A stretch of DNA of 64,000 nt from an uncultured Chloroflexia bacterium (GTDB lineage: Bacteria; Chloroflexota; Anaerolineae; Anaerolineales; UBA4823), in the NCBI GenBank assembly GCA_963698765.1, contig CAVOSB010000035.1:48497-112496 (forward strand), given 5' to 3'. The notes beneath the pieces are model-generated. The model was not told the DNA's origin, made no database searches, and worked only from the letters and a program-made list of their open reading frames with translations. A program made the translations under genes and the position numbers. Of this stretch, positions 1 through 64,000 are shown in pieces. Each line of letters opens with the position of its first letter. Position 1 is the stretch's first letter.

Positions 1-579
1 GCCGCACTGCGGGCAGGTCGATACCTGCACCATCGAGCCCAATATGGTCTGCCGCACCTGGCGCACTTCCCCCGCACCGTTGCAGGTCGCACAGCGCACA
101 GGCTTGCTGCCGGGTTCAGCGCCGCTGCCGTTGCAGCGGTTGCAGTGCTCGTCGCGGGTGATTTCGATTTCTTTTTCGATCCCAAATACTGCTTCTTCGA
201 AAGATAAATCCAGCCGGTATTGCAGGTCGCCGCCCCGGCGCGGAGCGTTGCGGGAACGCGCCGAGGAGCGGCCAAATCCACCGAAACCGAACAGGTCGCC
301 GAAGATATCGGCAAAGTCCGAGAAATCTACTGTGAAGTCTGGAGTGCCGCTTGGACCGCGGACGCCGGCATGCCCGAAACGATCGTACGCCGCCCTGCGG
401 TCCGCATCGGAAAGCACGGCGTAGGCTTCGTTTATTTCCTTGAAGCGCTCTTCAGCATCCGGCTCCTGGCTGACGTCGGGATGGTACTGGCGCGCCAGCC
501 GTCGGAATGCGGCCTTCAGATCGTCCGGGCTGGCGCTGCGCGGCACTTCCAGGACTTCGTAATAATCGCGTTGGGTCAT
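1..579 (-). CDS. dnaJ: Chaperone DnaJ, N-terminal part (gene runs off the left edge of the window)
   Basis: Reverse translation from the ATG at 579-577 reads [36 protein letters not shown] (J domain with HPD). It continues with a G/F linker ([11 protein letters not shown]) and CxxCxGxG zinc-finger repeats ([16 protein letters not shown]). It is absent from the ORF track because no stop lies inside the window. Confidence 0.9.
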
Positions 580-586
580 AACCGCT

Positions 587-2494
587 TATGTGTTGCGGAA
601 CTCACCGTCCACCACGTCTTCATCACCGCCAGGACTTGCGGGACCTTCTTCTCGGTCCGCTGCCGCCCTCGGGTTCCGCTGCCGGGGGCGGTGTCTCCTG
701 GTAAGCCGCTGTGCCCACCTGCTGCAGCACCTGTGTCAGCTCCTCCGTCGCCCGGCGGATCTGGTCTGCATCTTCGCTGTCCAAAACCTTGCGCACATTT
801 GCCACGCCTTCCTCTACCTTGCTCTTCAGCTCTGCTGGCACCTTATCTCCCAGGTCTTTCAGCACCTTCTCGGCCGAGTAAGCGGTGTTATCGGCATTGT
901 TACGGGCTTCGATCAGCTCTTTGCGCTTGCGGTCTTCGTCCGTGTGCAGCTCGGCGTCTTTGCGCATGCGCTCCACTTCATTCTCGCTCAGGCCGGATGA
1001 TGCCGTGATGGTGATGTGCTGGCTGCGGCTGGTAGCCTTGTCCAGTGCGGTGACCTTGATGATGCCGTTGGCATCGATGTCGAAAGTGACCTCGATCTGG
1101 GGGATGCCGCGCGGCGCCACCGGGATTCCGTCCAGGATGAACTTCCCCAGCGTCTTGTTGTCGCTTGCCATCGGGCGCTCGCCCTGCAGGACGTGGATCT
1201 CGACCTGCGACTGGTTATCCGAAGCCGTCGAGAAGATCTGGCTCTTGCGGGTGGGAACGGTGGTGTTGCGTTCGATCAGCGGGGTAGCCACACCACCCAG
1301 GGTTTCAACTGAGAGCGTCAGCGGGGTGACATCCAGCAGCAGGATGTCCTTGACATCGCCGCCCAGCACGCCGGCCTGGATCGCCGCGCCCACCGCCACC
1401 ACCTCGTCCGGGTTAACTCCCTTGTGAGGCTCCTTGTTGAACAGCTTGCGCACGGCTTCCTGGACGGCGGGCATGCGCGTCATCCCTCCTACCAGGACAA
1501 TTTCGTCAATCGACGAGGCCTGTGCGTCGGCGTCTTTTAACGCCTGGCGTACCGGTCCCATCGAGCGTTCCACCAGGTCGCCCGTCAGCTGCTCCATCTT
1601 GGAGCGCGTCAGGGTCATCACCAGGTGCTTTGGCCCGCTGGCGTCGGCGGTGATATAAGGCAGGTTGATCTCCGTCTGCATCATGCTCGACAGCTCGATC
1701 TTCGCCTTCTCAGACGCTTCCTTCAATCGCTGCAGGGATTGGCGGTCGTTGCGCAGGTCGATTCCGTTTTCGCGCTTGAACTCGTCGGCCACATAGTCGA
1801 TGATGCGCATGTCGAAATCATCCCCTCCCAGGAAGGTATCACCGCTGGTAGACCGGACCTGGAACACCCCTTCACCCACGTCCAGGATGGAGATATCGAA
1901 GGTGCCGCCGCCCAGGTCATAGACACCAATGGCCTCATCTTTTTTCTTGTCCAGGCCATAGGCCAGGGAAGAAGCGGTGGGCTCGTTGATGATGCGCAGC
2001 ACTTCCAGCCCGGCGATCTTGCCGGCGTCTTTGGTGGCGTTGCGCTGTGCGTCGTTGAAATAAGCCGGTACGGTGATCACCGCCTGGGTGACCGCCTCCC
2101 CCAGGTAAGCCTCGGCGTCCGACTTGAGCTTGCCCAGGATCATGGCCGAAATCTCCGGCGGCGAGTATTCCTTGCCGTCCAGGATCACCCGGATATCCCC
2201 GTTCGGTGCCTTCGCCACCTTGTAGGGGACGCGCGATAGCGCTTTCTGCACTTCGGGATCGTCAAATTTGCGTCCCATGAAGCGCTTGATCGAAAAGACC
2301 GTGTTTTCCGGGTTGACGACGGCCTGGTTGCGAGCCACGCGCCCGATCAGCCGCTCGTGGTTCTTGTTCACGGCCACCACCGAGGGCACCAGCCGCTCAC
2401 CCTCCGCCGAGGGGATTACGACCGGCTCGCCCGCTTCCATGACCGCCACGACCGAGTTGGTCGTTCCCAGATCGATTCCAATAATTTTTGCCAT
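587..2494 (-). CDS. dnaK: Chaperone DnaK (Hsp70)
   Basis: The 623-aa ORF begins [18 protein letters not shown] and contains DLGGGTFD and other Hsp70 signatures. The tail in the ORF track ([11 protein letters not shown]) looks frameshifted near 655. The alternative frame gives the canonical end [12 protein letters not shown] with a stop at 589-587, 7 nt before the dnaJ ATG. Confidence 0.97.
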
Positions 2495-2543
2495 TGATTA
2501 TGCCTCCAGATCCAAATTTGAATTGCGTTGAAAAGACCAGCTT

Positions 2544-3155
2544 CTAACGTGCCACGCGCACCATGGCGGGCCTCAAGACCCGCTCGCCCAGCAGGTATCC
2601 CTGCTGCAGGACTTCGATGATCTGCCCGCTGGAATGCTGGTCGCTGTCTTCAGATGTAACCGCTTCGTGATAGTTAGGGTCGAAGCTCTGCCCCTCTGCT
2701 TGAAATTGTTTAACGCCTTCGTTTTCGAGGAAAGCGAGCAGCTTGTTATAAATTAATTCGATGCCGCTGGCCCAGGCCTGCCCCTCGCCCTCCTTCGGGC
2801 GGTTCTTAAGCGCCCGCTCCAGGTCGTCGATCACTTCCAGGTAGCGCTTCAGGATGCTGCCCGCCGCCATCTGGTATGCCTGCGACTGCTCGCGCTCCAC
2901 CCGCTTCTTATAGTTGGCGAATTCAGCCCGCGCCCTCTGCCAGCCGTCCAGGTATTCCTCGGCCTTCGCCTGCTGATCAGCCAGCTGTTGGCGCAGCGCT
3001 TCGACCTCCTTTTGCAGGGCTTCGGCTTCCTGGGCAGCTCGATCCGAATCGATAGAATTCAATTCTGCCGCACTGCTCTCTACCGGCTGGTCAGAAGCCT
3101 GGCTGGGTCCCGTCGTCTCCGCTTTTTGGGTCTTTCCCGCATCTTTTTTTGCCAT
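2544..3155 (-). CDS. grpE: Nucleotide exchange factor GrpE
   Basis: The 203-aa ORF has a coiled-coil N-terminus and a GrpE-type C-terminus (FDPNYHEAV...GYLLGERVLRPAMVRV). It lies between hrcA and dnaK. Confidence 0.9.
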   Translation of the reverse strand: MAKKDAGKTQKAETTGPSQASDQPVESSAAELNSIDSDRAAQEAEALQKEVEALRQQLADQQAKAEEYLDGWQRARAEFANYKKRVEREQSQAYQMAAGSILKRYLEVIDDLERALKNRPKEGEGQAWASGIELIYNKLLAFLENEGVKQFQAEGQSFDPNYHEAVTSEDSDQHSSGQIIEVLQQGYLLGERVLRPAMVRVAR

Positions 3156-3211
3156 CAGGTCTCGTTAATCTCCTTGCAAACAAGAAAGTACAATAATTTC
3201 AGATTGCTTTT

Positions 3212-4262
3212 CTATTCCAGCAGTTTTTCTTCGACCAGGTCGCTGAGCAAACCGGCCACAAAGCGCACCGTCGAGATCGTGCGCCCGTATGCCATCCGCA
3301 TGGGGCCTAAAACTCCCAGGGTGCCGGTCGCCAGCCCGGGAGCCCCATAGCGCGCCAGCACGACCGAGCAGTCGCGCAGCTCTTCCCAGTTGCCTTCGCC
3401 GCCGATCAGCACCTGCACACCTCCCAGGTCGGAGGTCAGCACCGTGCGGTTGAGCAGGTCCTCCAGCAGCGGGCGCTCTTCCAGGATGCGCAAAGCCCGG
3501 CGAGCCAGGTCGACTTCACCGAACTCCGGCTCCGCCAGGACATGGGTGATTCCATCGTGGTACAGTTCGCCGGTCAGGTTCTGGCTGGTGCGGCGCATCT
3601 CATCGACGATCAGCTTCAGAAAGTCCTGCTCCAGGGCGTCGGCCGGGGTTGGCAGGTTGTTGATCGACTCTGCACTCAACATGTGGCAGATACTGTTCAG
3701 AAAACGCGCGGCTTCGCTCAGCTGTTCCTGCGTCACCGGTTCCGCCAGGGTCAGCATCTGCTGGCTGACTTCACCGCCAGACAGCACCAGTACCATCAAC
3801 ACCTGCCGCCCGTGCGTGCTGATCAGCTCCAGGTGCTTGAAGTGTGTCAGTTCGGTATGCGGCGCGGTGACGATCGATGCCGCCTGGGCCTGCTGCGCCA
3901 GCACCGAAGCCGCCAGGCGCATCCAGCGGTCGACATCCGGCCCCGCCTGGTAAAACTGGTGGATGATGGTGCGCTTGGTATTGATCGATAAATCGGAATG
4001 GCCCATCAGCTGGCGGACGAAGTAGCGGTAGCCTTCTTCGGTGGGGACGCGGCCGGCCGAAGTGTGCGGCTGGCGCAAATAACCCATCTCGGTCAGCGCC
4101 ACCAGCTCGTTGCGCACGGTTGCCGTGCTGACATCCAGGCTGTAGGTCGCCACCAGGCGCTCTGAGCTGACCGCTTTTGCCGATTCGATATAATCGCGGA
4201 TCACCAGGGCCAGGATCAAGTTTTTGCCGTTCGCTGAGTTCTTGGGTCATCATCTGTACCAT
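3212..4262 (-). CDS. hrcA: Heat-inducible transcription repressor HrcA (one apparent frameshift near 4220)
   Basis: The 335-aa ORF reads ...VIRDYIESAKAVSSERLV...TVRNELVALTEMGYLRQPHTSAGRVPTEEGYRYFV, a winged-helix HrcA N-domain. The true N-terminus MTQELSERQK lies in another frame (ORF 3771..4262). The start could be 4262, 4253 or 4250. Confidence 0.9.
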
Positions 4263-4263
4263 A

Positions 4264-4290
4264 TTAGCACTCGCGCATGGCGAGTGCTAA
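4264..4290 (-). promoter_or_regulatory. CIRCE operator (HrcA binding site) of the hrcA-grpE-dnaK-dnaJ operon
   Basis: TTAGCACTC-GCGCATGGC-GAGTGCTAA is a perfect match to the consensus TTAGCACTC-N9-GAGTGCTAA. It sits immediately upstream of the hrcA start. Confidence 0.92.
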
Positions 4291-4303
4291 TTTTCAGCTT
4301 ACG

Positions 4304-4333
4304 ATAATACCATGCCGCGTAAGAGAACGTCAA
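4304..4333 (-). promoter_or_regulatory. Putative sigma-70 promoter of the hrcA operon
   Basis: On the minus strand: TTGACG (4333-4328), an 18-nt spacer, then TGgTATTAT extended -10 (-10 at 4309-4304). CIRCE begins 13 nt downstream. Confidence 0.55.
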
Positions 4334-4360
4334 GAAACAGCCCCCTGGGTATACTGGTTT

Positions 4361-5648
4361 CTAACGCGAATCTAACGGGTTTACTTCTTGCGCTTCGCCT
4401 CTCCTCACACCCGCCATCAGCACGAAAGCCACCACCATGAACAGCGGCGCCGCCAGCATGATATTGCCGTAGTTCGAGCCCGTCAGCTGGACGATCCAAG
4501 CCGTTGATGTTCGGGCCGGCGATGGCAGCCAGGGTCGAGGCCAGGTAGTACAGCCCGGTGTAGGTGCCCACGCGCGCGGCGTCGGTCATGTCCACCACCA
4601 TCGGCAGCGAGTTGATGTTGATCAGCGCCCAGGCGATGCCCGCCAGCATCAGGATCAGGCCGACCACCGGCACTACCCCCAGCACCGGCAGCTTGGTGAC
4701 AACCGTGACCAGCGTTTCGACCGGCAGGAAAAACATCAGCAGCATGGCGGCGGTCATCAGGACGATACCGGTCATGATGGTGATCTTCCTGCCGAACCTC
4801 CCGCCGATGTAGCCGGAAGGCAGGGCGAACAGCACGAACAGCAGCGACAGCTGCCCGAGCAGGCGCGCCCCGGCGGCCTCTTCCATTCCCAGGTGCTTCT
4901 GGGCGTACAGCGTGAAGAAGGCCTCCACGGCGTTGTAGCTGACGAACCAGAAGAAGATCGCCAGCAGCAGTCGCAGCGCGCTGCGCTCGCGGTCTCGCAG
5001 CACCTCACCCAGGCTCTTGATCATCCCCGGCTTCTCTTCGCCTGTCTCGTACACCTTCGGCTCGCGGATGAACAGCAGCACCAGCAGGCTGGAGACCAGC
5101 ACCAGCACCGAGCCCAGCCAGAATGGATAGGCGGTGTTGATCTCGTACAGGCTGGCGCCCACCAGGAAGGACACGATCGCCCCCACCCCGCCCATGAAAT
5201 TGATAATGCCGTTAGCCTGCGAGCGAAACCTGGAAGGGGTGATGTCCGGCATCAGCGCGATCACCGGCGTCCTCCACAGGGCCATGCTCAGCAGCAGCGT
5301 GCTGGTGCAGGCCACGAACAGCGGCAGGACGCTCGCCAGCGGGATCAACCCGAAAGCCAGCGCCCCAATCGGAGCTCCGATCAAAATGAAAGGCATGCGC
5401 CTGCCGATCGGCGTGCGCAGGCGGTCCGACCAGGCCCCCACCGGCGGCTGGATCAGCAGCGCCGCGATGTTGTCCAGCGTCATGAAGAAGCCGATCAGCG
5501 CCGGCGCCAGTCCGAACTTGTTGGCCAGGAACAGCGGCACGAAGGCGTTGTACACCCCCCAGATCACGCTCACTCCGAAGAACCCGAAGCCCAGCAGGAA
5601 GGTCTTGCCGTAATTTAGTTTGATTTTGGGAGAGATATCAGTTTGCAT
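4361..5648 (-). CDS. MFS-type transporter (12-TM class; substrate unknown); one frameshift near 4500
   Basis: The ORF 4299..5648 is highly hydrophobic throughout and carries the MFS loop motif GAWSDRLRTPIGRRMPF. The last ~70 aa of the track ORF are non-hydrophobic. The alternative frame restores TM sequence (GWIVQLTGSNYGNIMLAAPLFMVVAFVLMAG) and ends at 4361. Confidence 0.75.
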
Positions 5649-5718
5649 GCATGGCTCCTATGTTTGAGAGTGGAGAATGGAGAGTTGAGAGTGGTTTGAC
5701 GATTGCTGAAAACAATAC

Positions 5719-5840
5719 TATCGTCCTGAAATTACATTGGCATCATCCTGAACGACTTAATATTGTCATCCAATTCGCCTTTGTATTGTCATCCTGAACG
5801 ACTTTATATTGTCATCCTGAACGCAGTGAAGGATCTCCAT
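5719..5840 (+). repeat. About 5 degenerate tandem copies of a ~23-bp unit containing GTCATCCTGAACG
   Basis: tatcgtcctgaa / catcatcctgaacgac / attgtcatccaattcg / attgtcatcctgaacgac / attgtcatcctgaacgcagtgaaggatctcc. The region is intergenic. Confidence 0.65.
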
Positions 5841-6009
5841 CCAGTCTTTTAGAAAATCCAAATCGGAGTACAACTGTCAACCTTAACGGTCTTTCCTGCC
5901 CGAATTTTCCAGGGAGTAAAGCATTCCTGCTGATGAAGCATAACTCCTCGCAGACCTATCCGGGTCGGCAGGTCCTGGGAGGTCGAGTTTTGAGCCTATT
6001 TCATTACAA

Positions 6010-6360
6010 TCCGCTTCAGCGGGTTTCGCTCTCTCAGGCGTTGAATTCATTCAACGACATCCGCGCCAGGCCTCGGATTCAACTTCCTACCATCTCCGCC
6101 AGGCATTGAAATACCCGTCTGAATTCCTCAAGCCTGCTCAAGCAGACTGCCTCTGGACAACCCGCTTCAGCGGGTTTCGCCTCTCGGGCGTTGAATTCAT
6201 TCAACGACATCAATGCCAGAACACAGACCCAATTTCCTGCCATCCCCGCCAGGCATTGAAATGCCTGTCTGAACTCTTCAAGCCTGCTCAAGCAGGCTAC
6301 CATCGGCAACCCGCTTGAGCGGGTTTCGTTTGCCAGACGCCGAATTCATTCGGCGGGCCC
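6010..6360. repeat. ~150-bp tandem repeat (about 2.3 copies), each unit built from three short hairpins
   Basis: The unit restarts at 6010, 6161 and 6310 (cccgcttcagcgggtttcg). Each unit carries three hairpins: acccgcttcagcgggt, cgttgaattcattcaacg and agcctgctcaagcaggct. Confidence 0.85.
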
Positions 6361-7126
6361 ATCCCAGCCTTCCAGCCTGCGCAGAAACTCCATCTCTTCC
6401 TCCGTCAATTCCGCCTTCTCCAGCAAATCCCTGCGCCTCTCCCACGTTCGCAGCAGCGCCTGCTCCCTCCTCCACTTCCTCACCATGGCATGGTCGCCCG
6501 ACACCAACACATCCGGCACCCTCCAGCCGCGGAACTCCGCCGGGCGGGTGTAGTGCGGGTATTCCAGCAGTCCCGAGGCGTGCGAGTTATCCAATGCCCC
6601 ATCCGGGTCGCCCAGCACGCCCGGTACCAGTCGCGCAGACCGCGTCGATCACCACCAACGCCGCCAGCTCCCCGCCCGTGATCACGTAATCGCCGATCGA
6701 AATCTCGTCCGTCGCCAGGTGCTGCCGCACGCGCTCGTCCACTCCTTCGTAGCGCCCGCAGATCAATGCCAGCCGGGATGTGCCCTCCTGGCTCTGCTCG
6801 CTCCACCCCGCCAGCTCCTGTGCCACCTGCTGGGTGAAAGGCCTGCCCTGCGGCGTGAGCAGGATCACCGGGCAGCAAGGCGGTGCGCCAAGCACGCCCT
6901 CCACCGCCGTGAAGATCGGCTCGGGTTTCATCACCATCCCCCCGCCCCCGCCGAACGGTTCGTCGTCCGTCACGTGGTGTTTGTCGCTCGTCCAGTCGCG
7001 GATGTTATGCAAATTGACGCTTCACCAGCCCGTTCTTCTGCGCGCGCTGCAGGATGCTGGCGCCCAGGTACGGCTAAACACTTCCGGGAAGAGGGTGAAG
7101 ACTTCGAACTGCAGCGTGGTAGGCAT
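6346..7126 (-). CDS. trmD: tRNA (guanine37-N1)-methyltransferase TrmD (about 3 apparent frameshifts)
   Basis: Three fragments in three frames. The first is [17 protein letters not shown] (start 7126). The second is [33 protein letters not shown]...[12 protein letters not shown]...[22 protein letters not shown]. The third is [39 protein letters not shown]. Confidence 0.88.
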
Positions 7127-7676
7127 ACAGCCGATTCTAGCCGCGAGAGCCGGTGGTTCGCAAGGTGGTCTGCTCGAATATTGGTTCTGGTTTGGTACAC
7201 GGATTCCACGAATGGGAGGGGATAAAATTAGGACATGCTTTAGCTTGTCAGGCTTTTCCTCTCAGCGATACTCCTTCCTCCCTGATCCTTGAAGCTGCGT
7301 TTCCGGGTTCTATGAGAAACGCACCTTCTGTTGGATTCTTTTCACACGATTTCCCTGGGGCTATTGCTCGCATAGAACATCCGCGCTATAGCGTAAGATG
7401 CGAGATGATCTTTCACCATCAGATTCGTTCCTCTTCGTTGATATTTAGAAACCAATCAAGGAGCAATCGTAGCCTGCAAAAGCACATATAATAAATGAAT
7501 ATTATGCACTCCTAAATTGTTTCAATGGTTTCGTATTGTTGCATTTACTCTACAAAAGTACAATATCCTACCGAGATCCCTAATCAAAAATCCTAGCAGC
7601 CTAAGTCACGGATCCTATATCCAAAATTCTGTCACTAACCTCTAAGGTTAGCTTGTTTTCATATCTCCACCTCTTC

Positions 7677-7706
7677 TTGACTTCACTTTCTTAAAAATGG
7701 TATGAT
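7677..7706 (+). promoter_or_regulatory. Putative promoter, possibly producing a leaderless mRNA for the TPR gene
   Basis: TTGACT (7677-7682), an 18-nt spacer, then TGgTATGAT (-10 at 7701-7706). The ATG at 7713 lies 7 nt after the -10. Confidence 0.4.
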
Positions 7707-7712
7707 GAAAGC

Positions 7713-8989
7713 ATGTACTTGCGTGGCAATCGTTGGAATATGACACGCCGCACACAGCGGCCGCCACTATGGCGCGTCTTCTTGCTCCTGGCGCTCATCG
7801 GGGGTGCCCTGTACGTCAACCAGGTGGTCGTCCCCGCCACCCCGCCGCTCTTCATCCCCACCCCCACCCTCACCCGCAGCCCGGAATCCTTCGTCAACCT
7901 GGCGGAGGAGAACATGCGGGCTGGCAAGATGCCCCAGGCCATCGACGCCTACAAGCAGGCCATCTACTCCGACCCCACCAACCCATCCAATTACATCAAC
8001 CTGGCCCGCCTCCAGGTCTTCCTGGGCGAATACGACGAGGCAGTCACCAACGCCCAGAACGCCCTGCTGAAGAACCCCGACAACCCCCTGGCGCACGCCG
8101 TGCTCGGCTGGGCGCAGGGCTTGAAGGGTAACACCTCCGACGCCGAGCTCGAGATCCAGAAAGCGCTGACGCTGGACCCCAACAACGCCCTGGCGCACGC
8201 CTACTGGCCGAGATCCTGATCAACCAGGGCAACTATGAGCCTGTACGAGAAAGCCGCCGACGAATCGAAGAAAGCTTTAGCCCTGGACCCGACCCTGCTG
8301 GAAGCGCACCGGGCGCGCGGCATCGTGCTGCTCAACACCCAGAACCTGGAAGAAGCCGTCCAGGAATTCCAGGCCGCGCTGGCGATCAACAAGAACATCG
8401 CCGACCTGAACCTGTACCTGGGCGTGACCTACAAGGCCCTGGGCCAGTACGACCTGGCGCAGGAAGCGCTGCTGGCGTCCTATGCCCTCAACCCCACCGA
8501 CACCATCGCCCTGACCGAGCTGTCGCGCGCCTACTTCGCCGACGGCCGCTACGCCCAGGCCGGCCAGTACGCCGAGGAAGCGCTCGCGTCGATCCCAGCG
8601 ACCCGCGCCTGCACGGCAACCTGGGCATGGTGTATTACAAGAACGAAGAATACGATAATGCCATCCCCACCTGAACCTGGCGGTGCGCGGCGGCATGTCC
8701 GACGACGGCACAGCCGGTGGAAGGCCTGCCGCTGGATTACGGGCGTGTGGAAGAGTACTACTGGTATTACGGCTTCGCCCTGGCACGCAGCGACCGCTGC
8801 GACGAAGCGGTGCCGATCTTCCAGTCCCTGCTCACCGGCGTCCCGGACGACGAAATCGCCGTCTACAACGCCACCGAAGGCATGGCCTTCTGCCAGCAGA
8901 GCCTGGGTGAGACCACCGCCGAGCCAGGGACAGAATCGACGGTCACCGAAGAGCCGAGCCGTCACCGAGACGCCGGAGCCGTGAAATAA
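7713..8989 (+). CDS. Membrane-anchored TPR-repeat protein (paralog 1; at least 2 frameshifts)
   Basis: It has an N-terminal TM segment (VFLLLALIGGALYV) and a PTPTLT linker. Repeated TPR-like 34-mers follow (AIDAYKQAIYSDPTNPSNYINLARLQVFLGEYDEA..., ALALDPTLLEAHRARG...). The gene is split over ORFs 7713..8219, 8235..8984 and 8717..8989. Confidence 0.7.
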
Positions 8990-8992
8990 ACC

Positions 8993-10441
8993 ATGGAACG
9001 TCAAATTTGCCGGCAAACGACCCACCTTCCACCCGGCGCGCGGCGGCAAAATTTCTACCGCGTGATCCTGCTGATCAGCCTGATCCTGGCCGGCGTGTGG
9101 GTGCTGATGGGCTCGCAGCGCGGCCAGATCATCTCGCCCCTTCTGCCCACACCCACCCCCACCCGCATGGCCGAGTCCTATTTCCTGGAGGCGCAGGCCT
9201 ATTTCGAGGCCGGCAAGCTGGACGATCCCAGCAACGACACACCGCCTGAAGCCGCCGGCCGATCAACGACGCCATCGAAGCCTACCAGGCCGCCCTGCAG
9301 GCGAGCCGGATAACGCCCAGCCTGGGCCGAGCTGGCGCGCATCCAGACCTACTCCTCCAGCATGCTGCGCAACGACCGGAGCGCCTGGCGCGCCTGGAAG
9401 AAGCCATGGAATCTGCCGACCGGGCCATCGAGCTGGCGCCGGACGACAGCACGGTGCGCGCCATCCGCGCCTTCGTGCTGGACTGGTACGCCTATACACC
9501 GCTGGTGGGCGGAGAGCGCCGGGAAGAGCTGCTGGTCGAAGCCGAGCGTGAAGCCTCGCGCGCCTTCCAGCTCGACCCCGAGAATGCCCTGGCGCTGGCT
9601 TATTACGCCGAAATCCTGGCCGACCAGCAAAAATGGACCCAGGCCGAAAAATACGCCGCCCAGGCGGTCGCCCTGGATCCCGAATTCGATGGACACCCAC
9701 CGTGTGTACGGCTACGTGCTGGAGACCCTGGGCAAGTACAACAGCGCCATCCAGCAGTACCAGGAAGCGGCGCGCATCAATCCCAACATGACCTTCCTGT
9801 ACATCCGCATCGGCCAGAACTACCGGGAGGGCATCTGCAGAGCACGCCGGAGGCTCGACCGGGCGCTGGATTACTTCGACCGCGCCGCCAAGATCAACGA
9901 GCAGCTGGGCATCCAGAACCCGCTGCCCTATCATCGAGATCGCCCGCACCTACACCCAGATCGGCCAGTTCTTCGCCGCCTCGATCAACGCCGAAAAAGC
10001 CCTGGAATACGACCCGACCAATGCCCACACTTACGGGCAGCTGGGGATCATCTTCCGCCGGGCGCGCAACTACGAAGGCGCTATGTCGCTGCTGAAGTGC
10101 GCCGTGCGCGGCTGCACTGCCGAAGAAAACGAGATGGGCAAGATCGACGTGCAGGGGCTGCCGCTCACCAGCATCACCGTGGCCTATTACTACGTCGAAT
10201 ACGGCACAAACCTGGCCTTCCTGAGCCGCCCCAACGAGAACTACTGCCCGGAAGCCATGCAGGTGCTCGAGGAGACGCCGCCTTGCTTACGGCAGCGACC
10301 CCACCCTGATCGGCATCATCGAAGACAGCGAAGGCATCTGCCGCCGGCTGCAGGGCGGACAGGTGGTCGGTGCCCACGATCACCCCCATGCCCACCGAGA
10401 CCGCCTGCCTCGGGCATGCCCTGATATTGGCGTCTGCCTGA
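8993..10441 (+). CDS. Membrane-anchored TPR-repeat protein (paralog 2; about 5 frameshifts, 3' end uncertain)
   Basis: The architecture matches paralog 1: a TM segment (VILLISLILAGVWVL), a PTPTPT linker, then TPR units (AFQLDPENALALAYYAEILADQQKW, AVALDPEF, INPNMTFLYIRIGQNY, ALEYDPTNAHTYGQLGIIF). The pieces lie in several frames. Confidence 0.62.
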
Positions 10442-10475
10442 GTATAAGATTCTTGTAAGAATCCCGCCTTCCCTC

Positions 10476-10503
10476 TTGACTTTCCGATTAAATTGGGTAT
10501 TAT
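10476..10503 (+). promoter_or_regulatory. Putative sigma-70 promoter of groES-groEL
   Basis: TTGACT (10476-10481), a 16-nt spacer, then TATTAT (10498-10503). It shares the GGTATTAT -10 context with the hrcA promoter. CIRCE starts 10 nt downstream. Confidence 0.55.
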
Positions 10504-10513
10504 TCTGCAGCGG

Positions 10514-10540
10514 TTAGCACTCTTCGTGAACGAGTGCTAA
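10514..10540 (+). promoter_or_regulatory. CIRCE operator of groES-groEL
   Basis: TTAGCACTC-TTCGTGAAC-GAGTGCTAA is a perfect match to the consensus inverted repeat. Confidence 0.92.
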
Positions 10541-10589
10541 CCTCGCAACTATGTAAGCAGTTGATCATCAAATCATCTGGAGGTCAGAT

Positions 10590-10915
10590 ATGTCAATGAA
10601 TCTCAAACCCTTGGAAACCGCGTGGTGGTCGAACCCATCGAGCAGGAAGAAATCACCGCTGGCGGCATCGTGCTTCCCGAAACAGCCAAAGAGAAGCCGC
10701 AGAAAGGCAAGGTGCTGTCGGTCGGCCCTGGCGAGCGGGATGAAGACGGCGAGTACATCCCCATGGATGTCAAAGAAGGCGAAACGGTTCTGTTTGCCAA
10801 GTACGCCGGCACCGAGATCAAGATGGAAGGCAAGAAACTGCTGATCCTGCGCGAAAGCGACCTGCTCGCAATCGTCGAATTGAATAATTCTTATCGAATT
10901 AACAAAGGAGTATAG
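10590..10915 (+). CDS. groES: Co-chaperonin GroES (1-nt indel near 10612)
   Basis: A GGAGGT RBS precedes the ATG at 10590. MSMNLKPL is followed, after a shift, by [67 protein letters not shown]. Confidence 0.9.
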
Positions 10916-10919
10916 ACCT

Positions 10920-12551
10920 ATGGCCAAGCAATTAATTTTCTCTGAAGATGCACGTCGCCGCCTGTCGCAGGGTATGGAAATCCTGGCGAATGCCGTCGCC
11001 ACCACCCTGGGCCCCAAAGGCCGCAACGTGGCCCTGGACAAGAAATTCGGCTCCCCCACCATCACCCACGACGGCGTGACCGTGGCGAAAGAAATCGAGC
11101 TGGAAGACCCGTTTGAGAATATGGGCGCCCAGCTGCTCAAGGAAGCCGCCACCAAGACCAACGACATCGCCGGCGACGGCACCACCACCTCCACCGTCCT
11201 GGCGCACGCCATCGTCGTGGAAGGCATGAAGAACCTGGCTGCCGGCGCCAACCCGATGCTGCTCAAGCGCGGCATCGAAGCCGCCACCAAGGCTGTGGCT
11301 GACAAAATCAACGAGCAGGCCATCGAGCTGACCACCAAGGAAGAAATCGCCAACGTGGCTTCGATTTCCGCCCAGGACCGCATCATCGGCGAGCTGATCG
11401 CCGAGGTGATGGACAAGGTCGGCAAAGACGGCGTCATCACCGTCGAAGAGTCCAAGGGCCTGGAGTTCGAAACCGAGTACGTCGAAGGTATGCAGTTCGA
11501 CCGCGGTTACATCTCGCCCTATTTCATCACCGACCCCGAGCACATGGAAGCCGTCATCGCGAGCCCTACATGCTGATCCACGACAAGAAGATCTCCGCCG
11601 CCACGGACATCGTCCCCGTGCTGGAGAAGCTGGTGCAGGTCGGCAAGCGTGAGCTGGTGATCATCGCCGAGGATATCGACGGCGAAGCGCTGGCGACCCT
11701 GGTGCTGAACAAGCTGCGCGGCATGCTGAACGTCGTCGCCGTCAAGGCCCCCGGCTTCGGCGATCGCCGCAAGGCCATGCTGCAGGACATCGCCGTCCTG
11801 ACCGGCGCCAATGTGATCTCCGAAGAGACCGGCCGCAAGCTGGAAAGCACCACCATCAGCCGACCTGGGCCGCTGCGAGAAGGTCGTCGTCACCAAGGAC
11901 GACACCACCGTCATCGGCGGCAAGGGCGACACAGCCATGATCAAGGGCCGCATCGAGCAGATCCGCGTCGAGATCGACAAGAGCACCAGCGATTACGACA
12001 AGGAAAAGCTGCAGGAGCGCCTGGCCAAGCTGTCCGGCGGCGTGGCGATCATCCGCGTCGGCGCAGCCACCGAGACCGAGCTGAAGGAAAAGAAGCACCG
12101 CGTCGAAGACGCCCTGTCGGCCACGCGTGCCGCGGTTGAAGAAGGCATCGTCCCCGGCGGCGGCGTGGCGCTGATCAACGCCATCCCCGCCCTGGTCGAG
12201 CCTGAAGATGGATGGCGAGGACGCCCAGATCGGCGTGAACATCGTCCGCAAGGCGCTGGAAATGCCGCTGCGCAAGATCGCCGAGAACGCTGGCAAAGAA
12301 GGCTCCGTCATCCTCGAAGGCGTGCGCCAGGCCCAGAAGAGCAAGAAGAACCTGCGCTTTGGGTACGACGTGATCAAGGAAGAATATCGTGGATATGGTT
12401 GACGGCGGCGTGATCGACCCCGCCAAGGTGACCCGCGGCGCGCTCGGAAAATGCAGCTTCGATCGCTGCCATGATCCTGACCACCGAAGCGCTGATCACC
12501 GACCTCCCCGAGAAGGAAAAACCGGCTCCGCCTCCGATGCCGGAGTACTAG
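10920..12551 (+). CDS. groEL: Chaperonin GroEL (at least 5 apparent frameshifts)
   Basis: [15 protein letters not shown]...[65 protein letters not shown]. It continues in other frames: LIHDKKIS..., [74 protein letters not shown]... The end is PPPMPEY with a stop at 12549-12551. Confidence 0.96.
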
Positions 12552-12626
12552 AAGTAGCGTAATCCGTAATAAGTGACCAGTTGATCAAGTAATTGGGTAT
12601 CGATTGGTCCGTAGAAAAACAGGTAA

Positions 12627-12660
12627 ATCCCGGTCTCTGATTAGAGGCCGGGATTGCTGT
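12627..12660 (+). terminator. Putative intrinsic terminator after groEL
   Basis: atcccggtctct-gatt-agaggccgggat forms a 12-bp stem with one G-U pair, followed by a weak T-rich tail (tgctgtt). Confidence 0.5.
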
Positions 12661-12853
12661 TATAATAGATCGGATTTGTGGGATTTATTTTCGATCGGAG
12701 AACTCGTTTTAATTGGACCAGGTCAATAGTGAATATCTCGTAGGAAAACTGGCGCTCGGGCCGGCGGTCGGCATCCGGGCCATGGACTCGCTGTGCGGGA
12801 TGCCGGCAGTGATGAAGATGGCAGGAGGGAACAGGTGACAAACGTGGCTGAGC

Positions 12854-15699
12854 TTGGCTGATCAAACCTGCATGAATTGCGGTGCGACGAACACCGCCCA
12901 GGCTAAATTCTGCCTCAGGTGTGGTGAGTCGTTATCGGAGCTGCAGGAAGTTCGCCAGCCTGCCAGTAAAATTTTATGCTGGAACTGCGGCGTCTTCGAA
13001 CCGCCTGGATGCAAAATTCTGCCTGAGCTGCGGCCAGTCGCTGGTTCACCTGCAAAGTCGCACCTACCCAATCAGCATCGTTTCCTCCGAGAAACCCCCG
13101 GTCCGCCAGGCGAGTAAAGGCGAATACAAATTGGTAGTGCGCTGGATGGGCGGCGCCGAGCAGGAATACCCGCTCGACAAAAGCAGCCTGCGCGTGGGGC
13201 GCAATGCCGGCAACGACATCATCGTCGACCACCAAACCGTGTCAGGTACACATCTGGTACTGGAAACCTCAAACGGCGCCTTCACGGTCACCGACCTGGA
13301 CAGCAAAAACGGCACGCTGATCAACGGCCAGCGCATCAATCCTGGAACGCCGCACAAGCTGCTGCTGGGCGATGTGATCCGCATCGGCGACCTGCAGGGC
13401 AACTGGGTCACCCTGAACCTGGAGCTGGAAGGCTGGGAGGCGCACGGGCGCCTATCCCTGGGCCAGATCAATTTATCCAATATAGCTAGTGGGGTCATCG
13501 GGCGCGCTCCCGACAATTTCCTGCCTCTCAACCACCCGACAGTTTCCTACCGCCATGCCGTGCTCTGAAAAAGAGGCTGGTGGGATAACGATTCGTGACC
13601 TGGGCAGCACCAATGGGACCTTCGTCAACGGGCGGAGGATCAAGAAAATACCGGTGCCTTTGCAAAACTTCGACAGCATCCAGATCGGGACATTCCGGCT
13701 GACTTTCGATGCCCGCAGCCAGAGTCTCTCTCAATCGCTGAACCTGGGCTACCGCATCGACATGCTCGGGCTGGGGCGAGTTGTGCCGAAGAATAAGATC
13801 ATCCTGCAGGATATCGACCTGACCATCAATCCAGGGGAGTTCGTGGCCCTGGTGGGGGGCAGCGGGGCTGGAAAGAGCACCCTGCTGAAAGCGCTCAACG
13901 GCTATGAGCCTGCCACCCAGGGGCAGATATTGATCGACGGCGAGCCGTTGTACCCCAGGCTGGACCTGTACCGTACACAGATGGGCTACGTCCCCCAGGA
14001 CGATATCATCCACCTGGTTCTACCCGTGCATTTGGCCCTGTGGTACGCAGCCAGGTTGCGACTGCCAGACGCCCGCCCGCCGGAGATCAAAGCTCGCATC
14101 CAGGCTGCCCTGAAATCGGTGGACATGCTGGAGCATGCCGGCAAACCGGTGCGGGTGTTAAGCGGCGGGCAGCGCAAGCGCGTCAGCATCGCCGTCGAGC
14201 TGCTGGCACACCCGGCGCTCTTCTTCCTGGACGAGCCAACTTCCGGATTAGATCCCGGTCTCGAAAAGAAGATGATGTACGACCTGGCACGCCTGGCGGA
14301 CGAAGGTCGGGCGGTGGTGCTGGTGACGCACGCCACGGCGAACATCGACCAGTGCGACCAGGTGGCCTTCCTGGCGGATGGTCGGCTAGTTTTCTACGGC
14401 TCGCCGGACGACGCCCTGCAGTTCTACAACGTGCGCGACTTTGCAGATATCTACCTGAAACTGAGCCAGGAAATCGACCCCTCCCAGGGCAAATTCGCAT
14501 CCCTGGAAATCAAGCCGCTTTATGCACAGGCCTCCCACCAGGGTAAAAAGCCCTCCTCCGGCGCCCTGTGGGCCGAGCATTTCCGCCAGTCGCCGTATTT
14601 CCAGAATTACATCGCCGACCGCCAGCAGAGACTGGATGCGGACGCGTCAGCCCCAGGCGCTGGAAAGAAATACCCGCCGCGCTCGCGCAACTCCTTCTTA
14701 CGGCAGACACTGGTGTTGGCTCGCCGGCAGATCGACCTGATCCGTTTCGATATGCGCACCCTGCTTACCCTGCTGTTGATCGTACCCGTCATTGGCATCC
14801 TGTTCGGGGGAGTCAGCAAACCCTATGCCTTCAAAGGGGAGGTCACCTATGACTCCCCGCAGGTAGACACGTTCGAGGAGATCGTCGATTTCCACGAGGA
14901 GCAGCTTAAAGGTAAAACCCCCGGTGAAGCGGGAGCTGAAATCCTGTACATTCCCATCGCCGGCGCCCGCCAGCTGGTCAACATGGTGGCGCTGGCCATC
15001 GTGCAGGCGGGGACGTTCATTGCCGCCTTCGAGATCGTCAAAGAAAAGGCGATCTTCCAGCGGGAGCGGGCAGTCAATATGAAGGTGCTCTCATACCTGC
15101 TCTCCAAATTACTTGTCCTGGGCGGCGTGGCGGTGTTTCACGTGCTCAGCATGCTGCTGATTCTGAGGCTGTTCGGGGTAGACCTGGATGTTCCGGGTGC
15201 GGTCTTTGGGAATAGTACCCAGTTGGAGCTGTTCATCACCTTCTACCTGGGCATGCTGGCGGGTATCACCCTGGGCCTGCTGATATCGACCATTATGCCT
15301 TCCACGGAGCTGGTGCTGTTCGTGGTATTGATCCAGCTGTTTGCGCAGATCATCCTGAATGGGACGCTCTTCCAGATCGATAACCCGATGATTCCGCAGA
15401 TGTCGCCCACCTATTGGACCACCGTGGGTATAGGCTCGACCGTCGACCTGCCGGAGCTGAACAGCCGGGGCATGGTCTGCAAGGTGGTCGAATTCCAGGA
15501 CCCTGCTAGCGGAGCACAATCCAGCGAGGTGCAGTGCTCTGCTTCCCAGGCCAAGCTGCTCCCGGGGGGAACCGCTGAAAACAAAGATGGCGATTACAGG
15601 CATTCAGCCGGCCGGGTCATCACCACCTGGGTAGTTCTGATCATACAGGGGGTGACGTATTTCATGCTGGCGCTGCTGCTTCTGTGGCGACGGAGGTAG
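12854..15699 (+). CDS. Fusion protein: double zinc ribbon + two FHA domains + ABC ATPase + ABC-2/ABCG-like permease (2 frameshifts, near 12990 and 13560)
   Basis: Two zinc ribbons: CMNCGATNTAQAKFCLRCG and CWNCG...AKFCLSCG. FHA1 is LRVGRNAGNDIIVDHQTVSGTHLVLE...TDLDSKNGTLINGQRI. FHA2 is VIGRAPDNFLPLNHPTVSYRHAVL/EKEAGGITIRDLGSTNGTFVNGRRI. Walker A is GGSGAGKSTLL, the signature is LSGGQRKRVSIA and Walker B is LFFLDEPTSGLD. About 6 TM helices follow at the C-terminus. Confidence 0.82.
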
Positions 15700-15858
15700 C
15701 GCAAGAAATCGAGCAGCGCGAATCGGGTTGTTGGCTGCGGCGTGCAGCCTATCGGCGGATTGGGGATTGGTTGGAATTCCGAAGTAACTTGACGTCGGCC
15801 TGGAAGGGGAGGATATCCTATCGATAGCTAATCTTTTACCGCTCAAAGCCGTGAAAGA

Positions 15859-15893
15859 GACTTCCGAAATCTTGCAGATTTCGGAAGTCTTTT
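15859..15893 (+). terminator. 13-bp perfect hairpin plus T-run (REP-like sequence, plausible terminator of the ABC gene)
   Basis: gacttccgaaatc-ttgca-gatttcggaagtc followed by ttttc. Confidence 0.55.
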
Positions 15894-16016
15894 CAGGGGT
15901 TGAAATAAGTATGTTGGTAGAAAAGAATGGCGAGTAAACAGTTCAATCTCCAGCATTAAACTGCAAAACCACAACTTTACAACTCAAAATCGGCCTCGAT
16001 TTTTGACTTTCCAACT

Positions 16017-17216
16017 CCTTTTACAGCAAAATCGATAATCCTGCCTGGGTTAAGCAGCGGCTAAGCTCTGCGTTTTGAAACCAACCCCGGTCATAAACTT
16101 AACAATCCGCTTGAGGTTGAGCATGATCGCAGTTAAGAAGGCCTGCACCGCAAATCCAGCTTTGCCTAAATAGCGACAACGCCCCAAACCATGCCCCTGC
16201 TTGGCTTCACCGAACTTGCGTTCAATCTTGTAACGCTCCTTCAATCCCTGCTGATATTGCGGCGTTTGCTTCAGGTCTAGCCAAACCTGCTTGTTGTCAT
16301 CTTTCTTATCCGTGCGGGTCTTCTTCAGCCGAATGGCAGAATGCAAGCTGGTGTAGTTCCAGATAGTAGTGATTGCTGCCATCATCATAGCCTTTATCCG
16401 CGGTATAGGTCTCTAACGGCAACTCCTGTTCCAGGTCATGATCCACCAGCGAACAGAAGTGATGACCATCATAAGCTTCGCCAGAGCTGGTTTCCAGACT
16501 GGTGATCAAACCGTTTTCAGCATTCAGGCTGACATGGGCTTTGTAGCCAAAGAAATATTGGGTTTGCTTTCTTCTTTACCTTCTTCGTTCTTGACTTTGC
16601 GCTTGTGTTTGACACCCCACTGGGCATCCGGGTCGCGCGGTCCTTTCCCTTTCTTCTTTCGCCTGTGGTCTTTATCGGTGTTGACATTGGCTACGCTGTG
16701 CACACTATCCACGATCTGGATTGAGCCAAACTTGATCCCACTTTCAAGCGCAATCTGTACGATTTCCTCCAACAGCTCTTGAAACACTTTCAGCTTGCCG
16801 CGCTTCAGCAGCCGCTCTCGAAAAACGGTCAGCGTCGAATGGTCCGGTGCTTTCTGATCTACCGCCAATCCTACAAAGTATTTGGCCGGCAGGTTCTCAT
16901 TGATATACACTTCCACCTGCCGTTCAGATAGGTTGTACAGATAGGCGATCAATTCCACCTTCAGAACCAATGCCGGGTCGAATGGCGGTCTGCCTACCAG
17001 GCCTTCCCCTTTGTACAGCCTGATCAGCCTGCGGGTAAAGCGCTCCCAATCGATCTCTTGCTTCAGCTTGCGCAGAAAATGATCTTGAGGGACCACCTGG
17101 TCATATAAATAATCACCAAAGAAGGAATCTTCACCCGTTTCTACAAATCGCTGTCTGCTCCATTGGATGCTCCTTGAGGAAGTATGCTGCGATTGTATTA
17201 AACTTTTGCTGAAAGG
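16017..17216 (-). mobile_element. IS5/IS1182-superfamily insertion sequence (~1.2 kb), boundaries approximate
   Basis: A transposase gene lies inside. Imperfect terminal inverted repeats are seen: left ccttttacagcaaaa (16017-) versus the reverse complement of the right end cctttcagcaaaa (-17216). I could not identify a clear target-site duplication. Confidence 0.6.
16050..17165 (-). CDS. DDE transposase (InsH/DUF772-type N-domain plus DDE C-domain), 2-3 frameshifts
   Basis: FFGDYLYDQVVPQDHFLRKLKQEIDWERF...GRPPFDPALVLKVELIAYLYNLSERQVE...APDHSTLTVFRERL is followed by GYKAHVSLNAENGLITS, YTADKGYDDG and YKIERKFGEAKQGHGLGRCRYLGKAGFAVQAFLTAIMLNLKRIV. These are spread over ORFs 16524..17096, 16306..16509 and 16050..16388. 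Confidence 0.78.
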
Positions 17217-17257
17217 TCAATTCGAACTTGTTTTTCAACAACTCTCCTTTTCTCTCT

Positions 17258-17286
17258 TTGACATTTCCCCCCATCCATGCTACAAT
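17258..17286 (+). promoter_or_regulatory. Near-consensus sigma-70 promoter with no adjacent ORF
   Basis: TTGACA (17258-17263), a 17-nt spacer, then TACAAT (17281-17286). It lies 40 bp from the IS end and 346 nt upstream of rnj. Confidence 0.55.
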
Positions 17287-17292
17287 CCTCCC

Positions 17293-17446
17293 CAGTTAGC
17301 ACACAAGCGTACGCTGGCTGGGGTAAATCCCAGCCTGTAAGGCCGCAAAAGGTTAGCGGGCAATCGAATTCGTTGAGCATGTTCCAAAAACTGCACTAGC
17401 GTAAGTTCAAGCCCTGGCCGGCTAACTCATGGCAGGGCGTTTTTTG
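17293..17446 (+). ncRNA. Candidate ~150-nt structured RNA or terminator-containing leader, class unknown
   Basis: It is bounded by the promoter above and a hairpin plus T-run. Two pairings are mutually exclusive: ccccag/ctgggg versus ggctggg-gtaaat-cccagcc. In addition, gttagc (17352-) is complementary to gctaac inside the terminator loop. I could not match it to any riboswitch, SRP, 6S or tmRNA consensus that I know. Confidence 0.3.
17411..17446 (+). terminator. Intrinsic terminator-like hairpin plus T6
   Basis: gccctg(g)cc...ggcagggc followed by gtttttt. Confidence 0.5.
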
Positions 17447-17631
17447 TTAAATAGCGCCTGCATCCAACCGTCGCGAGATTTAGCGGTTAAAGAGATTCTT
17501 CAGCCTGGAAGATCACCGGGCTTCAGAATGACAAAATTATCAAATACTGAGCTGGGGACGAGTTTTAATAAACCGGAACGCCTGGCTTCAGAATAACTAG
17601 TAAAACAAGGATATTATTGAGGTAAGCAACA

Positions 17632-19272
17632 ATGAGTGACAAGAAATTACGCATCATCCCCCTGGGGGGATTAGGGGAAGTCGGCAAGAACATGATGGCC
17701 TACGAGTACGGCGAAAATATCTTAATCGTCGACACCGGCCTGATGTTCCCCGAGAACGACATGTTAGGGATCGATTACATCATCCCCGATTTTCATTACT
17801 TAGACGACAAGGCCAGCTGGGTGCGCGGCGTGGTGATCACCCACGGGCACGAAGACCACACCGGCGCCATCTACCACCTGCTGGAGAAGATCAATGCCCC
17901 GGTCTATGCCACGCGCCTGACGCGCGGGCTGGTGGAGCTCAAGCTGTCGCGCGGCGGACTGCTGGACAAGATCAAGCTGCACACCGTGCAGGCGGGCGAG
18001 ATGGCAAACATCGGCCCCTTCCAGGTGGAGTTCTTCCACGTCTGCCACTCCATCCCCGATGGGGTGGGACTGGGTATCACCACCCCCGCCGGTCTGGTGA
18101 TCCACTCCGGCGACTACAAGTTCGACCACACCCCGGTAGACGGTTGGCCGACCGACTATGCCAAGCTGGCCGAGCTGGCCAAGCGCGGCGTGCTGGCCCT
18201 GCTGGCCGAATTCGACCAACGCCGACCGCCCCGGTTGGACTCCATCCGAGCGGGTGATCGACCCGGCCTTCGACGAGGTCTTCCGCAGCGCCAAGGGGCG
18301 CATCATCATCGCCTCCTTCGCCTCCCTGATCTCGCGCATGCAGCAGGTGGGCAATGTGGCGGCTCGCTACAACCGCAAGATGGCTTTCGTCGGCACCAGC
18401 ATGCAGGACAACGCCAAGATGGCGCGCAAGCTGGGCTATCTCGACCTGCCAGACGACCTGGTGATCCCGGTGGAGCAGGCTCTCAACTTGAAAGACCGGG
18501 AAGTTGTTTTGATGTCCACCGGCACGCAGGGTGAGCCCACTTCGATCATGGGCAGGTTGTCTACCGGCACTAACCGCCAGTTCGACATCGCACAGGGAGA
18601 CACGGTGGTTTTATCATCGCACCCCATCCCCGGCAACGAAGAGAGCGTCTACCGCACCATCAACCGTTTGTTCCGGCGCGGTGCTAGCGTGATCTACGAA
18701 AACATCGCCCCGGTGCACGTCTCAGGGCATGCCAGCCAGGAGGAGATGAAGCTGCTGCTGCACCTGGTGCGCCCCAAGTATTTCATCCCCATTCACGGCG
18801 AGCTGCGCCACCTTAAACAACACGCCAACATCGCCCGCCAGGTGGGTATTCTCGACGAAAATATCGCCGTGATCGAAAACGGCCAGGTAGTGGAATTTAA
18901 GGACGGCGAGATGAGCCTGGGGGAGCGCCTGCCCGGCGGCTACATCTTCGTCGACGGAGCGGGCGTGGGTGACGTTGGACCCACCGTGATGCGCGAGGGG
19001 AAGCCCTGGCGCGCGACGGCTTCGTCCTGGTCAACCTGACCATCGACAGCAAGACAAAGCGCCTGCGTGAAGACCCGGAGATCATCACACGCGGCTTCAC
19101 CTACACCGGAAACGGAGACGACTTGATGGACGCCACCCGCAAGATGGTAAAGGATGTCATTAAACGCGGCGATGTGGATTTGGAGGCAGACCTGGAGCCC
19201 ACTATTAAAAGCTTTCTTTATAACAAAACCAGGCGCCGACCGATGATCTTCGTGACGACCAGCCAGCACTAG
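17632..19272 (+). CDS. rnj: Ribonuclease J (2 frameshifts, near 18215 and 19010)
   Basis: MSDKKLRIIPLGGLGEVGKNMMAYEY...VVITHGHEDHTGA (metallo-beta-lactamase HxHxDH). This is followed by the beta-CASP region (GRIIIASFASLISRMQQV, STGTQGEP, HVSGHASQEEMKLLL, FIPIHGELRHL) and a C-terminal domain ending TTSQH. Confidence 0.92.
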
Positions 19273-19295
19273 CATAAGTTACACGCAGACCTCAC

Positions 19296-19454
19296 ATTGA
19301 GTGTAGGGAGGTAAAAAGAAAGGAAGATGGTAAAGAGGAAAAGAAAAGGTTAGAGATGATAAAGTAGAGAGAGATGAAAGGTGTAGTATAAGAGATAGAT
19401 GAAAAGGAGATGAGGTAAGAAATAGGAATAGTTATATAAGATGAATAGAAGAGT
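19296..19454 (+). other. 159-nt tract with no cytosine at all on the + strand (purine-rich, AGATGR-rich)
   Basis: By direct inspection the last C before the tract is at 19295 and the next is at 19455. The tract contains six AGATG(A/G) motifs and several GGA/GAGG motifs. Confidence 0.95.
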
Positions 19455-19559
19455 CTGCAGAGATATTCTGGGGAGGCAGCGGGGCTGATGGTCTTCTGTG
19501 AAGACCTGACTGCCTGCGACGATTTTCAGGTCGGGACCCCTGGTGAGGCAGAAAGTGGT

Positions 19560-20140
19560 ATCTACGGCTCGCTGGTGTAAACTGAACAGGTCAACAAACT
19601 GTCCCTCTTCAGGTCGGGACATTGTAGGCTGGCTAGGGCAGCGGTTTCTCAGCTCTGCGATCTACATCAAACGGAAGAATGTGGCAACTACAACGGTCTA
19701 TGAGTAGCTGCTCCGCCAGCGAGCTAGCGTTACTGCTACTCAAAACGCCTCTGCTGGGGCAGGTAGTCTATATACAACAGCTTAACTGCTTGGCTAGCTT
19801 CTTGTCTACTGGCTTCTCTCTCAGTCTGGTCAGTACGCAATCTACTACTACAGTTCTCAGCGTCGATCCACCGCTACACACATCTCTACGAGATCTGGTC
19901 TACATACACTACGTTCTCGGCTACAATCACTGCGTCAATCTCTATCAGCAATTCCTTCACCTTCTATCGCAGCCGTCCTGGTACTACACAGCATCGACCA
20001 CACCACCTTGTGCCGATTGGCGTTAGCTCAACTTATCACATCCACAAAGAAAATCATAGCCACAAACACTTCTACACTAGCAGTTCTAGCACCGAGGTGA
20101 ACACTACTTCGATCACCACTTCATCTACTACATCGAAATC
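19560..20140 (+). other. G-poor, CTAC-rich non-coding tract
   Basis: I counted 18 CTAC tetramers in about 580 nt (for example tctactactacag, gtctacatacactacg, catctactacatc). No credible ORF is present. GC is well below that of the flanking genes. Confidence 0.8.
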
Positions 20141-20246
20141 CATAGATCGACGAAAGACCGGCAACCCCACCAGCAAATGAAGCCTCCGCAGAGACTTGGA
20201 GATCTGCGAAGATGAGTGTAGCCGTGGGGTATCTTTCTTTTAAAAT

Positions 20247-20899
20247 TCAGTCCTTCCAGCCCTGTTCACCCACCAGCGGGACGAAAGCCACCGGGATCAC
20301 CAGCTCCTGGTTAAGCTCTGCCCCTTTTCGGCGCCAGCGTTCCAGGTACTGGCTTCCGCGCCCCCCACCGGGATCACCAGGCGCCCGCCCTCCTTGAGCT
20401 GCTCGCAGAGCGCCGTTGGAACATGCGGTGCGGCTGCGGTCACCATCACCGCCTCAAAAGGAGCGAACTGCGGCAAGCCAAGTGAGCCGTCACCTGTGTG
20501 CACCTGCACGTTAGCCAGGCCAAGCTCAGATAGCAGTTTTTCGGCGGAGCGCGCCAGGGAGGCATGCCTCTCAATCGTGTGCACCTGGGCTGCCAGATGC
20601 GCCAGGATCGCTGCCTGGTAACCGGATCCGGTGCCCACTTCCAGCACAATCTCCCCACCTTTCAGCTCCATCAGCTCCGTCATCAGAGCCACGATATAAG
20701 GCTGCGAGATGGTCTGTCCACTGCCGATCGGCAGCGGGCCGTCGCTGTAGGCCAGGTAGCGGTACTCGGGCTGGATAAAGGCATGCCGCGGTACCTGCCG
20801 CAGCGCCTCCAGGACTAAAGGATCGTGCACCCCCCGGGCAACGATCTGGGATTCGACCATGTGGTTGCGATCGCTGATAAACTCGTTTTCTTCTTTCAT
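20247..20899 (-). CDS. pcm: Protein-L-isoaspartate O-methyltransferase (frameshift near 20345)
   Basis: [40 protein letters not shown]...[12 protein letters not shown]. The C-terminus is restored in another frame ([34 protein letters not shown]). Confidence 0.9.
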
Positions 20900-20921
20900 C
20901 AGACCGCGTCCCCCGGGCGTC

Positions 20922-21930
20922 TTACTTCAGCTTCTCATCCCGGCCAAAAACCGCTCCCAAAAAGCGTCCGCGCTCGCCCGGCACCAAAGGCAGGTACAGT
21001 CCCAGGCGGTCAGCCAGGTCAAGGTAGCGCTCTGTCAGCTTCTCCGGCAGGGAAGCCGGGTCTGTGACCACTGCAAAAGCCGCCAGCATCTCGGGCTGGA
21101 TCAGGCCGGGCATCTCACCCCACAGGCCGCGCACTGCCATTCCAGACAGCTGCTCGGCGGTCTCTTCCCAGCCGTGAAATGCCATCACCGCCCGGTAAGA
21201 TGGCGTGGAGGCGTAGAACGCGATCTGCATGCGCACGAAAGCCTCTTCTTCCGGGGAAGTGACTGCGAAGGCAGTGGTGGAAACCTGGATATCTTCACGC
21301 TTTCTTCCCGCTTTTACCGCTCCTGCCTGGATGGCCGGAAGCAGCACCTGCCGCAGGTACTGCGGCGAGTGGAAGGGGTGCACCAGGAAGCCGTCAGCCA
21401 GCTCGCCCGCCAGATGCGCCAGCCCGGTGTTCACCCCGGCGATGTAAATCGGGATTCGGGGGTGCTCGATCCGGCCCGGGTTGAAAAACGGTGTCATCAG
21501 GTTCAGCTTGTAGGTTTCACCCCTGAAATTTAATGCCTCTCCGCTCTGCCAGGACTGCCACAAGGCACGCACCCCCAATACTATTTCCCGCAGCCGCCCG
21601 ACCACCGAATCAGGCCAGGGCATGCCGAAACGCCTGACGATGTGGGCTTTGACCTGTGTCCCCAGCCCTAAAATGAAGCGCCCGTTGGACTGCTGAGCAA
21701 GGTCCCAGGCGGTGTACGCCAGGTTACCGGGGCTGCGGGCGAAGGCGATCGCCACCGCTGTGCCGTAGGCCATGCGGTTGGTGTGCTCGACTGTCAGCAG
21801 CGCCAGCCAGGAAGGGATCGTGCATGGTCTCGCTCCCCCACAGCGCATCAAAGCCCAGGGTTTCGGCGTGGCGGGCGATTTCGGGCACAGATTTTAATGG
21901 AACAGGAGGGAGGGAGGCGTCGATATACAT
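20922..21930 (-). CDS. Luciferase-like (LLM class), probably F420-dependent, oxidoreductase (frameshift near 21820)
   Basis: [31 protein letters not shown]... then [55 protein letters not shown]...[28 protein letters not shown]. Confidence 0.8.
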
Positions 21931-22359
21931 TTATATTTCCTCTTTTATCTCTTCAAACTCCCCAATCACCCTCCTCCACCTTTCCGGAATGGGGATGGTC
22001 GTCCGGCTACGGTAATCGTAAGCCACCAAAACCGATTCACCGGAGGCGAATTTTTCACCGCTTTCTGCCTCCGACAGCAGGTATTCCATCGTCAGGCTCT
22101 TATTCCCCATCCGGATGACACGCACATTCACCTGTGGCTTTTGACCGAAATGAATCGGTAAATCAAAGGTCAGGCGAGCTTCAGCCAGGATGAATCCGAT
22201 GTCGAAGAAAGATTTTCCTTCCCACAAACCCAGGTGGATTACATAGGAGATACGAGCCTGTTCGACATAAGTAAAGAATTTGGCGTTGTTGACGTGCCCC
22301 TGCGGATCCAGGTCCCCATAGCGCACTTCGATGGCATGCTGATACCGGAATTCCTTCAT
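21931..22359 (-). CDS. Acyl-CoA thioesterase, hotdog fold (YbgC / 4HBT family)
   Basis: The 142-aa ORF reads VRYGDLDPQGHVNNAKFFTYVEQARISY. Confidence 0.8.
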   Translation of the reverse strand: MKEFRYQHAIEVRYGDLDPQGHVNNAKFFTYVEQARISYVIHLGLWEGKSFFDIGFILAEARLTFDLPIHFGQKPQVNVRVIRMGNKSLTMEYLLSEAESGEKFASGESVLVAYDYRSRTTIPIPERWRRVIGEFEEIKEEI

Positions 22360-22446
22360 GCCAGGATTATACCTCCCAGAGGATTAGCGAAGCGAGTCGA
22401 GCACATGACCCTGGCGGTTAAAGACCTCCCCAATCGATAGGGTATA

Positions 22447-23772
22447 ATGTGCGCCATGCAAATTCCAAACGACGATGAAATTCAACCGGAAAACGGGGAA
22501 CCGGAAGAAGATGAAATCCGCGGCCTGGAAGACACCCAGGCTGCCTTGATTCAAAATGCACCTGAAGGACCAGTTGCCGGTTCACAGTCGTTGACCGATC
22601 AAATCAATGATGGAGAGTTGATCCCGCCTGATGAGGAACCATCTCCCGGTGATACCACCCGCAGCACTCCCCTCAGCGCTGAACCCAACGAGTTTCCTGT
22701 CGACGCGGGAGAAATCGACCACTCCGCCCAGACCATGCGCGTGGCAGCCCGCCCGCCTGCCGGGGATATACCGCCCTTCGACACAGCCACCAGCCAGGAA
22801 CCGGAGCAGGCGCCTGCTACGGCCCCCCTGGAGAGCGCCGGTAAGCGCCGGCCGCGCTGGATTATCTTTTCTGTGCTGGGCTTATTGGCGCTTGGAACCA
22901 TAGCGTTGCTCGCCGGTCTGGGAGGATATCTTTCCGGGATTTCTATGCGTGAGAACGCAGCCGTTACCCAGGTCGCACAGGCAGCCAAAGAGCAGTACGA
23001 TCTGGGTGTGGACGATTATGTCCAGGGGAATTATTTCCGCGCCCGCCAGCGATTTGAATACGTGATCCAGATCAATCCTTCCTACCCCGGCGCGGTCGAT
23101 ATGCTGGCAGATGTGCTGCTCGAGCTGAGCACCACCGCCACTCCAACCCTCCTTCCGACACAAACCGTTATTCCGACTGCAGACCTGCGCGGCGTGGAAG
23201 AGCTCTACAACCAGGGCGAAGGGTACCTGGTCAGTGGTGAGTGGTCGCAGGCTATCGACGCATTTCTGCAGCTGCGCAAGACCAACCCGGAGTACCGTAC
23301 AGTAGAAATCGACGGCAAGCTTTTCCTGGCCTTGCGCCACCGCGGACGGGACAAAATTCTGCTCGAATCCGACCTGGAAGGTGGGATCTACGACCTGACG
23401 CTGGCGCAGCGCTTCGGCATTATGGATGTCGAAGGCCAGTCTCTGTTGAACTGGTCGACCTACTACCTGACCGGTGCCAGTTTCTGGGATCTCGATTGGT
23501 CTCAGGCAGCCTTCTATTTTGGCCAGGTGGCGCCGCACGCACCCAACCTGGTGGACAAATCCGGGATTACGGCTCGTGAGCGCTATCGTGTGGCACTCGT
23601 GCGCTATGCCAGCCAGCTGCTTAACCAGAAGCAGTTTTGCACGGCACAAGAACAGCTCGCAATTGCCCTGACCATTTTGCAGGATCCCGAGATCCAGACT
23701 GCTCACGACCAGGCTGCCCAATTGTGCTCCGGTGTCCCTGCTCCTGGGGAAGAACCTACCCAGGCTCCCTGA
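22447..23772 (+). CDS. Membrane-anchored protein with acidic/Pro-rich N-terminus and TPR-like C-domain (function unknown)
   Basis: The 441-aa ORF has a single TM segment (WIIFSVLGLLALGTIALLAGLGGYL) followed by helical-repeat-like sequence (YVQGNYFRARQRFEYVIQINPSYPGA...). Confidence 0.5.
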   Translation: MCAMQIPNDDEIQPENGEPEEDEIRGLEDTQAALIQNAPEGPVAGSQSLTDQINDGELIPPDEEPSPGDTTRSTPLSAEPNEFPVDAGEIDHSAQTMRVAARPPAGDIPPFDTATSQEPEQAPATAPLESAGKRRPRWIIFSVLGLLALGTIALLAGLGGYLSGISMRENAAVTQVAQAAKEQYDLGVDDYVQGNYFRARQRFEYVIQINPSYPGAVDMLADVLLELSTTATPTLLPTQTVIPTADLRGVEELYNQGEGYLVSGEWSQAIDAFLQLRKTNPEYRTVEIDGKLFLALRHRGRDKILLESDLEGGIYDLTLAQRFGIMDVEGQSLLNWSTYYLTGASFWDLDWSQAAFYFGQVAPHAPNLVDKSGITARERYRVALVRYASQLLNQKQFCTAQEQLAIALTILQDPEIQTAHDQAAQLCSGVPAPGEEPTQAP

Positions 23773-23789
23773 TAAACTCCAGCTAACCG

Positions 23790-24305
23790 ATGTCCGTCCC
23801 GGCCTCCGCGCTCACCCTGGCATATTGGCTGCACATGCTCGCCACCGTGTTATGGATCGGTGGTATCTCCACGCTGGCGATCCTGGTACTGCCCGCTGCC
23901 AGCAAAACTCTGGATGCGGAGGCTTACGCAGCTCTGCTGGAGAGTATCCAGAAACGCCTGGATCCCCTGGGTTGGGTTTGCCTGGCTGTTCTGGCAGCCA
24001 CCGGGCTGGTGCAGATGAGCGCCAATCCCAACTACCAGGGATTTATCGCCATTCACAACCGCTGGGCAGCAGCGATCCTGGTGAAGCACCTGCTATTCCT
24101 GGTGATGACCGGGTTATCTGTTTATTTGAGCTGGGGGTTGTTGCCGAAATTGAGGCGGCTGGCACTCAAACGCCAACGGCTGCCTGCCGAAGCGCTTTCC
24201 GACCAATCGGCTTCGTTGGGCAGGCAGGAAGTCTTCCTGCTCAGGCTGAATCTGATCCTGGGAGTGCTGATACTGGCTCTCACAGCCATTGCACGATCCG
24301 CCTGA
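23790..24305 (+). CDS. CopD-like 4-TM membrane protein
   Basis: The 171-aa ORF contains WLHMLATVLWIGGI (an HxxxxxxWxGG-type motif typical of the CopD family) and four predicted TM helices. Confidence 0.45.
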   Translation: MSVPASALTLAYWLHMLATVLWIGGISTLAILVLPAASKTLDAEAYAALLESIQKRLDPLGWVCLAVLAATGLVQMSANPNYQGFIAIHNRWAAAILVKHLLFLVMTGLSVYLSWGLLPKLRRLALKRQRLPAEALSDQSASLGRQEVFLLRLNLILGVLILALTAIARSA

Positions 24306-24400
24306 ACCTGCAAAACTTTTATCACAGTTGATCCGCTCAGTCCTACTTACACCTCCCGGACGCGCGATTATTACACGTTCCTGCGGAGTTGCCTGTAACA

Positions 24401-24736
24401 TCAATTTGCTGCAGATCGGGGCTTGAGACCGGAGTCTTCCGGAATCAGAACCTGCACGCCACCCAGGATGCGAGTGCAGCAGGCCAATCGGTGGTTTGCG
24501 ACCAGGTTGCCATCAGCTAGACACGTTTCTTCCAGGTCGGTGGGTATGGTAACCGTCCCTGTTATGATTTCCACTTTACACTCACAGCAGTCTCCCTGGC
24601 CGTGACAGGTCGAAGGCAGGCCAATTCCGGCGAGTTGGGCTGCATCCAGCAGTGTGGTGCCGGGGGATACGGCCACGCTCCTGCCAAGCGGCTCAAATCG
24701 CACCAGGTAACGGCGAGCGTATGAGGAACCAGTCAT
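24401..24736 (-). CDS. [2Fe-2S] ferredoxin-like protein
   Basis: The 111-aa ORF has the beta-grasp pattern VRFEPLGRSVAVSPGTTLLDAA...GIGLPSTCHGQGDCCECKV...RLACC. Confidence 0.7.
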   Translation of the reverse strand: MTGSSYARRYLVRFEPLGRSVAVSPGTTLLDAAQLAGIGLPSTCHGQGDCCECKVEIITGTVTIPTDLEETCLADGNLVANHRLACCTRILGGVQVLIPEDSGLKPRSAAN

Positions 24737-24876
24737 GGTTATCTACACTTTATATTCATTTCCCCAATAAATGTCAAGCGTATTGTAAAACGCGGCCCAT
24801 AGGCTCACGGCTTCGACTGTGAATTTCCATGCTAGAATAACCAGTGCATACGAATGGAGCGCTTTAGAGGTGTCTG

Positions 24877-27425
24877 GTGAAGCCCCGTATTTTGATCCTT
24901 GGCCTGCTCTTAACAATCCTGGCCTGCCAGGTGATTCCCACTCCCCCGGCGCTGCTTAATTCAACCCGGGTCGGTGCTACGCCGCAGGCTGATCCAGTAA
25001 CTGGCTCTCTTGAGACACCTACCCCCCTGCCCGCTATCACCTCCACGCCAGACGACGTTCAGAAAATCATAACACCGGGAGAATTACCCCCCTTTCCCGT
25101 TTCTCTGTATGGTACTCAACCTGCCAGTCTCCCGGACCTGAGGATTCCTGCCTCTATCCAGGATCCAGCCTTCAATTTACCTGTCTCACTCGAGAACATC
25201 TCAAACCTGGAAGTAGCCGACGGTTTGACAAACAGCCAGCGTGCCACGCTGGGGCAGAATGGTTTCCTGGTGATCCGCACTGCTGATGCCCAATTCAGTG
25301 ACATCCGGAACCGGGTTTCGCTTTACAGGGGACAGCCGTACTTCCTTACCAGCGATGCGGCGGTATACGCCTTCCACCTCTCATTCAGTGAGCTGTGGGA
25401 AGCGCTTGAGAAGGAATACCTTCACCCCAGGCTTACAGAGGCCACCCGCCTTGTTCTCAACGAAGTGCTGTCTTACCTGCCAGTCATCCGTGATGAAAGC
25501 CTGCTCAAGGATGCACGCCTGGCTGCCGCATACCTCGCGGTTGGCTTGCGCCTGCTCGATCCGCAGTCGCAGCCTGTCCTCGATCCTGAAATCTCCAGAC
25601 AGGTACAGCTGCAGATCGACCAGGTCATGTTTGCTCAGGATATCCAGCTGCCGGTATTGATGCCGTATTTCGCAGAAGACTTCTCCGCGTTCCATCCAGT
25701 CGGTCATTATTTCAATGACCCCGCATTGGAGGACTACTACCGCGGGCTGACCTGGTTCCGCCGAATTGGCTTCAAATTATCAGACCGTGATCCGCGCTTT
25801 TTGCCATCCAAAGCGCCGTTAATTATCACCATGGCCCTTAGGCGAGCCAGTTCCGGCGATGGACCGGCGGTGCAGGATTGGGCTGTGGTAAATGACACGC
25901 TGGCTTTTCTGTTCGGATCGGGCGACGATTTCGGGCCGCGCGCAGTATGCCATGATGATGGATCAGGTGTATGGCTCCAGGCTGTCAATTCTGGGTATCT
26001 CGGATGAGCTCACCTGGCTTAACTTCCAGGGTCTCAACCAGGCGCTTCCTTATTCCCCCGCAGAACTCCCTTTCAGCCCCTTATTATTGGACCTGAAAAG
26101 AAATCGCGCCTGGAAGTTCATCGGCAGTCGTTTCACGGTAGATGAAATCATTTTGCAGTCGCTTATTTTAGACCGGGTTGGATCACCAGCCAGCCCGCCT
26201 CAGTTTCCCAGCGGACTTGATTTAATGGCTGCATTTGGTTCACCCGCGGCCGTCGAAGCGCTCGAAAATTCGGGAGCCATGGATGCGGAGGGTTTCCAGC
26301 CCCAGTTGGCAAGAATCCAAACAGCTGTACAGAACCAATCCGAGACGCACTGGAATTCAAGTGTATTTGATGCCTGGCTGCACACCTTATCGGCTCAGTT
26401 GGCAGCCAAAAGCGGTGGATTTCCGCATTTCATGCAAAACCTGGCCTGGGATTACAAGGAGCTGAACACAGCCTTGGGGAGTTGGCTCGCGCAGCTGCAT
26501 GGCGCTGCCGTCATCTCCAGGGAGCCGGAGATCGCCAGCCGCCAGGAACTCCCGGTTTCTCCGCCTGCACCGGCATTTGTCGAACCTAATCCTGCATTCT
26601 TCTACCAGCTGGCAAACCGCAGCGAGTGGATCGTAGAGACTCTACAATCAGCCGGCATGGTAGGAGCAGGCCCCGATATACCATTTGGCCTATCCAGCAG
26701 CTACGCCAGCCTGCTGGACCTGGGGGAACAATTTCGCAAACTGGGGGGAATTGCTCGAAAAGGAGTTGCAGGGAACACCTTTGGATGCGGAAGATTACCG
26801 CATTATCCAGTCACCTCTCGGCCCGGTCGAGGGACGCGCCTTATCCGGGCTGGTTCCCGGCCAGCAGGTCGTCTCCCAACCGCAGGAGCTGCCAGCCATT
26901 CCGATGGTCTCCTACATCCAGGCCGATCAAGAAAACAGCCTGCAGGTTGGGATGGGTTTCCTGAACCGCATCTATGTGCTCGTCCCGTTGGAAGGCAGCC
27001 TGCAGATCGCACAGGGTGGTGTATTTTCCTATTATGAATTCCCACTGCCGGACGAGGAGCTTATGACGGATGGGCGCTGGCGCCGAGTTCTACTCAGCAC
27101 GTCCAATTTCAAGCATCCCCCCTGGATGAATGGACTGCTTTCACCGGAAGAAGGCTTCCCGGTGGAGGTGACCGCATTTCGTTCCGGTGATATTTACCGT
27201 ATCACGCTGGAGGGCGGCGACCTTAACGTCCGGGACCAGCCTTCCATCGGATCGACTGTGCTCAGTCAGCTGGCGATAGGGACTTACGTGGAAATCATCG
27301 ACGGCCCGGTCCAGTCACAGGGCTTTACCTGGTGGATGCTAAGAACCGACCTGTCAGGAGAAGACCACACCGAAGGCTGGGCGGTCCAGAATCCCGCCTG
27401 GTACGAGCGCGCTTGGGGTGACTAG
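24877..27425 (+). CDS. Large secreted lipoprotein with C-terminal SH3b-like domain; possibly DUF3160 family (2 frameshifts)
   Basis: A lipobox is present (LGLLLTILAC). The long body is spread over ORFs 24877.., 25892.. and 26685... The C-terminus reads LNVRDQPSIGSTVLSQLAIGTYVEIIDGPVQSQGFTWWML (bacterial SH3). The family assignment is from memory only. Confidence 0.5.
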
Positions 27426-27452
27426 TTTTGGGAAAATATTGATGGAGGCATT

Positions 27453-28435
27453 ATGATTCGTGCGATCTATTTTTCAAAAGAGGAAACACTGCGCACTGAC
27501 CTGGATGTGATGGAAATCGCTTTTCTGCTTCAGGACATGGAAGGCTTGCTGTGGGTGGATTTTCAGGGCAATCCCCCCGAAAAAGACAAAGAGATCCTCA
27601 GTGGAACCTTTGGCTTCCACCCCCTGGCGATCGACGATGCATTGGAAGAAGCCCACGTGCCGAAAATTGATGATTGGGGAAAATATCTTTACATTGTCCT
27701 TCATTCAGCACTGGCAGGTGAAAACCATGAGGTTAACACGCTAGAATTAGATGTATTCCTTGGCGAAAACTACCTGGTCACGCACCATGACGAAGAAATT
27801 GAAGCAGTTACCCGGGTCTGGGATAATATCCAACGCGATTCACGCCATTTACGAAACGGCCCCGATCACCTGCTCTACCGTGTCGTAGACGAACTGGTTG
27901 CCAGCTATATGCCGGTCGTTGAAACCCTGGACCAATGGATCGACCAAATCGAAGATCAGCTTTTTAATTACCCCAAACCAGAAATTGTCGAACAAATCTT
28001 CGCAGTTAAAAGAGCCGTATTGCACCTGCGACGGATGATTGGTCCACAACGGGAAGTACTTAATAAGATGGCACGCGACGATTACCCGACTATCGACCAG
28101 CAGGCCCAGGTCTATTTCCGCGATGTGTACGATCACCTGGTGCGCCTTTACTCGATCGCAGAAAATATTCGAGACCTGGTTAGCGACACCATGGACACTT
28201 ATCTCTCTGTACTTAATAACCGCATGAACGAAATCATGAAAACACTGACCATTATTACCACTCTTTTCATGCCCATTACCTTCATCACCGGTTTTTTTGG
28301 AATGAACTTCTTTTTTCCACATGAGATTTTTGGATACTGGACGAGATTGCCTGTATTTCTTTTCACCATGGCACTGCTGCTAGGTATTACCCATCTCGAT
28401 ATTTCTTGTGGATTCGCCGCAGAGGGTGGATGTAA
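27453..28435 (+). CDS. corA: Magnesium/cobalt transporter CorA (frameshift near 28390)
   Basis: FHPLAIDD, YLVTHH..., then TLFMPITFITGFFGMNF (the GMN motif). The alternative frame gives the typical tail FLWIRRRGWM with a stop at 28433-28435. Confidence 0.9.
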
Positions 28436-28464
28436 TTGAACAAAAGGATTTTGGGAGGTGAAAA

Positions 28465-28950
28465 GTGGAGCTGAGTCCAAGCGCAAAAAAAGTCCAGGAA
28501 GCTCTTCTTGCTTCAGGATTATCCATGCAGGTGGTGGAATTACCTGGTTCGACGCGCACCGCACTGGAAGCGGCCCAGGCAGTCGGCTGCCAGGTCGGGC
28601 AGATTGTGAAATCCCTGGTCTTTAAATCCAAACGCAGCCTGCAGCCGGTGCTGGTGCTGGCCAGCGGAGCCAATCGCGTGGACGAACGCAAGATCGAAGC
28701 CCTGATCGGCGAGCCATTAGGGAAAGCGGATGCCGATTTCGTCCGGCAGCAGACCGGTTTCGTGATCGGGGGCGTCCCTCCGGTCGGCCACCTGCAGCAG
28801 CTGCAGTCTTTCATCGACCGGGACCTGCTGGAACACGCCGAGCTGTGGGCTGCGGCCGGCACCCCGCACGCCGTTTTTCGCCTGCGCCCCCGAGACCTGG
28901 TGAGCATCACCGGCGGGCAGGTCGCAGATATCCGGCTGGAAGAGACATGA
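28465..28950 (+). CDS. YbaK/EbsC-type aminoacyl-tRNA deacylase domain protein
   Basis: The 161-aa ORF reads TALEAAQAVGCQVGQIVKSLVF...VLASGANRVD...GFVIGGVPPVGH. Confidence 0.85.
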   Translation: MELSPSAKKVQEALLASGLSMQVVELPGSTRTALEAAQAVGCQVGQIVKSLVFKSKRSLQPVLVLASGANRVDERKIEALIGEPLGKADADFVRQQTGFVIGGVPPVGHLQQLQSFIDRDLLEHAELWAAAGTPHAVFRLRPRDLVSITGGQVADIRLEET

Positions 28951-29645
28951 GCCTGCTCATCGGTCTGGAAAATAACCTGGAAGGGCGCTGCCTGGCTTGG
29001 GCCTTGGAACACCCGGGCTGTTTTGCTTATGGAGCCAAGCCTTCCTCCGCACTGACCGCCATGCGGGCTGCTTTTCAGGCCTATGATCGCTGGATCGCGG
29101 CTCATAATACCGGTGGCAGCTGGCTGGTAGAGTCTCAGAACGAGCTGCAGGTTGTTGGTACCTGGGAGGTGTATACCATCGATGATAATCTCGACCTGAA
29201 TGCAGACGGAGATTACGAAGTCAATGCCTGGTTCATGCACGACTGGAAACCGCTGGCTGCCGCAGAACTGCAACATGCTCATAAGCTGCTGGACTGGAGC
29301 CGCCAGGAACTGCTGGACTCGGTCGCCGCGCTGGATGAGCAGGCTTTGGAGGCCAGCCATCCGGGCGAACGCTGGAGTATCTCCGGTATTCTTTTACACA
29401 TTGCCGGGGCCGAGTGGTGGTATCTGGATCGATTGGACCTGGCTTTTCCGAGAGAACAGGTAGCGGATAAACCTTTCAGCCGCCTTTCTCAAGTGCGGGC
29501 ACACCTCCTGGAGATCCTACCATCCCTGGAAGGCTCAGGACAGGTAGTCGGAAGACACGGAGAGCTGTGGAGCCCGCGCAAACTCGTCCGCCGTCTGCTG
29601 TGGCATGAACGCGATCACACCGAACATATTCTTAAGCTCAGGTGA
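28947..29645 (+). CDS. DinB-superfamily protein with HicB-like N-terminal domain
   Basis: The ATG overlaps the ybaK-like stop (ATGA at 28947-28950). The C-terminus reads WSISGILLHIAGAEWWYLDRL...LLWHERDHTEHI, which carries the DinB histidine triad. Confidence 0.7.
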   Translation: MSLLIGLENNLEGRCLAWALEHPGCFAYGAKPSSALTAMRAAFQAYDRWIAAHNTGGSWLVESQNELQVVGTWEVYTIDDNLDLNADGDYEVNAWFMHDWKPLAAAELQHAHKLLDWSRQELLDSVAALDEQALEASHPGERWSISGILLHIAGAEWWYLDRLDLAFPREQVADKPFSRLSQVRAHLLEILPSLEGSGQVVGRHGELWSPRKLVRRLLWHERDHTEHILKLR

Positions 29646-29741
29646 TAACCTCACAGTAAAGGTTTACAGAAATCGATATTTTAAGGTTTAATTGATTAAA
29701 ATAAAACGCTTTACTGGTAATGTACTTATTGGTGGTTCCCC

Positions 29742-30722
29742 ATGGCACTGGATCGCTTCGGACGCTCAATTCACTATCTCCGTATCAGCCTGACTGATCA
29801 CTGCAACCTGCGCTGCGTGTACTGCATGCCGGAAGACATGGTCTTCAGGCCGAATGCCGAGCTGCTGCAGGATGATGAAATCCTCCTGCTGGTCCGTCTC
29901 TTCGCACAGCTGGGTTTCGACAAGCTGCGCCTGACCGGCGGCGAGCCTACCGTGCGCGCTCACATCGTCGAGCTGGTGCGGGAGATTGCCCGTACTCCAG
30001 GGGTGCGCTCGCTGTCCATGACCACCAACGGCGTGCTTCTTTCGCGCCTGGCAGAGCCATTGAAAATGGCCGGCTTGCAGCGCGTCAACGTCAGCCTGGA
30101 CACACTGGATGCGGAGAAGTTCCGCCGCCTGACACGTTGGGGAACCATGGATGACGTCTGGCAGGGCATCGAAGCGGCCGACCGGGCCGGACTGACCCCG
30201 ATCAAGATAAATGCCGTCGTGGTGCGCGGTTACAACGAAACGGATGTGATCGACCTGGCGCGCCTGACCCTCGATCACCCCTGGCAGGTGCGCTTCATCG
30301 AGATGATGCCGTTTGCAGGTGCCACCGAGCTGCAGCAGCAGCAGATGGTGACCGCCGGCGAGATGCAGGACCGCATCCAGGCAGCCCTGGGAACCATGCA
30401 AATCGCCAACGATGGCCAGTTGGACGGAGAGGCGCGCCTCTTCCGCTTACCCGGCGCCGCTGGTGATCTTGGCTTCATCTCATCGGTCACCCAACCGTTT
30501 TGCGCCGCCTGCACCCGCGCCCGGCTGACCGCCGACGGGCGGCTGCGCCTGTGCCTGCTGCGCGAAGGCGAAGTCGACCTGCTCAAACCCCTGCGCAGTG
30601 GCGCGACACTCGAACAGCTGCGCCAGCTGATCCTGGATGGAATCTGGGTCAAACCCTGGGGGCACGGCCTCGAAGAAGGTTTGATACCTCTCAACCGGGT
30701 TATGAGCGAGATTGGCGGATAG
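29742..30722 (+). CDS. moaA: GTP 3',8-cyclase MoaA (radical SAM, molybdenum cofactor biosynthesis)
   Basis: YLRISLTDHCNLRCVYCMPED (the CxxxCxxC motif), LTGGEPTVR, and a C-terminal FCAACTRARLTADGRLRLCL cluster. Confidence 0.94.
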   Translation: MALDRFGRSIHYLRISLTDHCNLRCVYCMPEDMVFRPNAELLQDDEILLLVRLFAQLGFDKLRLTGGEPTVRAHIVELVREIARTPGVRSLSMTTNGVLLSRLAEPLKMAGLQRVNVSLDTLDAEKFRRLTRWGTMDDVWQGIEAADRAGLTPIKINAVVVRGYNETDVIDLARLTLDHPWQVRFIEMMPFAGATELQQQQMVTAGEMQDRIQAALGTMQIANDGQLDGEARLFRLPGAAGDLGFISSVTQPFCAACTRARLTADGRLRLCLLREGEVDLLKPLRSGATLEQLRQLILDGIWVKPWGHGLEEGLIPLNRVMSEIGG

Positions 30723-30732
30723 TTTTTTTAGC

Positions 30733-31539
30733 TCACCAGAACAGACCGACCGCTGCCAGCGCTCCAATCAACGAAGCAAAAAAGTTGACCATATCGTTAT
30801 TCAACCAGCGCCATCCACGCCGGTGAATTGTGCCGGTCCCACAGGTGTGCAGTGGGTGGCGCTCGGTCTCTTTGTTACAGGTGGGACAGAAATAAATCGC
30901 CTGAACGCTGGCTCCCAACAGTGAGTCAAACAGTGCACCGCACACACCCGCCAACGTGACCTTTGCCAGGATCGGCAAGGCAGCCTGGAATGTATCCATA
31001 CCACCTGGAGTGAAGACCAGGGCAAGACAGGCGACCAGGGCTGCCCCTCCCACCGCTGCCAGGCTTCCCAATGGGCTGACCCCTCCCGAGGCTCCCCGCT
31101 CCACTATTCTGAAGGTCGTAATCAGGCGCGGCGGCTTAGGGTTCAGCACTCCCAGCTCGGTAGCCCAGGTATCGGCGTTTACCGCCGCCATCGCACCTGC
31201 AAATGCTGCCCAGGCCCATGTAGGCTGGTCCCCAAGCGACCAGGCCAGCGCCAGCAGCGCACCCAGCCCGCCGTTTGCCGTCACCTGCGCCCAATCACGC
31301 CGGCTGCCCTTCGAGAATTTCTCGGTCAGGGCTGCTTTTCTGCCCGAGAATAATCGCGAGAGCAGGCTGGAAGAGATGAAAAACGCCAGCAGCAAAGCCG
31401 CCCACGCCAGCCCGCCCAGCCCGAATATCAGCCCTCCGGTGATGACAGCTGCAGCTGCTCCGCTGCGGCTCAGCGCACCCGCCTTCCAGGCCGCCGCTCC
31501 CACCGCTGCTGCTGTGAGCAATCCCCAGAATAATTGCAT
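30733..31539 (-). CDS. DUF92/TMEM19-family integral membrane protein
   Basis: The 268-aa polytopic ORF contains ERGASGGVSPLGSLAAVGGA and the Cys-rich insert FCPTCNKETERHPLHTCG typical of this family. Confidence 0.7.
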   Translation of the reverse strand: MQLFWGLLTAAAVGAAAWKAGALSRSGAAAAVITGGLIFGLGGLAWAALLLAFFISSSLLSRLFSGRKAALTEKFSKGSRRDWAQVTANGGLGALLALAWSLGDQPTWAWAAFAGAMAAVNADTWATELGVLNPKPPRLITTFRIVERGASGGVSPLGSLAAVGGAALVACLALVFTPGGMDTFQAALPILAKVTLAGVCGALFDSLLGASVQAIYFCPTCNKETERHPLHTCGTGTIHRRGWRWLNNDMVNFFASLIGALAAVGLFW

Positions 31540-31546
31540 ACGCCAG

Positions 31547-32460
31547 TCAACTTCCAGCAGACAGGAGAAAGAACACTCCCCCCAGGAAAAGGATCGAAGT
31601 AAGGATGTTCATGCCCCATAACAGGTAAGCGGTAGGCCGGCTCTCCTCTTGCCGGAAGAGAAATAATCCAACGAACCGTGTTGGCGACCAGGAAGAAAGA
31701 ATTGACCATCGGTAGCAGGAACAGCCGCGGCGCAGGCACCTGGTCGCCGGGAGAGGCGTCCGGGCGGAAGCCCAGGTACACCTGCTCCCTGTTGGGGATC
31801 AGCAGGCTGACCCACACCAGCAGCACGATCCCCATCCACAACCCGCCGAACAGCAGCGCCCTCCCAACCCGATCTTCCCAAATCTGGCGCGCCAGGATGA
31901 CCGGGTAAATCGAAACCGCCGGGAGCGGTGAAAGCGATCCCATCTCGATAAATCGTTCGAAGGAGTGAATGAACGCCTCTGGTTGCACCGGTGAGATGGC
32001 GTAGCTGCGGCCTGTAGCGGCAATCAAAACCAGGTTGCTTGAACTCGGAACACATGAATTCCATCTCAACATGGTCAGCCTGCCGGCGTGTGCCCAATAC
32101 GGCGCCGGGCCAGCGGACCTGCGGCAGGTGGACCGGTTTCTTTAGATCGGATGCCAGGTGCGCCCACAAGATTTCATCCATCGGGATCTGCACCCGGCGC
32201 AGTCCCCAGCGCAGGCGCAGGCCTTCTCTTTCGATCACATAGGAGGCGTTTCGCAGGGCATACAGACGGTAGATCACCAGCGGCAACAATCCCAAAAGGA
32301 GCAGGGTCAGCAGCAAGTACAGCACGAAGCCATACCCGGTTTCCGCGATCGCCACCTGGTAAAAACCCATACCAGTGCCCACCACCAATGCCAGGATGAT
32401 CAGCAAATGGACGAGGATTCCCTTGCGCTGATGGGGTGCGAAAACCGCCTCATTCTCCAT
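31547..32460 (-). CDS. Membrane protein with bacterial PH (bPH_2/YdbT-like) domain (at least 2 frameshifts)
   Basis: Two N-terminal TM helices are followed by YVIEREGLRLRWGLRRVQIPMDEILWA. The C-terminal TM region is only restored by frame changes. The stop is at 31549-31547, 7 nt before the DUF92 start. Confidence 0.5.
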
Positions 32461-32546
32461 ACCCCGTATTTATACCATTTAAAACTCAAGACCGGCGTCA
32501 AACCATCGCCGGTCTTGCTCTCTCAATTCGATCTCAGGTTTTGAAA

Positions 32547-33284
32547 TCAGCGAATTTCATACACGATACTCACCTCGACCGTCAGGATCAGCTGCCCGGG
32601 TGAGATCGGCACGCTGGCTGCTTCTTCCATCTTCACACCGCTGCTCAGGTCATACACCGGTCTGGGCGAGCTCCCGCCGTAGATGCTCATCGTCTGCACT
32701 TCGCCCAGGCTGACTCCCGCAGCAGCCGCCATCTCCTCGGCGATCGATTGGGCATCGGCTACGGCCGCCTTGCGGGCAGCCGACATGGCGGCGGTCTTGT
32801 CATCCACGTCGAACTGGATCCCACCGATCGAGTTGGCGCCTGCTTCGACCACTGCATCCAGCAGGTCGCCGATCTGGTCCAGGTCGCGCACCGTCACGTA
32901 GACCGTGTTATCCACCATGTACAGGATCTCGCCGGTGGGTTTGCCTTCATTATCGTATTGTTGCTGCGGGTAGATGCTGAAATTGGTGGTCTGGATATCC
33001 TTGGCCTCGATGCCGAACTCCTTCAGAGTGTCGGCAACCGCCTGCGTCTGGGCACTGTTGGCGCTCACCGCCGCAGCCGCGCTCTTGTTCTCGGTGTGCA
33101 CGCCGATGTTAATAGAAGCAATATCCGGTGTCAGGATCGCTTTCCCGCTGCCAGATACAGAAATAGTGCGGGTGACAGGATTTTCGCTTTCGGTGCTGGT
33201 CTGTGCGGATGCCACACCAGCGCACCCGCTGATCAGGCTGGATAAAAGCATGATTGAAATTACAACGAACATTGTTTTACGCAT
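32547..33284 (-). CDS. SIMPL/DUF541 domain periplasmic lipoprotein
   Basis: MRKTMFVVISIMLLSSLISGCAG (lipobox) is followed by ISVSGSGKAILTPDIASINIGV...AAVADAQSIAEEMAAAAGVSLGEV...PGQLILTVEVSIVYEI. Confidence 0.85.
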   Translation of the reverse strand: MRKTMFVVISIMLLSSLISGCAGVASAQTSTESENPVTRTISVSGSGKAILTPDIASINIGVHTENKSAAAAVSANSAQTQAVADTLKEFGIEAKDIQTTNFSIYPQQQYDNEGKPTGEILYMVDNTVYVTVRDLDQIGDLLDAVVEAGANSIGGIQFDVDDKTAAMSAARKAAVADAQSIAEEMAAAAGVSLGEVQTMSIYGGSSPRPVYDLSSGVKMEEAASVPISPGQLILTVEVSIVYEIR

Positions 33285-33623
33285 TGCTTGCTCCTCTTTC
33301 ATTATCGTCCCAGATATTTTTATCACAAAATGACAGAACACTGCCAGTCTGCATCCTTACCATCTCATTTCAGGGGATAAGACGAAGCCGCCTGCCAAAA
33401 AGTTCCATATGACCTTTGCACAATTCATATACATTTCTAACGCCGCGCTGGTAGGGCGTTAATAACCTGGGTGTTATAATTTCACCCGACTAGATGCAAC
33501 ACACCAGCCATCCCCGCAGGATTGGCCTGCCTTATTTCTCAAGATGATCTCGTCAAGGATGGGATCATCCATTTTTCTTTATTTTCAGGCTGGTGGCGCT
33601 ATCTACGTTATGAGGATAGTCCC

Positions 33624-36116
33624 ATGATGCGATTTGACCGATTTACTGAGCGCGCCCAGGAAGCCGCTCAGCGGGCTGCCGAGATCATCCAGCGCTACGG
33701 GCACAACCAGATCGATACCGAGCACATCCTGCTGGCGCTGATCGAACAGCCCCAGGGTGTGATCCCCCAAATTCTCGAAATCCTTAAAGGTCGATACCAA
33801 CGCGCTGACCGAGCGCCTGGATTACATCCTGCGCACCAGCCCCAAGGCCAATATCTTCGGCGGCGGCGCCGGGCAGATTTTCATCACCCCGCGCGTGAAG
33901 CGCATTATCGACCTGGCCAACGAAGAAGCCAACCGCCTGAAAGACGAATATATCTCCACCGAGCACATCTTCCTGGCCATCCTGACCGAGCGCAGCACGC
34001 CCGCCGCCCGCCTGCTGGAAGGCGCCGGCGTGACCCGCGAGCGCGTCTACGATGCCATCCAGCAAATCCGCGGCGGCCAGCGCGTCACCGACCCGCAGGC
34101 CGAGACGCGCTACCGCACCCTGGACCGCTACTCGCCGCGACCTGACCCAACTGGCCCGCGAAGGCAAGCTCGACCCGGTCATCGGCCGTGACACCGAGAT
34201 CCTGCGCGTGATCCAGATCCTGTGCCGGCGCACCAAGAACAACCCGGTGCTGATCGGGGAAGCCGGGGTGGGCAAGACCGCCATCGTCGAAGGGCTGGCG
34301 CAGAAGATCGCCACCAACGACGTGCCCGAGATCCTGTCCGGCAAGCGCGTCCTGGCGCTGGACCTGGGCGGCATGATCGCCGGATCGCGCTTCCGCGGCG
34401 AGTTCGAAGAGCGGCTGAAGGCTGCCCTGGAGGAGATCCAGCGCGCCCAGGGCGAGGTGATCCTGTTCATCGACGAGCTGCACACCGTGGTGGGGGCAGG
34501 AGCGGCGCAGGGCGCCATGGACGCTTCCAACATGCTCAAGCCAGCCCTGTCGCGCGGCGAGCTGCAGTGCGTGGGCGCCACCACGCTGGACGAGTACCAC
34601 AAGCACATCGAGAAAGACGCCGCCCTGGAGCGCCGCTTTGCCCCGGTGTTCGTGGAAGAGCCCAGCGTCGACGAGACCATCCAGATGCTGCACGGCCTGC
34701 GCGACCGCTACGAGGCGCATCACAAGGTGCGCTTCGCCGACCAGGCCCTGGTCGACGCCGCCCGGCTGTCCTCGCGCTACGTCACCGAGCGCCACCTGCC
34801 CGACAAGGCCATCGACCTGATCGACGAGGCCGCCGCCAAGCTGCGCGTGGCCCTGTATTCGCTTGCCTCCCGAGCTGAAAGCGCGCAAGACCGAAATCGA
34901 CCGCCTGACTGCCGAAGAAGAGCAGGCCGGCACCGAGCGCGATTACGAGCGCGCCGCCCAGAAGAAAGCCGAGCGCCTGCGCCTGGAAGCCGAATTCAAC
35001 CAGCTGCGCGACCAGTGGGAGGCCGAGCACCAGCTCGACGAAGTGGTCGACTCCGAGGATATCGCCGAGGTCGTGGCGCAGTGGACCGGCATCCCGGTCA
35101 GCCAGATGATGGAGACCGAATCCGAAAAGCTGCTGCAAATGGAAGCAGCGCCTGCATGAGCGCATCATCGGCCAGGAAGAGGCCATCCACGCCATCTCCG
35201 ACGCCATCCGCCGGGCGCGCTCCGGTCTGAAAGACCCGCGCCGCCCGATCGGCTCGTTCATCTTCATCGGCCCCTCCGGCGTCGGCAAGACCGAGCTGGC
35301 CAAAGCGCTGGCCTGGTTCATGTTCGACGACGAAGACGCCCTGGTGCGCATCGACATGAGCGAGTACCGCGAGCAGCACACCGTCTCACGCCTGTTCGGC
35401 GCTCCGCCCGGTTATGTCGGCTACGAGGAAGGCGGCCAGCTCACCGAAGCCGTGCGCCGCCGCCCCTACCGCGTGATCCTGTTCGATGAGATCGAAAAAG
35501 CGCACCCCGAAGTCTGGAACGCCCTGCTGCAGATCCTGGACGACGGCCGCCTGACCGATGGCCAGGGCCGCGCGGTCGACTTCCGCAACACGCGTGCTGA
35601 TCATGACCAGCAACCTGGGCACCGAATACGTGCGCCGCTCGGGCAGCCTGGGCTTCCTGCAGAACCGCGGCGACGACGACGAGCGCCAGGAGCACGAGAA
35701 GATCGAGAAGGCGCTTAAGAGGCACCTTCCGCCCCGAGTTCCTCAACCGCATCGATGAGATCATCACCTTCTCGCCGCTCTGCCTGGAGCAGATGGGCCA
35801 GATCGTCGATCTGCAGATGAAAGAGGTGCAGCGAGCGCCTGAGTGAGCGCGGCCTGAAGGTCGAGCTGACCCCGGCCGCCCGCGACTGGCTGGCAAACGA
35901 AGGCTTCGACCCTGCCTTTGGCGCCCGCCCGCTCAAGCGCGCCCTGCAAAAGCACGTCGAAAGCCCGCTCTCCATCGCCTGCTGGCTGGCGAGTTCAGCG
36001 AGGGCGACACCATCCTGGTGGACGTGGACGAAGCCGCCAACAAGCTGGTTTTCAAGCAGGAGAAGAACTCCCCCGTCCAGGCTGAAAAGCTGAAGAATGT
36101 GGAAGCTGCCCAGTAG
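33624..36116 (+). CDS. clpC: Class I Clp/Hsp100 AAA+ ATPase, ClpC-like (about 8 apparent frameshifts)
   Basis: Clp_N repeats are present ([13 protein letters not shown]...[13 protein letters not shown]). NBD1 reads [44 protein letters not shown] short UVR-like M-domain follows ([28 protein letters not shown]). NBD2 reads [21 protein letters not shown]...[29 protein letters not shown]. An LGF tripeptide (SLGFLQ) is compatible with a ClpP-docking loop. The N-domain also resembles ClpB, so ClpC versus ClpB is not fully settled. Confidence 0.85.
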
Positions 36117-36132
36117 TTTTTAATCACCAATC

Positions 36133-36157
36133 AAAAAAGCGCCGACGGCGCTTTTTT
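36133..36157. terminator. Bidirectional intrinsic terminator
   Basis: aaaaaagcgccgacggcgctttttt: a GC stem flanked by an A-run and a T-run, 17 nt after the clpC stop. Confidence 0.8.
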
Positions 36158-36322
36158 GATTTCTATGTCTATAAATACCCCTTTTTAATTTGGATTCCAA
36201 TTGGAAGCAACAATTCACTCAATCTTCAAACCATCTTCACTTACTATTCAAACCGGGTTGTTATATTTATCGCATCCGATAAGGATAAAAACAAAATTCA
36301 GGTATTCGAAGGAGATTTAGAA

Positions 36323-36923
36323 ATGAAAACAAATAGGTTAACAGTTTTTGCGATTTTCCTGGCGCTTGTATTTGCCGTGACTGCCAGTACGCCTGCATCC
36401 GCTGCATCCGCCGGGGTTCCAGCCAATCCAAACAATCCAGGAACTACAATGCCAGGCACGGGAGGGTACGGCAATGGCCGTGGTGATAAATCCCGGCCAG
36501 GGTACTGGCAGAGGCGGTTTGGCTCTCGGCCCGTTATCCGAAGCGGAGATCGATGGGCTGTTGAGAGCACTCCAGGAGGAATACCGCGCCGGGGCTCTTT
36601 ACCATAGCGTTTTGGACACCTTCGGCGATGTCTACCCGTTCAATTACATTGTCTTGTCGGAAGCACAGCATGCTTCCCAGCTCGTCCGGCTCGCCCAGAA
36701 ATATGGCGTCACTGTGCCAGACTCCAGCTATGCGGGCGAACTTCCGGAATTCTCGACACTGGCGGCAGCCTGCCAGGCGGGTGTGGATGCCGAGATCGCC
36801 GATGCTGCCCTCTACGATGAGATCATGCCCGCCACCACGCATGCCGACCTGCTGAGAGTATATGCCAACTTGAAGGCTGCCTCCCTGAACAACCACCTGC
36901 CGGCATTCCAGGCATGTGAATAA
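36323..36923 (+). CDS. Secreted ferritin-like DUF2202 family protein (frameshift near 36480)
   Basis: The signal peptide is MKTNRLTVFAIFLALVFAVTAS. It is followed by LSEAEIDGLLRALQEEYRAGALYHSVLDTFGDVYPFNYIVLSEAQHASQLVRLAQKYGV. Confidence 0.7.
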
Positions 36924-36985
36924 AGGATTAGAGTAGCTCAGATTGATGTTGAAGATCTAAAGCACCAATCAACAATGCAACGATA

Positions 36986-37021
36986 AACCATCCCGGATAA
37001 ATTTCGCCGGGATGGTTTTTA
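36986..37021 (+). terminator. Intrinsic terminator
   Basis: aaccatcccgg-ataaatttcg-ccgggatggtt (an 11-bp stem) followed by tttt. Confidence 0.75.
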
Positions 37022-37062
37022 TATACATACCTGAAGTGATGATAAGAGTATAATTATCCATT

Positions 37063-38137
37063 ATGACCACTTCCGCCTCTCCCCACTCCCCACCCAAAAA
37101 ATCTCGCAAACCGTTGAAAGTGATCGGCTGGGTCTTGCTCTTTATCCCGATCATTATCATCCTCTCGATCCCGGTTGGAGCAGCCTACCAGGCGATCGCC
37201 ACCACCATTGAAGACCGCCTGTTCCCACCCCCCGGCACCCTGGTGGAGGTCGATGGTGAACAGATGCATCTCTTCTGCCAGGGCGAAGGCAGCCCGACCG
37301 TGGTGTTCGAATCCGGTATGGGAAATTCCGGCTACAGCTTCCTCAACATCCACAAGCAGCTTGCCGGCAGGACGCGGGTTTGCCTGTACGACCGCCCTTC
37401 ACTGGGATGGAGCGCGGTCAACGAGCAGTGGTACATGAAGGATCAGGTCAGCCAGCACCTGCATAACTTACTGGAGCAGGCCGGTGAAAAGCCCCCCTAT
37501 CTCATGGTCGGGCATTCCATGGGTGGCGTCTACATCCGCGCTTTTTATCATCTGTATCCCGGACGAAGTGGTCGGTATGGTATTCGTTGATTCCGCACAC
37601 GAGAACGAGATGGCTTTTTACCCGGAGCCTGAAGGCTCGACACCAGATTATTTCTCGACCATGATGGACTTTTGTGAATTCATCGCCGGCGTGGGTGTGC
37701 TGCGTGCCACCGGCGTGATGGGTGAAATCATCGAAGGCAGCCCCGGGACGGCGCTCGAACAGCGCCAGATCCTTTCCCGCCTGAACCGTGTTTCTTACTG
37801 CAAAGGGATTCGTGTCGAGAAAGAAGTGTCTGATATCGAGCTCAGCCAGACCACGCCTCCCGCCTCGCTGGGTGACTTACCCCTGATCGTCCTGGTCGGC
37901 GCCAAACAGCTGAACCCGATCCGTAACCAGTTCTACATCGGTCCTTTGCCGCCCGCCCAGCGCCAGAACACCCAGACCTGGCAGGAAATCCAGAGCCAGC
38001 TGGCTGCTCTCTCCACCAACAGCGAGATGGTGCAGGCCCTGCAGAGCGGCCACTACGTGCACTGGGACGAGCCCCAGCTGGTCATCGACGCGATCAACAG
38101 GCTTCTCGACGCATACTCCCAGTCTCAGTCGAATTGA
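37063..38137 (+). CDS. Membrane-anchored alpha/beta hydrolase (frameshift near 37560)
   Basis: After an N-terminal TM segment come the oxyanion region VVFESGMGNSG and the nucleophile elbow MVGHSMGG. The sequence continues VVGMVFVDSAHE after the shift. Confidence 0.8.
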
Positions 38138-38297
38138 CTTAAATCTAACAATAAAACAAATGTGCTATAATCTAAGGTCTGGTAGCCACTGCCTGCCTTA
38201 CTTTTCTGTTTCCTTCTTCGCTTGCCTGGTTGCCTGATGGACTGAGTACCCGGTTGACCAATCGACCAATCAACAATTCGACTAATTACAAAGAATC

Positions 38298-41244
38298 ATG
38301 TCCCAAAATATCATTCGCGTCGTCGGGGCGCGTGAACACAACCTTAAAAATATCTCCGTCGACATCCCGCGCGACCAGCTGGTGGTGATCACCGGGTTGT
38401 CTGGCTCGGGAAAATCCTCCCTGGCTTTCGACACCATCTTCGCCGAGGGCCAGCGTCGCTACGTCGAATTGCTTTCCGCCTACGCCCGCCAGTTCCTGGG
38501 CCAGATGGACAAGCCCGACGTCGATTACATCGAAGGGCTCTCCCCTGCCGTATCCATCGACCAGAAGGGGACCTCGCACAATCCACGCTCCACCGTCGGC
38601 ACGGTAACCGAGATTTATGATTACCTGCGCCTGCTCTTCGCCCGGGCTGGCATCCCGCACTGCCCCGAATGCGGTCGCCAGGTCGCCCGGCAGTCCGCGC
38701 AGGAAATTGTGGATGCAGTCGAAGAGTTGCCGGATGGGGCGCGCATCCTGATCCTGTCACCGCTGGTGCGCGGGCGCAAGGGCACCCACCAGGCCGTGCT
38801 GGAGGAAATCCGCAAAGCCGGCTTCGTGCGCGCACGCGTGGACGGCGCCTTGCACGAGCTGGATGAAGACATCCAGATGGACCGCTATAAAATCCATACC
38901 ATCGAAGCGGTGGTTGACCGTCTTATCGTGCAGCGCCAGGATGATTTTTCCGATTCCCAGTCCTCTCGCTCCCGCCTGACCGATTCGATCGAGACGGCGC
39001 TGAAATTCGGCGACGGCTACCTGACCGTCCACTGGCTCAATTCCCCCCCTCCCCCGACCCCTCTCCCTTGAGGGAGACCTGTCCCGAGGAACGGGGGAGG
39101 GTGAGGGTGAGGGTAAAGACCTGCACTTCTCCGAGCACCTGGCCTGCCCGGAGCATGGCTCGGTGCTGCCGGAAATCGAGCCGCGCACCTTCTCCTTCAA
39201 CACGCCTCACGGCGCCTGCCCGGAGTGCCAGGGACTGGGAGGCAGGCTGGAGATCGATCCCGACCTGCTGATACCCAACCGCGACCAGTCGCTGCGCGAG
39301 GGTGCCATCATCGCCTCCGAATGGCACGGTCCGCGTGAAGAAGGCGGCTACTACTGGCAGGCTCTCGAAGCGGTGGCCAAACACTATAAGATCGACCTGG
39401 ACGCACCGGTGCGGAGCATACCACAGGAAAAGCTGGATTTGATCCTGTACGGCACGGGCAGCGAGAGAGTCACCATCCATTACCGCAACAAGGACGGCCG
39501 CACCGCTTCCTGGCAGCTGTCATTCGAAGGGGTGGTGGGCAACCTGCAGCGCCGCTTCAACGAAACCAGCTCGGAGGCTATACGCGAGCGCATCTCCGAA
39601 TTCATGAGCGAGCAGCAGTGCACCACCTGCCACGGCGCCCGTCTGCGCAAGGAAGCTCTGGCGGTCACCGTGGATGATGCCAATATCGTCCAGGTTACAC
39701 AGTGGCCGGTGGCCAGGACTCTGGAATGGGCCAGGCGCCTCTCCTCCAGCGAAACCCCACTCACCTCGCGCCAGCAGGCCATCGCCGAAAGGGTGCTCAA
39801 GGAAATTCTTTCCCGCCTGGGCTTCCTGGTGGACGTCGGGTTGGATTACCTGACCTTGCAGCGTTCCGCAGCCTCGCTTTCCGGCGGTGAAGCCCAACGC
39901 ATCCGGCTGGCGACGCAGATCGGCTCGCGGCTGATGGGCGTGCTCTACGTGCTGGACGAGCCTTCTATCGGCCTGCACCCGCGCGACAACAACCGTCTGT
40001 TGAACACCCTCAAAGGTCTGCGCGACCTGGGCAATTCCGTCCTGGTGGTCGAGCACGACAGCGAAACCATCCGCACCGCCGACTGGGTCATCGACCTGGG
40101 ACCGCTGGCTGGTGAGCACGGCGGGAGGATCGTAGCCCAGGGCACGGTAGAAGACATCCTGGCTTCGCCCGAATCCCTGACCGGCGGCTATCTCTCCGGC
40201 CGGCTGAAAGTAGACATTCCGCGTGACCGGCGCAATGGAAATGGCAAGCACCTGTCCATCTTCGGCGCACGCCAGAATAATTTGAAGAACATCGACGTGC
40301 GCATCCCGCTGGGAAAATTCGTGTGCATCACGGGCGTCTCCGGTTCGGGCAAGTCCACCCTGATGGTCGAAATCCTGTATAAAGCGCTGGCGCGCGATCT
40401 GAACGGTGCCCACACCCAGCCCGGCGATTACGACCGCATCGCAGGACTGGAATACCTGGATAAGATCATCAATATCGACCAGTCGCCCATCGGGCGCACG
40501 CCGCGTTCCAACCCGGGCACCTACACCGGCCTTTTCGACCACATCCGGGCGCTGTTCGCCGAGCTGCCCGAGAGCAAGGTGCGAGGCTACAAGCCGGGGC
40601 GCTTCTCATTCAACGTGCACGGCGGGCGCTGCGAAGCCTGCCAGGGGCAGGGCCAGCTGCGCATCGAGATGCAGTTCATGCCGGATGTGTACGTGCCCTG
40701 CGATGTTTGCCACGGCGCCCGCTTCAACCGCGAAACACTGCAGGTGAGGTTCAAGGACCTCAATGTCGCAGAAATCCTGGAGCTGACCGTAGACGAAGCC
40801 CTGGTGCTGTTTGCCGCTTTTTCACCCATGCTCAGCCGCCTGCAAACCCTGCAGGACGTCGGCCTGGGTTATATCCGCCTGGGGCAGCCTGCTCCTACTC
40901 TATCGGGCGGCGAAGCCCAGCGCGTCAAGCTGGCGCGCGAGCTGGCCCGCCGCGCCACCGGGCGTACGCTGTATGTGCTGGATGAGCCTTCGGTTGGGCT
41001 GCATGCCGCCGATGTCCACAAGCTGATCGAAGTGCTGCAGCGCCTGGTGGAAGCCGGAAACAGCGTGCTGATCATCGAGCACAACCTGGATATCATCAAG
41101 GTCGCCGATTACCTGATCGACCTGGGACCCGAAGGCGGAGACGGCGGCGGCGAAATCGTGGCCCAGGGCACTCCGGAGGAAGTCTGTGCCTGCGATCCTT
41201 CCTACACCGGGCAGTACCTGCGCCCATTCGTCTGTGACATGTAA
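38298..41244 (+). CDS. uvrA: Excinuclease ABC subunit UvrA, interrupted near 39041-39114 by a palindromic element and a frame change
   Basis: [52 protein letters not shown]...; the zinc module CPECG; downstream [40 protein letters not shown]; [12 protein letters not shown]; [12 protein letters not shown]; CEACQGQG...CDVCHGARF; [12 protein letters not shown]. Confidence 0.96.
39041..39114. repeat. ~74-nt GC-rich nested-hairpin (REP/MITE-like) element inside uvrA
   Basis: ttcccccccTCCCCCGacccCTCTCCCttgaGGGAGAcctgtcccgaggaaCGGGGGAgggtgagggtgagggt. ccctcccccg pairs with cgggggaggg, and there is an inner hairpin tctccc/gggaga. No UvrA-like residues are encoded here. Confidence 0.7.
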
Positions 41245-41250
41245 GTTAGA

Positions 41251-41363
41251 TGTAGGGCAATCTGTTAGATTGCTCGCTGCCAGGTCAACCGACTGTAGGG
41301 CAATCTGTTAGATTGCCACTGCCAGGACAACAGACTGTAGGGCAATCTGAAAATTGTCCTACA
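41251..41363. repeat. 42-43-bp tandem repeat (2.6 copies) of hairpin units downstream of uvrA
   Basis: tgtagggcaatctgttagattgc... restarts at 41251, 41294 and 41336. Each copy contains the hairpin gcaatct-gtt-agattgc. The last copy forms tgtagggcaat/attgtcctaca. Confidence 0.85.
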
Positions 41364-41434
41364 AATCGTGCGACTTTTTTCTCAACCCTTCGTCTTTAAT
41401 ATTGATTTACCTCACTAAATAAGGAGCTTTATTC

Positions 41435-42208
41435 ATGGACGCCCAAAAAATCAAACAAGAAGTACAAAGCCACTACGCCGCCATCGCCCGCCAGGAACAG
41501 GCCCGTCCCGAGGAACGAGGGAACGGCTGCGGTTGTGGCAGTGGTTGCTGTTCCACTGAGTCATCGAACGTGGTCGAGCTGGTGGATTACGGAATCCTGC
41601 AAGGAGACATGGTCAAGGAAGCCGACCTGGGATTGGGCTGCGGATTACCCACGCAGCACGCGGGTTTACAGCCTGGCGAAACCGTTTTAGACCTGGGTTC
41701 CGGAGCTGGCATCGACGTCTTCATCGCGGCCAAAGCTGTCGGCCCATCCGGTCGCGTGATCGGTGTTGACATGACCCCCGAGATGCTGGAACGTGCCCGC
41801 CTCAACGCCGCCAGGAGCAGCTTCAGGAATGTCGAATTCCGCCAGGGTGAGATCGAAGCCCTGCCGGTTGAAGACGGCAGCGTCGATGTGGTGCTATCAA
41901 ACTGCGTGATCAACCTGGTGCCCGACAAGCGCCGGGCATTCGCCGAGATCCACCGCGTGCTCAAACCCGGCGGCCGGTTTTCGATCTCCGACATGGTCAC
42001 CTACGGAGATGTCCCCGCTGAAATGCGCCAGGACATGGAGCTGTGGGCTGGCTGCATCGCCGGCGCAGTGGACCGCCAGGAATATCTGGATTTGATCGCA
42101 GCAGCTGGCTTTGGCGAAATTACGATCCACAGCTCCACCGAATACGAAACCCAAAAGGGAGCCGCATACGGCCTCCTCAGCCTGACATTAGGAGCGCGCA
42201 AGGCATGA
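41435..42208 (+). CDS. arsM: Arsenite S-adenosylmethionine methyltransferase (ArsM-type)
   Basis: It has a Cys-rich N-terminus (GCGCGSGCC), LGLGCGLP, the SAM motif VLDLGSGAGID, VLSNCVINL, and WAGCIAGA. These are the conserved ArsM cysteine contexts. Confidence 0.85.
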   Translation: MDAQKIKQEVQSHYAAIARQEQARPEERGNGCGCGSGCCSTESSNVVELVDYGILQGDMVKEADLGLGCGLPTQHAGLQPGETVLDLGSGAGIDVFIAAKAVGPSGRVIGVDMTPEMLERARLNAARSSFRNVEFRQGEIEALPVEDGSVDVVLSNCVINLVPDKRRAFAEIHRVLKPGGRFSISDMVTYGDVPAEMRQDMELWAGCIAGAVDRQEYLDLIAAAGFGEITIHSSTEYETQKGAAYGLLSLTLGARKA

Positions 42209-42762
42209 CTTCTTCGACGGGTGAGCTGTGGGAGGCATTTAACCGCCAACTCTACAGCTTCATCCGCAAACGAGTGAACGATACGCAGGACGCGGAAGAC
42301 CTCCTGCAGGAGGTCTTCCTACGCGTCCACACCCGCCTGGAGCGCCTGCGCGACCAGGAGCGCGTCGCCCCCTGGCTGTACCAGGTGACGCGCAACGCAA
42401 TTATCGATTATTACCGCGGTAAACGCGACCTGGAACCCCTGCTGGAGCAGCTCCCCGCCATGGACGAGCTAAAAGAGGCAGATCCCGCAGCGGAGATCGC
42501 CTCCAGCCTGGAGGAGATGGTGAGGAGCCTGCCTGACACCTACCGTGAAACCGTGCTGCTGAGCGAATTCCAGGGCAAGAACCACCAGGAGATAGCCGAG
42601 CAGCTCGGCATCACCCTGAGCGGTGTGAAATCGCGCGTTCAGCGTGGGCGGGAGCTGCTGCGCCGTGACTTATGGGAGTGCTGTCACTTCGAGTTCGACC
42701 GGCGCGGCCACCTGATCCATTACGAGCCGCAGCCGGAGTGCTGCCCGGTCTGTAGCTGCTGA
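42205..42762 (+). CDS. ECF-type sigma-70 factor with Cys-rich C-terminal extension (SigZ-like)
   Basis: Region 2 reads DAEDLLQEVFLRVH...APWLYQVTRNAIIDYYR. Region 4 reads YRETVLLSEFQGKNHQEIAEQLGITLSGVKSRVQRGRELL. The extension is WECCHFEFDRRGHLIHYEPQPECCPVCSC. The ATG overlaps the arsM stop (ATGA at 42205-42208). Confidence 0.8.
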   Translation: MTSSTGELWEAFNRQLYSFIRKRVNDTQDAEDLLQEVFLRVHTRLERLRDQERVAPWLYQVTRNAIIDYYRGKRDLEPLLEQLPAMDELKEADPAAEIASSLEEMVRSLPDTYRETVLLSEFQGKNHQEIAEQLGITLSGVKSRVQRGRELLRRDLWECCHFEFDRRGHLIHYEPQPECCPVCSC

Positions 42763-42860
42763 CCTGGGAATTACAGACCAGGTACAGTGACTCCCGGCAG
42801 GTTGGATAACCCGGACGAAAATCACAACCATTTCTGCTTGCCGTCGGATATCATAGAGAT

Positions 42861-43976
42861 ATGAGCCGGTTGCGTGCTGCAATTACCTCCCTGGTGCGCC
42901 GCCCTGGCGCCGAAGACCACCTGCTGCTCATCCTGCTGGCCTTCGCCCTGAGCGTCACCCTGACGCGCCTGCTGCTGTGGCTGACGGGTTATCCCACTTT
43001 CGGCGGTGAAATCTTTCACATCTCACACGTTCTGTGGGGAGGCCTTTTCCTGTTCGCCGCCGCCCTTTTACCCCTGATCTTCGCCAACCAGCGCATCTAC
43101 CGCCTGACTGCCATCCTGGCCGGCCTGGGCGTGGGCCTGTTCATCGACGAAGTAGGGAAATTCATCACCCACAGCTACGATTATTTTTACCCTTTCGCCG
43201 CACCGATCATCTACGCCTTCTTTCTGGCCGGCGTGCTGGTCTACCTGCAGGTCAGCAAGCCTCGCATCCGGAACGCTCGTATCGAGCTGTACGCCGCCGT
43301 GGAATACCTGGAGCAGGTGCTGGAGAGAGACCTCGACCCGCACGAGCGCCGCCTGCTGTCCATGCACCTGGAATCAGCTGCCAGTCAGAATGAGGAACCG
43401 GAGCTGGCCCACCTGGCAAACCTGTTGCTGGGTTTCGTGAACGGCGATGCGATCCTCGAAGTCCCGCCTTCACAAGGCTGGCTGGATAACCTGCAATCCA
43501 GGTTCCAATCCTGGCAGTCCCGGCTGTACGCAAGACCCGCCGCCCTGCCGGGTATGGTTGCCGGGCTTGGGATGCTTGGGCTTTCCAGCTTATCGGCCTC
43601 AATCTGGCTGGTGGTCAGCAATATCCAGATAACAGAGTTCGAGGTGGGCTTTTTCACCCGTCTGAATACCAGCACCGAATACTCCTGGTGGATATTTACC
43701 CTGGCTTTCATCCTGGGGATTACCGGGCTTGGCCTGCTGCTTGGTGCAGGCTGGATATGGCTTGGACGGAAGCGGATGAAGCCTGGTTCTGCACTCCCAC
43801 CTCTAAATTATTCTCGTTATTCGAAGGGGCTGCGCTGGAGCTTCACTTCCCTGGTGCTCCAGCTGACCGTGCTGGATTTGCTGCTCTTCTACTATCTACA
43901 ATTCGGCTCCGCCGTGCTGGTCTTGATCCAGTTTACATTGCTGCTGGCGGTCATCCATTACCAGCGGGCTGCTTAG
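42861..43976 (+). CDS. Polytopic membrane protein, function unknown
   Basis: The 371-aa ORF has about 8 hydrophobic segments. I recognise no family motif. Confidence 0.5.
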   Translation: MSRLRAAITSLVRRPGAEDHLLLILLAFALSVTLTRLLLWLTGYPTFGGEIFHISHVLWGGLFLFAAALLPLIFANQRIYRLTAILAGLGVGLFIDEVGKFITHSYDYFYPFAAPIIYAFFLAGVLVYLQVSKPRIRNARIELYAAVEYLEQVLERDLDPHERRLLSMHLESAASQNEEPELAHLANLLLGFVNGDAILEVPPSQGWLDNLQSRFQSWQSRLYARPAALPGMVAGLGMLGLSSLSASIWLVVSNIQITEFEVGFFTRLNTSTEYSWWIFTLAFILGITGLGLLLGAGWIWLGRKRMKPGSALPPLNYSRYSKGLRWSFTSLVLQLTVLDLLLFYYLQFGSAVLVLIQFTLLLAVIHYQRAA

Positions 43977-43984
43977 CCAGTTTT

Positions 43985-44521
43985 TCACGCCTCCGCGGGT
44001 GCATTATTTATCATCGCTTCCAGCGCAGCCAGGTTTCCGGCACACTGCGTTTCAAGCAGCGGTGCACATTCAGCAATTCGTTTTAGTGAGGCGGCAAGCT
44101 TCAGAGCAAAAGAAAAACAGGTCGGCTCCCCGCACTGCCTGCAGTTAGTATTGGGAAGCAGTTTATAGATCGCCATCGGTGCTGGGCGTTGGCGTGTTGT
44201 GGAATCTGGATTGATTTCGGTTCGCCGTTCCCAGGTCCGATTCACCAGTTCAACTAATCCCTCCAGCTCCTCTTCCGCCTCCTGTCGATCTTCTAGGTTG
44301 CTGGTAGCGATTTCAAGAGCATGGAAAGCGATGTGATGCCCTCCCTGCTTCCAGGTCAGGGCATGGGCTCCGGGGATGTAGATCGCCCCTTGCAGCGTGG
44401 CATTGAGGTAAGGCAGCACTTCGGAAATATCGCTTCTCAGATGCGCACGTGCAGCATAGCGCTCCGCACCCGGGTCGCAGGGCGGGGTAAAAACTTCAAT
44501 GCCGTAATCTTCAATTAACAC
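43985..44521 (-). CDS. Fe-S cluster-binding protein (RnfB/CFeSP-type N-terminal 4Fe-4S motif located near its C-terminus)
   Basis: The 178-aa ORF contains LLPNTNCRQCGEPTCFSFALKLA, matching the LPxxNCxxCGxxTCxxFA motif. Confidence 0.6.
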   Translation of the reverse strand: MLIEDYGIEVFTPPCDPGAERYAARAHLRSDISEVLPYLNATLQGAIYIPGAHALTWKQGGHHIAFHALEIATSNLEDRQEAEEELEGLVELVNRTWERRTEINPDSTTRQRPAPMAIYKLLPNTNCRQCGEPTCFSFALKLAASLKRIAECAPLLETQCAGNLAALEAMINNAPAEA

Positions 44522-44585
44522 ATGAGCTCCTTGTTATGGCAGATTTCATGCTTTCATTTCAGATGCGAAGGTAGTCCTTTTGAGA

Positions 44586-46157
44586 TCATTTACGCTTCTC
44601 CAGGCAAATCGCGTTTATGGCCGGTCTCAAACTGAAGAGCAGCAGCAGTGTGACGATAATTGCTGAAGCCAGGCACCACAGACACACCGCCTGGATCACG
44701 AACGGTTCCAGGTAAGTCAGGTACAGGGAGAACAGCGTGCCGAACAGCGCCATGCCGGTCACCGCCAGGGCCGCAAAGCCAGAATTGCGGCCGCCCTTCA
44801 ATCGTCCCCACATCCAGGCTGCCAGTATCCCCAGGTAACCAGCCACCCCCAGCAATCCGATCGGAATGAGGCCAAACAGGCGCGCATACGGACTGGACTG
44901 CACCGCGTTGCAGTCGCCCACCGGCCCGCAGACAGCATGCACCAGCTGTGTCTCCACGTAGGACAGGTAACCTGCCACACCCAGGCCGACCAGCGCTAAT
45001 ATTGGGATCGCCCAGGCCTGCCAGGTCGGAACTGGGTGGAAATTCCCGCCCCGCACCACTGCCAGAATCAGCCGGATGATTGAATAAACTAGCGCTACCC
45101 CCATGGCTGCCAGCACTGTAATCGCCAGCACGAAGCCGTCAGGCTTTTGCTCTTTAGCCGGCGTGAACTGCACTTCTACCGCTGTAGGAACAGGTTCAGG
45201 CGTGGCTGTGGCCTGTCCCGGCGGCTCCGGCACTGCCGGGTAATCGATCCCGCCGGCTGCCAGGTAACCTTCAACCAACCCTGGCAGTTCCGCCTCGATC
45301 CGGTCGCCCATCAGCACGTGTTCGCCGATCATGATCATTGGCAGATCCGTCTGCTCGCGCTCGAATCCATGGCTGGCTGCCAGCTCGTAAATGTACTCCA
45401 CCTGCTCGGAGGTGCGGATGTCGATTGAACGGTACTCAAACCGGTCTCCATACTTCTCAATCAAAGGTCTTAATATGACTGCCAGCTCACCCCGGCAGGT
45501 ATGGCAGTCCAGTGTCGTGAACACGACCGCCCGCGCCACCCCGCCTGTAAATACCTGCTCGCTGGTTCCCACTGCAGTCGCCGGTGTCTCCATGGTCTGG
45601 TCCAGCCAGGACGGCCAATCCAGACCTCCTCGGGCCAGGTATTCTTCGATCAAACCGGGCAGCTCGGATTGGATCTGGTCTGACCCGATCAGGGCATACT
45701 CGTCCAGAATTAAAAATGGCACAAAAACCTGGTCCTTCGGCACACCCAGGTTGGCAGCCACACTGACCAGATGTTCATAATCATCCAGGCCGACCACCTC
45801 AATCAATCGAACCTGGAATTGATCCCCATATTTCTCTTGTAAGGGCGGCAGCACATTCTCCAGGACATTATGGCAGCTGGGACAGCCGTTGATCCAGAAC
45901 ATCACGGCCCGCACGACCGGTCCAGTGGGTTCAGGGGTCGTTTCATCTGTAGAAGAGTAATTAATTGTGTGATCACATCCGATGCAAACACTTATAGGAG
46001 CTTCTTCAAGTGATCCTGGATCAGTCGCTGTACTGTCGATTGAAATCGTCGTCTGAATTGCCAAAGGCTGGGCATCAATTTCAGATAACTGGGGCGCTGT
46101 CCGGGTGCAAAATATGGCAGCCAGGCTGAGAGCAGCCATCCAAAGACTGGTGGTCAA
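44586..46157 (-). CDS. Fusion of two thioredoxin-like domains and a VKOR (vitamin K epoxide reductase) membrane domain
   Basis: Trx-like 1 is MFWINGCPSCHNVL. Trx-like 2 is VFTTLDCHTCRGEL. The VKOR domain has the loop cysteines CGPVGDC and the active site CLWC, with 4-5 TM helices. Confidence 0.82.
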   Translation of the reverse strand: MTTSLWMAALSLAAIFCTRTAPQLSEIDAQPLAIQTTISIDSTATDPGSLEEAPISVCIGCDHTINYSSTDETTPEPTGPVVRAVMFWINGCPSCHNVLENVLPPLQEKYGDQFQVRLIEVVGLDDYEHLVSVAANLGVPKDQVFVPFLILDEYALIGSDQIQSELPGLIEEYLARGGLDWPSWLDQTMETPATAVGTSEQVFTGGVARAVVFTTLDCHTCRGELAVILRPLIEKYGDRFEYRSIDIRTSEQVEYIYELAASHGFEREQTDLPMIMIGEHVLMGDRIEAELPGLVEGYLAAGGIDYPAVPEPPGQATATPEPVPTAVEVQFTPAKEQKPDGFVLAITVLAAMGVALVYSIIRLILAVVRGGNFHPVPTWQAWAIPILALVGLGVAGYLSYVETQLVHAVCGPVGDCNAVQSSPYARLFGLIPIGLLGVAGYLGILAAWMWGRLKGGRNSGFAALAVTGMALFGTLFSLYLTYLEPFVIQAVCLWCLASAIIVTLLLLFSLRPAINAICLEKRK

Positions 46158-46260
46158 TTTGATTAATCTATACCCATATCAACTTAAAGTCACACAATGG
46201 CCATGATCCTCAGGAAACCGGCCTGAGGTGAGCGCGAAAATCCTGGCTCTCTATACCTGT

Positions 46261-46554
46261 TCACGCTCTCGACTTCTGCCGGGAAAAGAAGGCATCATAC
46301 GCTCGGCGCAAGGCAGATGCATAATCGACCTCGGTTTCCTCTCGCCTGGGAATGTAATTGGATTGCCGAGCCATGCCTATCAGCTCCGTGTCTGTGGCAT
46401 CATCGGGGCAGCGACCCATCGCTACCAATTGCTGGAAAACTTGGTCAAGTCCTCTCATCCCAACTGTACGACCCTGCACTCCGATCTGGAGGTAGGTAAT
46501 GCCATCGACATTGGGAAGACAACAGGCACCGGAATTTGACGGTATTTTGGTCAT
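46261..46554 (-). CDS. Small Cys-Cys domain protein of unknown function (same domain as the C-terminus of the DGC fusion at 47.6-48.0 kb)
   Basis: The 97-aa ORF has an AGGAGG RBS 8 nt upstream. It reads GACCLPNVDGITYLQIGVQGRTVGMRGLDQVFQQL...ELIGMARQSNYIPRREETEVDYASALRRAYDAFF. Confidence 0.55.
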   Translation of the reverse strand: MTKIPSNSGACCLPNVDGITYLQIGVQGRTVGMRGLDQVFQQLVAMGRCPDDATDTELIGMARQSNYIPRREETEVDYASALRRAYDAFFSRQKSRA

Positions 46555-46758
46555 TGCGCTATCCTCCTTTGGTATGAGGGGGAGGATGGATGGTTACTTC
46601 TTCATCAGGCTTTCTAAAGGTGGGTACCCAGCATGCCTCACTGCCAGCTGGTTTGGATACCATATCTTTGATCTCCTGGCTAAAACTTATTCCAACTCCA
46701 AAAAAAATCATACTGGTAAGAATACACTTCTCGAGCCTAAGCTTTTTTCGGGTAAGTA

Positions 46759-47088
46759 TTAATCAATGGCATCCAGGGCATGGACTGCATAGATGGAACC
46801 TGGGCCACCGCCCATCAGCAGTCCGACGCCAACGGTCTCCAGCAGTTCCTGGCGGGTGGCGCCAGCAACAACAGCATCGTGAACGTGGTACACAATGCAG
46901 CCCTCGCAGCCAACTACGATGCTGATCGCCAGTGCCATCATTTCTTTAATCTTGCGGCTCAGCGCCCCGTCTTCTACGCCTTTTTTATGCAGCCGGGCGA
47001 AACCGCTCATCGGTCCAGGGATCTGGCTTCCGAGCTGCGCCAGCCGGTCCTCAAAATACTTGTAAGAATCGTCGAAATCAGTTTTCAT
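46759..47088 (-). CDS. Carboxymuconolactone decarboxylase (AhpD-like) family protein with CxxC
   Basis: The 109-aa ORF reads KEMMALAISIVVGCEGCIVYHV...GATRQELLETVGVGLLMGGGP. Confidence 0.85.
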   Translation of the reverse strand: MKTDFDDSYKYFEDRLAQLGSQIPGPMSGFARLHKKGVEDGALSRKIKEMMALAISIVVGCEGCIVYHVHDAVVAGATRQELLETVGVGLLMGGGPGSIYAVHALDAID

Positions 47089-47183
47089 AAGAATTCAATG
47101 TCGTAAAAGTAAGGCATTCAAGAAACGAATATCACCTCGCCATAAAAATCCTCTGCCCGACAAGTGAAGATCAAACAAGAGAT

Positions 47184-47637
47184 TCAGGCCGTTATTTCAA
47201 TCTGCGGCTCGATGATCACCTCGGATTTCACGGAATTAGCCACCAGGCTGTATTTCTGCGCCGACTGGATCGCCCGCCGGGCGCGGGCTTCGACGACATT
47301 GGGATCTTCGATGGCCGGCGGCGATGCGGATGACAGGCCACAGGCGCAGGTGGGTAAAAATCTCGGTACGATCCAGCTCAATCAGCTTGGTGCCCTCCGC
47401 CCGGCATTCGTATGAGAGCAGGTTGAGCTTGAAGCGTTCGGTGGCCCAGATGAACATCATCATGATGCAGGTGTTGGCGGCGGCTACAAAGGCATCTTCG
47501 GGTGTGAAAACGCCCGGGTGTCCCTGGGCGTCCGGCGGGGCGGAAAAATCCATCTCCGGACCGTTGCCCATAGCGATGTGACCCCAGTGTTCACCTTTCC
47601 AGGTGACGGTGGTGTTGTAAGCTGCGGTGCGGCTCAT
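47184..47637 (-). CDS. OsmC/Ohr-family protein (frameshift near 47350)
   Basis: MSRTAAYNTTVTWKGEHWG...FTPEDAFVAAANTCIMMMF... The tail is restored in ORF 47184..47381 (ARRAIQSAQKYSLVANSVKSEVIIEP). The position where I expected the second (resolving) Cys reads Ser in my translation. Confidence 0.75.
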
Positions 47638-48370
47638 ACAGGGCTCTCCTGCTGATGCAGAAGGCTTCATATTCACGCAGCAAAGCGGCGGAAAAGACTT
47701 CTTCCGCGCCGTTCGGGATGGGGTTATAAATTTTTACCATTTCAAGCAATTCTCTGCCCGGTGCTCATCGGAAGGCATTTTGCCATCCTCTCGCAATTTT
47801 TCGAAATATCAGCGGCAGGGCCATCAACCTGACATTTTCGCCGTCGATCTGAATTTCCTGAATTGGGATACCGGATCCGCAGGAACAGGTGGCTTGTATG
47901 GCATCCGGATGTTCAGCAACCGGCTCAATCGTGATGAATTCGCCGCTGTTCCGGCTCCACCGCTTGTCCAGAAGTTCATCCACCAGGTCTGCCATCCGCA
48001 TTGGCAACGAGGTCGACCGCCAACAGCCCTGCCTGGTCCAACCGGCGGCGACCCTGGGGTTTCTCCATCCCATTCTCTTGCACCAGGTCGGTCACGACCA
48101 GGCTGGCGGCAGGTTTACCGGAGTACATTTCGGTGGCACGGGCTGCACAGCGCTCATCGCAACCGTCCACAGCGATGGTGGGATAAAATCGGGCAAAGGC
48201 GCGATCTCCTTCACCGCCGGCCAGGAAGAGCGGCAGGCAGATGGTCACAGTGTCGTTGGGACGCAGCTGCTCCAGCACTTTCAAGGCAGCCAGGCGAGTT
48301 ACCGTGCCTTCCGCGAGCTCTTCTCCGGAACAGGCCACAATTCCACTTTTTTCTTCGGCAGATCAACCAT
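47600..48370 (-). CDS. DGC-domain protein fused to the Cys-Cys domain (several frameshifts; 3' end uncertain)
   Basis: MVDLPKKK..IVACSGEELAEGTVTRLAALKVL...PTIAVDGCDERCAARATE (the DGC motif). This is followed by ATCSCGSGIPIQEIQIDGENVRLMALPLIF / EKLREDGKMPSDEHRA / LLEMVKIYNPIPNGAEEVFSAALLREYEAFC. The start overlaps the upstream stop (ATGGTTGA). Confidence 0.6.
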
Positions 48371-48759
48371 TCTGGCCTTCCTTGCGGAGCTCATCCACGA
48401 CTTTGGCCGCCTCTTCCGCCAGGGCACGCGCCAGTTGTTCTCCGCCCTCATTGAGCTCGGCGATCCCCTGAGGCTTGAACTGTCGATAGCGACGATAAAC
48501 ATCCAGCACCGCAAAATCTTGGGCCACAACTCCGCCGCTTTCTTGCACCATTTTCGTGGCGCAAGCCAGCTTACAGCCATCAATGGTAATCGCCGGACTG
48601 GCTGCCACTGCCTGGCGAGCGGATCTCATCCCCAAGCACAAGCAGGGATAAGGGTACCAGTTGTGTGGTGTCAGGGCGAAGGTCTTCGGTCAGGTCATAA
48701 GCTGCTTCTCGGCTGACCGTGCCATAGGTCTTGCCGATGCCGCTGCACGGCACGATCAC
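48363..48759 (-). CDS. DGC-domain (putative metal-binding) protein (frameshift near 48625)
   Basis: A GTG start follows a GGAGAG RBS. The sequence reads VIVPCSGIGKTYGTVSREAAYDLTEDLRPD..., then AITIDGCKLACATKMVQESGG. Confidence 0.65.
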
Positions 48760-48793
48760 AACTCTCCTGTGTGGTTATTTCGAGAGTTTTCGC

Positions 48794-49243
48794 TCATAAC
48801 TTTTTCGCCTCTTCTTCGGCCTGCGCTTTCATGCGCACAAAATAAGCCTGAGCGTCGAGCAAGCGAGAGCGGTCGGCAGCCCAATCGGCAGGCTCGATCA
48901 CCGCCAGCCAGCCCTCGCCATAGGGATCCTGGTTGATAGCTTCGGGAGCTTCTTCCATTGCCGGGTTAACCTCAACGATGTTTCCCATCACTGGCGAAGT
49001 GAAAGCAATATTAACTTTGATGGTTTCAATCACTGCCACCTCATCCCCAACAGCGAGTGCCGTTCCGGCCGGTTTGATCTCGGCAAAAGCCACATCACCG
49101 CTGCGCTGCTGCACGAAGTCCGAAAGGCCGATGCGTAGGCGCCCATTTTCCTCTTTAACCCATAAACCCTCGTCGCTGTAATAACGGTCAGTGGCAACCC
49201 GGAAGATGAATTTATCAACGGTGGTTTCTAAATAATCTGTCAC
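48794..49243 (-). CDS. GcvH-like lipoyl-carrier protein
   Basis: The 149-aa ORF reads GLWVKEENGRLRIGLSDFVQQRSGDVAFAEI...VGDEVAVIETIKVNIAFTSPVMGNIVEVN...DPYGEGWL. The Lys in ETIKV aligns with the lipoyl-lysine of the ESVKA motif. No gcvP or gcvT is nearby. Confidence 0.85.
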   Translation of the reverse strand: MTDYLETTVDKFIFRVATDRYYSDEGLWVKEENGRLRIGLSDFVQQRSGDVAFAEIKPAGTALAVGDEVAVIETIKVNIAFTSPVMGNIVEVNPAMEEAPEAINQDPYGEGWLAVIEPADWAADRSRLLDAQAYFVRMKAQAEEEAKKL

Positions 49244-49252
49244 GAAATGCTC

Positions 49253-50404
49253 CTATTTGAATGGTTTTCCAGAATCCGAGCTGGATCCGGCGGCAACGGC
49301 TATTGTAGGTGTGACGATCAACGCATCTTTGAAATAGCGTTTTTGCAGCCTGAAAGCTACATTGACCAGCCCGATCATCACCGGCACTTCCACCAGGGGT
49401 CCAATCACAGCCGCAAAAGCCTCCCCCGAGGAGATGCCGAACACCGCCACCGCGACCGCAATCGCCAGCTCGAAGTTATTGCTGGCGGCGGTGAATGCCA
49501 GGGTGGCTGTTTTGCTGTAGTCTGCCCCAATAGCCCGGCCCATGAAGAAGCTGACCAGGAACATAATCACGAAGTAGAACAGCAGTGGGATGGCGATGCG
49601 CACTACATCAAATGGGATGGTAAGGATCAGCTCGCCTTTCAGGCTGAACATGACCACGATGGTGAACAGCAAGGCAATCAAAGTCAGTGGGCTGATTTTG
49701 GGGATGAAGGTTTTGTAATACCAATCCCGGCCTTTCGCACGGATCAGGATGAAGTGCGTCAGGAAGCCGGCAATGAAGGGAATGCCCAGGTAGATGAAGA
49801 CGCTTTCGGCAATCTGCCGCATGGTGATATCCACCTCGCTGCCCTGCATTCCCAGTCGCGCCGGCAACACGGTGATGAATATATAGGCGTAAACGCTGTA
49901 AAACAGCACCTGGAAGATGCTGTTAAATGCCACCAGTCCGGCCGCGTATTCGCTGTCGCCTTTTGCCAGCTCGTTCCACACGATCACCATGGCAATGCAG
50001 CGCGCCAGCCCGATGAGAATTAATCCGTTCATATATGCCGGATAATCGCTCAAGAAAACCACTGCCAGGATGAACATCAGGATCGGGCCGATCACCCAGT
50101 TCTGAATCAGCGAGAGACCCAACACCTTCCAGTTGCGGAAGACGTCACCCAGCTCCTCGTAATGCACCTTTGCCAGCGGCGGGTACATCATCAGGATCAA
50201 TCCAATGGCGATGGGGATGTTGGTGGTACCAACGGATACCGCCTGGTTGAAGTTTTCCACAGCAGTGGGGAATAGATACCCGATACCCACCCCGATGGCC
50301 ATGGCCAGGAAAATCCAAAGCGTGAGGTAGCGGTCCAGGGTGGAAAGCTGGCGGGAGACGCCTTGGGCTGGTTGTGGGATAGTCTCTGCTTTCGTGCTGG
50401 CCAT
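49253..50404 (-). CDS. acr3: Arsenite efflux permease, ACR3 family
   Basis: The likely start is MASTKAE. The sequence reads [24 protein letters not shown], with the conserved [13 protein letters not shown] Cys motif and about 10 TM helices. Confidence 0.92.
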
Positions 50405-50406
50405 AA

Positions 50407-50661
50407 TTACACCGCTTCCATAGAAGAGTCTGCCAGCCAGGTAGTCACTTCGGCTGGGGTGGGAATGCGACCCGCGCACACCAGCTTTTCATTGATTACC
50501 AGCCCTGGAGTGGACAGAATCGGGTACTGCATAATTTCGCTGTAATCGGTGACCTTTATGAAGTCGGCCTCAATGCCCAGGATCGTCACTGCCTGCCGGG
50601 CGACAGTTTCCACCTTTTTGCAGTTGTCACATCCAGGTCCAAGAACTTTGATAGTAAGCAT
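50407..50661 (-). CDS. Small thioredoxin-fold protein (redox-active disulfide protein 2 type)
   Basis: The 84-aa ORF reads [16 protein letters not shown]...[18 protein letters not shown]. Its stop lies 2 nt before the acr3 start. Confidence 0.8.
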
Positions 50662-50837
50662 GTAAACCTCCGATATTGTAAGATTTGAATTCTTAATTCG
50701 GCATTTATGCCACCAACCTCAATCCGCTGAAGTTGGTATGTGTCTGGTATTTATTTGGAGATTGAGTTTGTTAAACAGATTAAGCGTACCCGCCAGCATG
50801 GCCAGGAAAACAGCCATATTCCCCAGGCCGCCCTGGA

Positions 50838-51296
50838 TCAGCTCCATCGCAATTCCCATGCTACCCAATGTCCTCCAACCGAATTCACAACGAGGAAAAT
50901 CATCCTGTTTGATATCACCGCAGCGATTACCGGCAGGCAATTCGGGCAGGAGCATTCGTTCAGGATCAATTGAGGGGTATTGGCAGCCAGCCCTTCATCG
51001 GATACTCTCGTGATGCGGGCCGCCTGTCGAATCAAGTCCAGCACAGCTGGGTCTGAAAGGCGGTAGAAAATGAAGCGCCCTTCCCGGCGGTCTGTGACTA
51101 CTCCAGCATTGCGCAGGGCGATCAGCTGCTGCGAGATGTACACCTGGCGCTGTACGAGAGCAGCCTCCAGGTGGCAGACGCAGGCTTCGCCCTCTCCGAT
51201 TGCCAGCAGGATTTTCAGCCGCTCGGGCTGGCTGATGGCTTTTAAAAGGCGCGATATTTTGATCGGTGAATTTTCAATCATGGTTGATATATTCAT
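50838..51296 (-). CDS. arsR: ArsR/SmtB-family metalloregulator (C-terminus uncertain)
   Basis: LKAISQPERLKILLAIGEGEACVCHLEAAL...ISQQLIALRNAGVVTDRREGRFIFYRL (HTH plus a CVC site), with an additional CSCPNC near the C-terminus. Beyond about 50950 two frames are both open. Confidence 0.8.
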   Translation of the reverse strand: MNISTMIENSPIKISRLLKAISQPERLKILLAIGEGEACVCHLEAALVQRQVYISQQLIALRNAGVVTDRREGRFIFYRLSDPAVLDLIRQAARITRVSDEGLAANTPQLILNECSCPNCLPVIAAVISNRMIFLVVNSVGGHWVAWELRWS

Positions 51297-51392
51297 TAAG
51301 TGAAATATTCAGTATTTTGAATATATTATCCTCACTTCTCTTCCTGGTCTAGTGACAAATGTCACATAGTTGATCCTGACAGAATTCAGCGC

Positions 51393-51438
51393 TTGACAAA
51401 TCCTCAATACCGCGTTATTATATCAATATATATTGATA
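51393..51438 (+). promoter_or_regulatory. Promoter plus 18-bp perfect palindrome (candidate ArsR operator) in the divergent ars intergenic region
   Basis: TTGACA (51393-51398), a 17-nt spacer, then TATTAT (51416-51421). This is followed by TATCAATATATATTGATA (51421-51438), which overlaps the -10 and the start site. Confidence 0.5.
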
Positions 51439-51469
51439 CAATATAGCTTGATATGTTTCAAGGTTCCAG

Positions 51470-52267
51470 ATGATGACTTTAGCCAATTCTCCTCGCTTCT
51501 TACAGCTCCTGGCGCATGACCTGCGCTGGCAGATGCTCCAGGCGCTTTCCCACAGCGACCTGCGCGTCCAGGAGCTGGCCTCCATTACCCGGCAGCCCCA
51601 GAACCTGGTTTCCTACCACCTCGCCAGGCTGCTGCAGGCCGGACTCCTCCGCGAGCACCGCAGCATCGCCGATGGCCGGGAAGTGTACTACTCCCTGGAT
51701 ATCACCCACTTAGAGCATTTATTTCTGGCCAGCGGCAGGGCACTGCATCCCTCCTTGGGAGCAACCCGGGGCGTGTCAGACGTGCCTCCCCCAACCGGAC
51801 CTCTGCGGGTGCTTTTCCTGTGCACCCACAACAGCGCCCGCTCGCAGATGGCGGAAGGCCTGATGAACCGCCGCGGCCAGGGTTGGGTTAAGGCCAGCAG
51901 CGCCGGCTTCGAGCCCACCCAGGTTCACCCGCTTACTATCCAGGTGATGGATGAGTTGGGCCTCGACACAGCTGAGCATTACGCCAAGCCGCTGGCACTC
52001 TACCAGGGTCAGGAATTCGACGCCCTGGTGACGGTCTGTGACCGCTCCCGGCCGGCCGCCTCTGCTTTCCTCTCTGCCCGCGACCGGCTGCATTGGAGCC
52101 TGGCCGATCCGGTCGAGGCACAGGGCGGGCACGACCAGCAGCTGGCGCTGTTCAGGTCTGTCGCCGCCGAGCTGGATTCCCGGATCGATCACCTGCTGGC
52201 ACGCTTGCGTTTCGAGCACGCCGGTAACCCCCCTCATCAAAATTACAACCCTCAGGAGAAATTGTGA
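51470..52267 (+). CDS. ArsR-type HTH fused to an LMW-PTP/ArsC-like domain
   Basis: The N-terminus reads LRWQMLQALSHSDLRVQELASITRQPQNLVSYHLARLLQAGLL. The C-terminus reads LRVLFLCTHNSARSQMAEG (a CX5R P-loop) ...LVTVCDRSRPAASAF. Confidence 0.8.
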   Translation: MMTLANSPRFLQLLAHDLRWQMLQALSHSDLRVQELASITRQPQNLVSYHLARLLQAGLLREHRSIADGREVYYSLDITHLEHLFLASGRALHPSLGATRGVSDVPPPTGPLRVLFLCTHNSARSQMAEGLMNRRGQGWVKASSAGFEPTQVHPLTIQVMDELGLDTAEHYAKPLALYQGQEFDALVTVCDRSRPAASAFLSARDRLHWSLADPVEAQGGHDQQLALFRSVAAELDSRIDHLLARLRFEHAGNPPHQNYNPQEKL

Positions 52268-52716
52268 GCAAAACCAAAGTCTTATTTCTGTGCACCGGCA
52301 ACTCCTTCCGCAGCCAGATGGCCGAGGCACTGCTGAGAAAACACGCCGGAGAGCGTTTCGAGGTCTTCAGTGCCGGGACGCATCCCAAGGGTATTCACCC
52401 TTACACCCGGCAGGTTATGTCTGAGATCGGCGAAGATCTGGAAGGACACTACTCCAAGGATGTCAAAGAATTCCTGGGCAACCACCACTTTGGCTACGTG
52501 ATCACCTTATGCTCGGACGCCGAGCAGAACTGCCCCACGACTTTCCTGGGAGTCAGCCGCCGCCTGCACTGGGGTTTCGACGACCCGGCCGCGATTCAGG
52601 GTGGTGAGGCCGAAAAACTGGAGAAAGGCCGCCAGGTGCGCGACCAGATCGACGCCCGCATCAGGGAATGGATCAGCGATCCTGTGCTCTCAGCCGATGG
52701 TTCCGGAGCATCTTAA
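52264..52716 (+). CDS. arsC: Arsenate reductase, thioredoxin-coupled LMW-PTP type
   Basis: VLFLCTGNSFRSQMAE (P-loop Cys), VITLCSDAEQNCP (the Cys-x6-Cys pair as in the pI258 ArsC Cys82/Cys89), and HWGFDDP. Confidence 0.9.
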   Translation: MSKTKVLFLCTGNSFRSQMAEALLRKHAGERFEVFSAGTHPKGIHPYTRQVMSEIGEDLEGHYSKDVKEFLGNHHFGYVITLCSDAEQNCPTTFLGVSRRLHWGFDDPAAIQGGEAEKLEKGRQVRDQIDARIREWISDPVLSADGSGAS

Positions 52717-53822
52717 GGTTGTTGCATGCGCAGTCGTTTGAATACCAGTACTGCTATACCGAAATAGATCAGCGATAGAATCAACGTAATTGCCAGGCGA
52801 AAAGCTATATCCCTCCACCCCGCTCCGTATGCAAGCACCTGCTGCAGCGCCAGGAATCCGGAAGTGGCTGGGAAGATATCAAAAAGGTCTATGGGGTGAC
52901 CCGCCAGCGTGAAGAGTGTCAGGGCGGGCATGGCGAACCAGGCACCCGACACGAATACCAACAGCATGCTGATCGAGCCACCCAGGTTAGCTGCCTGGCT
53001 GTCGTTTTCCACGCAGGCTGCCACGACCAGTCCCAGTGCGATGGAGCCCAGGCAGAGCACTAATCCAGTCAAAACCGCCAGCCATAATGAGCCGTGTCCG
53101 TGGAAACCCAACGCCGTAGCCAGCCATGTGATTGTCACCACCTGGAAAGTAGCTACCACCAGCTGCGCCAGGCTTATGCCCGCCAGAAGCTCAACCGTAC
53201 TGACCGGCGCCAACTGCAGCCGTTCCAGGGTGTGCCTGCGCACCTCCCTGGAAACCAGCATGGCGGTCTGCGGGATGACCATCAGCAGCGCGAAGACGAT
53301 CATGCCCGGTGCATATAGGTCAAATTGTGTCTGCGGTCCCTGAGATTGCCCGCTGCCTGGAGCAATCGACTCAACCGCCAGCCGGGCGACTTGCGGGCGG
53401 TCGATTTCCCGGTCAGCCTGCTGTCGGAGAGCTGACTCCAACAGGACGCTTGCGCGGTAAAAGGCCGGGGAGAGCGCGTCTCCCCGCAGGCTTACCTGGC
53501 CGCATTCCGGGTTGGCCTTCAGCAAAACAACGGCAGCCCCCTCTTTCAGCGTTTCTTCCGCGATATGTAAATTCTCCTCCGCAGTCAATTCAAAGACCGG
53601 TTCACCAGTCGGATAGCGCTGCACGCGCAGCTCCTCGATCATACGCTCGGCCCGCTCTCCCGGGTCGTACACCCACACCTGGTACGTGGCTAGCAGAGGC
53701 GTGTTATACATCAACAGGGTCAATATCAGGAAGGCCAGGGGCAATCCAAGCTCCAGCCCGATCAGTTGAGGCTCACGTACGATCTCCAGCAGGCTCTTGC
53801 GAGCCACCAGGAGCATCTTCAT
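52713..53822 (-). CDS. ABC-2 type exporter permease
   Basis: The 369-aa ORF has one N-terminal TM helix, a large extracytoplasmic loop and 5 C-terminal TM helices. It overlaps the ATPase gene by 4 nt. Confidence 0.75.
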   Translation of the reverse strand: MKMLLVARKSLLEIVREPQLIGLELGLPLAFLILTLLMYNTPLLATYQVWVYDPGERAERMIEELRVQRYPTGEPVFELTAEENLHIAEETLKEGAAVVLLKANPECGQVSLRGDALSPAFYRASVLLESALRQQADREIDRPQVARLAVESIAPGSGQSQGPQTQFDLYAPGMIVFALLMVIPQTAMLVSREVRRHTLERLQLAPVSTVELLAGISLAQLVVATFQVVTITWLATALGFHGHGSLWLAVLTGLVLCLGSIALGLVVAACVENDSQAANLGGSISMLLVFVSGAWFAMPALTLFTLAGHPIDLFDIFPATSGFLALQQVLAYGAGWRDIAFRLAITLILSLIYFGIAVLVFKRLRMQQP

Positions 53823-54778
53823 TCTCTCATGCTCCGCCCGGTGAGGTGAATAAACACGTCTTCCAGGCTGTTCTGACGCAGGCGCACTTCGCCCACGCTC
53901 ATCCCATTATCCAGTAAAATCCGCTGGATCGGAGCCAGCGCAGAAATAGCATTCAGGCCGCGCACGCTTACCAGGTGGCGCTGCAGGTCAATCCCGACCT
54001 GCATCTCGCCTCTCCCCACCTGTTCCTCTAAGGGAGCCATAAGTCGACCTTCACCCAGTGCATCCCCGCTGAACTCCACCTCCAGCACATCTCCTTCGCC
54101 CAGCCGAGCTTTCAAAGCTTGCGGCGTGTCCAACACCAGCAGTTTGCCATGGTCGATGATCCCCACCCGGTCAGCCAACCGTTCGGCTTCATCCATGTTA
54201 TGGGTGGTCAGGATCACGGTCTTGACCCGCGCCAGGGAATGGATGTATTCCCGTACCTTCACCCGGCTCTGTGGATCGAGGCCGGCATCGGGTTCATCCA
54301 GTACTACTACCTGCGGGTCGTGCACCAGTGCCATTGCCAGGTTGAGACGGCGCTGCATACCACCTGAAAGCTTCCGGGCCTGCACTTTAGCTTTGTCTGC
54401 CAATTCCAGCACTTCCAACAGGTGTCTGGCACTCGCGCCCGCCCGCCTGGCACTCAGGCCGTACATCTGTCCCATGAAGATCAATTGCTCCAGGCAGGTC
54501 AACCTCTCCCACAGCACAATCTCCTGCGGGCACACACCCACAGTCCTGCGCAGTTCCTGGTCGCCGCCCTGCAGCAGCTGCCCTAGCAGCCAGACGCTAC
54601 CTGCGTCCGGTTTTAGCAGTCCGCAGATCATGTTGATAGATGTGGTCTTACCTGCTCCATTGGGACCCAGGAAACCGAAAACCTCCCCCTCATAGACTTC
54701 CAGGCTCAGACCCGAGACTGCAACCAGGTCGCCGAAGCGCTTGGTCAAATCTTGAGTGCGTAGTACAACATTAGGCAT
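53819..54778 (-). CDS. ABC transporter ATP-binding protein (DrrA-like)
   Basis: Walker A is GPNGAGKTT, the signature is LSGGMQRRLNLA and Walker B is VVVLDEPDAGLD. Confidence 0.9.
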   Translation of the reverse strand: MPNVVLRTQDLTKRFGDLVAVSGLSLEVYEGEVFGFLGPNGAGKTTSINMICGLLKPDAGSVWLLGQLLQGGDQELRRTVGVCPQEIVLWERLTCLEQLIFMGQMYGLSARRAGASARHLLEVLELADKAKVQARKLSGGMQRRLNLAMALVHDPQVVVLDEPDAGLDPQSRVKVREYIHSLARVKTVILTTHNMDEAERLADRVGIIDHGKLLVLDTPQALKARLGEGDVLEVEFSGDALGEGRLMAPLEEQVGRGEMQVGIDLQRHLVSVRGLNAISALAPIQRILLDNGMSVGEVRLRQNSLEDVFIHLTGRSMRE

Positions 54779-54784
54779 ATCAGC

Positions 54785-55956
54785 TCAGCCTTTCAACTTC
54801 CAATACATCCCTGTACCGGCCAGGAAGAAAACCAGTGATAGAACAGCCAGTGCGCCGATCTCGAAGGCAATCTCACCTGCGCTTTCACCCAGCATCAGCA
54901 CTTTACGCAAAGCTTCAGCCGCTTGGGCAGTCGGCAGCAGGTCGTAGACCTGGATGGTACGACCGAACAGTGTGGCAATTGGCACTTCCGGGACGGGGTA
55001 CATGGCATCGGACAGTAAAACCAGCATAACTCCCAGGCTGGCGCTCAGATTGGCAGCTGCGCTCTCGCTGCGGGTGAAGCAAGCCGTCAATAACCCTATC
55101 CCTACCGCCGACAGGCTGACCAGCAAGCCGATGCCGACAGCCGTCAACCAGGAACCGCGGCTTTGAAAACCCAGGGCGATGGCTGCCGCGTAAGTCGCCG
55201 GTACAATGGCCAGCGCCAGGACCATTTGCGATACCAGCACACCCGCCAGCAGCTCGCCGGATTTGATTGGAGCCAGGCGCAGGCGTTTTAACGTCCCGCT
55301 TGTCTCTTCCCGCACCAGGATCAAAGCAGTGCTGGCCGACAGCAGCATTAAACCGAAAACGATCAATCCAGGTACGCCGTAGTCGAAATCGGAGGTCGTG
55401 CCAGTACCGGGTATGAATTCATAGCTGATGGTAAGTGTTGGCTGCCAGCCCACCTCAGCCCGGATGAATTCCTGCAGGAGTCCCTCCAGATATCCCTGTA
55501 CGAAGACGAAATTATCCGTTCCGGGATCCCCCAACAGCCGGATATCAAATGGAGGGCTGGCAGTGGGGAACTGCTCTCTCGCCGGAACTGCTTTACCGCC
55601 TGGGTGAAACCGGCAGGGATGAACAGGAGCGCAGCGGCCTTGCGCTCACGCAGCAAAATCTCAGCCTGCCTTCGATCTCCCACCGGCCAGATTTCAAACA
55701 GCGGCTGCCCCTCAAGATCAGACTCGGCCAGACTGTCTATCAGCTTTGCTCCCAGTGATCCCTCGTATCCTGGCAAGGATTGGTCTTCATTGATCACCAG
55801 GACCTTAAAATAGTGGCCCATCCCCCCCTCGGTTTGCCCGAAAGCCAGGTCGTACATCCAGATAAAACCGATGGGAAACACGAATAGCAGCACCCACAGC
55901 ATCGGCTCCCGCCACAACTCCAGCAGCAATTTCCGGGCAATCACCAGGATTTTCAT
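54785..55956 (-). CDS. ABC-2 type exporter permease (frameshift near 55520)
   Basis: The N-terminal part (ORF 55363..55956) begins MKILVIARKLLLELWREPML. The C-terminal TM bundle lies in ORF 54785..55534. Confidence 0.7.
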
Positions 55957-56064
55957 TTTCTAAAATTTGACGCTAATTCCATACCCCTCAGGCATATTAT
56001 ATATCGATTTCCCTTTCGACAATCCCTCTATTTTCAGTATAAACCTACCGTCGATTAGGAAAAC

Positions 56065-56110
56065 TTGACAGATTCAACAAGATCTGTATAATTAATTCGA
56101 TATATATCGA
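56065..56110 (+). promoter_or_regulatory. Promoter plus 14-bp perfect palindrome (candidate operator) upstream of the ArsR-DUF2087 genes
   Basis: TTGACA (56065-56070), a 16-nt spacer, then TATAAT (56087-56092). This is followed by TCGATATATATCGA (56097-56110). A half-site copy atatatcgattt also occurs at 55999-56010. Confidence 0.5.
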
Positions 56111-56131
56111 TTTAGTTACAGGGTTGTTGAA

Positions 56132-56859
56132 ATGAACCTTCCGACCGAAAACGAAACCCGGATTGAGAATTCCGCGGTCGAGAGCCTGCTGGAGTTTTTC
56201 AAGGCCCTGGCCGATCCCAACCGCTTGAAGATCGCCGGGCTGCTGGCCGGCCAGCCGTTGACCGTGGAGCAGTTAGCGGAGATGCTCAACCTGCGCCCTT
56301 CCACCGTCTCGCACCACCTGTCTTACCTCAGCCATGCCGGCCTGGTGAGCGCGTGTGCCGACAGCTATTACAACGTCTACTCGCTGGAGACCGGCAACCT
56401 GGAGAAAATGGCCAGGCAGCTGCTGAAGGCGCGAGACCTTCCCCGCACTGGCTGCCGACATTGACCTGGAAGCGTACGACCGTAAGGTGATCCGCGATTT
56501 CTCCCTTCCGGACGGCCGCCTGAAGGCCCTGCCTGCGCAGTATAAAAAGCTGGAAGCCGTGCTGCGCTACGTGGTGCGGGCCTTCGAACCCGGTGTGCAT
56601 TACACCGAGAAGCAGGTCAACGAGATATTGGGTCGCTTCCATGAAGACACCGCCCAGCTGCGACCGCGAGCTGGTCGAAAGCGGTCTGCTCAAGCGCCAG
56701 GGAGGCGGAGGCGAGTATTGGAAGCCGGTTTCCCCGGAAGTATTCCACCTTCAGCTGCTGAAGAGTGGAACAAGAAGAGTAAAAGCAAGAAAAGTAAGCA
56801 CAAATAAGTCAAAGGTAAACAGCTATGGATACAAACAACCTGACCCGATGAAGTCATGA
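56132..56859 (+). CDS. ArsR-family HTH plus DUF2087 domain regulator, copy A (2 frameshifts; end uncertain)
   Basis: FFKALADPNRLKIAGLLAGQPLTVEQLAEMLNLRPSTVSHHLSYLSHAGLV. Then VIRDFSLPDGRLKALPAQYKKLEAVLRYVVRAFEPGVHYTEKQVNEILGRFHEDTAQLRRELVESGLL. Confidence 0.7.
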
Positions 56860-57419
56860 CCTTTTTCAAGACCCTGGCCAACCTGGAGCGCCTGAAAATC
56901 GCCGGATTGATCGCCGTTGAGGAGCTGTCCGCCGCCCAGATTGCCGAGCGTACAGGAATGAAGCCGGAGGTGGTTTATAAAGGCCTGGAGCAGCTGGTGT
57001 ATGCCGGACTGGCGCTCGAAAAATCGACCGGCGATTTGCCCCGCAGCTTCAGCCAGTCGGCTACCTATGCACTGGACACGAAATTTCTCAACGAGATGAC
57101 GCGCCGTGTTCTATCTGGCACCCGGCCCAAAGTCCAATTGGAGGAGTTCGAAGGAGAGGACTACGACCGAAAAGTACTGGGCGATTTCATGAGAGCAGAC
57201 GGCACGTTGAAATCCATTCCCACCCAGCACAAGAAACTGCTGGCGGTGCTGCGCTTCCTGGCACATGAATTCGAGCCGGGGCAGAAATACCCTGAAAAAG
57301 AGGTCAATATCATGCTTGCCACGCGCTACCCCGATGCCGCCACGCTGCGCCGCTATCTGGTGGATAATGGATTGCTGGCACGCGCAAGCGGCGTTTATTG
57401 GCGTGTTGAGCAGGAGTAG
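56856..57419 (+). CDS. ArsR-like HTH plus DUF2087 domain regulator, copy B
   Basis: FFKTLANLERLKIAGLIAVEELSAAQIAERTGMKPEVVYKGLEQLVYAGL. Then VLGDFMRADGTLKSIPTQHKKLLAVLRFLAHEFEPGQKYPEKEVNIMLATRYPDAATLRRYLVDNGLL. Confidence 0.7.
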   Translation: MTFFKTLANLERLKIAGLIAVEELSAAQIAERTGMKPEVVYKGLEQLVYAGLALEKSTGDLPRSFSQSATYALDTKFLNEMTRRVLSGTRPKVQLEEFEGEDYDRKVLGDFMRADGTLKSIPTQHKKLLAVLRFLAHEFEPGQKYPEKEVNIMLATRYPDAATLRRYLVDNGLLARASGVYWRVEQE

Positions 57420-57457
57420 CGGCCTGCCTGCTCCAATATTTTGATAACCGACCACAA

Positions 57458-57489
57458 ACATCACAGGTCTGGCAGACCTGTGATGTTTT
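57458..57489. terminator. Bidirectional terminator between convergent genes
   Basis: acatcacaggtc-tggca-gacctgtgatgt followed by ttt. Confidence 0.7.
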
Positions 57490-57500
57490 CTTCTCCACCA

Positions 57501-58716
57501 TCAGCGGCGCGGCTGCAAGTCCAGCACCCCATCCTCTGCCAGCAGCCCGTGAACGGGTTGCGCATCGATCCCCAATACGCGGCTGTTGGCGAAATATGCG
57601 AAATCGAAGCCGGTCGCATCGCCAGCATTCTTGCCGGGGACCGGCATCAGGCGTGCGGTCAGCGGCTTGGCCAGGCGCTGCGACAGGAAAGCCACATCCA
57701 GCAGCAAGGCATACAGCTGGTCTGTGCTCACGTCCCCCGGCAGGGGTACGGTATCCAGCCCGGTTCCGCACACCGTTGAATACAGCAGCAGGTCTTTCAC
57801 TCCCAGGTAACCACCGGCCGCCCTTCTGGCCAGGGTAAAATCCTCCAGCACCGGCAGCATCAGGCCGTTGAAACCCGCCCGTCGAAACTCGGCCCGATCG
57901 AGGGCTTCCGCCAGGAAAGCCGCCGCCGCCAGCGAGCCGTGCAAACCCACCGCGGGAACACCCAGACGTTCCATGGCGGTGCCGAAGGAGGCCAGCTCTT
58001 CGGGGAACGGCGCCAGGGTGAAATCGAGGCCGCCGAACTGCACCTGGCCATCCGCTTGCAGTCCAACCGCCACCTTGCTCAATTCCCTGGCATGCTCTTC
58101 GACCTGCTCCACCAGCCGTCTTCTGGCGTCCTGTAGGTCGACCGCTTTCCCCAAGTGCTTCGACCGCCAGGTCAGCAGCCTCGGTCGCCAGCGAAAAAAC
58201 CGGGGCGCCGCCTGAGTGGTAAGCCGCCGGGAAGAACGGCGTTCCCGCCGGCACGTTTGCCAGCGCCGCGAAGCGCAGGTTGGTGAAACCGTCCGGCGTG
58301 ATGGTCGCAGCCTGCTGGATGATCTGTGCACAGCGCCTCACCGCCGTCAGCGAGACGCCGTCCCTGTTCGCCACCGTCCCCGCCAGGAAGGTATCCTTGG
58401 TGGCAGCCAGGACAGGCAGCACCAGGTCGAAGGATTCCGGATGCTCGGGCAGGGCCGGCCCCAGGGACAGGTACTCGAAACCCAGCTCCAGCGCCTGGCT
58501 TTCCAATTTTCTTGCCAGCTGGACGGCTTCTTCGATATCCGGCTTTGACAGCAGGTGAACCAGGGGGACTGTCGCCAGGCGCGTCGTCTGCACCTGGTAT
58601 CCAGCTGCCTCGAAGGCCTGTCTTGCGTTCGAGATGAAGCGGCCCATTCTCTGCAGCTGCTGTATTTCGAACGGCGGCTCGGGCTGGATAAAACAGGTGA
58701 TCGAGCGGATCTTCAT
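57501..58716 (-). CDS. DUF711 (UPF0210) family protein (frameshift near 58180)
   Basis: MKIRSITCFIQP... is the N-terminus typical of UPF0210. The second half lies in ORF 57501..58331 (GLMLPVLEDFTLA...STVCGTGLDTVPLPGD). Confidence 0.8.
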
Positions 58717-59507
58717 TTCACTTGCCGCCCGTTCACCCCGCGCTGCCGCACCACGTCATACATCAACACCGCCCCGGCCGCGGCCGCATTCAGCGATTCG
58801 CCCCCGCCGGGCATCGGGATGCACACGCATTTTTCCGCCAGTCTCTGAGCCTGCGGCCCGGCGCCCTCGGCTTCTCCCCCGATGATCAGCGCCAGGGGCG
58901 GGCAAAAATCCGATTCCCAGTATGGGTCGCCACCACCAGCCGCCGCCAGGTACACCGTCAGCGGTTCCAGGGCAGCCTCGATCTGCTTCCACGACAGGCT
59001 CAGCACCGGTAATCGAAAGTGCGCGCCCATCCCGGCGCGCAGCACCTTGGGTGAAAAGGCGTCCACCGAGCCTGGCGGCAGCAAAACCGCCTGCACGCCG
59101 GCCGCGCTGGCGGTGCGCAGCATGGTGCCCAGGTTGCCGGGATCGCGCACCGCGTCGGGGATGAAGACGAAATCCAGCGCTTCTGGCAGGGGCAGCGAAT
59201 GCTGGGCCAGCACCGCCAGCAGTCCCTGCGGGGTATCGGTGTCGCTGGACTGGCGCATCACCTGGGGTGTCACCTCTTCCAGCGGCACGCCGCCTGCCGC
59301 GAAACCCTCCAGCACCTGCTTGCCGCGCGGGCTCAGGTCGGCGGCATACAGCACCAGGCGCGCTTCCCAGCCGCCGGCCAGGGCTTCTTCCACCAGCCGC
59401 ACACCCTCGATCACGAACACCCCCTCAGACTTGCGCAGCCGGCTGTTGGCCTGGATGGACCGCACCCACTTGATCTTGGTATTCTGGACGGAGGTGATCA
59501 TCCCCAT
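58713..59507 (-). CDS. TrmH/SpoU-family RNA 2'-O-methyltransferase
   Basis: FVIEGVRLVEEAL, VRDPGNLGTMLRTASAAGV, LIIGGEAEG, IPMPGGGESLNAAAAGAVLMYD. Confidence 0.85.
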   Translation of the reverse strand: MGMITSVQNTKIKWVRSIQANSRLRKSEGVFVIEGVRLVEEALAGGWEARLVLYAADLSPRGKQVLEGFAAGGVPLEEVTPQVMRQSSDTDTPQGLLAVLAQHSLPLPEALDFVFIPDAVRDPGNLGTMLRTASAAGVQAVLLPPGSVDAFSPKVLRAGMGAHFRLPVLSLSWKQIEAALEPLTVYLAAAGGGDPYWESDFCPPLALIIGGEAEGAGPQAQRLAEKCVCIPMPGGGESLNAAAAGAVLMYDVVRQRGVNGRQVK

Positions 59508-59531
59508 TTTCCGCCCGTCGTTGGCGTTGAA

Positions 59532-60116
59532 TTATCCATTTCCCTCCGCGTTCGAATCAATGATATTTTCCAGCGCCTCCAGGAAGGCGGACTGTGCCTG
59601 CGAGTCGATCAAAACCAGGCGCACAATCTCCAGGCTGGAAGTGGGATCTTCTTCAAAATGTGACCTGACCGCCTGCAGCATCACCCGTGCCGCGCGCTCA
59701 ACGGGGAACCCGAAGATACCGGTAGAGATAGCCGGCATGGCGATCGAGATCAATCCCAGCTGCCCGGCTACCTGCAGCGAGCCCTGCACCGCCGCCGCCA
59801 GCTTGGCGTCCTCGTCCCCCGAACCCCACACCGGGCCGACGGCGTGGATCACATAGCGGCAGGGCAGCTTCCCGGCATGCGTGTGGGCCGGCCTGGCATG
59901 CGGCACCGGGCCAAAGCGCCGCACCCAGGTGTTGCTCTCGTCCTGGATTTGCGGGCCTCCCCGCCGGGAGATTGCTCCCGCCACACCGCCGCCGTGCTGC
60001 AATTGGGCGTTGGCCGCGTTGACGATGGCATCTACCTGCTCTTCGGTCAGGTCGCCGCGCACGATTTGCAATCTACGCTCGCCTGGCAGGTTTCCCTCAC
60101 GCACGATTTCGTTCAT
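59532..60116 (-). CDS. Macro domain protein (ADP-ribose / O-acetyl-ADP-ribose hydrolase type)
   Basis: VRGDLTEEQVDAIVNAANAQLQHGGGVAGAI... YVIHAVGPVW... IAMPAISTGIFGFP. Confidence 0.85.
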   Translation of the reverse strand: MNEIVREGNLPGERRLQIVRGDLTEEQVDAIVNAANAQLQHGGGVAGAISRRGGPQIQDESNTWVRRFGPVPHARPAHTHAGKLPCRYVIHAVGPVWGSGDEDAKLAAAVQGSLQVAGQLGLISIAMPAISTGIFGFPVERAARVMLQAVRSHFEEDPTSSLEIVRLVLIDSQAQSAFLEALENIIDSNAEGNG

Positions 60117-60120
60117 CGCT

Positions 60121-60513
60121 TCAGCCCATCGGGAAGCGCATGCGCTGCCCGCCGATCACGTGCAGGTGCAGGTGGAAAACCACCTGCCCGGCGTGCGGAC
60201 CGTTGTTTATGATCAGGCGGTAGCCCGACTGGTCGACGCCCTCCTGGATGGCTATCTGGCGTGCCAGGCTGACCATTTTACCGATCAAGGGCTCGTCTAC
60301 GGGTTCCAGGTCGTTGATCGAGGCGATGTGCTTGTTGGGCACGATCAAGACGTGGGTGGGCGCCACCGGGTGGATGTCGCGGAAGGCGGTCAGCTCCTGG
60401 TCCTGGTATAGGATTTTTCCAGGGCTTTCGTGGGTGATGATCCTGCAGAAGATGCAATTGTCGCTAGGTTGTGGCATAGAATTTAGGCTTCGTTCAATCA
60501 TTTTCTCCACCAA
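60121..60513 (-). CDS. HIT-family (histidine triad) nucleotide hydrolase
   Basis: CIFCRII..., HVLIVPNKHI, and the HLHLHVIGG histidine triad. Confidence 0.9.
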   Translation of the reverse strand: MVEKMIERSLNSMPQPSDNCIFCRIITHESPGKILYQDQELTAFRDIHPVAPTHVLIVPNKHIASINDLEPVDEPLIGKMVSLARQIAIQEGVDQSGYRLIINNGPHAGQVVFHLHLHVIGGQRMRFPMG

Positions 60514-60849
60514 AGTATATCATTCCAAGAAAAGACGTTTCTTACTCCCAATATTTCCTCGGATAATAATAGGTGTCTATATGTCTATCAATCATACAGT
60601 CAAAATAGTACATCATAACAATTGGTTGAGAGCGTTTATCAAATCCAGTACATATGCCTGCTACGTTTTATCGTCGTACTTCATCTTTGTAAAAAACCCG
60701 ATTGACAACTCTTAAATTTCTGATATTGTTAAATTCAAAATCACTTATCATCAAAAAAGGGTGAGAATTTGTTAAAAGAAAAGAAATTTAGTGTGGGGGA
60801 TAAGGGTGTTTACTAAGACAGTCACAAATTGAGAATAATATAGCCAATA

Positions 60850-61571
60850 ATGAAATATCTTCATTCTCTATTGATTGATTAATACCCATTTTTGAGAATA
60901 GTGGTCTTTGCAATGGGAATTGGGGCAATAATTTATTTGTCTCTTGGCAAACATTTTTAATGAGCAAATTCAGAATTACAACCTAATCTCACCCCTGGCT
61001 TTGGAAATCAGATCAATAGAACGTCGGGGAATATACCATACCCGACACCTGAGGGTGAGTCCATCATTACCCCTTTACCCAATAACTGGGCTACTTTTAC
61101 TGGCCCAGATTGCCTCATTGATGATTTGCGAAATATTTCAATTAAACTTCCATCAGGATGGTATGGAGAAATTGGACCAGTATCAATAAATTTATACAAC
61201 TATGATAATTCACTAATCACCTATGATCATGGTGATCCTCAGAATTTGCCAGAAAATCATATTAAAAGTTGAGATTTATGAAATCAAACTCAAACAGGGC
61301 CAGACTATTGATGAATGGGTGAAAGAAGAAAAGGAACAATCAATAGTTGTAGAAACGTAGGGCTTAACCACCACAATCAGTGAAAATTATGGAATTATAT
61401 TAGGCAAGTATGAGGGGTTGACTTATGATCTCTATTGATACTGCTGGATGGAATTCAAAAACAATTGTTATAAACTTAAGTGGTGAGATTGGATTATTCA
61501 TCAAATTATTCCCAGCTGATTCTGAAGCACTTCTGGAAGCAATAGAGGTATTAACATCCATTAATACGTAA
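60850..61571 (+). pseudogene. Low-GC, multiply frameshifted ORF for a small membrane-anchored protein of unknown function
   Basis: The pieces are MKYLHSLLID / IVVFAMGIGAIIYLSLG / TPEGESIITPLPNNWATFTGPDCLIDDLRNISIKLPSGWYGEIGPVSINLYNYDNSLITYDHGDPQNLPENHIK / VEIYEIKLKQGQTIDEWVKEEKEQSIVVE / ISIDTAGWNSKTIVINLSGEIGLFIKLFPADSEALLEAIEVLTSINT. They are spread over three frames. Confidence 0.35.
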
Positions 61572-61588
61572 ATAATTCGGAAGGTCCT

Positions 61589-61644
61589 TTTACTCGCAAC
61601 GATGCTCAGCGTTGTTGCGATCTTCTATGGCGCTCTGCGCCCCT
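61589..61644. repeat. REP-like element, copy 1 (TTACTCGCAACGATGCTCAGCGTTGTTGCGA...GGCGCTCTGCGCCCCT)
   Basis: It shares about 50 nt with the copy at 62135-62189. Confidence 0.8.
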
Positions 61645-61798
61645 ATCGACTTGCACTTTCGCTCAGCGCCAGCTCCCTGCAGCAATTCCCCATCACCGGC
61701 AGTGTTTTCTTCAATTTCATTGAATTCAGTTATAATTAGATAGGTATTCCCTTATTTATCTTATATTCGGTTGTTGGTTGGCATGGGAGCAGGTAAAG

Positions 61799-62071
61799 AT
61801 GAAAATTATTCTCAAGCGCCGGTTGAATAATTATGATCAATGGAAGAAGGTCGTTTTAGATTACGACGGATTGCGTAAGCAGTACGGTTCGAAAGGCGGA
61901 GATGTCTACCGCAGCGCCAAAGATCCCAATGAAGTCTACCTGGTGTTTGAGTGGGACGACTCAAAGCCCTATCAGGGTTACCTAAACCTCCTCGAAGTAA
62001 AAAAAGCCCTGGCGGATAGTGGGACTACAGAAGTCATCGAAGTGAGCGAATCCTTCCACCTGGAAGAATAA
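61799..62071 (+). CDS. Small conserved alpha+beta protein (about 90 aa), function unknown
   Basis: MKIILKRRLNNYDQWKKVVLDYDGLRKQYGSKGGDVYRSAKDPNEVYLVFEWDD... It resembles a widespread small family with an ABM/Dabb-like pattern. This assignment is from memory only. Confidence 0.5.
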   Translation: MKIILKRRLNNYDQWKKVVLDYDGLRKQYGSKGGDVYRSAKDPNEVYLVFEWDDSKPYQGYLNLLEVKKALADSGTTEVIEVSESFHLEE

Positions 62072-62080
62072 TTTTCTCTG

Positions 62081-62189
62081 TTACTCGCGACGTCGCCCAG
62101 CGTGGCCTAACTCGCAACGATGCTCAGTGTCATCTTACTCGCAACGATGCTGAGCATCGTTGCGTCTTTCTTTGGCGCTCTGCACCCCT
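62081..62189. repeat. Cluster of 3 REP-like copies; the last contains a 12-bp perfect palindrome
   Basis: The copies are ttactcgcgacg..., taactcgcaacgatgctcag... and ttactCGCAACGATGCTgAGCATCGTTGCGtctttctttggcgctctgcacccct. The cluster lies between convergent genes. Confidence 0.8.
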
Positions 62190-62232
62190 CTCCTCCTTCC
62201 ACGTCACAGAGTCAAATTCCAAACCACACCCG

Positions 62233-62689
62233 CTACCAGACGTAAACGCTCTCCGGCTGCAGGCGGATCAGCGTGTTCTCGGCGTCGTGGATCCAGCTCT
62301 GCGGCTCGGGATCCTTCACCCCCTCTTCTCCCAGGTAGCGGGTATAGATAAGCAGGGACTGCGCGACCACGAATTCCACCGGTGAGTCGATCAGCTCCGC
62401 CTGCCCCTCCAGCAGCACGCCCCAGGTGGGAGGCGCACCTTCCGGAGGCGGGCCTCCTCCGTCCACCACCACCGCACAGCGCGGGTTGAGCCGCAGCTCG
62501 CGGAACTTCGCGCGTGCTGCGGAAGCCGCTCATCCACAGGCACTCCCCGTCCCAGTAAAACCACAGCGGCACCACGTGCGGCTGCAGGGTCCCAGGCGAG
62601 GCCGTCGCCAGGCGCGCCAGGGCCGGACGGCTCAGGATTTCATCGATTCGGCGTTTGGCCTCAGCATCCAATCTGGACGGGTGGGTCAT
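62233..62689 (-). CDS. Pyridoxamine 5'-phosphate oxidase-family (flavin/F420-binding split-barrel) protein (frameshift near 62500)
   Basis: RPALARLATASPGTLQPHVVPLWFYWDGECLWMS... then RCAVVVDGG....WGVLLEGQAELI. Confidence 0.75.
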
Positions 62690-62714
62690 GAGACCTCGGT
62701 GTTTAATGTATGCA

Positions 62715-64000
62715 TTATTCTAAATTTAGCGTTCCCAGTACAGTGTCTTTATGCAATCCGGTAAGCATCACCGGTGTGATCTGGTTCCACAATCCCACCA
62801 GCGAGCTGGCATGCACCCTCAGGTAATTGTCCGTCAGCCCGCTCATCTTCCACCCCTTCGGCCCCAGCGAAACCGCACTCTCCCACAGCACCGGCAGCAC
62901 CTTTCCCACGAACCCTGCCCGGTAATCCTCAGCCGACTCCGCCAGCGCTTCCCGCATCAGCCGGCTGCGCTCTTTTCGCACTGCCGCCGGCACCTGCCCA
63001 TCCATGCGGCTGGCAGCCGTGCCCGGGCGCGGCGAGTAGCTGAATACATGCCCGCCGGAGAATTTGATCTCCTTAACAAACTCCAGGCTCTCCTCGAATT
63101 CTTCTTCACTCTCGCCCGGGAAACCCACGATCACGTCAGTGGTGATCGCCACGCCGGGAATCAGCTTCCGGGCTGTTTCCACCAGTTTCGCAAATGCCTC
63201 CGGCGTCGTCTTGCGCTGCATGCGCTGCAGGGTAGCTTCACATCCGCTCTGCAGTGGCAGGTGCAGGTGGCGGCACAGGCGCGCGTTCTCCCACAACCCG
63301 AAGAAATCCTCGTCCAGGTCCCACGGCTCCAGCGAGGACAGCCGCAGGCGCGGCAGCTCCGTTTCATCCAGAACCATGCGCAGCAGCTCTCCCAGCTTCC
63401 TTCCGGGCTGCAAGTCCTGCCCCCACGAGCCCAGGTGCACCCCGGTCAGCACGGCTTCCTGCACTGCTGTAGTAACCTCCTGCCCACCATGGCAGCTCAC
63501 CGCCCGGATTTCCGCCAGGACCTCCGCAGCCTCTCGGCTGCTGCCCTTGCCGCGCGCCAGCGCCGTGACGCAGAAGGCGCAGCGGTTGTCGCAGCCGTCC
63601 TGCACCTTGATGAAAGCGCGCGTCCTGGATCTCGCTCCGGGGACCGGCACCCGCTCCAGCGGCTCGAGCTCGAATTCATCCAGCGGCAGCCCGAGCACCT
63701 CCGCCACCAGGCGGTCTTTAGCGGCGTTCGGCACCACCCGGCTCACGCCCGGAAGTGAGGCCGCCTCGCGCGGCCGCAGCGTCGACCAGCAGCCGGTGAT
63801 GACCGTGCTGCCGCCTTCACCATGCTCGCCGCCCGCATGATGACCATTTCTCCTGGCTCGCTGCGCGTTGCGTACCTTCTGGCGTGAATCGGAAGCCGCC
63901 GCGGCGGTCACGGCGCAGGTGTTGATCACCGCCAGGTCTGCCAGCTCGGGCGCCTCCACCAGCGTCATGCCCGGCCTGGTCGAAACTGTCGTGCATAGGC
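62715..64000 (-). CDS. mtaB: Radical-SAM methylthiotransferase of the MiaB/MtaB family (N-terminus beyond the window edge; possible frameshifts near 63830)
   Basis: INTCAVT, VQDGCDNRCAFCV (radical SAM CxxxCxxC), HLHLPLQSG, GFPGESEEEF, and a C-terminal TRAM-like segment. Confidence 0.85.
   Translation of the reverse strand, partial: LCTTVSTRPGMTLVEAPELADLAVINTCAVTAAAASDSRQKVRNAQRARRNGHHAGGEHGEGGSTVITGCWSTLRPREAASLPGVSRVVPNAAKDRLVAEVLGLPLDEFELEPLERVPVPGARSRTRAFIKVQDGCDNRCAFCVTALARGKGSSREAAEVLAEIRAVSCHGGQEVTTAVQEAVLTGVHLGSWGQDLQPGRKLGELLRMVLDETELPRLRLSSLEPWDLDEDFFGLWENARLCRHLHLPLQSGCEATLQRMQRKTTPEAFAKLVETARKLIPGVAITTDVIVGFPGESEEEFEESLEFVKEIKFSGGHVFSYSPRPGTAASRMDGQVPAAVRKERSRLMREALAESAEDYRAGFVGKVLPVLWESAVSLGPKGWKMSGLTDNYLRVHASSLVGLWNQITPVMLTGLHKDTVLGTLNLE

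Follow-up and report, generated by a model that had tools for sequence, protein, structure and literature searches.

The whole stretch of DNA analysed here, a 64-kb window from an uncultured Anaerolineae (Chloroflexota) bacterium, carries an arsenic island that includes genes for a GcvH-like lipoyl-carrier protein, two DGC proteins and an OsmC-like protein. What might such proteins do beside an arsenite efflux permease? An earlier note had proposed a lipoyl-protein thiol relay.

Content of the arsenic island

The minus-strand order is arsR, a Trx_3/ArsE gene, acr3, the gcvH-like gene, DGC1, DGC2, the osmC-like gene, an AhpD-like CMD gene and a gene for a small Cys-Cys protein. Every gene named in the earlier note was found where it had been placed and on the strand given. 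Profile searches bore out the family calls (HTH_5/ArsR, Thioredoxin_3, which is the MTH895/ArsE family of NCBIfam, GCV_H, DGC twice, OsmC and CMD), and the ACR3 assignment passed TIGR00832 (457 bits vs. a cut-off of 283). The divergent arsR-arsC fusion and arsC on the opposite side are both real. The cluster had been drawn too narrowly, since a VKOR-thioredoxin fusion, an Fe-S protein and arsM lie beyond its limits. The features are as follows.

52264..52716, +, arsC, arsenate reductase of the thioredoxin-coupled family (TIGR02691 118 bits, below the cut-off of 174; best family match)
51470..52267, +, ArsR-ArsC (LMW-PTP type) fusion, divergently transcribed
51297..51469, no strand, divergent promoter region (AT-rich palindromes and a sigma-70-like site)
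50838..51296, -, arsR, ArsR/SmtB repressor (Pfam HTH_5; NCBIfam HTH_metalloreg 80.8 bits)
50407..50661, -, Thioredoxin_3/MTH895-ArsE-family CxxC thioredoxin-like protein (Pfam 88 bits; TIGR00412 89.7 bits, cut-off 62)
49253..50404, -, acr3, arsenite efflux permease (TIGR00832)
48794..49243, -, GcvH-like lipoyl-carrier protein, 149 aa, GTG start (Pfam GCV_H 109 bits)
48363..48797, -, DGC1 (PF08859; three conserved Cys)
47634..48370, -, DGC2, 244 aa in relatives (PF08859; four conserved Cys and a C-terminal CxC domain)
47184..47637, -, OsmC/Ohr-like protein, 150 aa in relatives (Pfam OsmC)
46759..47088, -, AhpD-like CMD protein with a CxxCxxxH motif (Pfam CMD 65 bits; TIGR00778 AhpD core domain)
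46261..46554, -, 97-aa Cys-Cys protein (hhalign to the DGC2 C-terminus)
44586..46157, -, fusion of a membrane VKOR domain and two thioredoxin-like domains (NCBIfam VKOR family matches, below cut-off)
43985..44521, -, 178-aa protein with a C-terminal PF04060-type Fe-S motif, CRQCGEPTC (matches the N-terminus of the ACDS gamma subunit)
41435..42208, +, arsM, arsenite methyltransferase (NF008823 325 bits, cut-off 263), 5 kb from the cluster

The gaps measure 176 nt from arsR to trx, 2 nt from trx to acr3 and 9 nt from acr3 to gcvH, the last junction having no terminator-like site. From gcvH onwards, start and stop codons overlap (ATGA at gcvH/DGC1, ATGGTTGA at DGC1/DGC2 and ATGA at DGC2/osmC), and wider gaps lie on the 3' side of the unit (95 nt between osmC and CMD, 204 nt between CMD and the Cys-Cys gene). 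The junctions claimed previously, including the DGC1/DGC2 overlap, were as described when remeasured. The ten genes counted from trx through osmC are really six, ten being about the number of ORF fragments. As had been claimed, gcvP, gcvT and lpd have no homologue anywhere in the 64 kb, and the same holds for lipA, lipB and lplA.

The small Cys-Cys protein is present as reported; it is paralogous to the C-terminal domain of DGC2 but stands alone (hhalign 98.7%, E 4e-16). It has no match in Pfam or NCBIfam, and its family is rare, with 95 representatives out of 1.84 billion.

Conservation and predicted regulation of the four-gene unit

Conservation in related genomes was the first test that the earlier note had set for its own proposal. 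The core unit recurs in about 80 species-level Anaerolineae genomes, always in the order GcvH-DGC1-DGC2-OsmC and with overlapping start and stop codons, and the order is kept in metagenome contigs as well. Of the loci that could be tested, 75/77, 80/80 and 77/77 showed this linkage. Given this recurrence, the arrangement is more than chance.

The neighbours were counted within 5-kb flanks, in the 49 or 50 loci with enough flank. Trx_3/ArsE is nearly constant (49/50 loci, directly after osmC in 39) and immediately precedes ACR3 in 18 of 33 cases. ACR3 itself (24/50) and the AhpD-like CMD protein (15/50), which had been listed among the operon's genes, are accessories rather than core. The 178-aa Fe-S protein, whose homologues carry the PF04060 annotation, is a frequent neighbour (22/50 loci), and homologues of the VKOR-thioredoxin fusion, a putative accessory thiol-oxidoreductase, are present in several related loci.

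Arsenic is linked to the unit through its regulator. ArsR has an As(III)-type CVC motif (GEACVCH) and a C-terminal CSCPNC, and both motifs are kept in the ArsR proteins adjacent to the module in relatives, as GE(A/Q)CVCH and CxCPxC. An ArsR gene lies near the module in 44 of 50 loci, directly upstream of gcvH in 22; at least one arsenic-specific gene (ACR3, ArsC, ArsP, ArsM, ArsD or ArsA) is found in 31/49, and 46/49 have either such a gene or an ArsR of the CVC type. In the window, the promoter region has AT-rich palindromes at 51416-51454 and 51282-51331, candidate ArsR operators judging by repeat and consensus matches, and a sigma-70-like site at 51393-51421 that matches the consensus at 11 of 12 positions. 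The CVC-type repressor presumably controls the four-gene unit, so that As(III) would switch it on.

A predicted dithiol relay and its competitors

The four-gene unit probably forms an arsenite-switched dithiol redox relay. Taken as a whole, the best explanation of the locus would be an ArsR-controlled unit in which electrons pass from dihydrolipoyl dehydrogenase (Lpd) to lipoyl-GcvH and on to cysteine proteins, to which I assign a probability of about 0.5. The gene content and order, their conservation, the family assignments, the regulator motifs and the position of lpd beside gcvH in relatives are observed directly; the mechanism is a prediction built upon them. Lpd would use NAD(P)H to reduce the lipoyl arm carried by the GcvH-like protein; the lpd gene lies elsewhere in this genome and, in some relatives, immediately before gcvH. 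From the dihydrolipoyl arm, reducing equivalents would go on to the unit's cysteine proteins. The OsmC/Ohr-like protein is probably the first to receive them, working as a thiol peroxidase or reductase with the lipoyl arm for its resolving thiol. The substrate may be peroxide or an arsenic-thiol species. ArsE-Trx and the AhpD-like CMD protein would be accessory recipients. DGC1 and DGC2, with their cysteine sites, would be obligatory partners that serve either as adaptors or as subunits that bind metal(loid)s.

The GcvH-like protein is presumably lipoylated. Its ETIKV motif, noted earlier as an intact lipoyl-lysine motif, does align with ESVK in solved structures of GcvH, its lysine matching that of T. 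thermophilus GcvH (1onl) in register, and the protein ends in an extension of about 20 aa. In eight related loci a bona fide lpd gene lies 5-40 nt upstream of gcvH; its product passes TIGR01350 (493 and 511 bits vs. a cut-off of 409) and carries the motifs CLNVGCIPTK and HAHPTLPE. The relay idea draws strong support from these eight loci. In its favour, too, 1.37 Mb of module loci contain no gcvT, lipA, lipB or lplA. Against it, no more than about 10% of loci have lpd next to gcvH and the window has none, the obligatory presence of two DGC proteins is left unexplained, and the AF2 model of DGC1 (pLDDT 90.7) has no significant match among solved structures (best E 0.014, TM <=0.47).

The OsmC-like protein adds a further complication. 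Aligned to 2onf and 2d7v, it has the Cp-type Cys (NTC) and the Glu (PED), while Ser occupies the canonical resolving-Cys position in 72/72 sequences, a new Cys (YEC) is invariant, and across the loci the catalytic Arg is at neither canonical position. Its activity as a peroxidase is uncertain, because the missing Cys and Arg are hallmarks of Ohr/OsmC (PMC5384416). The relay of the earlier note is thus supported in part: the conserved unit, the CVC-type ArsR and the upstream lpd speak for it, but ACR3 and CMD are accessories, and peroxidase activity is not assured in an OsmC-like protein without the canonical resolving Cys and the catalytic Arg.

As(III) is known to bind dihydrolipoyl groups, dihydrolipoamide being a classical target, so the inducer of a lipoyl-dependent antioxidant chain would at the same time inhibit it. 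This fits better with a role in As(III) binding, which would explain why As(III) should induce a cofactor that is sensitive to it. It is possible, if doubtful, that As(III) is bound by the reduced lipoyl arm and by cysteine sites in DGC1, DGC2 and the Cys-Cys protein, which would buffer it or pass it to ACR3 or ArsP in the manner of a metallochaperone chain, with Lpd only keeping the arm reduced. A CVC-type ArsR nearly always accompanies the module as its putative regulator, and Trx_3-ACR3 often lies next to the module. Invariant cysteines are present in DGC1 (exactly three), DGC2 (four and CxC) and the 97-aa paralogue (CC), As(III) is typically coordinated in ArsR, ArsD and ArsA by S3 sites or vicinal cysteine pairs, and in the DGC2 model confidence is low in the loops that carry the cysteines, as might be expected of a ligand site. 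However, ACR3 is near the module in fewer than half of the loci, those with lpd tend to be without arsenic-specific genes, Pfam provisionally takes the four DGC cysteines to bind zinc, resistance by stoichiometric binding is a weak strategy, and the OsmC-like protein, the most conserved member, is given no role.

It is unlikely that the unit instead supplies reductant to arsenic enzymes, with NAD(P)H, Lpd and lipoyl-GcvH reducing ArsE-Trx or the AhpD-like protein, which would recycle thiol-dependent ArsC or ArsM and bypass thioredoxin reductase, or else reduce pentavalent or thiolated arsenicals. The near constancy of Trx_3/ArsE suits such a role, as do the frequent neighbours ArsC, ArsM and CMD, the last of which weakly matches the curated NCBIfam families of ArsM-AhpD fusions and arsenosugar-associated AhpD-like proteins; a lipoyl protein reduces AhpD in M. 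tuberculosis, as cited in PMC12440151. Yet ArsC, ArsM and CMD each occur in a minority of loci, and the invariant DGC1, DGC2 and OsmC would not be needed.

The earlier note missed that DGC1, DGC2 and osmC are interrupted: none has an intact ORF in the window. Nine single-base indels fall within 1.46 kb: two in DGC1 (a 1-nt deletion near 48768 and a 1-nt insertion near 48623), six in DGC2 (near 48344, 48000, 47807, 47765, 47761 and 47658) and one in osmC (near 47310). They are denser than the indels of other split genes in the window and would suit a decaying pseudogene cluster, with the operon non-functional in this genome. Such decay is very unlikely. A 96%-identical short-read contig (L092) that spans DGC1 and the start of DGC2 has none of the three indels it covers, P0246 has an intact DGC1 orthologue (95% identical), and an intact DGC2 homologue is found in L001 (8874-9608). 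Once the indels are removed, no in-frame stops remain and dN/dS is 0.09-0.17, the same as in the intact gcvH and acr3. In the window uvrA, RNase J and a DUF3160 gene are split the same way, as are various genes in sibling long-read MAGs. Because the short-read contig lacks them, dN/dS is low and housekeeping genes are split alike, the indels are almost certainly long-read assembly errors.

That the gcvH-like gene encodes a plain glycine-cleavage H protein, or a cofactor-assembly lipoyl-relay GcvH, whose position among ars genes means nothing is highly improbable: full-length similarity to true GcvH (1onl, E 2e-26; E. coli GcvH, 35-39% identity) and the gcvPA/gcvPB genes directly after osmC in locus L031 leave a link to glycine cleavage some slight chance, but the protein falls below both NCBIfam GcvH equivalog cut-offs (111.8 vs. 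117 and 94.8 vs. 115.85), its reading frame overlaps that of DGC1, with linkage to DGC1-DGC2-OsmC in 75/77 loci, and gcvP occurs in that one locus and gcvT in none of about 85.

Comparison with known systems

A search of the literature found no prior description of the four-gene unit, which is conserved and, so far, undescribed. Its association with arsenic genes has a counterpart in P. mercurii ND132, where a DGC gene lies within an ArsR-ArsP-ArsE-DGC operon. By its ArsE and ArsP homologues, this operon is on the preprint's list of those whose expression changes with arsenic (bioRxiv 10.1101/2022.10.17.512643). As for the predicted relay, the kind of system is already known. Ohr is cited as lipoyl-dependent in PMC12440151, and in the hydrogenosomes of T. 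vaginalis, according to Nyvltova 2016 as cited in PMC5384416, PMC11316075 and PMC12440151, Lpd, an H-protein and an OsmC-like protein together reduce peroxides. The lpd-bearing Anaerolineae loci recreate this trio at the level of genes.

Gene content and reading frames of the array

The genes in the window were read by six-frame translation, ORF listing, and profile searches against Pfam and NCBIfam. The results bear out the minus-strand array that an earlier note had proposed from the sequence alone, down to its exact junctions (in order, gaps of 176, 2 and 9 nt, overlaps of ATGA, ATGGTTGA and ATGA, and gaps of 95 and 204 nt) and the divergent arsR-arsC fusion and arsC. I will refer to the gcvH-like gene, the two DGC-domain genes and the osmC-like gene as the module, and to the ArsE-type thioredoxin as Trx_3.

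Profile-confirmed gene array and its surroundings
51296-50838, minus strand: arsR
50661-50407, minus strand: Thioredoxin_3, 'MTH895/ArsE family' thioredoxin (Trx_3)
50404-49253, minus strand: acr3 (TIGR00832, 457 bits against 283)
49243-48794, minus strand: GCV_H protein with ETIKV (gcvH-like)
48797-48363, minus strand: DGC-domain gene 1 (DGC1)
48370-47634, minus strand: DGC-domain gene 2 (DGC2)
47637-47184, minus strand: OsmC-family gene
47088-46759, minus strand: AhpD-like CMD with a CxxCxxxH motif
46554-46261, minus strand: Cys-Cys protein, 97 aa
46157-44586, minus strand: VKOR-thioredoxin membrane fusion, 523 aa (downstream continuation of the array)
44521-43985, minus strand: 178-aa protein with a PF04060-type Fe-S motif (downstream continuation of the array)
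51470-52716, divergent from the array: arsR-arsC fusion and arsC
41435-42208, plus strand: arsM arsenite methyltransferase (NF008823, 325 bits, cut-off 263), 5 kb from the cluster

The array has the marks of an ars operon, namely an ArsR with the As(III)-type Cys motif EACVCH and an ACR3 that passes TIGR00832. The CMD protein matches PF02627 with 65 bits and TIGR00778 with 46.8 bits (cut-off 27.8), and its active-site motif is GCEGCIVYH. Beyond the cluster, arsM is followed by an ORF for an ECF-type sigma factor (42043-42762) and by a 371-aa protein (42861-43976) with neither a family match nor a homologue in the related loci. The VKOR fusion consists of two thioredoxin-like CxxC domains and a C-terminal VKOR domain, and homologues lie near the module in related loci L001/L002, L083, L019, L039 and L074. 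The 178-aa protein joins an N-terminal domain of no known type to a C-terminal PF04060 'FeS' motif that resembles the N-terminus of the corrinoid Fe-S protein/ACDS gamma subunit. Homologues of it, found in 22 of 50 loci, are often duplicated and placed beside XdhC-like genes (L083, L085).

The earlier note counted ten genes from the thioredoxin gene through osmC. There are really six, since frameshifts split them into about ten ORF fragments. DGC1, DGC2 and osmC are present as the note had them, but none has an intact ORF in the window: alignment to L001, an intact relative from a JGI metagenome contig, locates nine frame-breaking single-base indels.

Single-base indels, by alignment to L001, and other split genes in the window
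~48768 and ~48623: indels in DGC1
~48344, 48000, 47807, 47765, 47761 and 47658: indels in DGC2
~47310: indel in osmC
17632-19039: RNase J, split into MBL and beta-CASP parts
24877-27425: DUF3160 gene, in three pieces
38298-41244: uvrA, in two pieces

Nine frame breaks could be read as the decay of DGC1, DGC2 and osmC into pseudogenes, which is unlikely. Once the indels are taken out, the three genes are free of in-frame stops, and their dN/dS values relative to L001 (0.107 for DGC1, 0.165 for DGC2 and 0.092 for osmC) are similar to those of the intact gcvH (0.086) and acr3 (0.099). A Logan short-read contig, 96% identical over 48200-49100, is without the three indels covered and encodes intact genes; its DGC1 (protein P0246) and the repaired DGC1 of the window share 95% identity. 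The splitting of housekeeping and other genes across frames or adjacent ORFs points to frequent indel errors in the assembly, and in sibling MAGs gcvH, osmC, acr3, arsA and a DNA polymerase gene are split in like manner. Many of these MAGs bear 'MFD' isolate names, which I take to mark nanopore-derived Microflora Danica bins. On the strength of the missing stops and low dN/dS, the short-read contig, and the split genes here and in the siblings, I conclude that the nine indels are almost certainly consensus errors of a long-read assembly. Operons like this one can escape gene callers through such errors in long-read MAGs.

Conservation and neighbours of the module

The module was sought through the best 80 to 120 matches of each search, covering close relatives only. 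Homologues of the GcvH-like protein number in the thousands; the best 120 are all at least 77% identical to it, one of them named from an Anaerolinea MAG. Intact DGC2, a two-domain protein of 244 aa, is very strongly conserved, and a pattern drawn from its alignment was used to scan one genome per GTDB species. The scan gave at least 565 confirmed matches among these species-representative genomes. The best 80 of these loci all belong to the class Anaerolineae of the Chloroflexota, with Anaerolineales, Promineifilaceae, Ardenticatenaceae, Thermoflexales and Aggregatilineales represented. A tblastn search of 72,556 plasmids with DGC2 found no match.

Gene order was mapped by tblastn of 23 query proteins onto the best 80 loci. 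The linkage of GcvH, DGC1, DGC2 and OsmC, which the earlier note had proposed to check in other genomes, is kept in an essentially invariant order (GcvH in 75 of 77 testable loci, DGC1 in 80 of 80 and OsmC in 77 of 77). Neighbours within 5 kb were counted at the 50 loci with enough flanking sequence: Trx_3 occurs at 49, ArsR at 44, ACR3 at 24, the 178-aa Fe-S protein at 22, CMD at 15, ArsC at 14, and a radical SAM/SPASM protein at 10. On these counts the core consists of the four-gene unit plus Trx_3, and ACR3 and CMD, which had been thought integral parts, are accessories. An arsenic-specific gene (ArsM, ArsD and ArsA counted in) lies within 5 kb at 31 of 49 loci, and such a gene or ArsR at 46 of 49. 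Immediately upstream of gcvH the commonest neighbour is ArsR (22), with Trx_3 (12) and Lpd, dihydrolipoyl dehydrogenase (7), also found there; immediately downstream of osmC it is Trx_3 (39).

Trx_3 stands directly upstream of 18 of the 33 ACR3 genes seen (loci L003-L082), at a distance of 2 nt in the window. Gene arrangement suggests that this ArsE-type thioredoxin may be functionally paired with arsenic permeases. Larger islands in two relatives (L001 10661-16359; L083 13388-16490) contain further DGC paralogues together with an SBF-like transporter, DUF6951, an Na/H exchanger, a cysteine-desulfurase-like aminotransferase and a P5CR/F420-oxidoreductase-like gene. The nearest family to the radical SAM/SPASM gene of these islands is 'tungsten cofactor oxidoreductase maturase', whose cut-off it does not reach.

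Regulator and proteins of the module

The ArsR proteins near the module (window, L003-L082) form a subgroup with two cysteine motifs. GE(A/Q)CVCH(L/M)E in the DNA-binding region and CxCPxC at the C-terminus are both conserved, a CxC motif being found in 68 of 71 ArsR matches examined, and the ArsR of the window (50838-51296) carries both. The first motif lies where R773 ArsR has its As(III) site, ELCVCDL; the second is not known to me from any characterised ArsR protein. In the divergent promoter region, AT-rich palindromes overlap an 11/12 sigma-70-like site. Terminator and promoter scans of the window did not rise above shuffled background, and the junction of acr3 and gcvH has no terminator-like site, its 9-nt gap being too short for one. 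Given the cysteine motifs of ArsR, the palindromes over the sigma-70-like site, and the uninterrupted passage from acr3 to gcvH, control of the module by arsenite may be inferred on good grounds.

The GcvH-like protein can be aligned over its full length with GcvH of T. thermophilus, and the lysines fall in register. It matches Pfam GCV_H with 109 bits, its ETIK lies opposite the ESVK of 1onl and 3a8i, and the lipoyl-type Lys is conserved in 71 orthologues. A look-up of the window's own protein (P0001) gave no record. That it is an ordinary GcvH of glycine cleavage, as this likeness might suggest, is unlikely. The protein falls below both NCBIfam cut-offs for GcvH (94.8 against 115.85 and 111.8 against 117 bits; TIGR00527/NF002270) and is extended at its C-terminus by about 20 residues. 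A tblastn search with E. coli GcvP, GcvT, Lpd, LipA, LipB and LplA covered the window together with about 85 loci (1.37 Mb). GcvT, LipA, LipB and LplA were found in none of these, and GcvP in one locus only, L031. The 64-kb window lacks gcvP, gcvT and lpd by this search, as first read; its organism may carry lpd in another part of the genome. In L031, from an Ardenticatenaceae MAG, gcvPA and gcvPB (2742-5626) are set directly between osmC and Trx_3, without gcvT, a placement that may point to an origin of the module inside a glycine-cleavage operon, or to an ability to merge with one.

In eight related loci (L019, L039, L045, L066, L069, L074, L078 and L080), a homologue of Lpd ends 5-40 nt upstream of gcvH, so that Lpd, a lipoyl-type H-protein and an OsmC-family protein occur together. 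Two of the eight pass TIGR01350 (493 and 511 bits, cut-off 408.8), with MerA below its cut-off, and in the sequence from L069 the disulfide motif CLNVGCIPTK and the motif HAHPTLPE can be read. It is difficult to account for an operon of the form lpd-gcvH-DGC1-DGC2-osmC without a lipoyl group on the GcvH-like protein that undergoes redox cycling.

The OsmC-like protein is the most conserved member of the module. An invariant Cys of peroxidatic type (NTC) sits at the N-terminal end of the central helix, opposite the conserved Cys in alignments to 2onf and 2d7v. The catalytic-type Glu ten residues before it (TPEDAFVAAANTC) is also invariant, with the spacing of Glu51 and Cys61 in Xylella Ohr. The hallmark of Ohr and OsmC is a pair of cysteines (PMC5384416). 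Here the resolving position, about 60 residues downstream, is Ser (QKYSLVANS) in 72 of 72 orthologues; an extra invariant Cys (YEC) occurs about 21 residues after the NTC Cys, and inspection of the consensus finds no catalytic Arg in loop 1 (as in Ohr) or loop 3 (as in OsmC). With the NTC Cys and Glu kept, the resolving Cys replaced by Ser, and the Arg missing, the sequence places the protein, by the criteria of PMC5384416, in the third, 'Ohr-like' group, which is poorly characterised. TvOsmC, another member, is believed to depend on the L and H proteins for its activity (PMC5384416).

DGC1 and DGC2 pass Pfam PF08859 (55.6 and 59.9 bits, cut-off 27) and have in common an invariant CSG-x5-G-x3-R after strand 1, DGC-x3-C, and PQG...LN..G. 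Four Cys are invariant in DGC2, whose C-terminal domain adds a CSC; in DGC1 three are conserved and the second is replaced. An AlphaFold model of DGC1 (pLDDT 90.7, pTM 0.85) is a flavodoxin-like alpha/beta sandwich that matches no solved structure significantly (best E 0.014, TM at most 0.47). A link to DsrE-like or LMW-PTP/ArsC folds is unsupported: TT1001, presumably an LMW phosphatase, ranked 36th with a TM of 0.37. Foldseek of the DGC2 model (pLDDT 67) against the PDB gave only generic flavodoxin-like/lumazine-synthase matches (E at least 0.005), and a DGC2 profile search of PDB sequences gave nothing. The 97-aa Cys-Cys protein is a paralogue of the C-terminal domain of DGC2, as seen by profiles of intact sequences; BLASTP of it against the truncated DGC2 fragment of the window gave nothing. 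The shared domain (Cys pair, beta-hairpin, three helices) is absent from Pfam and NCBIfam. The domain of the 97-aa protein is rare, with 95 cluster representatives among 1.84 billion proteins.

Possible functions and comparison with known systems

The best-supported reading, to which I give a probability of about 0.5, is that the module is an ArsR-controlled lipoyl-protein dithiol relay, a system of the peroxidase type. NAD(P)H would supply the electrons, which Lpd and then the lipoylated GcvH-like protein would pass to the OsmC-like protein; ArsE-Trx and the AhpD-like protein would be accessory acceptors, and DGC1 and DGC2 obligatory cysteine-site partners. Operon logic, the precedent of the L/H/OsmC proteins of Trichomonas, and the fact that Ohr and AhpD are known to depend on lipoyl groups argue for it. 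Its weak points are the non-canonical active site of OsmC, the two DGC proteins without an explained need, and the poisoning of dihydrolipoyl groups by As(III). The dihydrolipoyl dithiol is the classical target of arsenite, and an arsenite response that induces it poses a puzzle. If the module is induced by arsenite, it adds a lipoyl-protein branch to the accessory functions of ars and provides a first testable function for the DGC family, a domain family without known function or structural relative, already met in ars operons of sulfate reducers.

That same paradox is the main case for a rival, in which the lipoyl arm and the Cys3, Cys4 and vicinal-Cys sites bind As(III) and pass it on. In a fuller form, which I consider rather improbable, the four proteins would make up a hitherto unknown arsenic-handling machine of anaerobic Chloroflexota. 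Between the DGC cysteine sites, the dihydrolipoyl arm would move or transform an arsenical (As(III) or a methylated or thiolated form), and either hand it to the efflux permease or protect the permease. If this is true, PF08859 would gain its first function, and a metalloid chaperone or reductase that works through a cofactor would come to light. Arsenic cycling is of importance in anoxic soils, sediments, digesters and aquifers, all of them places in which Anaerolineae abound. ArsD-ArsA hand-off offers this rival a conceptual analogy only: there too small vicinal-Cys proteins are encoded beside an arsenite pump, but there is no relationship in sequence or fold, and several of the same islands encode ArsD and ArsA separately. 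In a third reading, ArsC or ArsM, both encoded in the window, would receive reductant from the module.

Among the known systems closest to the proposed dithiol relay is that of T. vaginalis hydrogenosomes, where Lpd, H-protein and OsmC reduce peroxides (Nyvltova et al. 2016, as reported in PMC5384416, PMC11316075 and PMC12440151). The module resembles this chain in its orphan GcvH without P and T proteins, its Lpd (adjacent in eight related loci), its 'Ohr-like' OsmC-family protein without the full catalytic set, and its anaerobic host. It differs in the two obligatory DGC proteins between gcvH and osmC, the Ser at the resolving position and new conserved Cys of the OsmC-like protein, and the As(III)-type ArsR with linked acr3, arsC, arsM, arsD and arsA; it would be a bacterial, operon-encoded counterpart. 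In the Lpd-DlaT-AhpD-AhpC system of M. tuberculosis and in lipoyl-dependent Ohr, a lipoyl arm likewise reduces a CxxC AhpD-type or Ohr/OsmC protein, and the window encodes an AhpD-like CMD with CxxCxxxH. However, the carrier here is a dedicated GcvH paralogue rather than an E2 subunit, CMD occurs in only about 30% of loci, AhpC is missing, and regulation is presumably by arsenic.

GcvH paralogues are used outside glycine cleavage in sHdr-LbpA sulfur oxidation and as GcvH-L of S. aureus (PMC10332631, PMC12440151). The module would be a further instance, its GcvH-like protein likewise recruited to another function and encoded with its partners. Those partners are DGC and OsmC-like proteins, whereas genes for Hdr-like proteins, DsrE, TusA, a dedicated lipoate ligase, a macrodomain and a sirtuin are lacking.

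Literature searches on DGC/PF08859 with arsenic and on GcvH in ars operons found no GcvH-DGC-DGC-OsmC unit and no GcvH paralogue in an ars cluster. The only related work found on DGC with arsenic is a preprint on P. mercurii ND132 (bioRxiv 10.1101/2022.10.17.512643), which has an operon of ArsR, ArsP, ArsE (PF13192) and DGC (PF08859) and lists homologues of ArsE and ArsP as arsenic-differentially expressed. Both operons are headed by ArsR and join a DGC protein, without assigned function there as well, to an ArsE-type thioredoxin; that of ND132 has a single DGC, no GcvH or OsmC, and ArsP in place of ACR3. Its reported response to arsenic may speak indirectly for induction of the module by arsenite. 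I rate the module as a variant on two known themes, ars islands with redox accessories and lipoyl-dependent Ohr/OsmC chains, that is widespread in one bacterial class.
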